A DNA stretch of 64,000 nucleotides, from assembly GCA_047967505.1 (NCBI GenBank), contig CM106538.1. One strand, given 5' to 3'. Positions 1 to 64,000 of the stretch are shown here, one piece after another. Position 1 is the first letter of the stretch; each line of letters begins with the position of its first letter. The DNA is from Dipteris shenzhenensis. Taxonomy: Eukaryota. The notes below the pieces were generated by a model. The model ran no database searches, was not told where the DNA came from, and saw only the letters and a list, made by a program, of their open reading frames with translations. Made by a program: the position numbers and the translations under genes.

Positions 1-1712
1 AGGTAACTATGAAGGAGATTGTCATTGCATCCTTGGTATGCGTTGTTACTCTTCATACGAAAGAGTTACTGCCTAGAGAAAATCCCATCTCGGACCAGCT
101 TGTAAGTAGTTTACAGTCTCTCGTAAAGCCTGCTCGCGGTTATGCTCTGTTTCAGGTCATGGAGCAGCAAACGGTTTCAGTGGCTAAATCTGGCATCATT
201 GCGACGCTTAATGCCCGAACATCCGTACTTGCTTGCGCTAATCCCAGTGGTTCACGTTACAACCCGCGAATGTCTGTCATCGACAATATCCAGCTGCCGC
301 CAACTCTCCTGTCCAGGTACGCACACTGCTCGACGTCTTTGTCATCTTTGGACGAATTGCTTTGCGATTTTGACACCAACTGAAAGCTGTTTCCAGATTC
401 GATTTAATATACCTGGTCCTTGACAAACCGGATGAGCAAACAGATCGGAGGCTGGCTAGGCATTTGGTTGCTCTTCATTACGAAGATCCGGAGGTGATAG
501 TTTTCTGCCCAGAAGTCTTTCGATAGCTATATATAGGTTAATGTTTGTCTGGAGAAGACATTGGTACGTTTATGTGAAGTCCGATGGCAAATCAAGCCGG
601 AGAACACGATTTCACCCGATTACTCTTGCCAATCTCCCGATTGTTGAGTTTAGACATTTTCTGATTGCAGGTTCACACTCAAGACGCATTAGATTTGTCC
701 ACCCTCACTGCCTATATTACTTACGCTCGACAACATATTCACCCAAAGCTCTCTGATGAAGCTGCTGAAGATCTCATCAGTGGATATGTAGCCATGAGAA
801 GGAAAGGGAACTTCCCAGGAAGCAGCAAGAAGGTTAGAAGCTAGGATGAGCATGAACTAGGACACGATTTGCTTTCTTATTTCTAATCTGTAGGGGCCGA
901 TTGTTCTTGGGGGTTTGCGCAGGTGATAACTGCGACACCTCGTCAGCTCGAGTCTCTGATACGCATAAGCGAAGCATTGGCGCGCATCCGATATTCCGAA
1001 CTGGTATTTTAGTTGCAAGCTAAAGCTAAAAGTATGTTGAATCGTGCCTTATAGAACTGCAGCCACATCGTAACGGAGGGCGCGTTGCAGGTTGAAAGAT
1101 GTGATGCGGCTGAAGCATTGCGGCTGTTGGAGGTTGCCCTTCAGCAGTCTGCCACGGATCATTCCACCGGTTTGATTGCACTCTTCACCATGTCCCCGCA
1201 TATCCAAGAGCGATTTCAGCTCACGTGAGTCTTTGGAGATGCTCACCTGGTGGTTGTAACTGCGCGCAGGGACGATTGATATGGATCTTATAACAACGGG
1301 CGTCTCTGCCAGCGAGAGAATAAGGAGAGCAAGTCTAGTAGCCGCAGTCCGCAGTCTGATCGCCGACAAGATGCAAGCTGGAGGGGCGGCCATGAGAGTG
1401 ACACAGGTAATGTGTCGAATGGCACAAATCCAGCAGGGGCTATGCTTGACACAAACTGGTCAATTTCACTGAATGTTGCAATGGATTTTGCAGCTGCTTG
1501 AGGAGTTGCGCAAGGATAGCAGTGCAGAAGTGAACCTCCAAGACGTAAGCTGTGGAATTTTGTGTTGATTTGAAGGCAAGGATTGTCGAGGATTGTACAT
1601 ATTTGTAATCGCCAATCTGTTGTTTTCTTGCTTTCAGCTTCGAACTGCGCTTGGGAACCTTGCAAGCGAAGGATTTGTTAGCGTACACGGGGATAACATC
1701 AAGCGATTGTAA
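1..1712 (+). CDS. MCM4: DNA replication licensing factor MCM4, 3' part (5'-partial, spliced)
   Basis: GT-AG exons: <1-2, 156-316, 397-493, 671-832, 923-1003, 1091-1169, 1270-1406, 1494-1544, 1638-1712 (TAA). Spliced frame is open: [37 protein letters not shown]...[28 protein letters not shown]...[20 protein letters not shown]...[20 protein letters not shown]...GDNIKRL*. This has the MCM box, the SRFD arginine finger and an MCM4-type C-terminus. Confidence 0.95.
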
Positions 1713-1801
1713 CATCTGACTAGCAAAATCTGCATCCTCTTCTCCTTCTTGTAAAATATACGATGCTTTTGAGGATTTGACCATCTATGAACATGGTCCC
1801 C

Positions 1802-2096
1802 AAACACAAATGGGCAGTTATAAAAAAAGCAAGTAGTGATTAGTATAGACTTTGTGCTTCTGGTGTTTTGGATCTTCAATTCACCAACCCGAGATTTGAC
1901 TTCCTCACATATCAAAGTGTCTCAGAAAAAAGGGAAGTTTTATGTTAAACACAAATGGGCAGTTTGTGGTGTTATCCAAAATGATTTGTACAAGTTTTAT
2001 GCTTCTGGTGTTTGGATCTTCACTTCACCAACACGAGATTTTACTTCCTCACGGATCAAAGTGTCTCAGACAAAAAGTCAAGTTTAATGCTGAACA
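1802..2096. repeat. Imperfect ~145 bp tandem duplication downstream of the MCM4 stop
   Basis: AAACACAAATGGGCAGTT occurs at 1802 and 1947. The block TGCTTCTGGTGTTT(T)GGATCTTCA.TTCACCAAC.CGAGATTT.ACTTCCTCAC..ATCAAAGTGTCTCAGA occurs twice. Confidence 0.85.
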
Positions 2097-2349
2097 GACG
2101 TTTTCCCTCTTCTATGATTCCCGAAGATGCAACAGGATTTGTACTTTCGTCTACTTGATTGAAATGTGATCGAGAGTATTGCTGCTGGGTTGTACCTAAC
2201 TGGCAATGGGGATGAACAACCCATTCTGCAGCCTACTCTTGTAATCACTGCAAATTCTGTTTCTTCTTGAAATAGATCTCTATTAGGGTAAGGGGGCTGG
2301 TACTATGAAGGGCTAACTTTTCAGCACTAATCCATGGCGGAAATGGCCT

Positions 2350-2482
2350 TCATGAATTCGAAATTGAAATTCGAAGCTATCTCGGTCCTCTGATTGTACT
2401 AGGGAAGCTGTTTTTTATTTTTAAACTTTCTCATGAATTCGAAATTGAAATTCGGGATTGTACTAGGGAAGCTGTTTTTTTA
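2350..2482. repeat. Short imperfect tandem duplication (~81 bp period)
   Basis: TCATGAATTCGAAATTGAAATTCG occurs at 2350 and 2431, each followed by GATTGTACTAGGGAAGCTGTTTTTT. Confidence 0.85.
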
Positions 2483-2570
2483 TTAGCACTGCCCCGCTAG
2501 GGGCAGGCTATAGCAACGAGTTGAGGTCCCGTCTAAAGCGGGGAACCAAGGAAATTTCTATTTTTGGGGC
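2475..2570 (-). repeat. Dispersed hairpin-bearing repeat, possible retroposed (LINE/SINE) 3' end, copy 1
   Basis: T-run followed by TTAGCA-CTGCCCC-GCTA-GGGGCAG (7 bp stem, 2489-2506). On the minus strand the hairpin is followed by TGCTAATAAAAAAA. A homologous block lies at 4811-4940. Confidence 0.45.
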
Positions 2571-2814
2571 GTTGCCTTCTCCACTGTTCTTTCTCACATC
2601 TTTACCGACGGCAATTCTTTCTACTTTAATTCAAACTTTTTACTTTGAAGACACAACTTTACCTTCCTCGAAGTTCTTCTCCATCGCCATATCCTCTTGT
2701 TTTGCTGTTGCTTCTTCCGCCATCCCTTGCTACTTCAATTGCTTTCGCAGATTTTTGCTCGGTCTTTCTTCTCTTTGATCCACTACTTTCCTCAACCATC
2801 CACTTTCAGAAGCG

Positions 2815-3870
2815 TGGGTAAGGGAGCCAAGAGCGCTTCCCCGCTTCGGAAAGAGCAGAAGTAATTGGCCTGCATCGTGTGCACCGTCGTTATGGTCATC
2901 ATCATCGTCGTCCTCGCTACACTCTACTTCTCCATCTTTAAGCCCAAAGACCCCAAAGTCCAAGTCCCAACGTTGCAATTGCTGTCCTTCAATGAAGTAG
3001 GAGATCCATCCACTGTCACCTCGCTTGATCTCAACCTGAATCTGCAGGTTTCCATGTATAATCCCAACAGGGTCACTTTTCGTGTAGAAGATGGCAGCAC
3101 AACTTGCTTGTATTACTATGGGTCTCAAGTTGGGTTCGCCTCAATTCCTCAATTCTCCATCCCATCGCAGTCCTCTTTCTCGAGGATCGCCCATTGCTAC
3201 AAGTGCAATGCCCAAAAATAAGACGAAGGTCTCTGGGGTGTAGTTGCCGAACTCCCTTCATCCTCCACAAGTGATGACAATTTCTTGTCATCATTTGAAA
3301 GAAGACGGGAAAGTTTTTCTTCCAATTCTGAAAGCTCCGAGCTTTTGAGAAAAATTACATGACACATTTTGATCGGGTGTCGAAAGGTGCAGATCTAGAA
3401 GGGCGGTGAAGGTCTCGGTCCAGGCTGTCGAAATTAGGAGGGATGGATGCTAATTCTCAGGCCATGGGTTGCATACAAGACGAAGGCGGAGAGAAGGTGG
3501 ATTTGAGGTTTGATGCAGGGGTGTTGAATTCGTCCCAAGCTGATCGTGTGAGGAGGGCGAGTTTGTGCAATGATCCAGGAGTGATCTATCCGTGGTTGTC
3601 TCAGGAGGATGCAATGGATTTGGAGGCAAATGCGAAATGTTGGATCATTTTCCACCATTGCTGTGGGCTTGACCGTGCAGAGCCCTCTCCAAGAACCTCC
3701 TCTCCATGCCGATGTTCTTGCAGGGATTCTGCCGCAGTTACAATCAGGGACTCTTAACGTTTTCTCCCATCATTCCGATGTCATCTCCAAGTGCAGTGTC
3801 AATATTTCCTTGGAACACCAGGGTTATCCAATCCTACACTTGCCACAGAAGCTACTCGCTCGATGATTGA
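2815..3870 (+). pseudogene. LEA_2 / NDR1-HIN1-like (NHL) pseudogene, split by a 474 bp insertion
   Basis: 5' part: RFGKSRSN/LACIVCTVVMVIIIVVLATLYFSIFKPKDPKVQV...VSMYNPNRVTF...LYYYGSQVGFASIP (TM helix, KPxxP and NPN motifs) up to 3176. It resumes in the same frame at 3651 (STIAVGLTV...ADVLAGILP...[17 protein letters not shown]), then frameshifts to TRVIQSYTC...*. There is no ATG start and there are several indels. Confidence 0.75.
3177..3221 (+). pseudogene. Putative RanBP2-type zinc-finger C-terminal half-fragment at the start of the insertion
   Basis: FSRIAHCYKCNAQK resembles the (N)FxRRxxCxxCxxPK half of a RanBP2 finger. The match is short. Confidence 0.4.
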
Positions 3871-3924
3871 GAACAACAATGTGGCCAGGCCTAATTTACA
3901 CTCTTGCGTTGGCATTCTGTTAAG

Positions 3925-4011
3925 CGCGTTGAGAAGGAAGTTGTTCACAATTTCAGGCTCCCCGTTCATCAAGAAAGCCAATGCGCTGGGAACGAAATCC
4001 CTCACAAACAC
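3925..4011 (-). pseudogene. Alkaline/neutral invertase (GH100) exon fragment
   Basis: [27 protein letters not shown] is a near-perfect match to the conserved cytosolic invertase motif. It is preceded by a TTGCAG acceptor-like site, and similarity stops after ~29 codons. Confidence 0.85.
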
Positions 4012-4810
4012 CTGCAACGCATTATGGAGAGCTCTTCAGCAACTGCCTCGAAGACAAGCGCGGCAAACGGCAAGTTAGCCCGTGGAGCGAGGGGATTACG
4101 TTCGTCGGAGCAATAAGAATGATTTAATGCACAAAAGGATCGGTTGGGGGCGTTCTCGCACCTTCCTACAGTGGCCGTTTCTAAAGTTTAGCTCGTGAAT
4201 TCTTTCTTACCTACATGAAATATGAAATGCCAGTATCAGCTACAGTTTGTGAAAGCTACCCACCGGGAGCTGAATTTACGTCGGTAAAGGCAATGAATAC
4301 AAGCGGACAAGAGATACGCGCCGTTTGCATGGTTTCGGTACACGATGATCGGGGCAATGCGATCGGGGCTTGCCTCGAAAGTAAACCAACGACTTGCGCA
4401 AATTCTCCCAGGCCTCGGCGACCATGGGGTGGGGGGAGATCAATTTCTCAAGGCAATCAGAACTCTTGACAGAACTACTTTGTGTAAGTGCGTTGGCATT
4501 CTGTTAAGCGCAATGTGGCCAGGCCTAATTTACACTCTTGCGCTGTCATTGTAAATTCTTGCCTATTAGGATGATGATCTGCGACATTGTTACTTGCCCA
4601 ATGGTCAGGTAGGCCTGCCCTTAGTCTCTAACCGGTATTTCTCTAGCCAAATATACTCTGGTCCTGCCATTGTAATCAGATTGTCGCTACTAATTAATAG
4701 GGTGCAACCTCAGAAGAATCGTCTTTTGTGTTTGTTACCGGCGTAATTAAGAGTCTTAGCCTTTGTCAAATTCCATATGGGTATTCCTATGAGTTTCTTT
4801 GCCATTTGGA

Positions 4811-4985
4811 TTTTTTAGCACTGTCCCGTTAGGGGCAGAGCTCTAGCTATGTACAAACTTTCTATTTTCTATGGGGCAGAGCTCTAGCTATGTACAAACT
4901 TTCTATTTTCTATGCCCTTTGAAAGGGGAACAAGAGCTTCCACTTGGGGGCTAGGCACGGGTGCCCCTTGTTTTTAAACTTTCTA
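4811..4985 (-). repeat. Hairpin-bearing repeat, copy 2, with an internal 41 bp perfect tandem duplication
   Basis: TTTTTTAGCA-CTGTCCC-GTTA-GGGGCAG. The unit GGGGCAGAGCTCTAGCTATGTACAAACTTTCTATTTTCTAT occurs at 4832-4872 and 4873-4913. Confidence 0.55.
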
Positions 4986-5353
4986 AAAAGTTTATGGAAC
5001 ATGAGAGCCAATGCTTAGATCAAGTGAGGTCCAATACTAAGGGTGGGTTCAGACCACCTTCTGGCTCATGGAGGGGTCCTCGATAATTGCTAATTTGTCA
5101 CTGTGTGATTGGTGTAGTGGTTGGAGGAGATGGAATGAGCCAATCATGTAGTTGGAGTTGGCCATGGAGTGGGCAAGCTTCATGGGTCATACACAAATAT
5201 TGTGTCAATGTTCAAGCTCGTCCCTCCTATTGGGCCAACCACCCTTCACACCACTTTTGTGGAGGATGTTGATTGTCAGGTGGATTGAATCTAACCTAAG
5301 GCATTGTGCATCCAAAAAATGGAGAAAGGAGAGCTTGACAATCATCTTTTTCA

Positions 5354-5627
5354 ATGTCATAGCTTCCTCTAGTTGGAGAGAAAACCAATAGCTCAAGGGT
5401 CACATAGAATGTCCTTGTGAAGGGTTAATCATTGATTTGTGATCTCAATGGTGAGTCTCATATGTGAGAGTCTACCACTAAGCTATAATGGAAGGAACAT
5501 CAATGAAGGGACATTCAAGAGGGAGGGGGCCTATTGATGTCATAGCTTCTTGTAGTTGGAGAGGAAACCAATAGCTCAAGGGTCACATTCAATTTCGGTG
5601 GAAGGGTTAATCATTGATTTGTGATCT
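5354..5627. repeat. ~91 bp direct repeats, probably part of a TE non-coding region
   Basis: ATGTCATAGCTTC...CCAATAGCTCAAGGGTCACAT...GAAGGGTTAATCATTGATTTGTGATCT occurs at 5354-5445 and 5537-5627. The second copy abuts the LINE fragment. Confidence 0.75.
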
Positions 5628-6610
5628 TGCTACAGCCAAGATATGTGTTAATGGGATCATGAGTCGACCCTTTGTTCTTAAAAGGTCTATAAGACAAGGG
5701 TGCCCTATTGCTCCTCTACTTTTTGCAACTGTTGCAAACTCTTTGGGGTGGCTTCTACAGCATCAGAGCCAAGAAGGAAAGGTGAAAGGCATTGAGCTAC
5801 CCTCTGGTAAGCACCTTATATGCCAACAGTTTGCTGATGATATAAACTTAACCCTCAGGAATGATACCCAGGAGATCAAAGAGGCTATGGAGTCCTTAGA
5901 GATATTTTATAAAGCTTATGGATCCAAAATCAATCACTCCAAAACTGGATATGCAACTCTTAAAGGGGATGAACAAGCTTTTTTGGAAGCGATGGGCTGC
6001 CAGAGAATCAAACATGGCACAGTCTTCAGACTACAAGGTATCCCCATGGGGTTTGACATTTCCCTCAAACAGAGATGGGATTGGTTCTTGAGCAGATTCC
6101 AAAACAAGATTGAGAAATGGAGAGGACTCCAGGCTAGTTTGGTTGGAAGAACTATTCTCAACCACTGCATATACCCTACTGTCATATTCTACCTCACCTC
6201 TTGGTCCCCTTCTAATACTGGAATTGACAGGTTCATAAAAAGTTGCAGATCTTTTCTTTGGGGTGGCAAGATAGCCAAGGTCAGATGGGACTTCTGTATC
6301 AAACCCAAGCAAGAAGTAGGCTTAGGTGTTATTGATATAGAACAGGCTGCTCTGAAACTCTCCTCAACTTGGATAATTAAAGCAATCCTACACCCTCTTG
6401 AGGATTGGGCTCAAATCCTCTTGAGGAATGTCAACTCCCTAAGACCTCTGAGAGCTCACAAGTGGAAAAAGTACCCTATGTTGTTAGCTATTTGTAACCC
6501 TAAACCCTGCAAAGCTAAAGGCAGCCAACTTTGGATCTCACTATGGACAGGCCTTTGAAGGAACTAAAAGCCAAATTGTCTTTTCTGGCAAAGGAGCTTT
6601 TATGACACTA
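5628..6610 (+). mobile_element. LINE (L1-like) ORF2 reverse transcriptase fragment, truncated at both ends
   Basis: ORF 5614-6558 has the non-LTR RT motifs SIRQGCPIAPLLF, QQFADD, GSKINHSKT, GIPMG, FLWGG and AKVRW..GLGV. Confidence 0.9.
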
Positions 6611-9600
6611 GATTCAATTTGGATCTCTGTTATCTTCAAAGAAGTTGCTCTTCATCAGTCTTTAGGACTTTCTTATCTGTTCTGTAGATTCTCCTGTGCC
6701 ATTAGTGATGGTGGTGGTAATCGTCTTTGTTGTGGTGAGGGCATATGCTCTTCTTTCATTGGGGGTATTCCCAATTGGCCTTCCAACTTCTGGTTCTCTA
6801 TAATGTCCTGTGTAGGCAGGGTTTCCTGAACTTGCTGCTCCCCCTATTTTTTAGTCTCCTGTTCATCTCTGCTACATGGTCTCTTCTTGCATCTGATTTT
6901 CAACTTGGGCTTTTAAACTGATTTTGGCGTACTTTGTTGTTGCTGAGTAATTTTTTGTGGTGATTTAAGGTCTTTCTACCCTCCCACTATTGCGTCAATC
7001 TTTGCTTGGTCATAGCGAGCCTCCTTTAGCAATCTAACTGTTTCCTCTTTCTTTCTGCCCTCCCATTGCTACATCTTCAAGCCACTCTCCTATAATAACC
7101 TAACTGTTTCCTATTTTAGAATTTCCTCCTTGATACGTGGGTTACTTGGTTCTCTTTCATCATCTAAAAAAGATAATCATTGACGTGGTTTTGAACCCTC
7201 TAAAATTTGAATGAGCAGGGAGTGGGAAATCGAGCGGAGCTTTTTGTGTGTAGTTCTTTTGTGCTTGTCTTTACCACTAATCTCCCCCGTTACTCTCTCA
7301 TGCATGAAAGTAGCCCAATTTACAGGATTTACCAACTCAACAAAATGCATTAACGAATAATTATCCTTAGAAATATAATCATATTTGGTTAACCATAGTA
7401 CTCTTTCCTAAAACTACTTGCACTGGTCACGTCGCCGACCCTTCAAAGCAATTTTGACATAAAAATATCCCTCGGAATGAACTTGCTCCTTCAACTCTTT
7501 GACCATGACTTGGTCCGAATATTTGCTTGGAGATTTAGTTGGGGCATTAGTAATCAAAGGCAATTTAAAAACACAGAATACTAATTCCATTGTCACTAGA
7601 TGATCAAACTGACTCTGGGCCTCCATATTCATAGCCCACTCCCACCATGGAAAATGATAGTATTCATGCAATCCCATCTTATGTAGCCATGTGCCATTTT
7701 GGACTGGTTGTATCCAAATCGTGTTTCAAATCTTGAAAATCACAACTAGCAATATCTACTTCACGGGTTGAGGTGACCACCGCTTTATCATCTACGTTCC
7801 TGCTCACCTAACTCTTACACAGTGACCACCATGATGCTTGGGGTCCTTTCTTTTTTCGTGTTGATGGCTTGAAGGAGGTTTCTAGATTGGATGAACTGTT
7901 GGCAACGCCTTCTCCTATTGTCTGCTCTTTAGCTATATGTTTGAGAGTGGTCGACATGATGAGAAACCAATGGGGATAGTAGAGATGATTTTTTGACAAC
8001 TAAAACACATGAAGGATGACAAGGAATTTGGAATGACTATTGTGAGGAGCGAGGTGAAATGCTGATTCCTACATGTGCTAGAATGCTTGCATGTGGGAAG
8101 TGTCACTATCTTCACTTCCTTGCATGATTTCCTCTTTTAAAGGCCCAATGTGCCCGATCGTCGGATCTTCGAAAGTAAGATGTCCGAGCAAATAGTCTGA
8201 AGTCAGATCGTACTTTTTCTTCAATCTGACAAATGGCTTTAGTCAGAACCCATTGATTGCTTTCATTGATATATTACCATGCATGTCAGCGAGTCAGAAT
8301 GTGCCTTGGCCTAGATCCTTCACAATTTGGAATGGTCTATCATATCTCAACTTCAACATTTCGGGAAGCTTTTCCAATTTCGTATTAATCTCCTTCCTTG
8401 AACAGTTTAAATTTGATATTTCTGTCAACCTAAGTTTTTCTGCGGTCTTGGATGACTTGTGCAGTTTGCCAACTTTCAAGTCAATCTTCCTTCAATTGAT
8501 TCAATTTCTATTGTTGGAATTTCACCGACTCCTCCGGACTTAGCTTTTCTGTTGAGACCCGTAAAGTAGCGGCCACAAATTCCATGGGCACTGCCGCCTC
8601 AACTCCAGAAACCATGTTGAAAGGTGTCATTCCAATGCTTATTTTGAATGTTGTTTGGAATGCCCACAATGCTGAATCTAGTTTTGTGTCCCAGTCCATT
8701 CTATTGTCCGAAATTGTCAACTTTAGAATCTGCTTCATGATTTTGTTAGAATTTTCTACTTGTCCAGGTGCTTGTGGATGGTATGTTGATACAATTTTGT
8801 GAGCAATCATGTGAACTTTTGTCAAATTTTGAATGGTTCTGTTTAGGAAGTGTCCTCCTTGATCCTATACTAACTCTATCGGACATCTGAACCATGTAAT
8901 GATGATACGGCGTAAGAACTTTGCAGTACTGTCCAATGAATTGTCACACAGAGCTTGTGCCTCTACCCACTTAGTGAAATAATATGTGGCTACCAAAATG
9001 TATTTTTTTTAGTGTGTTTTGCAGCTCGTTTGAATGGTCCCACAAAATCCATATCCCAATTTTGGAATGGCTCCAATGGTAAAACTGGGTTAAGTGGAAA
9101 TCTGTCAGCAACCGATGGTTGTTCATCCCTTTGACAATACCAACATTTCTTTCCAAATTCATGTGAATCCTTGATTACTGTCAGCCACCACAATCCTGCT
9201 TGAAAAATCTTCTTCAATGTGACATCACCTGCAAAATAACCGCCCGATGTCCCTTGATGGGCTTCTTGCAAAACTGTGTGCTACTCATGGTCCAAAACAC
9301 ATCATCGGAGTATCTGATCTATTCCCCTTTTGTATAGTGCCCCTGCGATAATTATGAATGGTCTACTTTTGAGATCCATTCTATGCCTCTAATCTCTTGT
9401 AAAATTTTCAAGGAACATGCCATCTGTCAGAAACTGCAACATTGTGTCATACCGATCTATTCCACGAATGGCTTCCACTTGGAACAAAGATGCATTTGGT
9501 CGATCATCCGGAATTCCTTGTCCTGAGTGCTTGTCGGACTGTATGGTAAGATAATCTGCAATAAGGTGCTCGCTTCCTCGAGTATGCACTATTCTGTAAT

Positions 9601-11375
9601 TGAATTCTGTAATTGAATTCTTGCAGGAGTAGGATCCATCTCGATATCCTTCTGGGTGGTTGTGGCTTGTTGATCAAATATAGTTGGGCCTAGTGGTTGA
9701 CGTGGAAGACCATTACGTTAGCCAAAAGATAGTGCTAGAATTTTTGCAAGGTATATATCATGACCAAGCCTTCCCTTTCAGTAATTGAATAGTTCCATTC
9801 GACTGGTGACAAGGACAGTTGGAATAGTAAACTGGCTGGAACCACCCTTTTTTCAAGGTTTGCATTAATACCGCCCCAATGGAAATGTCCGATGGGTCCA
9901 CAAAAATATCGAATTCTACTAGCAACATTTTATTCAGTAACTCAAATGCTTTTTGTTGCTCCTCTCTCCAAATAAATTGTTCATTAGGATTAACCAATAA
10001 TGATAGTGGTTAACAGACATAGGATAAATACTTGAGAAATCTATTGTGCCATTTTACTTGCCTGATAAATCTCATGACTTCTTTGGCATTTCTTGGAGCT
10101 TTAGCCTCTTTGATTGCGATGACTTTGCTTGGATCAATGGGCATTCCTTGGGCTGAAATGATGTGTCCAAGTAGAACACCCTGGTAGACTGCAAATGTGC
10201 ATTTCATCGGATTTAGGCTCAATCAGGATTCTTGATATTTTTTGAAATAGAGTCGAAGATGTTTGGTGTGTTCATGTTTTTTTCCAAACACATTGAAGTC
10301 ATCTAGAAACACTCTCATGAAAGTAGTAAGGTATGGCACAAAAATTCTATGCATCCATCCTTGAAATGTGGGTGGGACATTTTTTAATCCAAAATTCATG
10401 ACATTGGTTGCAAATACTCCCATTTTGTGACAAATGCTATTTTTTCCTTGTCTTCTTCAGACATCTAAATCTGATTGTACCTGCTAAATCCATCTAGGAA
10501 ACTATACATCTCATGGCCCGCTATTGCGTCCAGCATTGCGTCACAAAAAGGTAGCGGAAAGGGGTTGGTTATAGTGGCTGCATTCAATTTTCTGTAGTCC
10601 ACCCAGACTCGTAATTTTCCATTTTTCTTGGGAACTATGACTATAGTAGATAGCCATGTTACTTTATCCACAGTGTATATGAAACCTATTGTGAGCAATT
10701 TATCAATTTCTTCTTTGACCAACTTAGCATAGTTGGGATTCATTCGGTAGCACTACTGGGACTGCATCCTTTTTCAAATTAATATGGTGAACACACAAAC
10801 TCAAATCTATGCCCTTTATGTCAGTGTATTCCCAAGCAAAATAATCTTTAAATTCCATTAGTAATTGCATCAGTTTTGTTTTGAAAGTACCTTCCACATG
10901 CACACTCAATTTCACTATCTGCGGTCGTGCCAAGATTCATTTCTTCCAACTCATCTTCTTTCACCCTTGTTTTCTTCACCTACTCCTCATACGCTTCTAC
11001 TACCTTACGAATGACATCTTCACCCCATTTTTGCTGGACTGAGTCTTCATCGAGATCTTCTTCGGATTCTGGATTAACCTCCTTTTTGGACTTCAACTAG
11101 TTCTGCCATCACTTTTCATGTTGCTCTTGTATGGCCAACATCTACCTCAAAGAGTGGAATGATGGATGGATTTGCATCCAAAAATTCTTGCTCCTCGTCA
11201 TCGTCCATTTTTGATAGCATATTGACACACTGCGCAATCAATGGCCTATTTTCCTTTTCCAGTACCACTTTCGAGACCATGTCCAAGGGAAGTTTCTTTT
11301 TCCCGCTTCTGACTGTGATCTTAGAGGCACCCCAACCTGTTTCACCTTGGTTGTTTTAAACCATGGCCTTCATGG
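6611..11375 (-). mobile_element. Decayed Ty3/Gypsy (Athila/Tat-like) internal region: PR tail, RT, RNase H, integrase and a 3' extra ORF
   Basis: RT (~9950-10930): VPKKNGKLRVWVDYRKLN, YSFLDGFSRYNQI, MNFGLKNVPPTFQ, VFLDDF. RNase H ~9560-9900. Integrase (~8180-9330): EAHQGTSGGYF, WDMDFVGPF, YHPQAPGQVENSNK. Order is RT-RH-INT, with many stops and frameshifts. No LTRs were identified. Confidence 0.9.
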
Positions 11376-11623
11376 CAACATCAAATAAGAGTAGAAGTGC
11401 CCTTATGTAGGCAAGTGATACAATGCATGTGCCCAAGGGAGAGCATCTCCAGATCCACTAATTTCTCCATTGATCTCTCAATCACGTCCATGAATCTCTC
11501 AACCACACCTAATAGAACCTTCTATCACCTAATCTGGTCACACTAACCACCATGTGGTGACACACAAACTCACACTGACCTTATACCCCTTGGTACAACC
11601 CCATTACATCAATTTTCCCAACA
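11376..11623 (-). repeat. Possible truncated LTR fragment
   Basis: Non-coding block between two TE ORFs. It begins TGTTGGG on the minus strand. No partner LTR lies in the window. Confidence 0.3.
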
Positions 11624-11764
11624 AAAACAAGCGTGGTGAGGATTTACTATTTGGGATTTAAGCACAGTGGTTGTAAAACCAATGCGGTGGGTTCTCCATT
11701 TTTCCAGGATAAGTGGAATACATTTTCCTTAGAATGCATTTTCTTGTACTATCTTAGTCGTCCA

Positions 11765-13080
11765 CTACTCCAAGAATCCCATGATGTGCTCACGTGTGTC
11801 TAAATCTATTTTGAAGATACTCTAGACCTTCTTTTGTCTAGGCATAGCTTGCAACTGGAACTTAATAGCTCTTACTAAATGAGAGTACACAAATCTTGTA
11901 AACTCTTATGTAACAGTTCATAATTGAGGCCTCTCTTGGATGTCTTTTTGTACCAGACAACTCCAACTACTACATCCTACTTCTTGTAGCTTGTTCCCCA
12001 ATGATCCTTAAATGCTTCCTCAACCTTGTGCTTGGGTTTGCTACATTGCAACACAAAGTATGGGTCATCTTCCTCATCCACCCTAGAGTTAGCGAGAACA
12101 ATTGCAAAGTTATCCCCCTCTTCCAAATAGTCAGTGAGGTCATCAAAGACACCCGAAACTATGGTAAGTCATCATTCGTCTCTCCATTGTTTATCATGAG
12201 ATCTTGACATAGAGGGAGAACTTGAATTGTCTCCCATCTCTTCACATCTACAATGTCCTCACAATTGTCATGATCCCCCAAAACAAGAAAGATTTCTTGT
12301 TTTAAGCACGTGATTGTTTGAAAAGCCCCATATGTTGTGGAAACTATGAGTTCCTTTGATGGCCTCACAATCATGTCTATTTCTCCTTTACACCTCATTC
12401 ACTTTCACTTCATGGAACACTCTGCACACGACACTATTCTTGAGGCTTTATTTACTGTATGCTGATTGTGCCTCTATGGAGGGGTTGGCTATGAGCCATG
12501 TTACATCATCATGGACATCAGTAAGATTTTCATGAGGGCATGTTGGTTGTCTGAATAGAGCTCACTTAATAACAACACCCATGGCTAGACGCAAAGAAAT
12601 TCCAAGGCATGTTTAAACCAGTTAGGGATTTAAACCTTGAGACAAAGTAGAATCCACGGGCTGATTTAAACTGAGAGGAAGCACCATCTGACCACACCCA
12701 ATGTTGTTTTATATTTTCTTGTACATGGGGATCATCATTTTTTAGCCATTTCCAATGCAATAGAAAAGCATGCTGCATAATAAGGTGTCATGCTCCCTAT
12801 AATCCAAAATGTAGAAATGGTATGTGCATTGCACTGAAGGGTACTCTGAGTCAGCAAGTAGATTGGCATCAATCATACAAGGCACAAGCAAATGAGTGTA
12901 CATGATATGCACTAGAATTGATATCTGCAGTGTGAACACTTTGTATCTCATCTTGTTCTTGAAATGAGTAGTTTTGGGCAAAATCTAGGATAGAGACAAC
13001 GGTGTCATGGGGAAAATTGGCAAGGCACTTCTTGGACTGCTTATCTGGTCAGCTACACGTGAAATTGTGAAGCACATATT
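11765..13080 (-). mobile_element. Degenerate Sola2-like DDD transposase
   Basis: Joined frames read YVLHNF...KCLANFPHDTVVSILDFAQNYSFQEQDEIQSVH...QISILVH...HFYILDYREHDT...HWVWSDGASSQFKS...WNFFASSHG...DCETIKGTHSFH...RNLSCF...GDNFAI...FVYSHLVRAIKF...*. The DFxxNY / SDGxxxQFK / HG(KG) pattern is as I recall it for Sola2. No TIRs were found. Confidence 0.6.
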
Positions 13081-13235
13081 CTCCTATTCATTTGGGTCCT
13101 AATCACTTCTCCGCCTATTATTAATTAATTCTATTGCATCCCCTCCCAATTCACTCTCAATTAACCTTTGCCTAAGTTGTTTAATTATGCATGCCCTCAT
13201 CTTGCCTCTCCGCCTCTGATCGTTGCCCCTCCGCC

Positions 13236-14905
13236 ACTCCCAACTGTTGATGCATAAGCTCTGCATAAGGAACCTTGGCCATCATGGCCCTCTCCTCATT
13301 TGATTTGGGACTATCTGCGTGACTCAGTTTCACATATGGAGGTAATGGATTACTTCCTGTCTTCCCCCCCTTCCTATTGAAATGTTGCAACACTTTCGTA
13401 ACATACTTCTTCTGTGAAAGCCAAAGGAGTTTCCTACTTCGGTCACACGTGATGCGCATACCAAGTATGTGACCTGCAGGTCCCAAATCCTTCATGTCAA
13501 AGGCCTCATGCAACTTGGCCTTCAAGGCATCCAGCTCATAAGTGTTCTTGATAGCCAATACCATATCATCCATATAAAGTACCAGGATTATCAAGGTATT
13601 ATCCTTAGCCCTTTTAGTGTAGAGGTAGTGATCAATCTCACTTCTTTTGAAACTCTAGGACCGAATGAAAGCATCAAACTTCTAATACCATTCTCTAGGC
13701 CTTGCTTCGGGCCATAGAGACTCTTTTTTAGCTTGTAAACCAAATGCTCTTTGCCCTTTTCTTCAAAGCCTTCCAGCTGTACCATGTAAATTTCCTCATG
13801 CAAATCCCCATGCAACAAAGCTATCTTGACATCCATCTGCATAAGCTCCATATCCTCTGTTGCCTCAAGTCCAAGTACACATCTAATGGGAGAGAAGATC
13901 TCATCAAATTCCACACCCTTCTCTTGCTTGAACCCTTTAGCAACCAAAAGAGCCTTGTACTTAGGCACATCATCACCTATGACCTTCATCTTGTAGACCC
14001 ATTTACATGGCAATGCTTTCTTTCCATGTGGCAAAGAAACCAAGTCCCAAGTCCTATTTTTCATGAGTGAATTCATCTCTGATTGCTTAGCACACTCCCA
14101 CTTGCGCTGATCCTCACGCATCATAGCCTCTCTGTAGCAGGAAGGCTCCCCGCAATCAGTAAGCATCACATAGTCTACCCCTGGAACAAATCTCTCAGGC
14201 GGTCTAGACACTCTAGATGATCTTATAAATGGCATTTCAGCTTTCTGTCCGACTTGCATATCAGCCACATTTGGCTCATCATTTCCACCAATAGATGATA
14301 CATCATTTATGTACCTGTGGGAGTACTAGTGGCACCATTTCTTGCACATTCAATTCATGGACAGCTTGCTGTCTACCAACATATGTAAGTGGATTCATAT
14401 CTTGGAAAGTGATTCTCCTCATTTCCACATCCCTCATGGGTGTCATGCATCTTCTTCTCATCGAAGACCACATCATGGCTTTGTATGATCTTCGTTGCTT
14501 TTGGATCCTAGAGACAGTGGCCCATCTCTCCACTTTCACCATAACCCAGAAAGATGCATATCCTAGACTTTAGATCTAGCTTCTTTTAAAGCTCTTTTGG
14601 CACATGTGCATACGCCTCACACCCAAATATATGCAAATGAGAGTAAGAGAGCTTTTTGCCACTCCATGCATCTTTAGGGATCCCACCATCCAAACTCTTA
14701 ATAGGTGATCTATTGATCACATGCAATGCAGTCTTCATTGCCTTAGCCCAAAAACCACAAGAAAGACTTGCATTGGAAAGAAACTTTGCAACCTTTCCTG
14801 AATGGTGCATTTCATATGTTCTACAACTGGATTTTGTTATGGAGTACAAGGGGATGTGAGCTCCCTCTTAATCCCATGTGTATCACATAAATACTGAAAG
14901 TCTAA
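13236..14905 (-). mobile_element. Ty1/Copia family A (Tnt1/Tork-like), copy A1: integrase 3' half and RT fragment
   Basis: FWAKAMKTALHVINRSP, FGCEAYAHVPK, VMLTDCGEPSCYREAM, QMDVKIALLHGDL, LYMDDM, FDMKDLGPAGHILGMRI. Homologous to copies A2 and A3. Confidence 0.9.
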
Positions 14906-15060
14906 CACCCGACTACATGCAAAATGCCACCTGCATACAATGACCAACAATGTCATCCAACCTCACGGGTGACCTATAAATGAGCTAGATGCGAGTGTTC
15001 ACAAAATAAGAGCTTGCAGCAGCAGCATAGACTGAGCACAAAAATTGTCCATGCATACAA

Positions 15061-15412
15061 TGTGAAGATAGTGGGAGAGAAGGAAGGAGTCTCACTTGTA
15101 GCATTTTCACATACACAATGGGGGAATACACACAAAGGTGGAGGCTGAAAATAGTTTTCCTCTTCTTAGTTGTGAAAGCCAAAAGAACTCTAGTATAAAG
15201 AAATAGAAGAACCCTATATGTGGGTCTCAAACCAAACTTAGCTAACTAAGGTGGCATACTGGCTGAGCCACGAACTAGAGTACATAAGGATAGCTATCAT
15301 CCAGCTATTATTCATGGGTGGTGTACCAACCGCATCTGTAGCTAACAAGTCGGTGACATAAATGCACAATGGTCATGCTAGCATATCACGAGTGGAGCTC
15401 GATATCTCAACA
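15061..15412 (-). repeat. 3' LTR of Copia B1
   Basis: TG...CA termini, homologous to 36346-36698. The PPT (CTCCCCCT on +) is adjacent at 15413. Confidence 0.9.
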
Positions 15413-18400
15413 CTCCCCCTCGACCTCAATCCCAATTCCTGCACACCAAGCAAGTCTCTGAACTTGCGCAGCTTCTCGATGCCCAATGCCTTCGTGAATA
15501 TGTCAGCTACTTGATCCTCTGTGTTGACATAAACTAGATCAATAAGACCTAGTGAAACCTTCTTCTGCACATAGTGATAATGTACCTCAATGTGCTTTGT
15601 TCTAGCATGATAGATTGGGTTATTTGCCAAGTGTATACTGCTCATGTTGTCAAAATAAATGACAACTAGCCCATCTATAGACTGATGCATATCATAAAGT
15701 AGCTTATGCAACCAAGCTACCTCACATGCAGCCATTACTGCACCCCTGTACTCAGCCTCTGTGCTTGACAAGGCAACTGTAGGCTGTTTCTTGCTGCTCC
15801 AAGTAACTGCACCACTCCCAAAAGAGAAAACATATCCACTGGTAGATCGTCTATCAGAAATACTACCAGCCCAATCAGCATCATTGTATCCATGCAACTG
15901 TATCTGAACCCTAGCCTCATAAAATAGTCCATACTGCAATGTGGACTTCACATACCTAAGTATGCGTCTAGCTGCATCCAAATGCGGTTTCCTTGGAGCC
16001 TACATAAACTGACTTACCAATCCAACAGCATAGCTCAAATCTGGCCTGGTAATAGTCATATAAATCAAACTTCCTACTATGCGCTTGTACATAGTAGGGT
16101 CTTCCAGAAGCTCACCTGCATCTGCGCTCAGCTTCACATTCTACTCCAAAGGAACTGAAATAGGCTTACAACCTGTCATCCCATATTTGGACAGCATGTC
16201 CAATCCATACTGCCTTTGCAAGAGCCATATCCCACTTGGTGATCTAATCACCTCAATGCCCAAGAAATAACGCAGCTCTCCCAAATCCTTCATCTCAAAC
16301 TTTTGCTTCAATAGCATTTTCACATGAAGGATATCTTCATCGCTATCACCTGTGATGATCAAATTATCAACATAAATGACAAGCAGCATAATACTTTTCT
16401 CTATTTTTCTCACATAAAGTGAGAAATCTGCCTTGGAAATCTGAAAGCCAATAGTGACAAGATACTGTCCTATCTTGTCAGACCATGCTCTAGGTGCTTG
16501 CTTCAAGCCATACAAGGCTTTCTTTAACCTGCAAACAAACTCAGGATGAACATCATGAACATAACCTGGTGGCTGCTCCATAAAGACCTCTTCTTGCAAA
16601 TCACCATGCAAGAAAGCATTCTTTACATCCATCTGATGTAAAGACCATCCCTTTGATGTAGCCATAGCAATGACTGCTCTTACGGTTGCCATCCTTGCAA
16701 CCGGACTGAATGTTTCTTCATAATCAATCCCATATGTTTGTGCATACCCCTTGACAACTAATTTGGCCTTGTATCTGTTCATAGAACCATTTGCATTGTG
16801 CTTCACCTTATAAACCCACTTACAGCCAATTGCATTCTTGTCTTTAGGCAAAGGCACCAATTCCCATGTAGCATTTGCTTCCAAGGCATCCATTTCTTCA
16901 TCCATGGCTTTCTCCCATTTTTCTTTTCCCATGGCTTGCTCAAAAGAAGTGGGTTATGGTTCCTATATCATTTTGACCATATAGGCATAGTGAATGGCTG
17001 TAAATCCATCATATTTCAGCCTATCCATAGGATACCTAGCTCTGGTAGACTTGCGCAAAATAGGCTCACTTCCAGGTGCTCTCAAAACATCCTTGGTCTT
17101 CCTTACTCTAGGTGTAACAATAGAAGGAATATCCAACTCATCATCAATGCTCTGTTCTGAGCCACTGGATTCACCATCCACATAAGAGTGACCTGCATTC
17201 ACATCAAGCATGGGCTGATCTACCTTCTCTTTTCCTTTTCGTGATACCTGCATACCATTATCTGCATTGCTTTGAGGAGATTCTCCTAATCTCAATCTGC
17301 CTATCCATGGTGAAGTATGTGAACCACTGCTAGAGGACACTGCAGGTCCACTAATATTTTGTGATTGTTGTTGTGAATTTTGTGCAGCATTACCATTTTG
17401 TGCATCTATATCATCAATCACATTTACTGGTTTATACCAGCTGCTCATCTCATCAAAAACATCTCTGCTCACTGTAAACTTACGAGTAGAAGGGTTATAG
17501 CATCTATACCCTTTCTGCTGCAGAGAATAACCAATAAAGATGCACTTCTCAGCTTTTCGATCCAACTTGGACCTCAACTCATCTGGCACATGAACATAGG
17601 CAATGCAACCAAAAATTTTCAAATGAGAAATATCTAGTTTCCTACCGGTATATATCTCCTCTGGCGTCATGCCATGTATTGCTGCAATGGGAGTCCTATT
17701 CATTATGTAAACTGCTGTAGCAACTGCTTCAGCCCAATAATAATCTAGTAGGTCTTTTTCATTTAGCATGGCCCGAGATACCTCTCCAATATGCTTGTTT
17801 TTCCTTTCTGCAAGTCCATTTTGCTGTGGGGTATGACTGCATGAATATTGCTGCTTTATGCCATGCTCCTGTAGGAACCTTGCAAACTCATTTGAGAGGT
17901 ACTCTCCCCCTCCATCTGACCTTAGGCATTTTATTTGCAGGCCTGTTTCTTTTTCAACCATAGCTTTAAAAGCTTTGAAGTGCCCAAACACTTCACTTTT
18001 CTTTTTCATAAAATACACCCAAACTTTTCTGCTGTAGTCATCAATAAAAGTGACAAAATAATGACAGCGTCCAATAGATGCAGCTTTAGTAGTCCATACA
18101 TCAGAGTGGATTAATTCCAATGGCTTCTTACTCTCTTGAACATGTCTAGGAAATGGTTTCCTTGCCTGTTTTCCAAATTGACAGGCTTCACATACCTTAT
18201 GCATTTCTGCAACCTTGAATTTAGGCAATCCTGCAACAATATTTTGGGCCTGCATTGATTTAAGTCGTCGTACATTAACATGACCAATGCGTTTATGCCA
18301 GATATCAATATCTACAACTACACCGGTCCCATGTGCAAACATTGCTACACTCAATTCAGGCATGTCCGCATCCAATGTAAACATCCCACCCTTCTTCTTT

Positions 18401-19700
18401 CCTTTTGCTATCAAGCGACCGTTATTTTTCATATCCTCAACAAAGCATCCATGAGGATTAAATCTAACCTGCAAGCCCTGCTCAACCATTTGACCAACAG
18501 AAACCAGGTTCTTGGTGATATTCGGGACATGAAATACATTAGACAGGTATTTCTTTTTCCCATCCTGCATAGACAAAGGAATTTTACCAATCTGCACAAT
18601 AGGATGTGCAGTATCATCACCAGTCTCCACAAATCCTAGTTTTTCCATTTTCCTTGCATCCTGCATCCATTCTGCATGACTTGTCATGTGGTTTGATGCA
18701 CCTGAGTCAACATACCACACATCATTTCTTTCTTCTGCACTTGTCACAGAATTGGTCATGTGCTACACCATAAATAGATGCTCATTTCTATCATCACCCT
18801 CCCTACTAGAAGATGCATAATTGCCTTGCTGCAATTTTCCATTCATAATGTCATTCTACTTTTTGTAGGAGTCTTTAGCCATATGACCCATTTTACCACA
18901 ATAGTAGCATTCAACATTGCTGTTTGCATTTTGGCCTCTCTGCCATCCACCACAACCTCTTTGGCTCCCCCTGCCTCTAGAGTTACGACGTCCTCCTCCA
19001 TAGGACTGGTTTTCTTGAGTTTACTGCATATTCTGATTTCTACCATGGCCTCCAAATCGGCCTCCTCCACCTCTGCCTCTACCTCTTCGAGCATTTGAGT
19101 ATAGTTTCTTTTGAAGTTCCTCCTGAAGAAGATGCACCACCATTTATCTACTCTTTTAGAAATTAGAAGAGCAAACAACTCCTCAAAATCAGGAAATTTT
19201 TCACGGATGGCAATGGATGTCCGGAACTGCTGTGCATAATCCTTTCCTAGAACATTCAAGGTCATAGAAACTAAATCATCATCTTCCACTGGCGACCCAA
19301 TGGAAGCAAGTGCATCTGCAATTTTCTTCACCTTCATGTGGTAGTCATTGATGCTCATATTTTCTCTCTGCACATGCAACTCCTGCTTGAGTTGCATTTT
19401 CCTGGCTTGTGTATTTGTGCTGTACATTTTTGCCAAAGTATCCCATGCCTTCTTTGGCGTACTTGCATCTTGAATATGCACAATCATAGAATTTGAAATA
19501 CTGATAGACAGCCAGTACATAACTTTTCTAGCTCTCTCATGCCATCCTTTAAATGCCTGCATTTCCTGTTGATTGGGAACATTAGGAAGAACTAGTTCTT
19601 CTTCGTTTCCTGTAATGAACTCCCAATAGCCTTTTCCCATAAGGAAATTCGTCATTCTAAATTTCCATGCTTGGAAGTTGTTCTTGTCAAGCTTTTCAAT
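15061..19700 (-). mobile_element. Ty1/Copia family B, copy B1: gag-PR-INT-RT-RH plus 3' LTR, 5'-truncated
   Basis: gag ~18800-19700. PR/INT ORF 16963-18759 (WYVDSGASNH, WHKRIGH, LRSDGGGEY, QQNGLAER). RT 16141-16932. RNase H 15373-15981 (DADWAG, ADIFTK). Premature TAG stops separate the ORFs. The 5' LTR and PBS are missing. Confidence 0.93.
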
Positions 19701-21511
19701 GAGCATTTCTGTGATACACATGGGATTAAGAGGGAGCTCACATCCCCTTGTACTCCAGAGTAGAATCTAGTTGTAAAACAGATGAACCGCACCATTCAGG
19801 AAAGGTTCCAATGTATGCTTTCCAATGCAAGTCTTTCTCATGGTTTTTGGGCTGAGGCAATGAAGACTGCAGTGCATGTGATCAATAGATCACCTAGCAG
19901 GAGTTTGGATGGTGGTATTCCTAAAGAGGCATGGAGTGGAAAGAAGCCCTCTTACTCTCATTTGTGTATATTTGGTGTGAGGCATATGCACATATGCCAA
20001 AAGACTTCCGAAGCTAGATCCTAAATCTAGGAAATGCATCTTTCTGGGTCATGGTGAAAGTGGAGAGATGGGCTATCGTCTCTGGGATCCAAAAGTAAAG
20101 AAAATCATATGAAGCCATGATGTGGTCTTCAATGAGAAGAAGATGCATAAGACACCCATGAGGGATGTGGAAATGAGGCCAAGATGTGAATCCACCTGCA
20201 TATGTTGATAGACAACAAGCTGTCCATGCATCGAATGTGTAAGAAATGGTGCCACCAGGTACTCCCATAGGTACACAATCAAGGGCAGATGATGGAACAT
20301 CTATTGGTGGCAATGATGAGCCAAATTTGACTGATATGCAGGTGGGACAGCAAGCTGAAATTCCCTTGATATTGGGTTGCAGTGGATGCTTTACAGACCA
20401 TTTGGATGCATTGTGATCCTTGTTGGATACACTGATAGGCCCACATTGCCGAAAGAACATCTAGAGTATCTAGACCGCCTGAGAGATTTGTTCCAAGGAT
20501 AGAGTATGTGATGCTTACTGATTGCGGGGAGCCTTCTTGCTACAGAGAGGCTATGATGCACGAGAATCAGCACAAGTGGGAGTATGCTATGCAATCAGAG
20601 ATGAGTTCACTCATAAAGAATAAGACTTGGAACTTGGTTTCTTTGCCACATGGAAAGAAAGCATTGCCATGTAAATGGGTCTACAAGATGAAGGTCACAC
20701 AGGTGATGATGTGCCTAAGTACAAGGCCCGTTTGGGTCGCTAAAGGGTTCAAGAAAGAGAAGGGTGTGGACTTTGATGAGATATTCTCTCCGGTTGTGAA
20801 GATGATCACACTTAAATGTGTACTTGGACTTGTGGCAATAGAGGATATGGAGCTTATGCAGATGGATGTCAAGACAACTTTCTTGCATGGGGATTTGCAT
20901 GAGGAAATTTACATGATACAACTGGAAGGCTTTGAAGAATATGGCAAAGAGCATTTGGTTTGCAAGCTGAAAAAGAGTCTCTATGGCCTTAAGCAAGCAC
21001 CTAGAGAATGGTATCACAAGTTTGATGCTTTCATTCGGTCTCAGGGTTTCAGAAGAAGTGAGATTGATCACTACCTCTACACTAAAAGGGCTCAGGATAA
21101 TAGCATGATACTCCTGGCACTTTATGTGGATGATATGTTATTGGCTAGCAAGAACACTTATGAGCTTGATGTATTGAAGGCCAAGTTGCATGAGGCCTTT
21201 GACATGAAAGATTTGGGACCTCTAGGTCATATTCTTAGTATGCGCATCACGCATGACCAAAGTAGGAAACTCCTTTGGCTTTCATAGAAGGAGTATGTTA
21301 CAAAAGTGTTGCAGCATTTCAATATGGAGGGGGGGAAGGGAGTAAGTACTCCATTGCCTCTATATGTGAAACTGAGTCAGGCAGATAGTCCCAAATCAGA
21401 TGAGGAGAGGACCATGCTGGCCAAGGTTCCTTATGCATCAGCGATTGGGAGTCTTATGTATGCTATGATAGCTACTAGACCAAACATTGCATTTGTAGTG
21501 GGAGTTGTTAG

Positions 21512-22218
21512 TGTTAGATATCAATGCTCCACTCTCGTGTAACTACGCGGGAACCAGCTGAGGAGAAGGCATTTGGGTAGCTAGGTTATAGGGTAGGTCC
21601 TAGTTTGAACACTAGATGGGGGCCATGTGTGGCCTGATGGGTGGATGGCTTCAGATAGAATTGGCACACTACCAACTAGGCTACATGCAAGTGTGGGAAG
21701 GCATCTCTTGACTGACTGCACTGAGGGTAGATGGAGCATTTTTCGAGGTAGCCCACTCTCGAGTTGCGGGGCCCGTTTGGAGCCTCAGACGATCCCGAAT
21801 GGCTCTGGGGTGAATGGAGATCGTAGGTTAGTTGCTCTATTTTGTGCACCGGTTCTATCGTATGGTCGGTGGCCTATTTCGGGACGGACCCCCAGTCGAC
21901 CATTTTGGGCAGACTGGGTCGGTCACCCAATTGAGCCTAACCGACTACGACTGGTGGCTATATAAGAGCAAGCTCGTGAAGCCCATTTCATCACTGGCTA
22001 CAGCAACCCTGATTCCTTAGCATCCAACCTTTGTCTTCTACTGTTTCCAGCATGCCATCGAAGCTTCTTTCACAGGAGCGCATGGTTGGGAGGCAGCGCC
22101 ATCTATTGTATCAGATCTACAGTAATCAAATTTTTGATTCTCCATACTATCTTATTTTCTCTCTTGTGTACGAGATCCTGTTATCTGTTGAGCATAGACG
22201 TTGTATTATTTTCTTACA
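21512..22218 (+). repeat. 5' LTR of Copia D
   Basis: TGTTAG...CTTACA, followed by the PBS. It differs from the 3' LTR by many substitutions and indels. Confidence 0.92.
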
Positions 22219-25200
22219 TGGTATCAGAGCCTGGACTCTAGCAAGAAGATTTGGTAGTGTGTTTCTATTTGCAAGCAGATTGTGAGAGATGGCCCAGCCC
22301 GCAAGACTGTGAATCCCACTGTTCGGTGAAAGCGGAAAGTTGGATGGCTCGAGACACTGATACTGGGGTGGATGTGAGGCCGATTGTGAGACCAGATCCA
22401 ACCAATGCAGGAAATAGATAGTACCAACTGCGGATGAGATTCTCGCATGGACAAGAAGAAATGCAGATGCGTTGTGTTCTATTTTCTGCAGTGTTAGTGA
22501 TTCTATCATGGCATTAATTCAACATGTCACCATAGTGGAGGAGGCATGGATGGTCTTGAAAAATCTACGAGACCACAAATCAGATGCGGATTCAAAATCT
22601 GGAGACTCAACTCATGAACCTGAGTCTGAAGCGACAGAGAAGTTCATCACCAAGGTGAGGAATCTGCGCGATCGGATGATTGCGATTGGCATCACCATCA
22701 CCAGCGAGAATCTAGCACGAAGGTGCATATGGATTCTCCCACCAAAGTACGACGGTCTTATTACGACACTGAATATGCAGAATAGAAATCCGCCCCTCAA
22801 CTTTGAGGATTTCAGCGTGATGCTTCTGGAGGAGGAGATGCGTCAAAAGATGAGGACTGGAGAAGTTTCGGCTTTTTGGACCGGATCAAAGAAAGGTAAG
22901 GGTAAGGACTCTGGTAACCCATCTTCTTCTGATGATAAAAAGAGAAAGAAGAAGATCAAGTAATTCTATTGCAACAAGGTAGGGCACAATCAGAATAAGT
23001 GCCGACGAAAGAAGATTGCAGATGAGAAGAACGGAGTAAAGAAAGAGTCTAGCAACAGTGTGCAGGCAGTACTAGTAGAGCTGTTCGTCACAATTGAGGA
23101 GATTTGCATGGAGGTAGTTCATGTACCTGCAGATGAACCGTGGATCATTGACAGTGGTGCATCGCACCACATGACCAGTCAGAAGGATTGGTATACCTCT
23201 CTACAGTCGGTCGGGAATGACATCCTGATAGCAGTCAGCAATGATGTAAAATGTCCAGCAAAAGGAAAAGGTACGATTGCTCTCAAGTCAGATGGAGTTG
23301 TAAAACAGTTGTCTGATGTTCTTTATGTGCCAGATATCAAGAGGAACTTATTGTCTGTTTCTGTGATCACGAATCGGGACCTCAACGTTCAATTCGATAA
23401 GAATGGTGCACAGATTCTGGATCTTCAAGGGAAGGTCATTGGTAAAGGTACACGGTGCAACAACATTTACGAACTCTCAGCTTTCAGTGCTCGAGCGGAT
23501 GTGAAGAACACTAAGCTGTGGCATGAGAGGTTTGGTCATCTAAACCTTAGTTCTTTGAAGGAGATGCATAAAAGTGGAATGATTACAGACCTACTAGAAA
23601 TTTTAGATCTGCCCGATGTATGTGAAACTTACATGATGGGCAAGCAGCATCGGCAGCCCTTTCCTAAAGAGGCCAGCAGGGCAAAGGCTCCTCTACAGCT
23701 CGTTCACATGGACCTTTGCGGAAAGATGGAGACGGAAGCTTTGGGTGGTTCCTACTACTTCATGATGTTGATCGATGACTACAGTAGAAGGATATGGATA
23801 TACTTCCTAAAGACTAAAGACGAGGCTTTTAGTAGGTTCAAGGAATGGCATGTAATGGTCGAGAAAGAAATGGGGAGGAAGGTGAAGAAGTTGAGATCAG
23901 ATAAAGATGGAGAGTTCACATCAACTGAATTCGAAAGTTACTGCAAAAGTCACGGAATCAAGAGGCAGAAACATACATCACAGCAAAATGGAGTAGCAGA
24001 ACGCAAGATGCGCATCATCTGCAAAATGGGCCGGAGTATGATGAAAGGGAAAGATTTGCCAAAGACTTTCTGGGCTGAAGCATGTAACACTGCAGTTTAC
24101 ATCCTGAATCGTAGCTACACAAAGGCTGTGAATGGGATGACTCCACTGCAAGCCTTTTTTGGTAAGAAACCTTTAGCTGCACATTTTAGAGTTTTTGGAT
24201 GTGACTGTTTTGCGCATGTCCCTAATGCTACCCATACCAAATGGGAACCGAAGAGCTGGAAGTGTATTTTCTTGGGCTATAGTGAAGAGGTGAAGGGTTA
24301 CCATCTCTATAACCTTGTTACCAAGAAGGTAATTGTAAGTCGCGATGTGGTCTTCTCAGAATAGCCGCATCAATTGGAGGAGGATGCTTCCTTCCCAAAC
24401 AACCAGGACCAAGATATCCATCTAGTACCACCACCAACAATAGATCAAACTCCCCCAAAAAAGAAGATGAAGAAGAGCCTGTAGAACCACAACGGCAACG
24501 GCCATTCCCGAAGTGGGTAAAGTAGCTTTTGGATGGAAGAGAACCTCTAGCCATTGAGGAGGAACCATCCGAACACCGCCGGTCCAACAGATTAGAGGAG
24601 CAAAGAAGGGCGCAAGAACACTTGGTCAACTATGCTTTGATGATAGAAGTGATCCGTGCTGATGAACCCAAGTGTCTTGAAGAGGCACAGGGCGATGATA
24701 GGTGGATGGAGGTTATGCAGTCGGAGTATGGCTCCATAATGAAGAACAACAATTGGGACCTTGTGGATCAACAACCAAAATGCAAGGTAATTGGAACCAA
24801 GTGGGTGTACAAGACCAAGTACAAGTCCGACGGCACGTTGGATAAGTACAAGGCTCGACTCATGGCAAAAGGATTTGCACAGGTACATGGTTTTGATTAT
24901 CAAGATACTTTTGCTCCCACAGCTTGATTGATCACAATTCGCAGTGTTTTGGCTTTAGCTACCTAGGGAAGTTGGCCCGTGTTTCAGATGGATGTGAAAT
25001 CCGCCTTTCTGAATGGAGATCTCAAGGAGGAGGTATACGTGGAACAACCACTAGGTTTTGAGATCCCCGGTTCAGAAGGTAAAGTCTGCAAACTGAAGAA
25101 GGCACTTTATGGGCTGAAACAGGCCCCACGAGCATGGTACCAGTGAATTGAAGCCTACTTTCTGCAAAACGGGTTCAGGAGGAGCCCATCTGATGCAAAT

Positions 25201-26217
25201 TTGTATATCTTCAAAGAAGGAGACAGGTGTATGATCGTGGTCCTTTATATGGATGACCTTGTCATAACAGGGAACCATGAAGAGAAGATCTCGCAGACGA
25301 AGCATTTGCTAGGAAGAGAGTTTGAAATGACAAACCTTGGACTGATGCATTTCTGTTTGGGGATTGAAGTTTGGTAGAAGCTGAAACAGATCTTCATTTC
25401 ACAGCTGAATAATGAAGTATGCTGGAGAGATACTGAAGGCTTTTGGCATGGCTGAGTGCACAGTTGGTACCCCTATGGAGGTTGATGCGAAGCTCTCAAA
25501 CGAGGATCATCACCACTGGTGGACGAAGCGAAGTATAGAAGGCTTGTGGGCAGCTTGATTTACCTGTGCAACACACGGCCGGACATTAGTTTTGCGACTG
25601 GTGTACTAAGCAGGTTTTCCAATAAGCCCCGGGAGAACCATTGGAGGGCAGGGATGCGGGTGCTGAAATACATCAAAGGCACACTTGATTATGGCATCAC
25701 CTATACCAAGGGCAACATCTTGACTGGAATCTGTGACTCGGATTGGGCAGGAGACATGGACAGCAGGAGATCAGTGACAGGGTACTGTTTCTCACTTGGA
25801 TCTGGAGTTGTGTCATGGGTCAGCAAGAAGCAACCCACAGTTGCTCTTTCTTCTACCGAGGCCGAGTACAAATCTGCATGCTTTGCTTCTTGCGAGGTAG
25901 TGTGGTTGAGGAGGACTTTGGGGGACATGGGTGTAGTGCAGAACAAGCCTACGCAGTTATCATGTGACAATCATAGTTGCATGGCGATTGCAAAGAACCC
26001 GGTGTTCCACGCTCGCACAAAACACATTGAGATTCAATATCACTTTATACGTGAGCTCATCATGGATGGAGAGGTCGACTTGGTGTATTGTCCGACTACA
26101 GAGAATGCTGTGGACATCTTCATGAAGGCTCTTTGAAGAGACTTGCTGGAGAGGCATCTTCATCGACTTGGCATTGGGCCGAAAAAGTAAGTTCACTTGC
26201 GGGACATTGAGTGGGGG

Positions 26218-26936
26218 TGTTAGCTATCAATGCTCCACTCTCGTGTAACTATGCGGGAACCAGCTAACTCTACTTGTAAGCCCCCCATATGACGAGAAGG
26301 CATTTAAGTAGCTAGGTTATCCGGTAGGTCCTGGTTTGGACACCAAATGGGGGCCATGTGTGGCCTGATGGCTAGACGACTTTAGATAGAGTTGGCACAC
26401 TATCAACTAGGCTACATGCAAGTGCGGGAAGGCATCTCTTGATTGATTGTGATGAGGGTAGACGGAGCGTTTTCTGGGGCGTTTTCTGGGACCCATTTGG
26501 AGCCTCAGATGATCTCGGATGGCTCTAGGGTGAACGGTAACCATAGGTTAGTTGCTCTCTTTTGTGCACCGGTTCTATCATATGGTCGGTGGCCTATTTC
26601 AGGACCAACCACCAGTCGATCGTTTTGGGCGGACTGGGTCGGTCACCCAATTGAGCCTAATTGACTACGACAGGTGGCTATATAAGAGCAAGCCCGTGAA
26701 GCCCATTTCATCACTGGCTACAGTAACCCTGATTCCTTAGCATCCAGCCTCCGTCTTCTACTGTTTCCAGCACGCGCGACGCTTCTTTCACAGGAGCACA
26801 TGGTTGGGAGGCAGCGCCATCTATTGTATCAGATCTACAGTAATCAAATTTTTGATTCTCCATACTATCTTGTTTTCTCTCTTGCGTACGAGATCCTATT
26901 ATCTATTGAGCACAGACGTTGTATTATTTTCTTACA
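26218..26936 (+). repeat. 3' LTR of Copia D
   Basis: TGTTAG...CTTACA, preceded by the PPT and followed by the TSD. Confidence 0.92.
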
Positions 26937-27008
26937 GTTAGAGGTATATGGCTAATCTAGGAAAGAGGCATTGGGAGGCAGTTAAGTGCATCATGAGATA
27001 CATGAAGG

Positions 27009-27369
27009 TGTTGAAATGTGCAATGTCCAATTGATGGGATATTGTGTTGGTACCCTAGAGGGGTATGTTTATGGGAATTATGGTAGCCACACAAGAGGAT
27101 GTGGACTACATGAATGGATGTGGGACATTGGTCACCACAAGTTGGATGTGGATCAGAGGATGCCACACAGTAGGCTTATGCCTTGAGACTCTCTATATAA
27201 GAGGTTTATCATTGTATTGTTTATCAAGCATTGGAATAGATTGGTTGAGTGTTGCCTACGTTGTTGTCTCCCCGTTATGGATTTTCTTGTATGGTTCAAT
27301 CCTCCATGATTGTTACACTGATCTCATGTAGCCCTAGGCTTAGTGGCGGTCTCATTCAGTTTCTTAACA
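27009..27369 (+). repeat. 5' LTR of element E
   Basis: TGTTGAAATG...TTCTTAACA. It contains a CTATATAAG TATA-like box. Confidence 0.93.
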
Positions 27370-27876
27370 TGGTATCAGAGCTGGTAGTCCACAAGCTTAG
27401 GCAGATTAGTGTGTTTTCTTTCATGTCTTTTGTATAGAGAAAAATAATGGCAACACTCTATCATTAGGGAGAGTTTTGTGTGAGATTATGCCTTTTCTGG
27501 ATTTGGAGTAGCCCATGAAAGAGCCAGGCTTGAATTGAAGTTTTCTACTATGAGAAAAGAAGACTGATGTAGGTTATTGCTGCAAAAGATGTTGCTGCTT
27601 ATGGAAGATGCAAAAGAAGATTGTTGCTAGGAGGAGATTGCATTGCTTAAAGAACATTTTGCAAAGTTTGAAGAAGAGAAGGATACGCTGGTCGGAGAAA
27701 AAGAACAGGTCTTGAAGCAAATGAAGGACTTCGAGAGGAAGACGGAAGAGCTACAGGAGGAGCTTCTTATGCTACGGGAGCAAAGAAAGTGCCTCGAAGG
27801 AAAAAAAAACTGGAGGTCGTAGTGAAGATTGAAGCTGCCCAAGGAGGAAGCTACTGTCATCATTGAGTTGCAGCAA

Positions 27877-27960
27877 CGAAGCTGCATAGCCCATTCCAGA
27901 GAGATTATACAACTTGATATCGGAGCGCATCTTGTATCGATTCACAACAGCAACAGAAAG
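27877..27960 (-). pseudogene. 3-ketoacyl-CoA synthase (KCS/FAE1 family) fragment inside element E
   Basis: LSVAVVNRYKMRSDIKLYNLSGMGYAAS matches the KCS active-site motif (N(R/H)YK(M/L)RxxIKxxNL(S/G)GMGC(S/A)A). The catalytic Cys position reads Tyr. Confidence 0.8.
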
Positions 27961-27978
27961 TAGCCGAAGCAACACAAG

Positions 27979-28056
27979 GAGCTGCATCAAATCTTTCTCG
28001 ACATGGTTGTGCTTGTAGAAGCCCAGGGAGAGCAGCTGAACGACATTCAACATCAC
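27979..28056 (+). pseudogene. Syntaxin (SYP1/KNOLLE-type Qa-SNARE) fragment inside element E
   Basis: [26 protein letters not shown] matches the SYP1 SNARE motif [24 protein letters not shown]. Confidence 0.85.
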
Positions 28057-29247
28057 AAGAACAAGTAACGATCTGTAGAAAAGAGAACAGTGGCTGATAG
28101 CTATGCTGAAGCGGCAAAGATAAGCACCACGACAAAAGGCGAGCACGAGAAGAAAGGTGCAAAGTAGGAGGTGAAAATCCGGGCTGCGAAGTAGAGAAAG
28201 ATCGAAAATGAGTAACAGTCAATGAAGCAAGAAAGCTGCTTGATGCTCTAGAGGCTATGGTGAACAGAAAAACATTCGAACCCAAGAATTCAAGCTCAAG
28301 TATTGCGCTTCTGGACTGCTGTTGATCCGAACACTACCGAAAACAAAGTGGGCTTCTTGCCAACTTTGCGATGTGGAAGATCAGTCATTCAATGGCAATA
28401 TCTATATTGCCAGTGAGGTCGAACATGTGAATGGTGTTGTCAACTCCGCCAATGGCCAACACAGGTCCGGAAGCGGTGATGCATTTGATGGGGCCAATGT
28501 GTGTAGGGTGCAAGAAGGAGGGCTGGAGATGGAGCTGCTTTTGCTGCTATTGGAGACGCCATCCCCACAGGAAGCGCTCGTATGAAGCCACCACCAGCTT
28601 CATGGGCATACCAGACACCACCCACAGCAACAAAGACGGAGAAGACATTGCTCATGGGGAGCCTCATGACTTGAGGAAGAAGACGGGGCTGAAACTCTAA
28701 GGCTTCAGAATCCTATCGTTATTTTGTGTGGTTCACAGGCCCGTTTGAAAAATGTCCTATCTCTTTTGTTAATGTGGTTCAAAAAGAAACCCTTATGAAG
28801 GTATGGTGCATATGAAAACCCCTAGTGTACATGAAAATTTTTCTTGCGCCTTGAAAAAATGGTGCAGCATTGGCTGGTATGGAAAGCTGTGGATATATAT
28901 TTAATTGTGACCACATGATTTGTCGGTGCCCTGCCCTTGCATTGACATAAAATGGATGGAATTTTCTCTCACCCATGTTTATGAGTGTACATTGATGATG
29001 CACTACTTGGGTTGGTTCCTTTTCCCGAACACATGGGATGTTCAAAAAGCACTTGGGTGTCCCGCCCACACAGCATGGTGTGTAAAGTGGATGATAAGGT
29101 GTCTAGGTTGCTAGACACATGCACACACATTTGTTGAACACTCCAATTTGTCATTGAGGGGGAGTGTTGAGAGAGTGAGTTTGGCAATGCCAAATCATTG
29201 GGGGTGAGAGGTGAGATGATCACATATGATTGTACATTGAGGAGGGG

Positions 29248-29608
29248 TGTTGAAATGTGCAATGTCCAATTGATGGGATATTGTGTTGGTACCCTAGAGG
29301 GGTATGTTTATGGGAATTATGGTAGCCACACAAGAGGATGTGGACTACATGAATGGATGTGGGACATTGGTCACCACAAGTTGGATGTGGATCAGAGGAT
29401 GCCACACAGTAGGCTTATGCCTTGAGACTCTCTATATAAGAGGTCTATCATTGTATTGTTTATCAAGCATTGGAATAGATTAGTTGAGTGTTGCCTACGT
29501 TGTTGTCTCCCCGTTATGCATTTTCTTGTATGGTTCAATCCTCCATGATTGTTACACTGATCTCATGTAGCCCTAGGCTTAGTGGCGGTCTCATTCAGTT
29601 TCTTAACA
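29248..29608 (+). repeat. 3' LTR of element E
   Basis: Near-identical to 27009-27369. Confidence 0.93.
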
Positions 29609-31104
29609 GAAGGGTACCAAGGAGGTGTGTATCTGCTTTGGCAGAGGAGAGATGTGTGTATTTGGGTACACAGATTCCGACTATGTAGGGCATGTGGATA
29701 GTAGGAGATCCACTTCTGGGTTATGTGTTCACCTTTGCAGGTGGTGTAGTGTTGTGGATGTCTCGTGCACAGAAGTGCATTGCTTTGTCTACCACAGAGG
29801 CTGAGTATGTTACAGCCACAGAGGGCTGCAAGGAGGCTATATGGCTTGATCGACTAGTGAGAGATTTGGGGATTCATACAGGTGTACCAACATTGCATAG
29901 TGATTTGATTCCATGAGTGCTATTGAGCTAGCATGGAATCCGGTCTTTCATGCAAAGACCAAACACATTGAGGTCAGGTACCATTTTATCAGGGAGGTAC
30001 TTGAGGACAAGCACATAGAGCTTGTCAAGGTTCATACAGATGATAACCTTGTAGATATGCTGACAAAGAGTCTACCTAGTCAGCGGTTTGAGTATTGTCG
30101 TGTATTGATGGGCATTGGATAGTATGCTCATTGGTTATTCTCCCTTAAAGGCACATTGGCCTTTAAGTGGGAGGTTGTGGGGGTTAAGGCCATTGTATCT
30201 TAACCCCGGTTATGTACAATACTCAAACACATATATATATGGATGAAATAGAAGATTAGGGTGTCCTTCACCCACCAAAACTTGTGTCTCTCAAGCTCCC
30301 TCTCACCCTCTCAACTTTCGTTGTGTCCTCACACCAATCACCAGTAGGCGAGGTTCCTGATTCGAGCTTGTCCAAGATGTGCCATCGTTGTTGCAAAGAA
30401 GCTCCTCATCCTTCTCCAAGGTTAACATGAAAAATGACATGTGGTAGATAGAGGTTAACTGAGATAAGATTAGATTAGTTCACTACACTTGGGTTAACCT
30501 ACCGTGGCAGCTAGCTTAGGTCAAGATTTACCTTGGGTTAACTCTATGATTAGTTAAAAATGACCATGGTTAAGTATATTGCCTTGGGTTAACTAAGTTG
30601 AAGTTAAAAGATTGCCACATGGCATAGGGCCACCTAAGCACATAGCCCCTACCAAGCATAGTTTGGAGTGCAGCATATGAACAGCCTCTACCACATCATC
30701 AAAAGCCCGCTTCTTCACAAAAGCTTCAACAAAGCATAACTTGCAATCCAAGAGGAATTTGCACATGGTCCAAAAATGAAAAGTAGTCATCTTTTTTAGC
30801 TCTACATGCCTGTTAGATCAGAATCATTGTTAGCAATTAGACACTACCAATATTGAAAGAAATCAATTGGTAAGACCTTTGAAACAAATGACAAATCAAT
30901 GCATGAATGCAAAAAGCATGCCAAAAGCACAAGTGCATGAGATGACCATAGCAGAGAACATGGCATCCACACATAAAGCATTAAGGCACATGGAAGAACA
31001 AAGCATAATGCATCATGATACATTAAGCAAAGAAGTGAACGACATCAACAACATGTATTGAGAAGCAACATCCTTGCCACCTTCAGCCCATATGTTTGTG
31101 AATC

Positions 31105-31565
31105 AAACCTGACCACCTGAGAGTACCATGTAAGCACCCAGGGGAGGATTTGATCTTGTAATACCCACACTTGACCACCTTAAGTAGCAATGCATGCACT
31201 AAGGGGAGGTGATGGATTTGTAACTCACATTTGACCACCTTGCAATAGCCGATGGATCATGGCACCAAGGGGAGGTGTTGAGATATGGTGCCATGAGCAC
31301 ATAATTAGAGGCTAAGTATGTGCTAAGGAAAGAATCAAAGTAGCCACCCTAGGATGTGGAATACATGATGTGAAGATGTGGATTGAGGATATCCACAAGA
31401 AGAGATGTGGATCAGAGGATCCCACATGTGTTGACTATTGAAAGGGAATTATCTATATAAGAGACCTATCATGTATGGTTGAATATAGCACAGTTGGAAT
31501 AGATTGAGTATTTCCTACGTATGTCTCTCTCATGGAGTTTCTTCTATGGTTTGATCCCGCTTGAT
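31105..31565 (+). mobile_element. 3' end of an LTR element related to E: tandem PPT units and a truncated LTR
   Basis: Three GACCACCT...GCAC..AGGGGAGG units are followed by TGTTGAG at 31276. The LTR shares ordered blocks with the E LTR (GTAGCCAC, GATGTGGATCAGAGGAT, CTATATAAGAG, TGGAATAGATT). Confidence 0.7.
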
Positions 31566-31579
31566 CTTTTTGCCTATTA

Positions 31580-32830
31580 TCACATTGCACTAGGAGAGCA
31601 CGATCCACACTTTTGCAAAGGACTCTTTGAATGCTAGTGTGGCAAGGTGCTCTTATTTTGATACGCATGTACCACCATTGAGCCAATTGAACCATTGGGC
31701 TTGACTTAGTTCTACCACCCCCGTGTTGGATCGCTCTATTATATGCACAATGTGCTTGCCAATGCGATCTTTCCATGCCCTGAGTGGACCACACTCCGAT
31801 GCTTCCATAATTCCATGCCATGTATCGTGCATGAGCATATCAAATGTGCTGTCAAATAGAAAAACAAATCAGTATAAATATAGGACCATTCAATATGCAC
31901 ATCTCACTGTCCAAGTTAGAGATTACCATGTATTGTGTGAAATGATTCTTTCCCCAAGCTATCTCCATATTCTGGCTAAAGTCATTCATAGCATTGATGA
32001 AACACTATGCATCATCTTCTTTGAATCTTTTCTTTTGTAGTAAAGGTACCAAGCTATCAAGAGCTAACCACACTCATGCCTTTTCCAGCCTTTTTTGTCC
32101 GTTGCCCCCTCATTTACAACAAGCATTGTGTAACTTTCTACATCAAACTCATTAGCACGTTTGAGATTGTCATTCTTCTTCTTTGCGGAAAAGAAATTTA
32201 AAGCCTTGACACCACCAAAGCTTGGCTTACAAAAAACATTGCCTATTTTTCCACTTTTCTCATCTTTACTTGCCCAGACTGTAGTCCCATATCTAAAAGA
32301 ACCTTTTCAATTCTTGCAATCATCCTCTCACTCTCTTGTTGGGGCTTCAAGTTATATGCATCAATGATGTACAGATGCATCAACTTTTCAAATATTGTCA
32401 CAATAGAATGAAGCACACGTCCCTTCCAGTGGTCCCGAATGTGTTCCAAGATTGATGAAGTTGATGGTTCTTGCTTCAAAACAAATTATATGCACCCAAA
32501 CATCTGGAAATCTATTTCAAGCAATATTCTGTAGAAAACCATTGATAGTAAGAGTGAAAAAGACTCATTTCTCATGGAATTTCTTACAAAACAAACAAAA
32601 TTTTCAACGTTTTCAAACCATGAAATAAAACAAAACAAGACAACTATAAAAAATGAACTACGAACTAATTGTTTCTTCAAAGTTACATCATTAACAAACA
32701 AATCTCGTCATAATCACTGTGTTGAATTGTTCCAAAGATTATCTCACCTGAACCTCCATACAAGTTGTCTGGATGGACCCCAAACCTTCACAAATGGTTT
32801 GAAATCATGTAGCCTTAGAGATTGCAATAG
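31580..32830 (-). pseudogene. Unidentified decayed, apparently spliced coding remnant
   Basis: Acceptor-like sites (TTTTCTACAG ~32530, TTTGACAG ~31850) follow AT-rich spacers and precede protein-like frames (ILEHIRDHWKGRVLHSIV...; HDTWHGIMEASECGPLRAWKDRIG...). The family was not recognised. Confidence 0.3.
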
Positions 32831-33699
32831 GGAAGGTAACTAGTACTGAGAGATGGGCAAAAGAAAGATTGATTCTCATGCATTAGCAACTACAATGCCT
32901 AAAAGTCAATCCTCTTTGATCCTTTCTCAAAGAATCTCGTCCAGTAGCTCCTTCTAAGCTCCAAACTCCTTGCATCATTCATGGGTCGCTCAAAACATTG
33001 ATTGCCTTGGCTTCCTGAATGAAATGATTTCAGATCGTGGGAGAATCTCGGATGAGAGAGGAAGTGGCGAGATTTGAAGGAGAAGGTAGGTTGAATCTCA
33101 TTCAAAAATCTTGAACATTTTGAAAGAATGAGAGTGACATGGGAGGGAAATGCAAGTAGAGAAGAGAAGTGACAAGATTTTGGTGTGAGTCCATCCCATG
33201 AGAGGGAGAATAGAGAAAGAAGCTTCTCGCTCAAGAACCAACAGGAAATTTGAAAAGAGGGTTGGATCCAGTAAAGAAAAATCTGAAATGGTGATAAAAA
33301 ATGAGGGGGCAGTAAGAGGAATGAGAGAGAATGAAAGGAGTGTGGTAGTTGGATGGGAGGATTTGGTTTTAGGTCAAATGGTACAAGTTTGGTTGAGAAA
33401 CTAGGTTTCTCAGTTTGGCTATAGTTAAAAAACGTGATGGGAGAGTTGAGGTAGCAAGTGGGTGCTCCACCTCATTGTTTGGGCCATTGAATAAAGAAAT
33501 AGATAAGTCAGGCCACTTCCAATATTCTATTGCCCTCCACCAACCAATATTCTATTGGGTTTTATTCACCTTATTCCATGTCACCAGCCCAAGGGCTCCC
33601 TTACAAGGCCCTTTTTGAGTCCAAATTTTTTGTAATGCAATAGTGTTTTTGGGTGTTCTCTTGTTTCCTTTGTAGTGCTTTTATGTTTACCACTCCATC

Positions 33700-34559
33700 C
33701 CCATTCATTCTCCTCTTCTCCTCCCCTTCTCCCTCTCTTCTCCCCTCTCCCCATTGAGAAAGACTTGGAGAGCGTTCAAGTGACCACCTCTTCCACCCTT
33801 TGGATTTCCATCCGTCAAGCTTTTTTTCTTCTCTTTTTTCCCCCCCCTCCCATTTCCACCACCCCCCTTCATCTCCACCACCCCCTCCCCCCTCTCCATC
33901 TCCATCTCCACTACCCCCTCCTCCCCTCCATCTCCACCTCCCCCTCCCCCTTCCCCCTTTCCCCCCTCCATATCCCCCCTCCCCCCTCCATCTCCACCAC
34001 CCCCTCCCCCCTCCCCCCTCCCCCCTCCATCTCCACCACCCCCTCCCCCCTCCATCTCCACCACCCTCTCCCCCATCCCCCCCTCCATCTTCACCACCCC
34101 CTTCCCCCTCCCCCCTCCCCCCTGCATCTCCACCACCCCCTCCCCCCTCCCCGTTTCCCCCCTCCATCTCCACCACCCCCTTCCCCCTCCCCCCCACCAT
34201 CTCCACCACCCCCTCCCCCCCTCCATCTTCACCAACCCCTTCCCCTTCCCCCCCTTCCCCCTCCATCTCCCCCTCCCCCTCCCCCCTCCCCCCTTCATCT
34301 CCACCACCCCCTCCCCCCCTCCATCTCCACCTCCCCCTCCCCCCTCCCCCTTTCCCCCCTCCATCTCCACCACCCCCTCCCCCCCTCTATCTCCACCTCC
34401 CCCTCCCCCTTCCCCCTTTCCCCCCTCCCCCTTCCCCCTTCCCTCCCCCCTCCCCCCTCCATCTCCACCACCCCCTCCCCCTTTCCCTCTCTCTCTTTCT
34501 TTCTTTCTCTCTCTCTCTCTCTCTTTCCATCCCCCTCTCTCATTCTCTCTCTTTCCCTC

Positions 34560-34619
<60 letters not shown>

Positions 34620-35140
34620 ATTTCTCTCTTAATCTCTCTCTCTCTCTCTCTACCCCCCACCCCCACCCCTCTCTCTCTCTCTCTCTCTCTCTCCCTCCCC
34701 CCCCTCGCCGGCTACTCCCTAACTAAACAAATCCCTACCTAAGAAAGGGCCTTAAGGCCCAAGCTGCCATAGGCCAGTGCCCGCAGCGATGGCCATAGGA
34801 CGGCGCGGCACCCATCCATCCGCCCTACCCTCCCCACCCCTTCCCGTCCTCCCCTCCCCCCCCTTTCCACCACTCCCCTATGCACCCTTCGTGTCTGCCC
34901 CACTCTCCCCACCCCTTCCCGTCGCTCCCCTCCCCCCCTTCCCATTGCTCCCTTGCGCCCCCCTTCCCGTCGCTCCCCTCCCCTCCCCTTCCCATCGCTC
35001 CCCTCCCCCCCTTCCCACTGCTCCCTTGCGCCCCCCTTCCCGTCGCTCCCCTCCTTTCCGCCCCCCCTTTCCCCCCTGCTCAAAAAAAAAAACAACAACC
35101 CCCCTTGCGCCGCCGTCGAGGCAGCCCCCCTAAGTTCTTT
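33700..35140. repeat. Polypyrimidine C-rich low-complexity tract: minisatellite plus (CT)n microsatellite
   Basis: Recurring CCCTCCATCTCCACCACCCCCT units (33840-34480), (CT)n runs (~34490-34695) and CCCCTTCCCGTCGCTCCCCT units (~34900-35060). Confidence 0.95.
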
Positions 35141-35154
35141 AAAAAAAAGGAAAA

Positions 35155-35500
35155 AAAACCCTAACCTACCTAACACTAACCCTAGGTTAGGTTAGTTAGG
35201 CTATGTTCACCTAGGTTAGGTTAGCTTAACAAAGGTTAGATTAGCTTAACCTCGGTTAGCTTTAACTTAGGTTTGATTATCTTTAACTAGGTTACTTTAA
35301 CTGTTAGTTAATTACACTAACTGGACCATTAGGTTAGTTTAGTCTAACTAGGTAGGTTCACCCTAGGTTACTTACTGACCATTAGGTTAGTCTAACTAAC
35401 GTTCAATTAGTAACTAACCATAGTTAGTCAACTTAGTTACATTAACCTCACAGCTATAGTAACTCGGAGGATCTAGGTAAGTTAACCTGACTAGAGTCAC
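35155..35500. repeat. Degenerate CTAAC/GTTAG (TTAGG-like) low-complexity repeat with mixed orientation
   Basis: CCTAACCTACCTAACACTAACCCTAGGTTAGGTTAGTTAGG, followed by many GGTTAG/CTAAC variants. Confidence 0.8.
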
Positions 35501-36345
35501 TTGGTTCCAACCCCTCAGTTGGACTTAGAGTCCATTCACACCACCCTTAGGACCCCCCTCCATTAAAAGCAAATTTTACCCCTACTTTAACCCCTCGTAT
35601 CTCATCTGTTTGGGACCCAAGCTGAACCCTGTTTGAACCTAGATTTCACACACAGAAACATCACATTATAGGGTATTTTTCTAACCCATTGCACACCATT
35701 TCAGCAAACCTAGCACTCGCTCATTCGTGCCTCCATGTGGGCCTCATTTTACACAAATTTGCTCATATCTTCACGTCGTGACCTTCGATTAACGATCCAT
35801 CTGCCCCGGCACAATTTCGTACACATGTAGGACAATCTTAGGCACATTATTAACACGACAGCCCCTACACAAACTAACACCACTCTAACCCTCCAACCAC
35901 AACTTCATCCACACCCGCACTTGTGGCAAAGACACCCTTGGCAAATCTCGCCCAATCTGCATGCAGCTACGTTCCAACCAATGCCTTCGACTCCAATGCC
36001 TACCACATCTGCATACAACTCTGATGCAACCACTACCCCCACCAATCCTCTATCCCAATTCCCCCCTTGAAATTCAATCACTCCCTTTAACTCCTCCACG
36101 CCCCAACATGGCTGGATGCCATCACGACAATGATGGGGATATCGACCTTGAAGCAGAGGCTCACAATTTCTTTAATCACAGAAATAATAAAAATCAAGGC
36201 AGATGCCCCTTGAGAAAACTGGAACTTCCCAAATATAATGGTAGGGGAGATCCAGCCCGATTCCTTCAGCATTTTGATGCCGCACGCCGAGCAAGTAGAG
36301 ATCAATCCCATGAAACCAAGGTGGCTTGGTTTCCCATGACCTTAA

Positions 36346-36698
36346 TGTGAAGATTGTGGGAGAGAGGGAAGGAGTCTCACTTGCGGCTTTCTCACATGCA
36401 CAATGGGGGAATACACACAAAGGTGGAGGCTGAAAATAGTTTTCCTCTTCTTAGTTGTGAAAGCCAAAAGAACTCTAGTACAAAGAAAATAGAAGAACCC
36501 TATATGTGGGTCTCAAACCAAACTCAACTAACTAAGGTGGCATACTAACTGAGCCACGAACTAGTGTAGATAAGGATAGCTGTCATCCAGCTATTATTCG
36601 TGGGCGGTGTACCAACCGCATCTCCAGCTAACAAGTCGGTGACATAAGTACACAACGGTCACCCTGGCATATCGCGAGTGGAGCTCAATATCTCAACA
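36346..36698 (-). repeat. 3' LTR of Copia B2
   Basis: TG...CA termini, adjacent to the PPT and the TSD. Confidence 0.95.
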
Positions 36699-39600
36699 CT
36701 CCCCCTCGAGCTCAATCCCAATTCCTGCACACCAAGCAGGTCTCTCAACTTGCGCAGCTTCTCTGCGCCCAATGCTTTGGTGAAGATGTCAGCTACCTGA
36801 TCCTCTGTGCTGACATAAACTAGATCAATAAGACCTAGTAAAACCTTCTCCCGCACATAGTGATAATGCACCTCAATGTGCTTTGTTCTAGCATGAAAGA
36901 CTGGGTTCTTTGCCAAGTGTATGCTGCTCATGTTGTCACAATAAATGACAACTGGCCCATCTGTAGACTGATGCATATCATAGAGTAGCTTATGCAACCA
37001 AGCTACCTCACATGCAGCCATTGCTGCACCCCTGTACTCAGCCTCTGTGCTCGACAAAGGCAACTGTAGGCTGTTTCTTGCTGCTCCAAGTGACTGCAGC
37101 ACTCCCAAAAGAGAACACATATCCACTGGTAGATCGTCTATCTGAAATGCTACCAGCCCAATCAGCATCAGTGTATCCATGCAACTGTATCTGAACCCCA
37201 GCCTCATAAAATAGTCCATACTGCAATGTGGACTTCACATACCTGAGTATGCGTCTAGCTGCATCCAAATGCGGTTTCCTTGGAGCTTGCATAAACTGAC
37301 TTACCAACCCAACAGCATAGCTCAAATCTGGCCTGGTAATAGTCATGTAAATTAAACTTCCTACTATGCGTCTGTACATAGTAGGGTCTTCCAGAAGCTC
37401 ACCTGCATCTGTGCTCAGCTTCACATTTTGCTCCAAAGGAACTGAAATAGGCTTACAGCCTGTCATCCCATATTTGGACACCACGTCCAATCCATACTGC
37501 CTCTACAAGAGCTGTATCCCACTTCGTGATCTAATCACCTCAATGCCCAAGAAATAACACAGCTCTCCCAAATCCTTCATCTCAAACTTCTGCCTCAATA
37601 GCATTTTCACATGAAGGATATCTTCATCACTATCACCTGTGATGATCAAATCATCAACATAAATGACCAGCAGCATAATCCCTTTCTCTGTTTTTCTCAC
37701 ATAGAGTGAGGCCATATGTCTGTGCATACCCCTTGACAACTAATCTTGCCTTGTATCTATTCACAGAACCATCTGCATTGTGTTTGATCTTATAAACCCA
37801 CTTACAACCAATTGCATTCTTGCCTTTAGGCAACATGTAGCATTAGCATCCAAGGCATCCATTTCTTCATCCATGGCTTTCTCCCATTTTTCATTTCCCA
37901 TGGCTTGCTCAAAAGAAGTGGGTTCTGGTTCCTGTATCACTTTGACCATATAGGCATAGTGAATGGCTGTAAATCCATCATATTTCAGCCTATCCACAGG
38001 ATACCTAACCCTAGTAGACCTGCGCAAAATAGGCTCACTTCCAGGTGCTCTCAAAACATCCCTGGTCTTCCTTACTCCAGGTGTAACAACAGAAGGAATA
38101 CCCAACTCATCATCAATGCTCTGTTCTGAGCCACTGGATTCACCATCCACACAAGAGTGACCTGCATTCACATCAAACATGGGCTGATCTACCTTCTCTT
38201 TTCCTTTTCGTGATACCTGCGTACCACTCTCTGCATTGCTTTGAGGGGATTCTCCTGATCTCAATTTGCCTGTCCATGGCGAAGTATGTGAACCACTGGT
38301 AGAGGACACTCCAGGTCCACTGATATTTTGTGATTGCTGCTGTGCATTCTGTGCAGCATTACCATTTTGTGCATCTACATCAATCATCACATTTACTGGT
38401 TTATACCAGCTGCTCATCTCATAAAAAACAACATCTCTGCTCACTGTGAACTTATGTGTAGAAGGGTTATAGCATCTATACCCTTTCTGCTGCAGAGAAT
38501 AACCAATAAAGATGCACTTCTCAGCTTTTGGATCCAACTTGGACCTCAACTCATCTGGCACATGGACATAGGCAATGCAACCAAAAATCTTCAAATGAGA
38601 AATATCTGGTTTCCTACCAGTATACATCTCCTCTGGCGTCATGCCATGTATTGTTGCAGTGGGAGTCCTGTTCATTATATAGACTGCTGTAGCAACTGCT
38701 TCAGCCCAATAATAATCTGGTAGATCTTTTTCATTTAGCATAGCCCGAGATACCTCTCCAATATGCCTGTTTTTTCTTTCTGCAATTCCATTTTGCTGTG
38801 GGGTATGACTGCATGAATATTGCTGCTTTATACCATGCTCCTGCAAGAACTCATTTGAGAGGTACTCTCCCCCTCCATCTGACCTTAGGCATTTTATTTG
38901 CAGGCCTGTTTCTTTTTCAACCATAGCTTTGAAAGCTTTGAAGTGCCCAAACACTTCACTTTTCTTTTTCATAAAATACACCCACAGTTTTCTGCTGAAG
39001 TCATCAATAAATGTGACAAAATAGTGACAGCCTCCAATAGATGCAGCTTTTGTAGTCCACACATCAGAGTGGATTAATTCCAATGGCTTTTTACTCTCTT
39101 GAACATGCCTAGGAAAAGGTTTCCTTGCCTGTTTCCCAAATTGACAGGCTTCACAAACCTTGTGCATTTCTGCAACCTTGAATTTAGGCAATCCTGCAAC
39201 AATATTTTGGGCTTGCATTGATTTAAGTCGCTGTATATTAACATGACCAATGCGTTTGTGCCAGATATCAATATCTGCAACTACATCAGTCCCATGTGCA
39301 AACATCGCTGCACTCAATTCAGGCATGTCTGCATCCAACGTAAACATCCTGCCTTTCTTCTTTCCTTTTGCTATCAAGCGACCATTATTTTTCATATCCT
39401 CAACAAAGCATCCATGAGGATTAAATCTGACCTGCAAGCCCTGCTCAACCATTTGACCAACAGAAACCTGGTTCTTGGTGATGTTCGGGACATGAAATAC
39501 ATCAGACAAGTATTTCTTTTTACCATCCTGCATAGACAAAGGAATTTTGCCAATCTGCACAATAGGATGTGCAGTATCATCACCAGTCTCCACAAATCCT

Positions 39601-41200
39601 GGCTTTTCCATTTTCCTTGCATCTTGCATCCATTCTGCATGACCTGTCATGTGGTTTGACGCACCTGAGTCAACATACCACACATCATTTTGTTCTTCTG
39701 CACTTGTCACAGAATTGGTCATATGCTGCACCATAAAAAGATGCTCATTTCTGTCATCACCCTGCCTGCTAGAAGATGCATAATTGCCTTGCTGCAATTT
39801 TCCATTCATAATGTCATTCTACTTTTTGTAGCAGTCCTTAGCCATATGACCCATTTTGCCACAATAGTAGCATTCAACATTGCCGTTTGCATTTTGGCTT
39901 CTCTGCCATCCTCCACGACCTCTTTGGCTCCCCCTGCCTCTAGAGTTACCACGTCCTCCTGCATAGGACTGGTTTTCTTGCGTTTGCTGCATATTCTGAT
40001 TTCTACCACGGCCTGCAGATCGGCTCCTCTACCTCTGCCAGCATTTGAGTAGAAGACAGTTTCTTTTGAAGTTCCTGCTGAAGAAGATGCACCACCATTT
40101 CTCTGCTCTTCAGAAATTAGAAGAGCAATCAGCTCCTCAAAATCAGGAAATTTTTCACGGACGGCAATGGATGTCCGGAACTGTGCATAATCCTTTCCTA
40201 GACCATTCAAGGTCATAGAAACCAAATCATCATCATCCACTGGCGACCCAATGGAAGCAAGTGCATCTGCAATTTTCTTCACTTTCATGTGATAGTCATT
40301 TATGCTCAAATTTTCTCTCTGCACGTTGTGCAACTCCTGTTTGAGTTGCATTTTCCTGGCTTGCGTATTTGTACATTTTTGCCAAAGTATCCCATGCCTC
40401 CTTTGGCGTACTTGCATCCTGAATATGCACAATCATGGAGTCCGAAATACTAATAGACAACCAGTACATAACTTTCCTGGCTCTCTCATGCCATCCTTTG
40501 AATGCCTGCATTTCCTGTTGACTGGGAACATTAGGAAGAACAGGTTCTTCTTCATTTCCTGTAATGAATTCCCAATAGCCTTTTCCCATCAAGAAATTCG
40601 TCATTCTAAACTTCCATGCCTGGAAGTTGTTCTTGTCAAGCTTTTCAGTGACAATCTGTGAAAGAGAATCAGATGCCATTACAGAACACTGCAAAATATT
40701 CTGTCACTGCAAAAAACACAGCTTTTGCCTCACACGGGCAGATCTGCAAAACTGATGAAAGTGGTATTTCACCACACAGTCACTTCCTAGTGACGATTTT
40801 GCATCAACAGGCAGCAGGCATGAATCTACAACTCCCAATATCTCTGCACACAGGCATACGATGCAATTTCTGCGGCACCTTTCCACCGACTAGCCGCGCA
40901 GCAAAGAACAGGGCCTTTTTCTGAGTGCCTGCGAAGAACTTCCGCCTTCAAAACGGGCCCCGAAACGGCCTCAAATCAGAAAAATAAAGTCACTAAGGGC
41001 TTCGCCTACTCCCGCAGCATATACTGCACTCTCGCCACACTACGAAGGGCGTCTCAATTTGAGACAGTGCACTCTTGCACTTCTGGCTGTGCTACCTGCA
41101 GAGATTTGCTCCCAAACTCAAAATAGGAAAGCAACACTGGTCCTCTTACTAGGACACCACGAACTTGGCTTGCTTTCTTGAGCTCCTTACCACGAACAAG

Positions 41201-41212
41201 GCTCTGATACCA
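41201..41212 (-). promoter_or_regulatory. Primer-binding site (initiator Met tRNA) of Copia B2
   Basis: TGGTATCAGAGC on the minus strand, directly after the 5' LTR. Confidence 0.9.
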
Positions 41213-41565
41213 TGTGAAGATTGTGGGAGAGAGGGAAGGAGTCTCACTTGCGGCTTTCTCACATGCACAATGGGGGAATACACACAAAGGTGGAGGCTGA
41301 AAACAGTTTTCCTCTTCTTAGTTGTGAAAGCCAAAAGAACTCTAGTACAAAGAAAATAGAAGAACCCTATATGTGGGTCTCAAACCAAACTAAACTAACT
41401 AAGGTGGCATACTAATTGAGCCACGAACTAGTGTAGATAAGGATAGCTGTCATCCAGCTATTATTCGTGGGCGGTGTACCAACCGCATCTCCAGCTAACA
41501 AGTCGGTGACATAAGTACACAACGGTCACCCTGGCATATCGCGAGTGGAGCTCGATATCTCAACA
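41213..41565 (-). repeat. 5' LTR of Copia B2
   Basis: Near-identical to 36346-36698. Confidence 0.95.
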
Positions 41566-44500
41566 CTTAACTGATGTGATGAAGTGTCTGAATGGTACCT
41601 AGACCTTCTAGTGGAAGAGCGCGCCACATGGGACCTACTTTAAACAAAATTCAAATGACGCTTTCAAATGGAGAGGCTACAAGATGATCCTGCTCTCCAA
41701 CTAAGCAAGATCAAATAAGGCCGCCGAGAAGATGTACACACGTTTTTGGGTAAGATGAAAAGATTAATTGCCAAATGTGACCCATGCCCAGATGGAAAGT
41801 ACCTCACGGCATGGTTCATTATAGGATTAAGAAAGAAAATCTGAAAGGATATGAAAAAGATAAGTAGCTATGAAACATTCAGTGCTGCTCATGCGACAGC
41901 CATTGACGTCAAGGATGGCATGACCTACTCAGACACTAGCAGTGATGACAAAAAATCTAGTACAAGTGATAAGTGCTCGAAAAAGGGCAAATCAAAGGCC
42001 ACTACCAAAAACATCAAATGAAGATCACCGAGAGGCCATGATCGTGCAGCTGAGAGAAGACATGATGCAAGCCATGGAACAAAAACTTCAATTATCTCAG
42101 CCACAAACTTAGACATATCCACGGCAAGAAAATGTCTGGTGTCCACATTGCATGGCCAATCATATAGCAAATGAGTGCCCGGTCCTAAGAGCCAGGATCA
42201 ATGCACAAGCAAATCCACCACCAAGGTTGTGGTGCCATATCTGCGTCATTGGCGGCCATGATGAGAATAATTGCATCTTTAACATGTGCAACAACCTGCC
42301 TCAACCTCAACAATACCAAGCGACACCCATGCCAGTATATGGGCAACCGGCACTTGCACAAGCGCCCCTAGCCCCGAGGCTAAATCATGTTCCCATTCAG
42401 ACACAAGTCCCATAACTACTCAGGAATCCAAATCCACGACCATATCTAAGAGCACCAAATCCAGCTCCTCAGGCAGTTCCAATACATCAATTACAAGTCG
42501 AGGAAGTAGACTCGCCATTTGAGTATGAAGCAAAGTACCCAATGTACTATGTAGAAGGTGTAGAGGGTCTGATACCAGTTTATGTAAATCGAGTACATCC
42601 CAACACATATCGTGCACCAATCAAGTGCTACGGTTGTGGAGAAAATCATCGATCGTAGAGTGCCCCCATCATGGTAGCCCAGCTACTTTCCAACCACTCT
42701 ACAGAGATTGTGGCATAGGACATGCTTGTATGGATTGTCCCATGAAAAATAAGGTCCCAGAACAAATAGAGGTTAAGCTTGACATCCCCATCAGCATCAT
42801 TGGGGTGGACCATCAAAGTTTGGGTTCGCCAAGTGTAAAATCACAACCTATAAGTGTAATTACATGCCAATAGAAAGAGGCCACCAAGGACCCTAACATT
42901 CCAATCCAATCAAAGAGACTTCTAAAAAAGAAAGCACAAGTGCCTCCACCTCCATAAGCAATGAACAGCCGAGCTCATCCACATCAACTCTCGAGCCTCA
43001 AATAAAAGAAGCTCCATACCCAAATGCAAAGGTGGAGAAGGCTCATTTTCAAGCACTTCAACAACGGGTACAAAACGAACAAGCTCAATTTGAGGCTGAG
43101 AAATAAGCTCAAGACCTAATCCATGACTTGGCTCCACAAAGTATTGATACTGTACTCGAGCCTCTGTTCCAACAACAAACTCCACAACATAATGTACCGC
43201 CACACCAACTTGAAGGAGCCGCACTCTCTAGCATCTTGAGTTGCCCTGTGTCAATTCCTATCGGAATCCTCCTACAGAATTGTCCCAATCTCTGGGAGAG
43301 TTTCAAAGGATGTATTGAACTCACAAATCCCCCTCCACCTATGAACGACATCGAAGATATCCCTGTGGGGATGGGTGAGAGAGATGACATACACAACATT
43401 ACTGTGCCTTTGATCCACAAGGCATATAATGAAATCCAAGCCATAGTGGATGGTGGAATAGGAGTAAATGTCCTATCAAAGGAGCTCTACAAAGAATGGG
43501 GTCTCCCACCAATGCAAAAGGCTAATTTCAACATATGCCTTACTGATGATTCAGGAGCTAAACCCTTGGGAATAGTGAATGACATGTCCACAAAGATTGC
43601 AAGAGTCCGCTTTTCCCTTCAATTCACAATCTTTGATCTCCCCTAAAAATTCTATCAAATCTTACTGGGACATCCTTGGTTATAGGAAGCATCAGTCCCT
43701 CATGACTGGGGAACTGATAGACTGACAATCCAGAATCGCAACATCGTAGTCTGGGTGAATGTGGGGATAGGAGCTATTAAACCAATTGTGCCTAGAGCAT
43801 TGGATGACACATCTTCAACAACAATCTCAAGCAAATCAGCTCCCTTGCAACAGCATGCCATAGCAGGTGACTCACAAAGCAATGTCAATAATTGGATACA
43901 AACATTGGCAACCATCGACAACTGCCCTTCATTAGACCCCATCTTCTCATAGATAGATGCTAAGGCACTACAGGTAGATCTTCCACTCACACATGAAGAA
44001 CCAATCGATCTAGAGATGCCATTCTTTATGGCTGACCTTGAGTGGGATAATGAACCTGAAGAAGGTACCCATACCAATGATGACTCAGATTTTCCTTAGG
44101 ACCTTGAAACAGAGGCTAAGAATGCCAAAATTGAAGGTCAAATCTTTGATAATAACTTAGCCATTCTGCATGCCCTAATGGCAGTTGAGCTCCAAAAGTT
44201 GAACCTCCAAAGTTGAATAACAGCAGAAGATCCTGCAAGAAAGCTGGAGGAGGAAATCGTAGAAAAGCCAAGGCCGAGCACGTCAATGAATTCGAAAAAG
44301 TCCAATCAAGGATCGTCGAATTGTACCTTGCAAAGATAGCTCCCTCAAAATCAAAACCATCGCCTCTTGAATGGTCCCTTGAGGGACTAGAAGGAGTATG
44401 CGCAGCAAATGAACCCTTACTTGGAAACACCTTACTAGTGGAAAAGTTACCCCACACTTCCCAACGTAAGAAGTTTTGGAAATATAAGCCACATGTACAG

Positions 44501-47500
44501 ATGAAGCTCGATCAAGAGACTTCAGAAAAAGATAGTCACAAAGAGCCTAACAAATTAGTAAATGCAACTATGCCACCTAGGACACATGACACATGTCAGG
44601 CTAGTTCAACAGCATCAAAGGCCAATCTTCGAGAAGTGCCGAAATACTTCAAAAATTACACAAGTGGCAGTGCGCCAATAGCAATGCCAAGACCACTAAG
44701 GGAATCTGAATTCTAAGAAACCAATAGCATTGGAGAAACTCCAATCTATGAGGGACGGGCAAAAACATGCACAATAAACCTCACCCTTGAAGGGGAAGAA
44801 GAAAAACTGGTTTTCATTGGGAAACATCTTCGTCAAGAAGATGAAACCAAACTCAAAGCACTCCTAATGGAATACCATGACTGCCTAGCATGGTCATACA
44901 AAGAGATGAATGGAATTTCACTAGAAGTGGCAATACACACGATACCTATAAGGGAAGGTGCTTACCCTAAGGTATGTGGACCTTATCGCACAAATCCTAA
45001 ATATGGCACCATGGTTTATGACGAGCTGGAAAAACTCCTAGATGCTGTATTCATCTACGAGATAGAGCACACTAATTCGCCACAATTAGGGATCACTATC
45101 CCCTACCCTTAATAGAAACAGTGCTGGAAAAGGTGGCAGGTTCAGAAATATATAGCTTTTTAGATGGCTTTAGTGGCTATAACCAAGTGCAAATTGCTCC
45201 TAAAGACCAATCAAAAACAGCATTTGCTATAGAATGGGGTATCTTTGCATATAGAGTCATGCCATTTGGCCTTTGTAATGCCCCAGCCACATTCCAGCGA
45301 GTCATGTTCACAGCTTTCAAGTCATTTCTGAATAAGTTTTTACAGATGTTTTTGGATGATTTGTGCATCCATTCCAACAAACAAGACCACTTCAAATGTC
45401 TTGAAGCAATACTAATCAAATGCAGGGAGTATGGCATCTCCCTAAATCCAACAAAATGCCAGTTCATGGTCACCCATGGAGTTGTTTTGGGACACATCGT
45501 CTCTCAACATGGGATTGCAACTGACATGGACAAAATCAAAATCATCATGGAATTGCCTCCTCCTACAAATTCCAAAGGTGTACAGGTCTTTATGGGACAT
45601 GCTGGCTATTATAGAAGATTTATATTGTGGTATGCCATGATAGCTAGGCCACTTTACAAATTATTAGTGGATGCTTATGGATCGAAGAGTGCAACCAAGC
45701 TTTTGAGCTTTTAAAGTGGTGCCTAATCACAACACCCATCCTTATATCTCCCAATTGGGATATCGATTTTCATGTTCATACTGATGGATCCAAGTATGCA
45801 ATTGGGAGCGTGCTTTGTCAATTTGGTGAACATAAGAAAGAATATCCATTCTACTTCGCCAGTCGACAACTCAATGATGGAGAGATCAACTATACCACCA
45901 CAGAAAGAGAAGCCCTAGCAATGGTGTATAGTGTAAAGAAATTTGGGCACTATCTACTGGCAAATGATTTTGTCTTCTACACCGACCATCAAGCATTGCT
46001 TTATCTTGTGAACCATTTGTGTACAATAGGAAGAATAACCAGATGGCTCCTCTTGCTTCAAGAATTCAACTTCAAAATAGTGGTCCACAAAGGTGCCCAA
46101 CACTACATTGCCAACCACATGTCTCAAGTCAAGTCAAGCCACTCGAGTTGTGAAGACGACTTACTAGATGCCACACTATTTCAAATAGATGCTGTTCCAG
46201 AGTGGTGTGGAGATATCATTGGGTACTTGATGGCAGGGAGGCCACCCCATGAAATGAAAGTAGTAGATGCTAGAAAATTGATTCTAAAGGTTGCACCCTA
46301 TCAACTCATTGCAGGCCAATTGTATAAGCTGGGCAAGGACCAAATATTAAGAAGATGTGTAATGCCTCATGAGATCATGCCAATCCTGAGTGAAGTCCAT
46401 GAAGGCATCGCAGGAGGACACTTCCAAGGGGAAGCCACAGCAAGAAAAGTCTCCTGGCAGGCTACTGGTGACCAACACTGTGGGAAGATGCCTATGAATA
46501 TGTAAAAGGCTGTGATGTATGCCAACAAACTACTAAACCACAACACAAAGACTTCAATCCCCTAACAATAGTTGTTGCACAAAAACCATTTGAGAAATGG
46601 GGGATTGACTATGTGGGTCCCATCCAGCAGCAAAAGGAACACAGGCATGCTACATCATTGTGGCCACTGATTACTTTACAAAATGGGCTGAAGCTAAAGC
46701 AGTTAGAAAGGCAGATTCCAGAAGGACATGAAGATTCTTATACCAAAATGTGATCACCCGATTCGGATGCCCCATTGAAATTGTGTCGGATAGAGGCACA
46801 CATTTTGTCAATGATGTAATCCAAGAACTCTTGTCTGGCTTCATGGTAATCCATAGAAAAAGCACATCCTACTAGCCCTAAGGGAATGGATAGGCTGAAT
46901 CCACCAACAAAATAATATCCATTATCCTCACCAAGGTAGTAGAACCACAGTGTTCTGATTGGGTAGAGAAACTGAATGCAGCCTTATGGGCATACAGAAC
47001 CACATTCAAGGTTAGTACAAGGAAAACACCTTTTTAATTGGTGTACAGCCTTGAAGCTATGGTCCCACTCGAGTTTAATACCAAGTCTATGCATAGCAGT
47101 ACAGGAACACATGGGCAACCATGAATCCTTAAAAGAAAGACTCTATCAGTTGGAGAAGCATACAGAGACAAGACTAGTCGCCTACCATGCCATGACAATA
47201 GAAAAACGTAGAAGAAAAGCATGGTTTGATAGAAATCTGAAAGCTAAAGACATCAAGGAAGGCGACTTAGTCCTATTATACAATGCCAAAGTACACAAGG
47301 GAAAATTGAAGTATCTAGGTCAAGGACCCTACCACGTACGAAAGATAAATCCCATCGGCGCTGTGCTGCTAGAAACATTGGACGGAGTCCAATTCAACAC
47401 AACAATAAACGGGAGCCGATTGAAGCGCTACTACATCAACACGCAAGCCATCCCTGACAAAAATGAAGATTTGGGAAACCAAGTCTTCCTTAGTTAGGAT

Positions 47501-48186
47501 TAGATTGTATCATGAGCACTCACTTGCATATGGATGTCTTCGCACATATAGGTAGCATCATCAATTTTAACCTAGGGCTCAGAAGTGATGCCTGAGTTCT
47601 AGCTGCCCTATGAAAATCCTAGCAATTAAAAAAGCATATAGTTAATCCATACCTAGCTACTAGGTCATGTGCACTCACATGCTTTCACTTAGACACAAAG
47701 ATGATTGCATGAATAATTGTACCACACTTCCATTCCACACTCTCCAAGCATGTTTATAAAAAAAAAGATCTCTCACACACACATAGAAAGGTCATACCGG
47801 CATGCCAACCAATCTAATGATCAATGGTACACCACATGCACATGGATGCAGGTACATAAAGATGCTGCCACTAAAGAGGATGCACAGAAAGAGCCCATTG
47901 CCTCAACCACGAGACCCCCTCCAGAGGTCGTAGCCATCTACATCCTCTCAACCACAACGACCATAGCCATTCGTGGTCTAGAGCGATAGCTTCGAAGAGG
48001 ATTCAGTTCATGACCAAGAAGAACAAATGCCACCCCAATCACTAACGACCTACACAACCATTGAAGGGGCACAATCACTGGAACTTGTTTGTCCACCCAC
48101 ATCGACTTATGCTCTTTCCTAGGAAGCAACATCTTAATTAAAGCAAAGGGGTCTAGGTAGTTTGCATGAGAGCCTCAAATCCTTGG

Positions 48187-50285
48187 GACCTGCCAGATTA
48201 TTATTGGGCTAAAGCAGTTGCTACACCAACTCATCCTTCTATTGTTACACCTGGAGTAAGGAAGATAAGGGATGTTTTGAGAGCACTTGGTAGTGAGCCT
48301 ATTTTGTGCAGGTCTACTAGAGCTAGGTATCCTATGGATAGGCTGAAATATGATGGATTTATAGCCATTCACTATGCCTATATGGTCAAAGTGATACATG
48401 AACCAAAACCCACTTCTTTTGAGCAAGCCATGGGAAAAGAAAAATGGGAGAAAGCCATGGATGCCTTGGAAACAAATGCTACATGGGAATTGGTGCCTTT
48501 GCCTAAAGACAAGAATGCAATTGGGTTTATAAGGTGAAGCAGAATGCAAATGGTTATGTGAATAGATACAAGGCAAGATGAGTTGTCAAGGGGTATGCTC
48601 AGACATATGGCATTGATTATGAAGAAACATTCAGTCCCGTTGCAAGGATGGCAATTGTAAGAGCGGTCATTGCTATGGTTGCATCAAAGGGATGGTCTTT
48701 ACATCAGATGGATGTAAAGAATGCTTTCTTGCATGGTGATTTGCAAGAAGGGGTCTATATGGAGTAGCCACCAGGTTATGTTCATGCTATTCATCCTAAA
48801 TTTGTTTGCAAGTTGAAGAAAGCCTTGTATGGTTTGAAGCAAGCACCTAGAGCATGGTCTGACAAGATAGGACAGTATCTTGTTACTATTAGCTTTCAGA
48901 TTTCCAAGGCAGATTTCTCACTTTATGTGAGAAAAATAGAGAAATGCATTATGCTGCTTGTCATTTATGTTGATGATTTGATCATCACAGATGATAGTGA
49001 TGAAGATATCCTTCATGTGAAAATGCTATTGAAGCAGATTGAGATAAAGGATTTGGGAGAGCTACGTTACTTCTTGGGCATTGAGGTGATTAGATCCACA
49101 AGTGGGATATGGCTCTTACAGAGGCAGTATGGATTAGACATGCTGTCCAAAGATGGGATGATAGGTTGTAAGCCTATTTCAGTTCCTTTGGAGCATAATG
49201 TGAAGCTGAGCGTAGATGCAGGTGAGCTTCTGGAAGACCCTACTATGTACATACGCATCATAGGAAGTTTGATTTATATGATTATTACCATGCCATATTT
49301 GAGCTATGCTATTGGGTTGGTAAGTCAGTTTATGTAGGCTCCAAGGAAATCGCATTTGGATGTGGCTAGATGCATACTGAGGTATGTGAAGTCCACATTG
49401 TAGTATGGACTATTTTATGAGACTAGGGTTCAGATACAGTTGCATGGATACACTGATGCTGATTGGGCTGGTAGTATTTCTGATAGACGATCTACCAGTG
49501 GATATGTTTTCTCTTTTGGGAGTGGTACAGTTACTTGGAGTAGCAAGAAATAGCCTACAGTTGCCTTGTCAAGCACAGAGGCTGAGTATAGGGGTGCAGT
49601 AATGGCTGCATGTGAGGTAGCTTGGTTGCATAAGCTACTTTATGATATGCATCAGTCTACAGATGGGCCAGTTGTCATTTATTGTGACAACATGAGTTAT
49701 ATACACTTGGCAAATAACCCAGTCTATCATGCTAGAACAAAGCACATTGAGGTGCATTATCACTATGTGCAGGAGAAGGTTGTAGTAGGTTTTATTGATC
49801 TAGTTTATGTCAGCACAAAGGATCAGGTAGCTGACATATTCACGAAGGCATTGGGCACAAAGAAGTTGTGCACATTCAGAGACCTGCTTGGTGTGCAAGA
49901 ATTAGGATTTAGCTCGAGGGATAGTGTTGAGATATCGAGCTCCACTCGTGATATGCCAGGGTGACCATTGTCCATTTATGTCACCGACTTGTTAGCTGCA
50001 GATGCGATTGGTACACCGCCCATGAATAATAGTTGGATGATAGCTATCTTTATGTACTCTAGATAGTGGCTCAGTTAATATGCCACCTAGGTTAGTTGAG
50101 TTTGGTTTGAGACCCACATATAGGGTTCATCTATTCCTTTTGTACTAAAAAGAGAGAGTTCTTTTGGCTTTTACAACTAAGAAGAGGAAAACTGTTTTCA
50201 GCCTCCACCTTTGTGTATATTCCCCCATTGTGTATGTGAGAAAGCTACAAGTGAGACTCCTTCCTTCTCTCCCACTCTCTTTACA
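48187..50285 (+). mobile_element. Ty1/Copia family B, copy B3: deleted INT piece, RT, RNase H and 3' LTR (49925-50285)
   Basis: DLPDYYWAKAVAT is fused directly to the INT-RT linker. Also [18 protein letters not shown] and ADIFTKAL. The LTR is the reverse complement of the B1/B2 LTRs. Confidence 0.9.
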
Positions 50286-51967
50286 AATAGTCTATCCCTA
50301 TGCCCGTTACTATAGGTCTATTTCTATGCCCATCACCTTACAACTACCCTACAATCGTGGGTGCATGGATATGAAGAAAGTTAATGCTGCCACTAGGCGC
50401 GACCACATCCCTTGCCTTTCACGGAACATGTTCTAGAAAGAGTAGTAGGAAAGGAAGCTTACAGCTTCCTAGATGGATTCTAGGGATACAAACAGGTATC
50501 TATCGCCCCACAGGATCAACATAAAACTTTCTTTGCAACTAAGTTGGGTGTGTACATGGCCAAAGTAATGATATTTCGGCTTACCAATGCGCCTGCCACA
50601 TTTCAGTGGTTGATGATCACCATCTTCAAGGAGTACTTGAGGGACTTCATAGAAGTCTTCCTAGATGACGTGTCCATGAACTCAACATGGGATGATCACT
50701 TGAGATATCTGAAACTAGTCCTTGAAAGATGGAGGCTGTATTAGATATTCCTAAATCCCCTAAAGTGCCAATTTTGGGTCAAACACGCCATGATTCTCGA
50801 TCACATAGTGTCCAAGAATGGCATCTCCATGGATTACAACAAGATCAAGATCATTCTAGAGTTACCTCTCCCCAACAATGCTAAGGGAGTGCAATGGTTT
50901 ACGAATCATACGAGCTTCTATCAAAGATTCATCCTATTTTACATAGACATAGCCCAGCCATTATACAAGATGTTGTAGTCTTTGAGTGGACCTAGGAATG
51001 TCAAAAATCCTTTGTGACCCTCAAGCTAGCTTTGGTCATAGCACCAGTATTGCGGGCCCCAGATTAGAATCTAATATTCCACATCCACATAGATGCCTCA
51101 AAGTTAAATGTGTGTTAGCACAACCAAGGGAGTACACCTGGACTACCTGGTGTACTTTGCTAGTCGACAATTAAATGATGTCGAGGTTAATTACACAACA
51201 ATAGAGAGGGAAGGCCTAGCCATGGTCTATGCAGTTAAGAACTTTAGGCATTACTTGTTGGCCAACAAGCTTGTATTTTTTGTAGATCATCAAGCTTACT
51301 GTATTTGGTTAACAAGCCCTACATGACGGGACACATCACAAAGTGGATGCTAATCCTTTTGGAGTTCAACTTCACAGTCACAAAATGTAAATGGAAGACC
51401 CACATCCTAACTGACCACCTCTCAAGGTTTCCCAATGGGAAGGCTCCAAAGGGAGTCGAGAATTACCTCCCAGATGCTCCCCTATTCCTCATTGACATAA
51501 TTCCGAAGTGGGTAGCCGAAACAGGCTACTACCTCTGGCAAATGGGTTGCCTCTAGACAAAGCCCTCAAGAGGGATAGAGCCCACAAACTCATCAAGTAT
51601 GCAGCACCATATTAGCTAATTATAGGCCAACTATACCGCACAAGCAAGGATAGCATCATGTGTAGATGCATGTGCAAGCACGAATACATTATGTGTAGAC
51701 ATGTGTGCAAGCATGAATACATCAACGTGCTCAAAGAAACACATTCTAGGATAGCAAGCAGTCCCTTTGCTTTGCTAACATTATGGCACAAAGTGTTGCA
51801 CGCAGGCCTAAGTGTGGCCAACTCTCTTTGGAGATGAAGTTCAGTTTATCAAGCGATGTGATCCCTGCCAAAGAGTTCAAATTCCACATAGAGGACATGC
51901 TGCCCCTAATGGGAATATTAACTGATCAGCGCTTTGAGAAATGGGGCATAGAATTTATTGGCCCAAT

Positions 51968-54900
51968 TGAGAGATCTAGACAATGGAAGTGGAACAAAAT
52001 AAGGTGAGAGAGAGGGAGAGCTAGAAGAGAGAGCCACACAAGTTTTGGTGGGTGCAAAACACCCTAATCTTCTATGTCATCCATATATATATATATGTGT
52101 TTTCATATTATACATAACTAGGGTTAAGGTAAAGTGGCCTTTAACCCCCACAATCTCCCACTTAACAATGTGGCTTTAAGGGAGAACAACCAGTGGACAT
52201 ACTATCCAATGCCCATGAATACACAATAATACTCAAATAACTGACTAGGTAAACTCTTTGTCAGCATATCTGCAAGGTTATCATCTGTATGAACCTTGAC
52301 AAGCTCTATATACTTGTGCTCAAGTACCTCCCTAATGAAATGGTACCTAACCTCAATGTGTTTGGCCTTTGCATGAAAGAACTGATTCCATGCTAGCTAA
52401 ATAGCACTCATGGAATGTTGGTACACCTGTATGAGTCCCCAAATCTCATCTCTGTGGCTGCAACAACATACTCAGCCTTTGTGGTAGACAAAACAATGCA
52501 CTTTTGTGCATGACACATCCATGACATTGCATCACTTGCAAAGGTGAACACATAACTAGAAGTGGATCTCCTGCAAGGGTGAGCACATAACTAGAAGTGG
52601 ATCTCCTACTATCCACATGCCCTACATAGTCTGAATTTGTGCACCCAAGTACACGCATCTCTCCTCTGCCAAATCAGATACACATCTATCTCCTTGGTAC
52701 CCTTCATGTATCTCGTGATGCACTTAACTGCCTCCCAATGCCTCTTTCCTAGATTAACCATATATTGGCTAACAATTCTTCTGAACATGGGAATCGTTTT
52801 AACGATTTGAAGAATTCAATGCCATAGAAGCCCAGGGAGAGCAGCTGAACGACATTCAACATCACAAGAACAAGTGACGATCTGTAGAAAAGAGGAACGA
52901 AGGCAGTAGCACCGACCAAAGCGTAAGCCGAGCAAAGAGTGAAATAGACACCATCTTGCAGGGAGGTAGAGTTGTTGATAGTATCCCACCAGCTACTGTC
53001 GAGGAGCTACCGAGGAGCCATGGATGGGGAAATGCAGGCGCCCTTCTACATTGCAGGAGGGAGTTCCTCGCGCAGATCTTGTAAGAAATAAGTAAAGAGA
53101 AGTGTAAGCTATGAGAAAGGCACTGAAGAAGGCTCGCTGAAGAAGAGCATAACCGCAGATTGAAGGAGAACTCGACATGATGGCATGAGAGCAGCTGTAG
53201 TAGGAAAAAGTTTGATGGTAGACGATTACAAACATGGAGCCAAAGTCCTTAGGGTTGGAACCCTACCTATTACAGCTACATGCACATTATCCTTACTTTA
53301 TGCACCTTAAAAATCCCTTTTGTACAAGAAATTTTTTCTTACGCCTTGAAAAATTGGCGCAGCATTGTCTTGTATGGCAAATGATGGACATGTTGTACTA
53401 TGACCGAGATTACTATGGGTGCCCTGCCCTTGCATTGGCATAAAATGGATGTAATTTTCTCTCACCCATGTTTATGAGGGTCCTCTACCCGAGCCCACGG
53501 GTGCTCAAAAAGATATTTGATTGTGGTGTGCAGGAGTAGTGTACATTGATGATGATTGCAAATGCAATGTCCGATCTAGTAGCTATCATAGCATACATAA
53601 GACTCCCAACCACTAATGCATAAGGAACCTTGGCAATCATGGCCCTCTCCTCATCTGATTTGGGACTATCTTCCTAACTCAGTTTCACATATGGAGGCAA
53701 TGGAGTACTTATTGCCTTCCCCCCCTCCATATTGAAACACTGTAACACGTTTGTAACATACTCCTTCTGTGAAAGCCAAAGGAGTTTCCTACTCCGGTCA
53801 TGTGCGATGCGCATACCAAGAATTTGACTTGGAGTTCTTTGAAAAAAAAAAGAATATGACTTGGAGGTCCCAAATCCTTCATGTCAAAGGCCTCATGCAA
53901 CTTTTCCTTCAATGTATCAAGCTCATAAGTGCTCTTGTTAGCCAAAAGCATATCATCCACATAAAGTGCCAAGAATATCAGGCCATTATCCTTAGCCCTT
54001 TTATTGTAGAGGCAGTGATCAATCTCACTTCTTCTAAAACCTTGGAACTGAATGAAAGCATCAAGCTTCTGATACCATTCTCTAGGTGCTTGCTTAAGGC
54101 CATATAGACTCTTTTTTAGCTTGCAAACCAAATGATCTTTGACCTTTTCTTCAAAGCCTTCCAACTGCAGCATGTAAATTTCCTCATGCAAGAAAGCTAT
54201 CTTGACATCCATTTGCATAAGCTCCATATCCTCTACTACCATAAGTCCAAGTACGCATCTAAGTGTGGTCATATTTACAATCGAAGAGATCTCATCAAAG
54301 TCCACACCCTTCTCTTGCTTGAACCCTTTAGCAACCAAATGGGCCTTATACTTAGGCACATCATCACCTATGACCTTCATCTTGTAGACCCATTTACATG
54401 GCAATGCTTTCTTTCCATGTGGCAAAGAAACCAAGTCCGAAGTCTTATTTTTCATGAGTGAATTCATCTCTGATTGCATAGCACACTCCCACTTGTGCTG
54501 ATCCTCGCGCATCATAGCCTCTCTGTAGCAAGAGGACTCCCCACAATCAGTAAGCATCACATAGTCTTCCCTTGGAACAAATCTCTCAGGGAGTCTAGAC
54601 ACTCTAGATGACATTCTCTAGGGAATTTCAGATTGTTTTCCACCTTCATATCACCCACATTTGGCTCATCATTTCCACCAATAAATGATCCATCATCTAC
54701 CCTCGATTTTGTACTTGTGGGAGTACCTGGGGGCACATTTCCTACACATTTGGTGCATGAACAGCTTGTTGTCTATCAACATATGTGGGTAAATTCACAT
54801 CCTGGAAAGTGATTCTCCTCATTTCCACATCCCTCATGGGTGTCTTATGCATCTTCTTCTCATTCAAGACCACATCATGGCTTCATATGATCTTCTTTGC

Positions 54901-57900
54901 TTTTGGATCCCACAGATGATTGCCGATCTCTCCACTTTCACTATAACCCAGAAAGATGTGTTTCCTAGACTTAGGATCTAGCTTCTTCCCAAGCTCTTTT
55001 GGCACATGTGCATATGCCTCACACCCAAATATATGCAAATGAGAGTAAGAGGGCTTCTTGGCACTCCATGCCTCTTCAGGAATACCACCATCCAAACTCT
55101 TACTAGGTGATCTATTGATCACATGTACTGCAGTCTTCGTTGCCTTAGCCCAAAAACCACTAGAAAGACTTGCATTGGAAAGCATACATTGTAACCTTTC
55201 CTAAATGGTGCGATTCATCTATTTTGCAATTGGATTTTGCTCTCGAGTATGAGGAGATGTGAGCTCCCTCTTGATCCCACATGTATCACCAAAAATGCTA
55301 AAAGTCATAAGAGAGATACTCTCCACCATTGTCAGTCCATAGGCATTTAAGCATTCTACCTGATTGATTTTCAACCAAATCTAGCCATTCCTAAAATACC
55401 TAGAACACATCACTCTTCTGAGCTATAGCATAGGCCCATCCTGTCCTAGTTGCATCATCAATGAATGTCACATAGTATTCAACCCCACCTAATGACCGTG
55501 TAGGCATGGGACCACATACATCTGAATGCACCAAATTAATCTTTTCAAGCTCTTTCTTTCCCCTTCTTTTATGGGCTGATTTAGTCTGCTTTCCATAGAG
55601 AAAATGCTCACAAAATTCAAAGTTAGAAAAACTCAATTGTGGTACATAATTGAAACGACATAAGACTTTCATTCCATTCTGGCTCGTGTGCCCCAACCGG
55701 CAATGCCACAAAGAAGTACTTGGTTGCTCGATAATTACAACAACATGATCAGACACCCCTAATACATGTAAGGCATACAATGTCAAACACTTGGCACCTC
55801 TTGCCAAAACCATAGAGACGTTCTGAATTTTCCAACTCTGAAAAACCAAAGATGGTCTGAAAACCAACATCATCTAGCTGACCCACTGAAATAAGATTCT
55901 TGGTCAGATTAGGAACATGTCTCACATTTTTCAAAGAAAATGCATACCCATTTGCAAAAGAAAACTTTATGTCACCTGCTCCCACTATGTCACATGCATA
56001 GTTATTTCCAAGAAGCACACAACCTGTCTTTCCACTATCATAAGTGGAGAACCATTCCCTATGGGGAGTAACATGGAATGAAGCACTAGAATCCAAAATC
56101 CAATCCTGGTAATATGTATCATTTGAGGTGGTAAGCAAGTCTGCAGGTAGACTAGACATGAAGAGAATGTCATTGTCACCATTATCAAAATGATGACTAC
56201 ATTGATCTCCTTGATCTTCATTTTTCCTTTGTCCTCCCTTGGGACTCTAAATTTCCTTCTTATTTGCACCCCAATTTGCATTCTTTTTCTTATCCTTTTG
56301 CTCTCTTTTTAGCTTGTAGCAATCCTTTTTCATGTGGTCCTTCTTGCCACTATGGTAAGACTCAATGTTTTGTGCCCTAGATTTGCTACCAGGCTTCCCT
56401 CTTTCTTGGGACTTCATGCTAAACTGTGATCAGCCCCTTTGCACATTTAAGGCTGCATCTTGCTTATTGCCATGCATAGACTTTCATCTAATCTCCTCAG
56501 CCAACAAGCTACCCACAACATCATCAAACTTCAGTACTCCACCAGGTGCAGAGTTACTGACAGTTGTACGGAAGGTATCCCATGAGGATGGCAATGAACA
56601 CAAGAGAAATATTGCCTTAGTCTCCGCATTAAAATTCATCTTTTGAGCTTTAAGCTGGCTGAAAATAATATTGAATTCATTCAAGTGAGAAGCAATGAAG
56701 ACCCCTTCCTTCATCTGAAGCTCAAACAACCTCTTCATGAGAGGTAAACTTTATTAGAGGCAGTTTCCTTCTCATAATTGGCACATAATTTCTTTCACAA
56801 ATCTTTTGTAGTCTGCTCATTTTCTACTACAAAATAGACTGACTCTGTAAGATGAAGTCTAACAATAGACTTTGCTAATGCATCCAACTCATTCCAATCG
56901 TCCTCAGACATATCTGCAGGCTTAGCTCCAATCCTTGCCAAGGGTTTAATCTACTTCTTTTGAATAAGCACATCCCTTATCTATTGTTTTTATAAAGAAA
57001 AGTTTGTCCCATATTATTTAATGCTGAAAAACTCCTTTTTCAGACATGGAAGAGGATGCCATGATGCAAATGAAACAAAATCCCAAATCCTAGTACTTGC
57101 AAGAGAGAAATCACACCAAATACCAAGTGCACCCAAATGTGTATGCCAAAATGGAAGGTAATATCACCAAACCTCAAAGGATAAAAGCATCGAAATGCAT
57201 CTAACTCATGTGCACATACTATGCATGTATATGAGCAAATCTAGCCAAAAAGAAAATGCCAACTGCAATGGCAAAATAATGGCAATCCCATGCCAAAAAT
57301 GAGTGCCAAAATGCCTCAAGTATAAATGTTGTCCATGAGCATATGCATCAACAAAATCTTATCCAAGAGAATGATAGCACAACCTGTGCATCCACTGCAA
57401 TATGTCAAAGTTGTCCCTCAACTAAAGTAACATATGTGTGCTAAACTTCCATCAATAAAGCATCCCACAAGGCAATCTGGGCCGATCAGCACATCTAACA
57501 AGGATCAAAATGCATCCAAATGGCCTATAAAGCATCCACTGCAACCCAATGCAAACCAAGAATGAGCGCACATAGCTCAAAATGAAACCAGAGTGATCTG
57601 CATAAGGTATATCCAAAAAATCACAACCCCACGGCAATGATCGCTAGTGGAAATAGAAAAAAGAATGCCTCAAAACATGGGCATCACCACATAATCGAAC
57701 TCAGCAAGAAAATCTGCAAATATCTCTCTTTTGCTGGAACTCCAAAATCCTAACTAATGAATGGGAAATGGGGAGTCAACTCTTGCAATTGACCTGTAAT
57801 CCAAAAGTCAAAGGTTTGAACCTTGGCCTCTAGTGTTACACCCGGGCTCAACTAGAACACCCGCGCTTTGATACCAGTTGAGAGATCTGGACAACAGAAG

Positions 57901-58059
57901 CAGAATGGAAGAAGGTGAGAGAGAGGGAGAGCCAAAACAGAGAGCCACAAAAGTTTTGGTAGGTGCATAACACCCTAATCTTTTATGTCATCCATATATA
58001 TATGTGTTTGAGTATTGTACATAAATGGGGTTAAGGTACAGTGGCCTTTAACCCCCACA
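51968..58059 (-). mobile_element. Full-length decayed Ty1/Copia family A, copy A3 (Tnt1/Tork-like)
   Basis: Short LTRs at 57879-58059 (5') and 51968-52152 (3'). PBS TGGTATCAAAGC at 57865-57876. Degenerate TSD CCAAT/TCGAT, both one step from CCGAT. gag from ~57060, WILDSSASFH, LWHCRLGH, RT ORF 53709-54614, RNase H ~52210-52650. Confidence 0.92.
52779..53555 (+). mobile_element. LTR-less internal fragment of an E-family element inserted into Copia A3
   Basis: 52825-52894 matches ~28016-28085 (syntaxin piece and flank). ~53310-53478 and 53539-53554 match ~28815-28999. There is no TSD. Confidence 0.85.
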
Positions 58060-59101
58060 TCGATAAGCCCAACCACTAGAGGAGCTCGGGCCAAATACAT
58101 TATCCTAGCCACATATTACTTCACCAAGTGGAGGGTCAGGCCATAAGAAAAGCTGATGCGCGGTCCACATCTAAGTTTTTATATGAACAAGTCATCACAC
58201 GGTTTGGGTGCCCCTTAGAATTGGTTAGTGATGATGAGTGAGGAACTCATTTCCTCAATGAAACTATAGCGATCCTGACTAGGGAATTCATGATCATACA
58301 TAGGAAGTCGACACCATACTACCCCAGGGAAAATGGTCTGGCTGAGAGCTTGAACAAGACATGCTTCAAGATTATAACTTGCACAGTGGAATCCAGTCAT
58401 ACCAACTGGGAACACAAGCTCATCGTCGCATTGTAGGCCTACCAAATGTCTTACAAAGTGGCCACAAATTGCACCCCCTTCAGCCTAGCCTTTGGGGTGG
58501 AAGCAGTTATGCTAATTGAATATGTAGTTCCCAGCCTCTGCATCATGATCAAGGAAAGGCTCACCAAAAATGCCTTGGCGGAGCGCTCAATCGATCTCAA
58601 ATGGCTAGATGAAACAAGATTGCTTACAGCTTATTGCCTCCAAGTGGAGAAGGCATGCTGCAAAAAATGGTTTGATTCGTAACCTTAAAAACAAGGACCT
58701 CAAGGAAGGAGATCTCACACTCCTCTATAGCATCCGCAACACCAAATGTAAATTTAAATGCAGGGGCATGCATCCCTATTGCATAGTGGAGATTACTCTG
58801 CAAGGCACATGCCAACTTGCTACCCTGGTCAGAGTGGAAATGGATGGTTACCTTAACGGGAGTAAATTGAAAAGATACTACATTCCTCTCACCCTGCAGA
58901 CCCTCCAAGCCATCCATAGGGAAAAGGAGCTTAAGGCCAAGGTAGCATGGATAAAACATCAGAAGAAGCCAAGGCACGTAATGCCAAAATCAAACAACGT
59001 AAGCAAATGGCCTTGTTTAAGGCAACACTCAGACTGATGAACTAATGGTAGATCCAGCTAGGTTGAATGTCCAATTGCAGGGCCCAAGCTTATGCATCTA
59101 G

Positions 59102-59390
59102 GTGCTTGTGGATCCAAGAGCGAGCCATAACTTCATCTCCTACAAAGTATGGGAAGTGCTACAGATACCCTCAACCTTACTATGGCTTCAGCCCATGCAA
59201 TCAATGGTTAACTCTTAAGCACATTGTGGTATGTGGACTTGAAACTAATGGTTGTTCATTAGGAAGTAGAGATTCATTTTTATGTTCTCCCCACAGACGT
59301 GCTACTCCATGAATTGCCAAATCGACTCAAGGGCTAGAACAGCAACTCTCACGAATGAGGGAAGAACTGTAGTAATTCTACTTTGTAAAG
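59102..59390 (+). pseudogene. Retropepsin-like aspartic protease remnant downstream of Gypsy integrase
   Basis: VLVDPRASHNFISYKVWEVL, then after frameshifts AHAING...YVDLKL...VEIHFYVLP and NCQIDSRARTATL. This follows the retropepsin motif order (LVDxGASHNFIS...F.VL...N..ID). Confidence 0.7.
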
Positions 59391-60799
59391 TTCCTCCCAT
59401 CTCCCCCATAGTACCACTACCTGCAAAACGCAAAGAAATTTTAAACGAAGGCAATTCCAAGGCCCCAACACTCTTGGCTTTGACCCTCAGAAGGAAGCCA
59501 GGATAGCATGAAGTTCTAATTGTAGTGATAGTAAGGCCATGCTACAAGCTACTCTTCCAGCCCTATCGCCCACCCAAAAATGCCACGAACAATAGGTACA
59601 AGAAGCCATTCTCACTGCACAACGCCACTTCAAGAGAAGTCAATGGCCTAAAAAGATCGAAGCAAGGGAAGGGTCTTCGATCCCTTCTTGGCCTACATTG
59701 ACATGGGTAATTCCATCCAAGAGAAGAGCTCGATGCCACCAATCATCTCGTTTACAAGGGCTGATTTCACCACTCCAAGAACAGCGAACTCACAAGTGCT
59801 AGGTTGTGACAAAGCTCTTGGAAGCCTAGCGCAACTACCAAGGCGAGCGAGTCGCTTGGATCCAAAAACTTTTGACGATTCAAAATATGTGATCCCAACT
59901 CGCTGGGGTGTAGAAGGTAGTAACACAAGAACTTGCGTCAACTTTGGATGCACTTCCACAAGAACCTACCATTGGGTCCATCTCGACAAACAAGCCCCCA
60001 AGCCCACGGAGTGCCATGATTCCAAGAATAGTACAACTCAATGAAAAGGTCACTCAGGGCCTCGAGGAAGCAACACAAGGACTAACTCACTAAAAGTGGT
60101 TCAATTACACAAGAACCTTCCTCCATGCCCATGCGCATGCCATCAAAGGACACTTTACTCAATAGAACACTAGGGTGTTACCCGGGCATAACCCGTCTAC
60201 CACATCAAAGTTTACAGTACCACAAGAACCTGTTTTCGACCTGGTTATAACCACACAAGGACCCGCATGCCTTACCCCAAGAGATATTCATCAAAGGGAA
60301 CAAAGCAGTGCCAATGCACACATGACAACCAGGGTGATGCACAAACTCAACACGTGCATAGGTATTGGTCATGATTATACTGTGAAGTCTTAAAACTCCA
60401 TATTGTACCTATGCAAGGAAAAAAAATCAAGTCAAGAATAATTTTCAAATCAAAAGACTTTTGCAACTCAATACCTACACACAGGAGCATGGATCAAATG
60501 AAAAAATTGATAGATGTAATCTCCATTTTTCCCATGAAAAAATGCATGCCATCCTACATGCTCTTTGTATCCCAAGAAGTTCACAAAGATCCTTTGTGGT
60601 CCATAGGCACCCATAACTCATCTAGGAACAATACAATAATATCCTTGGTGCATGTATCCCCTAAAAACATAGTCTCAAAACTTGGAGTTCTAACAAAATC
60701 CTTGAATTAGGAACATATAAGAAAAAATAATATCGAACTTATGCATTAATACATAGCTGAAATAAGTCTCACTTATTGCAAAAAAAATAAAGCAACAAA

Positions 60800-63015
60800 A
60801 AGGATAGTTTATTCACTGAAGGTAAGATGCCATCTCCAACAAGTCGACCAATAGCTGTGGTGGACCAATACCTAGGACCTGTATATTTCTAAATGTCAAC
60901 AAATATATTATTAGATAAACCAAGTTAGCATTTATCTACTAAACAAATATATTCCTATAATATTAGCAGCCACTATGTTAGTGGGGGTGAATGCGAATGA
61001 TTCATCCATCCTACCATGTTGCAATAAAGATACAATGTGTCAAAGTATATACTTAATGGAAAGAATCCAACCACTACCATTCCTCTTTAATTCTTTGCCA
61101 AGGAGAATGGTTCTAGGGTCATAGTCTACAAACACCTTTCCAATGGAATGTAATGAGTGCAAATCATCTCATGAACCTTGGTGGTGTTCATAAGGGGACG
61201 AGCATTTTCTGAGCGAAATCTTCCGAGCGTCCGAGCAAAGGAAAAAAAAAGCTTCCAACTATGCATAAATATGGCAAAAATCGATCAGAAGAAAACATAG
61301 TTTCACTTAGAAATATGCAAAGTATTATAGCAATGCCTATTTTATACAAAAATCTTTAGGTGAATCTGGAGGAATGGTGAGAGCATAATGGGATGGCTTT
61401 TGAAGAAACCCACATGTCGAGTAGGCTTCTCTATGAAAATTCCCTTATGATCCTTCTTACAACTTTTACTTAATAGGGGGTGACATTGAAAACCCTCTCT
61501 CAACCTATCTTCATGAAAGAGTTTCTTCAAAGAAAACTCATTGAAGCAAGCCATCCAGGTAGTTTCGCCAGCGAAACCCCTTTGAAGCAAGTCTCCCAAG
61601 GTAATTTCGCTGGCGAAACTACCTTGGACAGCACTTTTAAAAGTGACATAACTTTCATATCCAATGTCCAAATATAGTCATTCAACCACTCAAATTGATC
61701 GGAACACCCCATTTGAGCACATCTATGGAGTTATATTTTGGAAAATCTTTCATATATAGTATTAAATATTACATGTATTTTATGAGAGTGATATATAAGC
61801 CCAAGTTAATACTTATTTATAGTAATTTAATCTTCTTTAGAAACATGTCCATAAATATGCTATAAAAACACTAAAAAGATATTGCCATATGATATAAATG
61901 TGTTAATAAGTAATTATATATTACATTGAGAGTGATTATGAGGAATGTTTCTTAAAGGAATCAACACTTTTTTAAGGTAATAACAGGGGTACAAAGGGAT
62001 GTCTCTAAATAAGAAAATTATGTTGTGTAAAAATGAATGAGTGACTAGTCTGTATATTTTTATGATAAAGGGATCTAGTTCTAGTGAAAATAAAAGTGTA
62101 AAAACCATGTTTCCTAAAGAAAAACATTTTTAAAAATCTCTTGAAAAACACGCTCGGATAAACCTGCTCATAGGTTTTTGCTCGTAAAATTGACGCATCC
62201 GTGTTCATAAACACCTTAGTATGTCTTACCTTAACCTTATCTATCCATGTGAATCTTTCTTCATGTCATCACCCTCAGTGGTGTCCATATCCCAAGAAGC
62301 TCTGGACTAAGTGGAGGTATGCAATATTATAGTTGATGCAATGACATGAGGCAATGACAAAGTGTTCAATATTCACAAAGTGTTAATATTAAATACGTAG
62401 CATTGCCTTAACTATGTTGACACATTATGTAAACAAACAACATATACAACAATTTAGACCCAAAGTCTAGAAATGGTGAGAAAAAAATGAATTGGCTAGT
62501 ATTGAATGTTCAAATGAGTAAATATCATTTATAAAAAATCATAGCTCGTAAGTAGCTCCTCTCTTGCACATATACAATCTATGGATTCAACACAAATGTG
62601 TCCATATTCTGTAACATCTGCTCTTCTCATGGAGATGGACCAAGGTGGTAAATAAGGGCAAAATACATAACAAACATTTGGCTTTGAATTTGTATTTTTG
62701 CAAGTGTTGAAAAACCCGGCCAGGCCACATTTCCATGCCGAACACCACCAACAATGTACACCATATCCTCCATAGAAACATAAGGGTCCTCTTGGATAGA
62801 GTACTTCTTTAGCATTGTTCTAGATTCATACAATTTTTTCCAATCTTTATACGCATATTTGCCACCTTTGTAATGGAGAATAGTAGTCCCTCTCTTAATG
62901 GAACCGTGGCTAGTGGCCTGTAATAGATGGCTCATGCACGTCAAAATCCACACTTTTAATCCGAAAGACTTCCTTGATGGGGACACGAAACTTTGGTGTT
63001 CCAAGTGGATCACGT
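60800..63015 (-). pseudogene. Unidentified decayed multi-exon coding remnant, split by a TIR element
   Basis: Acceptor-like sites at ~63020 (GTACCAG) and ~60880 (ATACAG). The frame ...YCIPPLSPELLGIWTPLRVM...GKTYQGS.DDLHSLHSIGKVFVDYDPRTILLGKEL... stays in phase once 61183-62220 is removed. Its stops are one C-to-T step from Gln/Arg codons. Confidence 0.4.
61183..62215. mobile_element. Non-autonomous TIR DNA transposon (~1 kb) with apparent 5 bp TSD
   Basis: Ends GGTGTTCATAA / TCATAAACACC (9 of 11 inverted match). Subterminal GAGC repeats on the left, GCTC on the right. Flanks TTGGT (61178-61182) and TTAGT (62216-62220). Confidence 0.65.
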
Positions 63016-63143
63016 CCTGGTACATACATATTCAAACAAGATTTTAAATTATATATGTCTACATGGCAAAGGACAACCCAATTCGCCCAAAAAACATTAC
63101 AATACTTGAGACCAAATCAAATGAAAATTTGGCATATGTACCT

Positions 63144-64000
63144 TCATGGAAAATATGCATTTAGAAGTCTCTTTAGAAAGGCCTTAGCAATGTGCTTCTT
63201 GATATAGAAACCTTTGTACCCTAGTTCTATAGCCATATGAGAAGCTTGCAAAGCACTCATATAATCAATGGGTGGGGCTAGTCCTTAGCATATTTATTTG
63301 TGACATGTTAAGTTAGGCAAGAATTCACCACCACCATGACTTGGCATATGGGATGTGCCCTCTAGTTCTCTCTTATCACATCTAACCCTCTCCCTTAGTT
63401 GGTATACATGAGGAAGCTTTCCTGTATTATATTATGTTATTGACCATTGATGATTTTGATCACTCCATTCTTCAAGAACTTCCTGGATGAGATTGAAATC
63501 TTTATGGCCCTCCACCATCAGTAATTGTCCATACCGATTGCTCTCAATCACGACGTGCACATCAATGGCCTCTTCAAGATGTAGCAAGTAGGGCATCAAC
63601 TCTCCTAGTAGAATGTTATCTTCATTGTCTTGCACATTAAACATAAGAGGAAATATGTAATTTGATCGAGGACTGATACAAGCCTTGTATGGAGAGTCAT
63701 CAATAAGTATTGTCCTCCTAGCATCGCATCCAAATGCCTTTGATATTTTTTACAAGGGTTTGAACATAGCCTCAATACCAACCTTGTTGGGCCTATTTAT
63801 CCTCCTCTTACTATAAGAGTAGCATCCCTATTGAGCCCATATCACGAAGAAAGGGAGGTTTTCCTTTGCATATATTTGAAGATTTTCTACCATTTCAATG
63901 ACATTATACTCCATGGATATTGACCAAATACCTACATTAAATTTTTGTAGCAAGATCGTTAGAAATTCAATGCACCTAGGTCAAAAAGCCATATAACTAT
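63144..64000 (-). pseudogene. FCP1/NIF (HAD-family CTD phosphatase-like) domain pseudogene, 5'-partial
   Basis: One frame reads F*PRCIEFLTILLQKFNVGIWS...VIWAQ*GC...MFKPL*KI...RRTILIDDSPYKACISPRSNYIFP...LLGELMPYLLHL...YGQ. These are the plant FCP1-homology motifs RPxCxEFL, FxVGIWS and TILIDDSPYK. It has several in-frame stops and no introns in this part. Confidence 0.8.

What the first reader, a model, noticed from the sequence alone, without database searches (positions are those of the whole stretch)
27009..29608. Young non-autonomous LTR element loaded with short fragments of unrelated host genes (Pack-like LTR element)
Seen: complete cis-machinery (361 bp LTRs with 3 differences, Met PBS, PPT, GAAGG TSD) and no gag/pol. 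The interior is a patchwork: a coiled-coil-like stretch (~27630-27810, EEIALLKEHFAKFEEEK...), a KCS active-site fragment on the minus strand (27877-27960), a syntaxin SNARE fragment on the plus strand only 18 bp away (27979-28056), a WD40-like GGVDNTIHMFDL piece (28415-28450, minus) and more coding-like pieces to ~28700. Known: multi-gene capture is typical of Pack-MULEs and Helitrons, and LTR elements can transduce genes. Inference: a chain of ~80 bp mixed-orientation pieces in a recently mobile LTR element suggests serial capture by template switching or break-repair filling. It could shuffle exons or produce siRNAs against donor genes.
Basis: partly seen in the sequence, partly recalled or inferred. 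Interest (0 to 1): 0.78.

Follow-up and report, generated by a model that had tools for sequence, protein, structure and literature searches.

The report
Small retrotransposon carrying host gene scraps
This is a recently inserted, protein-less plant LTR retrotransposon whose middle is a mosaic of short pieces of unrelated host genes, a real but already known kind of gene-fragment capture.

Summary
Window 27009-29608 is a complete 2.6 kb LTR element. It has 361-bp LTRs with 3 mismatches, TG..CA ends, a TGGTATCAGAGC primer site, a purine tract and a GAAGG duplication. An empty paralogous site lies in the window, and four sequencing runs hold the empty form. It sits in an old Copia pol and has no detectable gag or pol.

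The ~1.1 kb centre is a mosaic. It holds a KCS fragment (Pfam 1.9e-8, minus strand), a syntaxin SNARE fragment (8e-5, plus), a WD40-like repeat (weak, minus) and a coiled-coil-like stretch. About half of the centre is unassigned. The leader and 3' region are very high-copy; the centre is low-copy and differs in composition.

New here: the cargo belongs to a family with exchangeable modules. An LTR-less relative at 52793-53549 shares the syntaxin junction at 70/71 identity and carries a THH1/TOM1 fragment (1.5e-8).

How the fragments were captured is not settled. I favour break-repair filling followed by trans-mobilisation.

It is a new member of a known kind (Bs1-like). Interest is modest.

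The parts
27004..27008 (.). Left copy of the 5-bp target-site duplication, GAAGG
   Evidence: The paralogous empty site has a single GAAGG. The empty-site joint is present in 4 of 4 runs.
27009..27369 (+). 5' LTR, 361 bp, TG..CA ends, with a TATA-like TATATAAG at 27194-27201
   Evidence: 358 of 361 bases match the 3' LTR. The sequence was read. Copy depth in the runs is very high. The TATA assignment is by eye.
27370..27381 (+). Primer-binding site TGGTATCAGAGC, the initiator-Met tRNA type (the tRNA assignment is recalled)
   Evidence: The same 12-mer follows the 5' LTR of the autonomous Copia at 22219.
27382..27612 (+). Family leader: high-copy, CpG-free, GC about 0.38
   Evidence: Depth is in the thousands in X1 and X8 and falls off after about 27607.
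27629..27813 (+). Coiled-coil-like coding piece of unresolved origin (host gene or family-intrinsic)
   Evidence: DUF7491 at 8.3e-5, below the cut-off. 27629-27804 lies in a 3123-letter contig of an RNA library. An X3 contig runs from 27370 to 27806.
27862..27960 (-). Fragment of a 3-ketoacyl-CoA synthase (KCS/FAE1) gene around the active-site motif, with Tyr at the position I recall as the catalytic Cys
   Evidence: PF08392 at 1.9e-8, profile positions 121-153 of 290. An X8 contig departs at 27871 and, read by hand, continues in the KCS frame.
27976..28056 (+). Fragment of a syntaxin SNARE motif
   Evidence: phmmer against PDB: 22 of 22 hits are syntaxins, best 7.8e-5. There was no Pfam hit.
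28057..28085 (-). Remnant (about 6 codons plus tail) of a THH1/TOM1-type fragment, identified only through the relative at 52866-52894
   Evidence: The block 28015-28085 is 70/71 identical to 52824-52894. The relative continues into a PF06454 hit at 1.5e-8.
28086..28410 (.). Unassigned cargo piece
   Evidence: It behaves as one unit in the runs: X2 contig 28079-28422, and 28107-28410 in a 2634-letter X8 contig. No significant Pfam hit.
28411..28547 (-). WD40-repeat-like piece
   Evidence: PF00400 at 0.024, below the cut-off. PDB hits are WD40 proteins. An X3 contig spans exactly 28411-28547.
28557..28710 (.). Unassigned GC-rich cargo piece (GC 0.55)
   Evidence: X3 contig 28557-28710. No relatives found.
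28787..29238 (+). Family 3' region: high-copy, no coding similarity
   Evidence: Depth rises to thousands from about 28820. 28815-28988 is 81% identical to 53310-53481. Pfam found nothing.
29239..29247 (+). Polypurine tract GAGGAGGGG abutting the 3' LTR
29248..29608 (+). 3' LTR
29609..29613 (.). Right copy of the target-site duplication, GAAGG
52793..53549 (+). LTR-less fragment of a relative of the element's interior. It lies in a paralogous Copia pol (minus strand) with about 6 host bases missing and no duplication. It holds half of the syntaxin piece, a THH1/TOM1 N-terminal fragment (52887-52997, minus) and the family 3' region.
   Evidence: The borders were read by eye against host Copia A.

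Best explanation
What it is (about 0.9). This is a 2.6 kb non-autonomous LTR retrotransposon with Ty1/Copia-type cis signals. It is the youngest layer of a three-level nest: an old Copia pol, into which a 5.4 kb autonomous Copia at 21511-26936 inserted, and this element. It keeps the LTRs, primer site, about 240 bp of leader, about 450 bp of 3' region and the purine tract of a very abundant family. Its gag-pol is replaced by a ~1.1 kb mosaic of 30-330 bp pieces. At least three pieces come from unrelated host gene families: KCS (antisense to the element), syntaxin (sense), and a THH1/TOM1 remnant (antisense). There is also a WD40-like repeat (antisense). Because it encodes nothing, it must have been copied and integrated by proteins of an autonomous relative. 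This is inferred from the intact cis signals, the 5-bp duplication and the 99.2% identical LTRs.

How the mosaic arose (about 0.45, inferred). A break inside a genomic copy removed gag-pol. The gap was patched by repair synthesis that copied short stretches from several ectopic templates in either orientation. The patched copy was then amplified in trans. Copy-choice recombination between co-packaged family RNAs later exchanged modules among copies.
For: Structure and insertion.
- LTRs, primer site, purine tract and duplication are all present.
- An empty paralogous site lies in the window, and the empty-site joint is in 4 of 4 runs.
- The nest is shown.
- No TE protein was found: 25 of 59 frames scanned by Pfam, and tblastn gave a best E of 0.25.

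Cargo.
- KCS at 1.9e-8; syntaxin at 7.8e-5 with 22 of 22 hits being syntaxins; WD40-like.
- The centre has GC 0.44-0.55 with 2-5 CpG per 100 bp. The CpG-poor leader and 3' region have 0-2.
- Depth falls from thousands to tens or hundreds between about 27608 and 28718.

Family with modules.
- The relative at 52793-53549 shares the syntaxin|TOM1 junction at 70/71 identity, but its 3' region matches at only 142/175 (Fisher p 7.6e-5). It carries THH1/TOM1 at 1.5e-8.
- A 1911-letter contig in X2 is collinear with the element but skips 27885-28079 and 28422-28839.

For the DNA-level origin.
- Orientation alternates along the five oriented pieces: + - + - -.
- The pieces are short and abut each other.
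- Homology to two different relatives overlaps by 7 nt at 28079-28085.
- The relative at 52793-53549 is itself an LTR-less insert with host bases lost and no duplication. This shows that break repair in this genome has used this family as a template.

Enrichment. Among the 150 longest non-low-complexity frames outside the element, chosen from 230, only 3 hit non-TE Pfam families, and one of those is the relative's TOM1. That control used frames of 81 aa or more, whereas frames down to 25 aa were scanned inside the element, so the comparison is only rough.
Against: - No donor gene was identified. 'Host gene' rests on protein-family similarity of 27-37 residues per piece.
- Searches of the large protein collections found nothing: KCS frame; coiled coil; one spurious tandem-repeat protein.
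- About 540 bp of the centre is unassigned.
- The WD40 and coiled-coil matches are below Pfam cut-offs. The syntaxin frame has no Pfam hit.
- The coiled-coil piece is contiguous with the primer site at equal depth in X3, so it may be part of the family and not cargo.
- No autonomous partner with these LTRs was found, either in the window or in the 60 metagenome loci.
- For the mechanism: piece borders come from contig ends, which are fuzzy by a few bases. The 7-nt overlap is a single case. Antisense transcripts could also give mixed orientation at the RNA level.
Confidence: 0.6

Rival explanations
1. RNA-level capture. During reverse transcription inside the particle, the enzyme jumped repeatedly from the element RNA to co-packaged host RNAs and back. 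This replaced gag-pol with cDNA of several transcripts, as proposed for Bs1 and for retroviral oncogene capture.
For: Abnormal template switching between unrelated co-packaged RNAs is the mechanism given for LTR elements in the review PMC13317346 (passages read). The modular exchange between relatives fits copy choice. One KCS border, 27871, lies inside the reading frame and not at an exon end followed by an intron (hand-read). Contigs from RNA libraries hold the coiled-coil piece and 28107-28410.
Against: Three or four of the five oriented pieces are antisense to the element. That would need antisense donor RNAs each time. No poly(A) remnants or spliced junctions could be shown. RNA-library contigs may contain DNA (caveat stated).
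Confidence: 0.3
2. En-bloc acquisition. The mosaic was assembled elsewhere, for example as the cargo of a Pack-type DNA transposon or Helitron, or as an older repair patch. It entered the LTR element in one step.
For: Multi-gene, mixed-orientation patchworks of short fragments are typical of Pack-type elements (review PMC13317346; otherwise recalled). The shared syntaxin|TOM1 junction shows that at least two pieces travel together.
Against: No terminal inverted repeats flank the cargo. Only two weak inverted pairs (71-74% complementary) involving the LTR and the leader were found. Relatives differ piece by piece, not as one block.
Confidence: 0.08
3. There is no captured gene material. The interior is decayed element sequence and the protein matches are chance.
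For: The pieces are short. Two of the five named matches are below family cut-offs. Searches of the large collections were empty.
Against: KCS at 1.9e-8 and TOM1 at 1.5e-8 are above Pfam gathering scores. The syntaxin frame hit only syntaxins (22 of 22). Composition and copy number both change at the cargo borders. There is no similarity to TE proteins.
Confidence: 0.02

Closest known systems
Bs1 of maize, an LTR retroelement with fragments of three host genes (as described in review PMC13317346, passages read; the original papers were seen only in its reference list)
   Same: An LTR element that lacks its own full coding set and carries segments of several unrelated cellular genes between intact LTRs. 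None of the segments is a full ORF.
   Different: Bs1's pieces form a hybrid ORF that is transcribed and translated. Here every frame is interrupted, the pieces are shorter (about 30-330 bp), more numerous and mostly antisense, and relatives carry different module sets.
Genome-wide exon capture by plant TEs, including Ty1/Copia LTR elements (PMC13477047, passages read; rice and sorghum surveys as cited in PMC13317346)
   Same: Short coding fragments inside TEs. That paper reports that on average 13.68% of host TEs hold two or more fragments, and it gives Copia examples.
   Different: This element holds at least 3-5 fragments in 1.1 kb, which puts it in the multi-fragment minority. The supplements of that paper, which list examples, could not be seen.
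TRIM and other non-autonomous LTR elements, for example Veju with foreign inserts (review PMC13317346)
   Same: No coding capacity, conserved primer site and purine tract, mobilised in trans, able to pick up foreign sequence.
   Different: With 361-bp LTRs and 2.6 kb total it is larger than classical TRIMs as I recall their definition. The interior is mostly captured genic sequence.
Pack-MULE and Pack-CACTA elements
   Same: It works like them: a non-autonomous mobile shell that multiplies a patchwork of fragments from several genes in mixed orientation.
   Different: It is a different transposon class. It has LTRs, a primer site and a 5-bp duplication, and no terminal inverted repeats.
Filler DNA at repaired double-strand breaks in plants (recalled; Wicker et al. 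2010 is cited for template switching in PMC13477047)
   Same: Short pieces from several sources, in either orientation, with microhomology at junctions. The insert at 52793-53549 looks like such a patch.
   Different: Here the patch lies inside a mobile element and was then amplified.

Membership tests
LTR retrotransposon | Two direct long terminal repeats with TG..CA ends | tested here: met
   361-bp LTRs, 358/361 identical, starting TGTTG and ending AACA.
LTR retrotransposon | Primer-binding site next to the 5' LTR and polypurine tract next to the 3' LTR | tested here: met
   TGGTATCAGAGC at 27370-27381 and GAGGAGGGG at 29239-29247. Complementarity to the initiator-Met tRNA is recalled; no tRNA gene lies in the window.
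LTR retrotransposon | Short target-site duplication made by integrase | tested here: met
   GAAGG on both sides. A single GAAGG at the paralogous empty site. The empty joint is in 4 of 4 runs.
Ty1/Copia superfamily | pol domain order with integrase before reverse transcriptase | not testable with these tools
   The element has no pol. Only the primer-site type, shared with the autonomous Copia at 22219, points to Copia. The autonomous partner was not found.
Non-autonomous LTR element | No gag, protease, integrase, reverse transcriptase or RNase H | tested here: met
   25 of 59 interior frames scanned by Pfam with no TE family hit. tblastn of 11 TE proteins from the window gave a best E of 0.25.
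TRIM (terminal-repeat retrotransposon in miniature) | Very short LTRs and a total length of about 1 kb or less (definition recalled) | tested here: not met
   LTRs are 361 bp and the element is 2600 bp.
Gene-fragment-carrying LTR element (Bs1-like) | Fragments of two or more unrelated host genes between the LTRs | tested here: met
   KCS at 1.9e-8 and syntaxin at 7.8e-5. A TOM1 remnant is identified through the relative. WD40-like is weak.
Gene-fragment-carrying LTR element (Bs1-like) | Fragments fused into an expressed hybrid ORF | tested here: not met
   The longest interior frames are 148 and 142 aa on the minus strand and 113 aa on the plus strand. None joins two identified fragments in frame. 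Expression could not be tested.
Pack-MULE / Pack-CACTA | Terminal inverted repeats and a matching target duplication around the cargo | tested here: not met
   No terminal inverted repeats around the cargo. The ends are LTRs with a 5-bp duplication.

The most novel reading that the evidence does not exclude
The element belongs to a family of protein-less Copia shells that act as modular shufflers of gene fragments. Cargo modules are gained by repair patching and are exchanged between copies at each round of reverse transcription. LTR-driven transcripts carry antisense KCS, TOM1-type and WD40 pieces, which feed small-RNA pathways that dampen the donor genes. One KCS-like transcript contig in an RNA library shows only 2 listed differences from the piece, which would be close enough for small-RNA targeting.
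Probability: 0.08. Interest if true: 0.6.

Novelty: new member of a known kind. Interest (0 to 1): 0.3.

Why it matters
It is a clean, datable example with intact ends, an empty site and a relative in the same window. It shows an LTR element multiplying a mosaic of host gene scraps.

With the host genome in hand, three features could help decide between repair patching and reverse-transcriptase jumping as the source of such mosaics: the mixed orientation, the module exchange between copies, and the LTR-less patch at the second locus.

The phenomenon itself is well documented in plants, in Bs1 and in recent genome-wide surveys. The case therefore adds detail and does not establish a new principle.

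Tried and rejected
- No whole genome is held for this window. Donors, all family copies and the autonomous partner could therefore not be retrieved.
I then scanned single frames.
- The search for homologous proteins in 'longer' mode found nothing for the KCS frame (E<=0.01) or the coiled-coil frame (E<=1). Matches of about 35 bits from short pieces cannot pass in a library of that size.
- The search of protein representatives with the 90-aa frame 28443-28712(-) gave one hit at 4.4e-4. It is a tandem-repeat protein and I judged it spurious.
- The protein atlas gave no usable hit.
- Metagenome scans: a 22-mer across LTR end, primer site and leader gave 0 hits. A 22-mer of LTR end plus primer site gave 60 loci, but blastn of the whole element found only one 41-bp match (L048). 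These are other Copia families.
- Earlier-findings look-ups were empty.
- Many air-metagenome runs hold small shares (0.13-0.16) of the words.
- In the runs laid, parts without cover are not used as evidence of absence.
- No tRNA gene lies in the window against which to test the primer site.
- A simple motif search did not locate the frame behind the NIF hit.
- I considered and dropped an assembly-duplication artefact, because the duplication and the empty sites argue against it.
- I considered and dropped a Pack-MULE or Helitron inserted into an LTR element, because the cargo has no terminal inverted repeats.
Full report
**The structure is real.**
- Reading 26900-29720 and a self-comparison show two 361-bp direct repeats at 27009-27369 and 29248-29608. 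They differ at three positions: 27206/29445, 27243/29482 and 27280/29519. They begin TGTTG and end AACA.
- The 12-mer TGGTATCAGAGC follows the left repeat directly (27370-27381). A purine run, GAGGAGGGG (29239-29247), abuts the right repeat.
- GAAGG flanks both ends (27004-27008 and 29609-29613).
- The 12-mer has 5 matches in the window at up to 1 mismatch, against 0.35 expected. One exact copy lies just inside the 5' LTR of a neighbouring autonomous Copia at 22219. That this 12-mer pairs with the initiator-Met tRNA is recalled. The window has no tRNA gene to test it.
- Three differences in 361 bp give a Jukes-Cantor distance of 0.0084. That is about 0.3 to 1.9 My, depending on the rate assumed (rates recalled).

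**The insertion is proven by empty sites.**
- The flanks read through as a Copia pol frame. A paralogous Copia on the minus strand near 52690 carries the same sequence with one GAAGG and no insert.
- When four public runs were laid on 26800-29800, a joint 27003->29609, with five letters fitting either side, was found in 4 of 4 runs.

**The surroundings are a nest.**
- Host Copia A has RVT_2 at 5.9e-59 in 20439-21284. It continues at 26942-27008 and 29614-30292.
- It was first split by a 5.4 kb autonomous Copia at 21511-26936. That element has LTRs about 85% alike, a primer site at 22219, and gag, integrase and RT domains.
- The element studied here inserted later.

**The element encodes no retroelement protein.**
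- Of 59 stop-to-stop frames of 25 aa or more that overlap the interior, I scanned 25 against Pfam. None hit a gag or pol family.
- tblastn of 11 TE proteins translated from the window against 27382-29238 gave nothing better than E 0.25.

**The interior has three zones.**
- The leader (27382 to about 27612) and the 3' region (about 28787-29238) are very high-copy in the runs. Summed depth is in the thousands in X1 and X8. Both zones are CpG-poor with GC 0.36-0.48.
- The centre (about 27613-28786) drops to tens or hundreds in depth. It has GC 0.44-0.55 and 2-5 CpG per 100 bp.
- The shell therefore belongs to an abundant family, and the centre is foreign to it.

**What the centre holds.**
- *KCS.* The minus-strand frame 27775-28218 hits FAE1_CUT1_RppA at 1.9e-8 (34.5 bits, cut-off 27). 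The match is over 27862-27960, profile positions 121-153 of 290. It covers the Gly-Met-Gly motif, with Tyr where I recall the catalytic Cys.
- *Syntaxin.* The plus frame 27964-28065 has no Pfam hit. phmmer against PDB returns 22 sequences, all syntaxins, best 7.8e-5, aligned over 27976-28056.
- *WD40-like.* The minus frame 28388-28546 matches WD40 at only 0.024 in Pfam. PDB gives WD40 proteins, for example WDR18 at 6.6e-4. I treat this as likely but not proven.
- *Coiled coil.* The plus frame 27631-27819 is coiled-coil-like: DUF7491 at 8.3e-5, below the cut-off.
- *Unassigned.* 28086-28410 and 28557-28710 could not be assigned.
- *Borders.* Piece borders are supported by contig ends in the runs: 27806/27807, 27871, 28079, 28410/28422, 28547, 28557 and 28710.
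- *The 27871 border.* A contig from an RNA library departs from the element here. Read by hand, its loose end continues in the KCS frame with residues that fit the family. The border is therefore inside the coding sequence, not at an exon end followed by an intron. This is a hand reading of 30 letters and only a hint.

**The cargo is family property and modular.**
- blastn of the element against the window found a second place. 28015-28085 matches 52824-52894 at 70/71. 28815-28988 matches 53310-53481 at 142/175. 28984-29000 equals 53538-53554.
- The difference in identity between the two blocks is significant (Fisher p 7.6e-5). This argues for exchange of modules, not simple descent.
- The shared block runs from the middle of the syntaxin piece across its junction into the next piece. 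In the relative, that next piece continues into a THH1/TOM1/TOM3 domain fragment (PF06454, 1.5e-8, 52887-52997 minus). The element here keeps only about six codons of it.
- The relative at about 52793-53549 has no LTRs and no duplication. Compared with host Copia A by eye, about six host bases are missing. It looks like a repair patch copied from a family member.
- In run X2, a 1911-letter contig is collinear with 27453-27807 and 28079-28422 but skips 27885-28079 (the KCS and syntaxin pieces) and 28422-28839. Another X2 contig continues after 28085 like the relative in the window.
- Homology to the two kinds of relative overlaps by seven letters at 28079-28085.

**Control for enrichment.**
- There are 253 frames of 70 aa or more in the window. 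I dropped 23 that were low-complexity or inside the element, and took the 150 longest of the remaining 230.
- Pfam at 1e-4 gave 14 families. Eleven are retroelement domains. The other three are MCM (window 3-380), THH1/TOM1 (the relative) and NIF.
- Frames inside the element were scanned down to 25 aa, so the comparison is rough. Even so, three to five gene families in 1.1 kb is well above the background.

**Mechanism.**
- Shown: an intact shell, a recent integrase-type insertion, no coding capacity, a mosaic centre, and relatives with other module sets.
- Inferred: mobilisation in trans by an autonomous relative, which was not found.
- For the origin of the mosaic I favour repair patching of a broken genomic copy (about 0.45). 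The oriented pieces alternate (+ - + - -). They are short and abut each other. One junction shows a 7-nt overlap. The same window holds an LTR-less patch made from this family.
- Reverse-transcriptase jumping onto co-packaged host RNAs (about 0.3) is the textbook route for LTR elements (PMC13317346, passages). It probably explains the later module exchange, but it needs antisense donor RNAs for most pieces.
- En-bloc uptake of an older patchwork (about 0.08) is not excluded.

**Known or new.**
- Bs1 of maize carries segments of three host genes. TRIMs and other LTR elements take up foreign sequence. Surveys in rice and sorghum list over a thousand captured sequences (PMC13317346, passages).
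- A 2026 comparative study reports very many captured exon fragments per genome, with 13.68% of host TEs holding two or more, and gives Copia examples (PMC13477047, passages). Its supplements could not be seen.
- This is therefore a new member of a known kind. It is notable for the number and mixed orientation of its pieces and for the evidence of module exchange.
- No hybrid ORF exists in this copy. Small-RNA effects on donors remain untested.

Noticed in passing
window 52793-53549: About 757 bp derived from a relative of the element's interior sits in another Copia pol (minus strand). It has no LTRs and no target duplication, and about 6 host bases are missing. It looks like filler DNA from break repair. 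It carries a THH1/TOM1 N-terminal fragment (PF06454, 1.5e-8).
   Followed up: partly
window 21511-26936: An autonomous Copia element with gag, integrase and RT domains. Its LTRs are about 700 bp and about 85% alike, its primer site is at 22219, and GTTAG flanks both sides. It is inserted in the same host Copia only about 70 bp upstream of the element studied. The insert at 52793-53549 lies within about 10-20 bp of the equivalent host position.
   Followed up: partly
window 3-380 (+): An open frame at the very start of the window hits the MCM P-loop domain at 5.7e-23. It is either an exon of a real MCM gene cut by the window edge or another captured fragment.
   Followed up: no
window, place not determined: One of the 150 long frames outside the element hits the NIF (NLI-interacting factor-like phosphatase) family at 3.7e-5. 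A motif search did not locate it.
   Followed up: partly
window 31332-31565: A stretch 71% identical to the middle of the element's LTR (27075-27310). It is possibly an LTR of a related family. No primer site lies next to it.
   Followed up: no
window 33600-35200: A long C/T-rich low-complexity tract with overlapping short-period repeats that is open in several frames.
   Followed up: no
window 15000-19770 and 36300-40700: Two copies, 91-96% alike, of a large retroelement on the minus strand with frames of 599 and 685 aa. A third partial repeat lies at 41207-41653.
   Followed up: no
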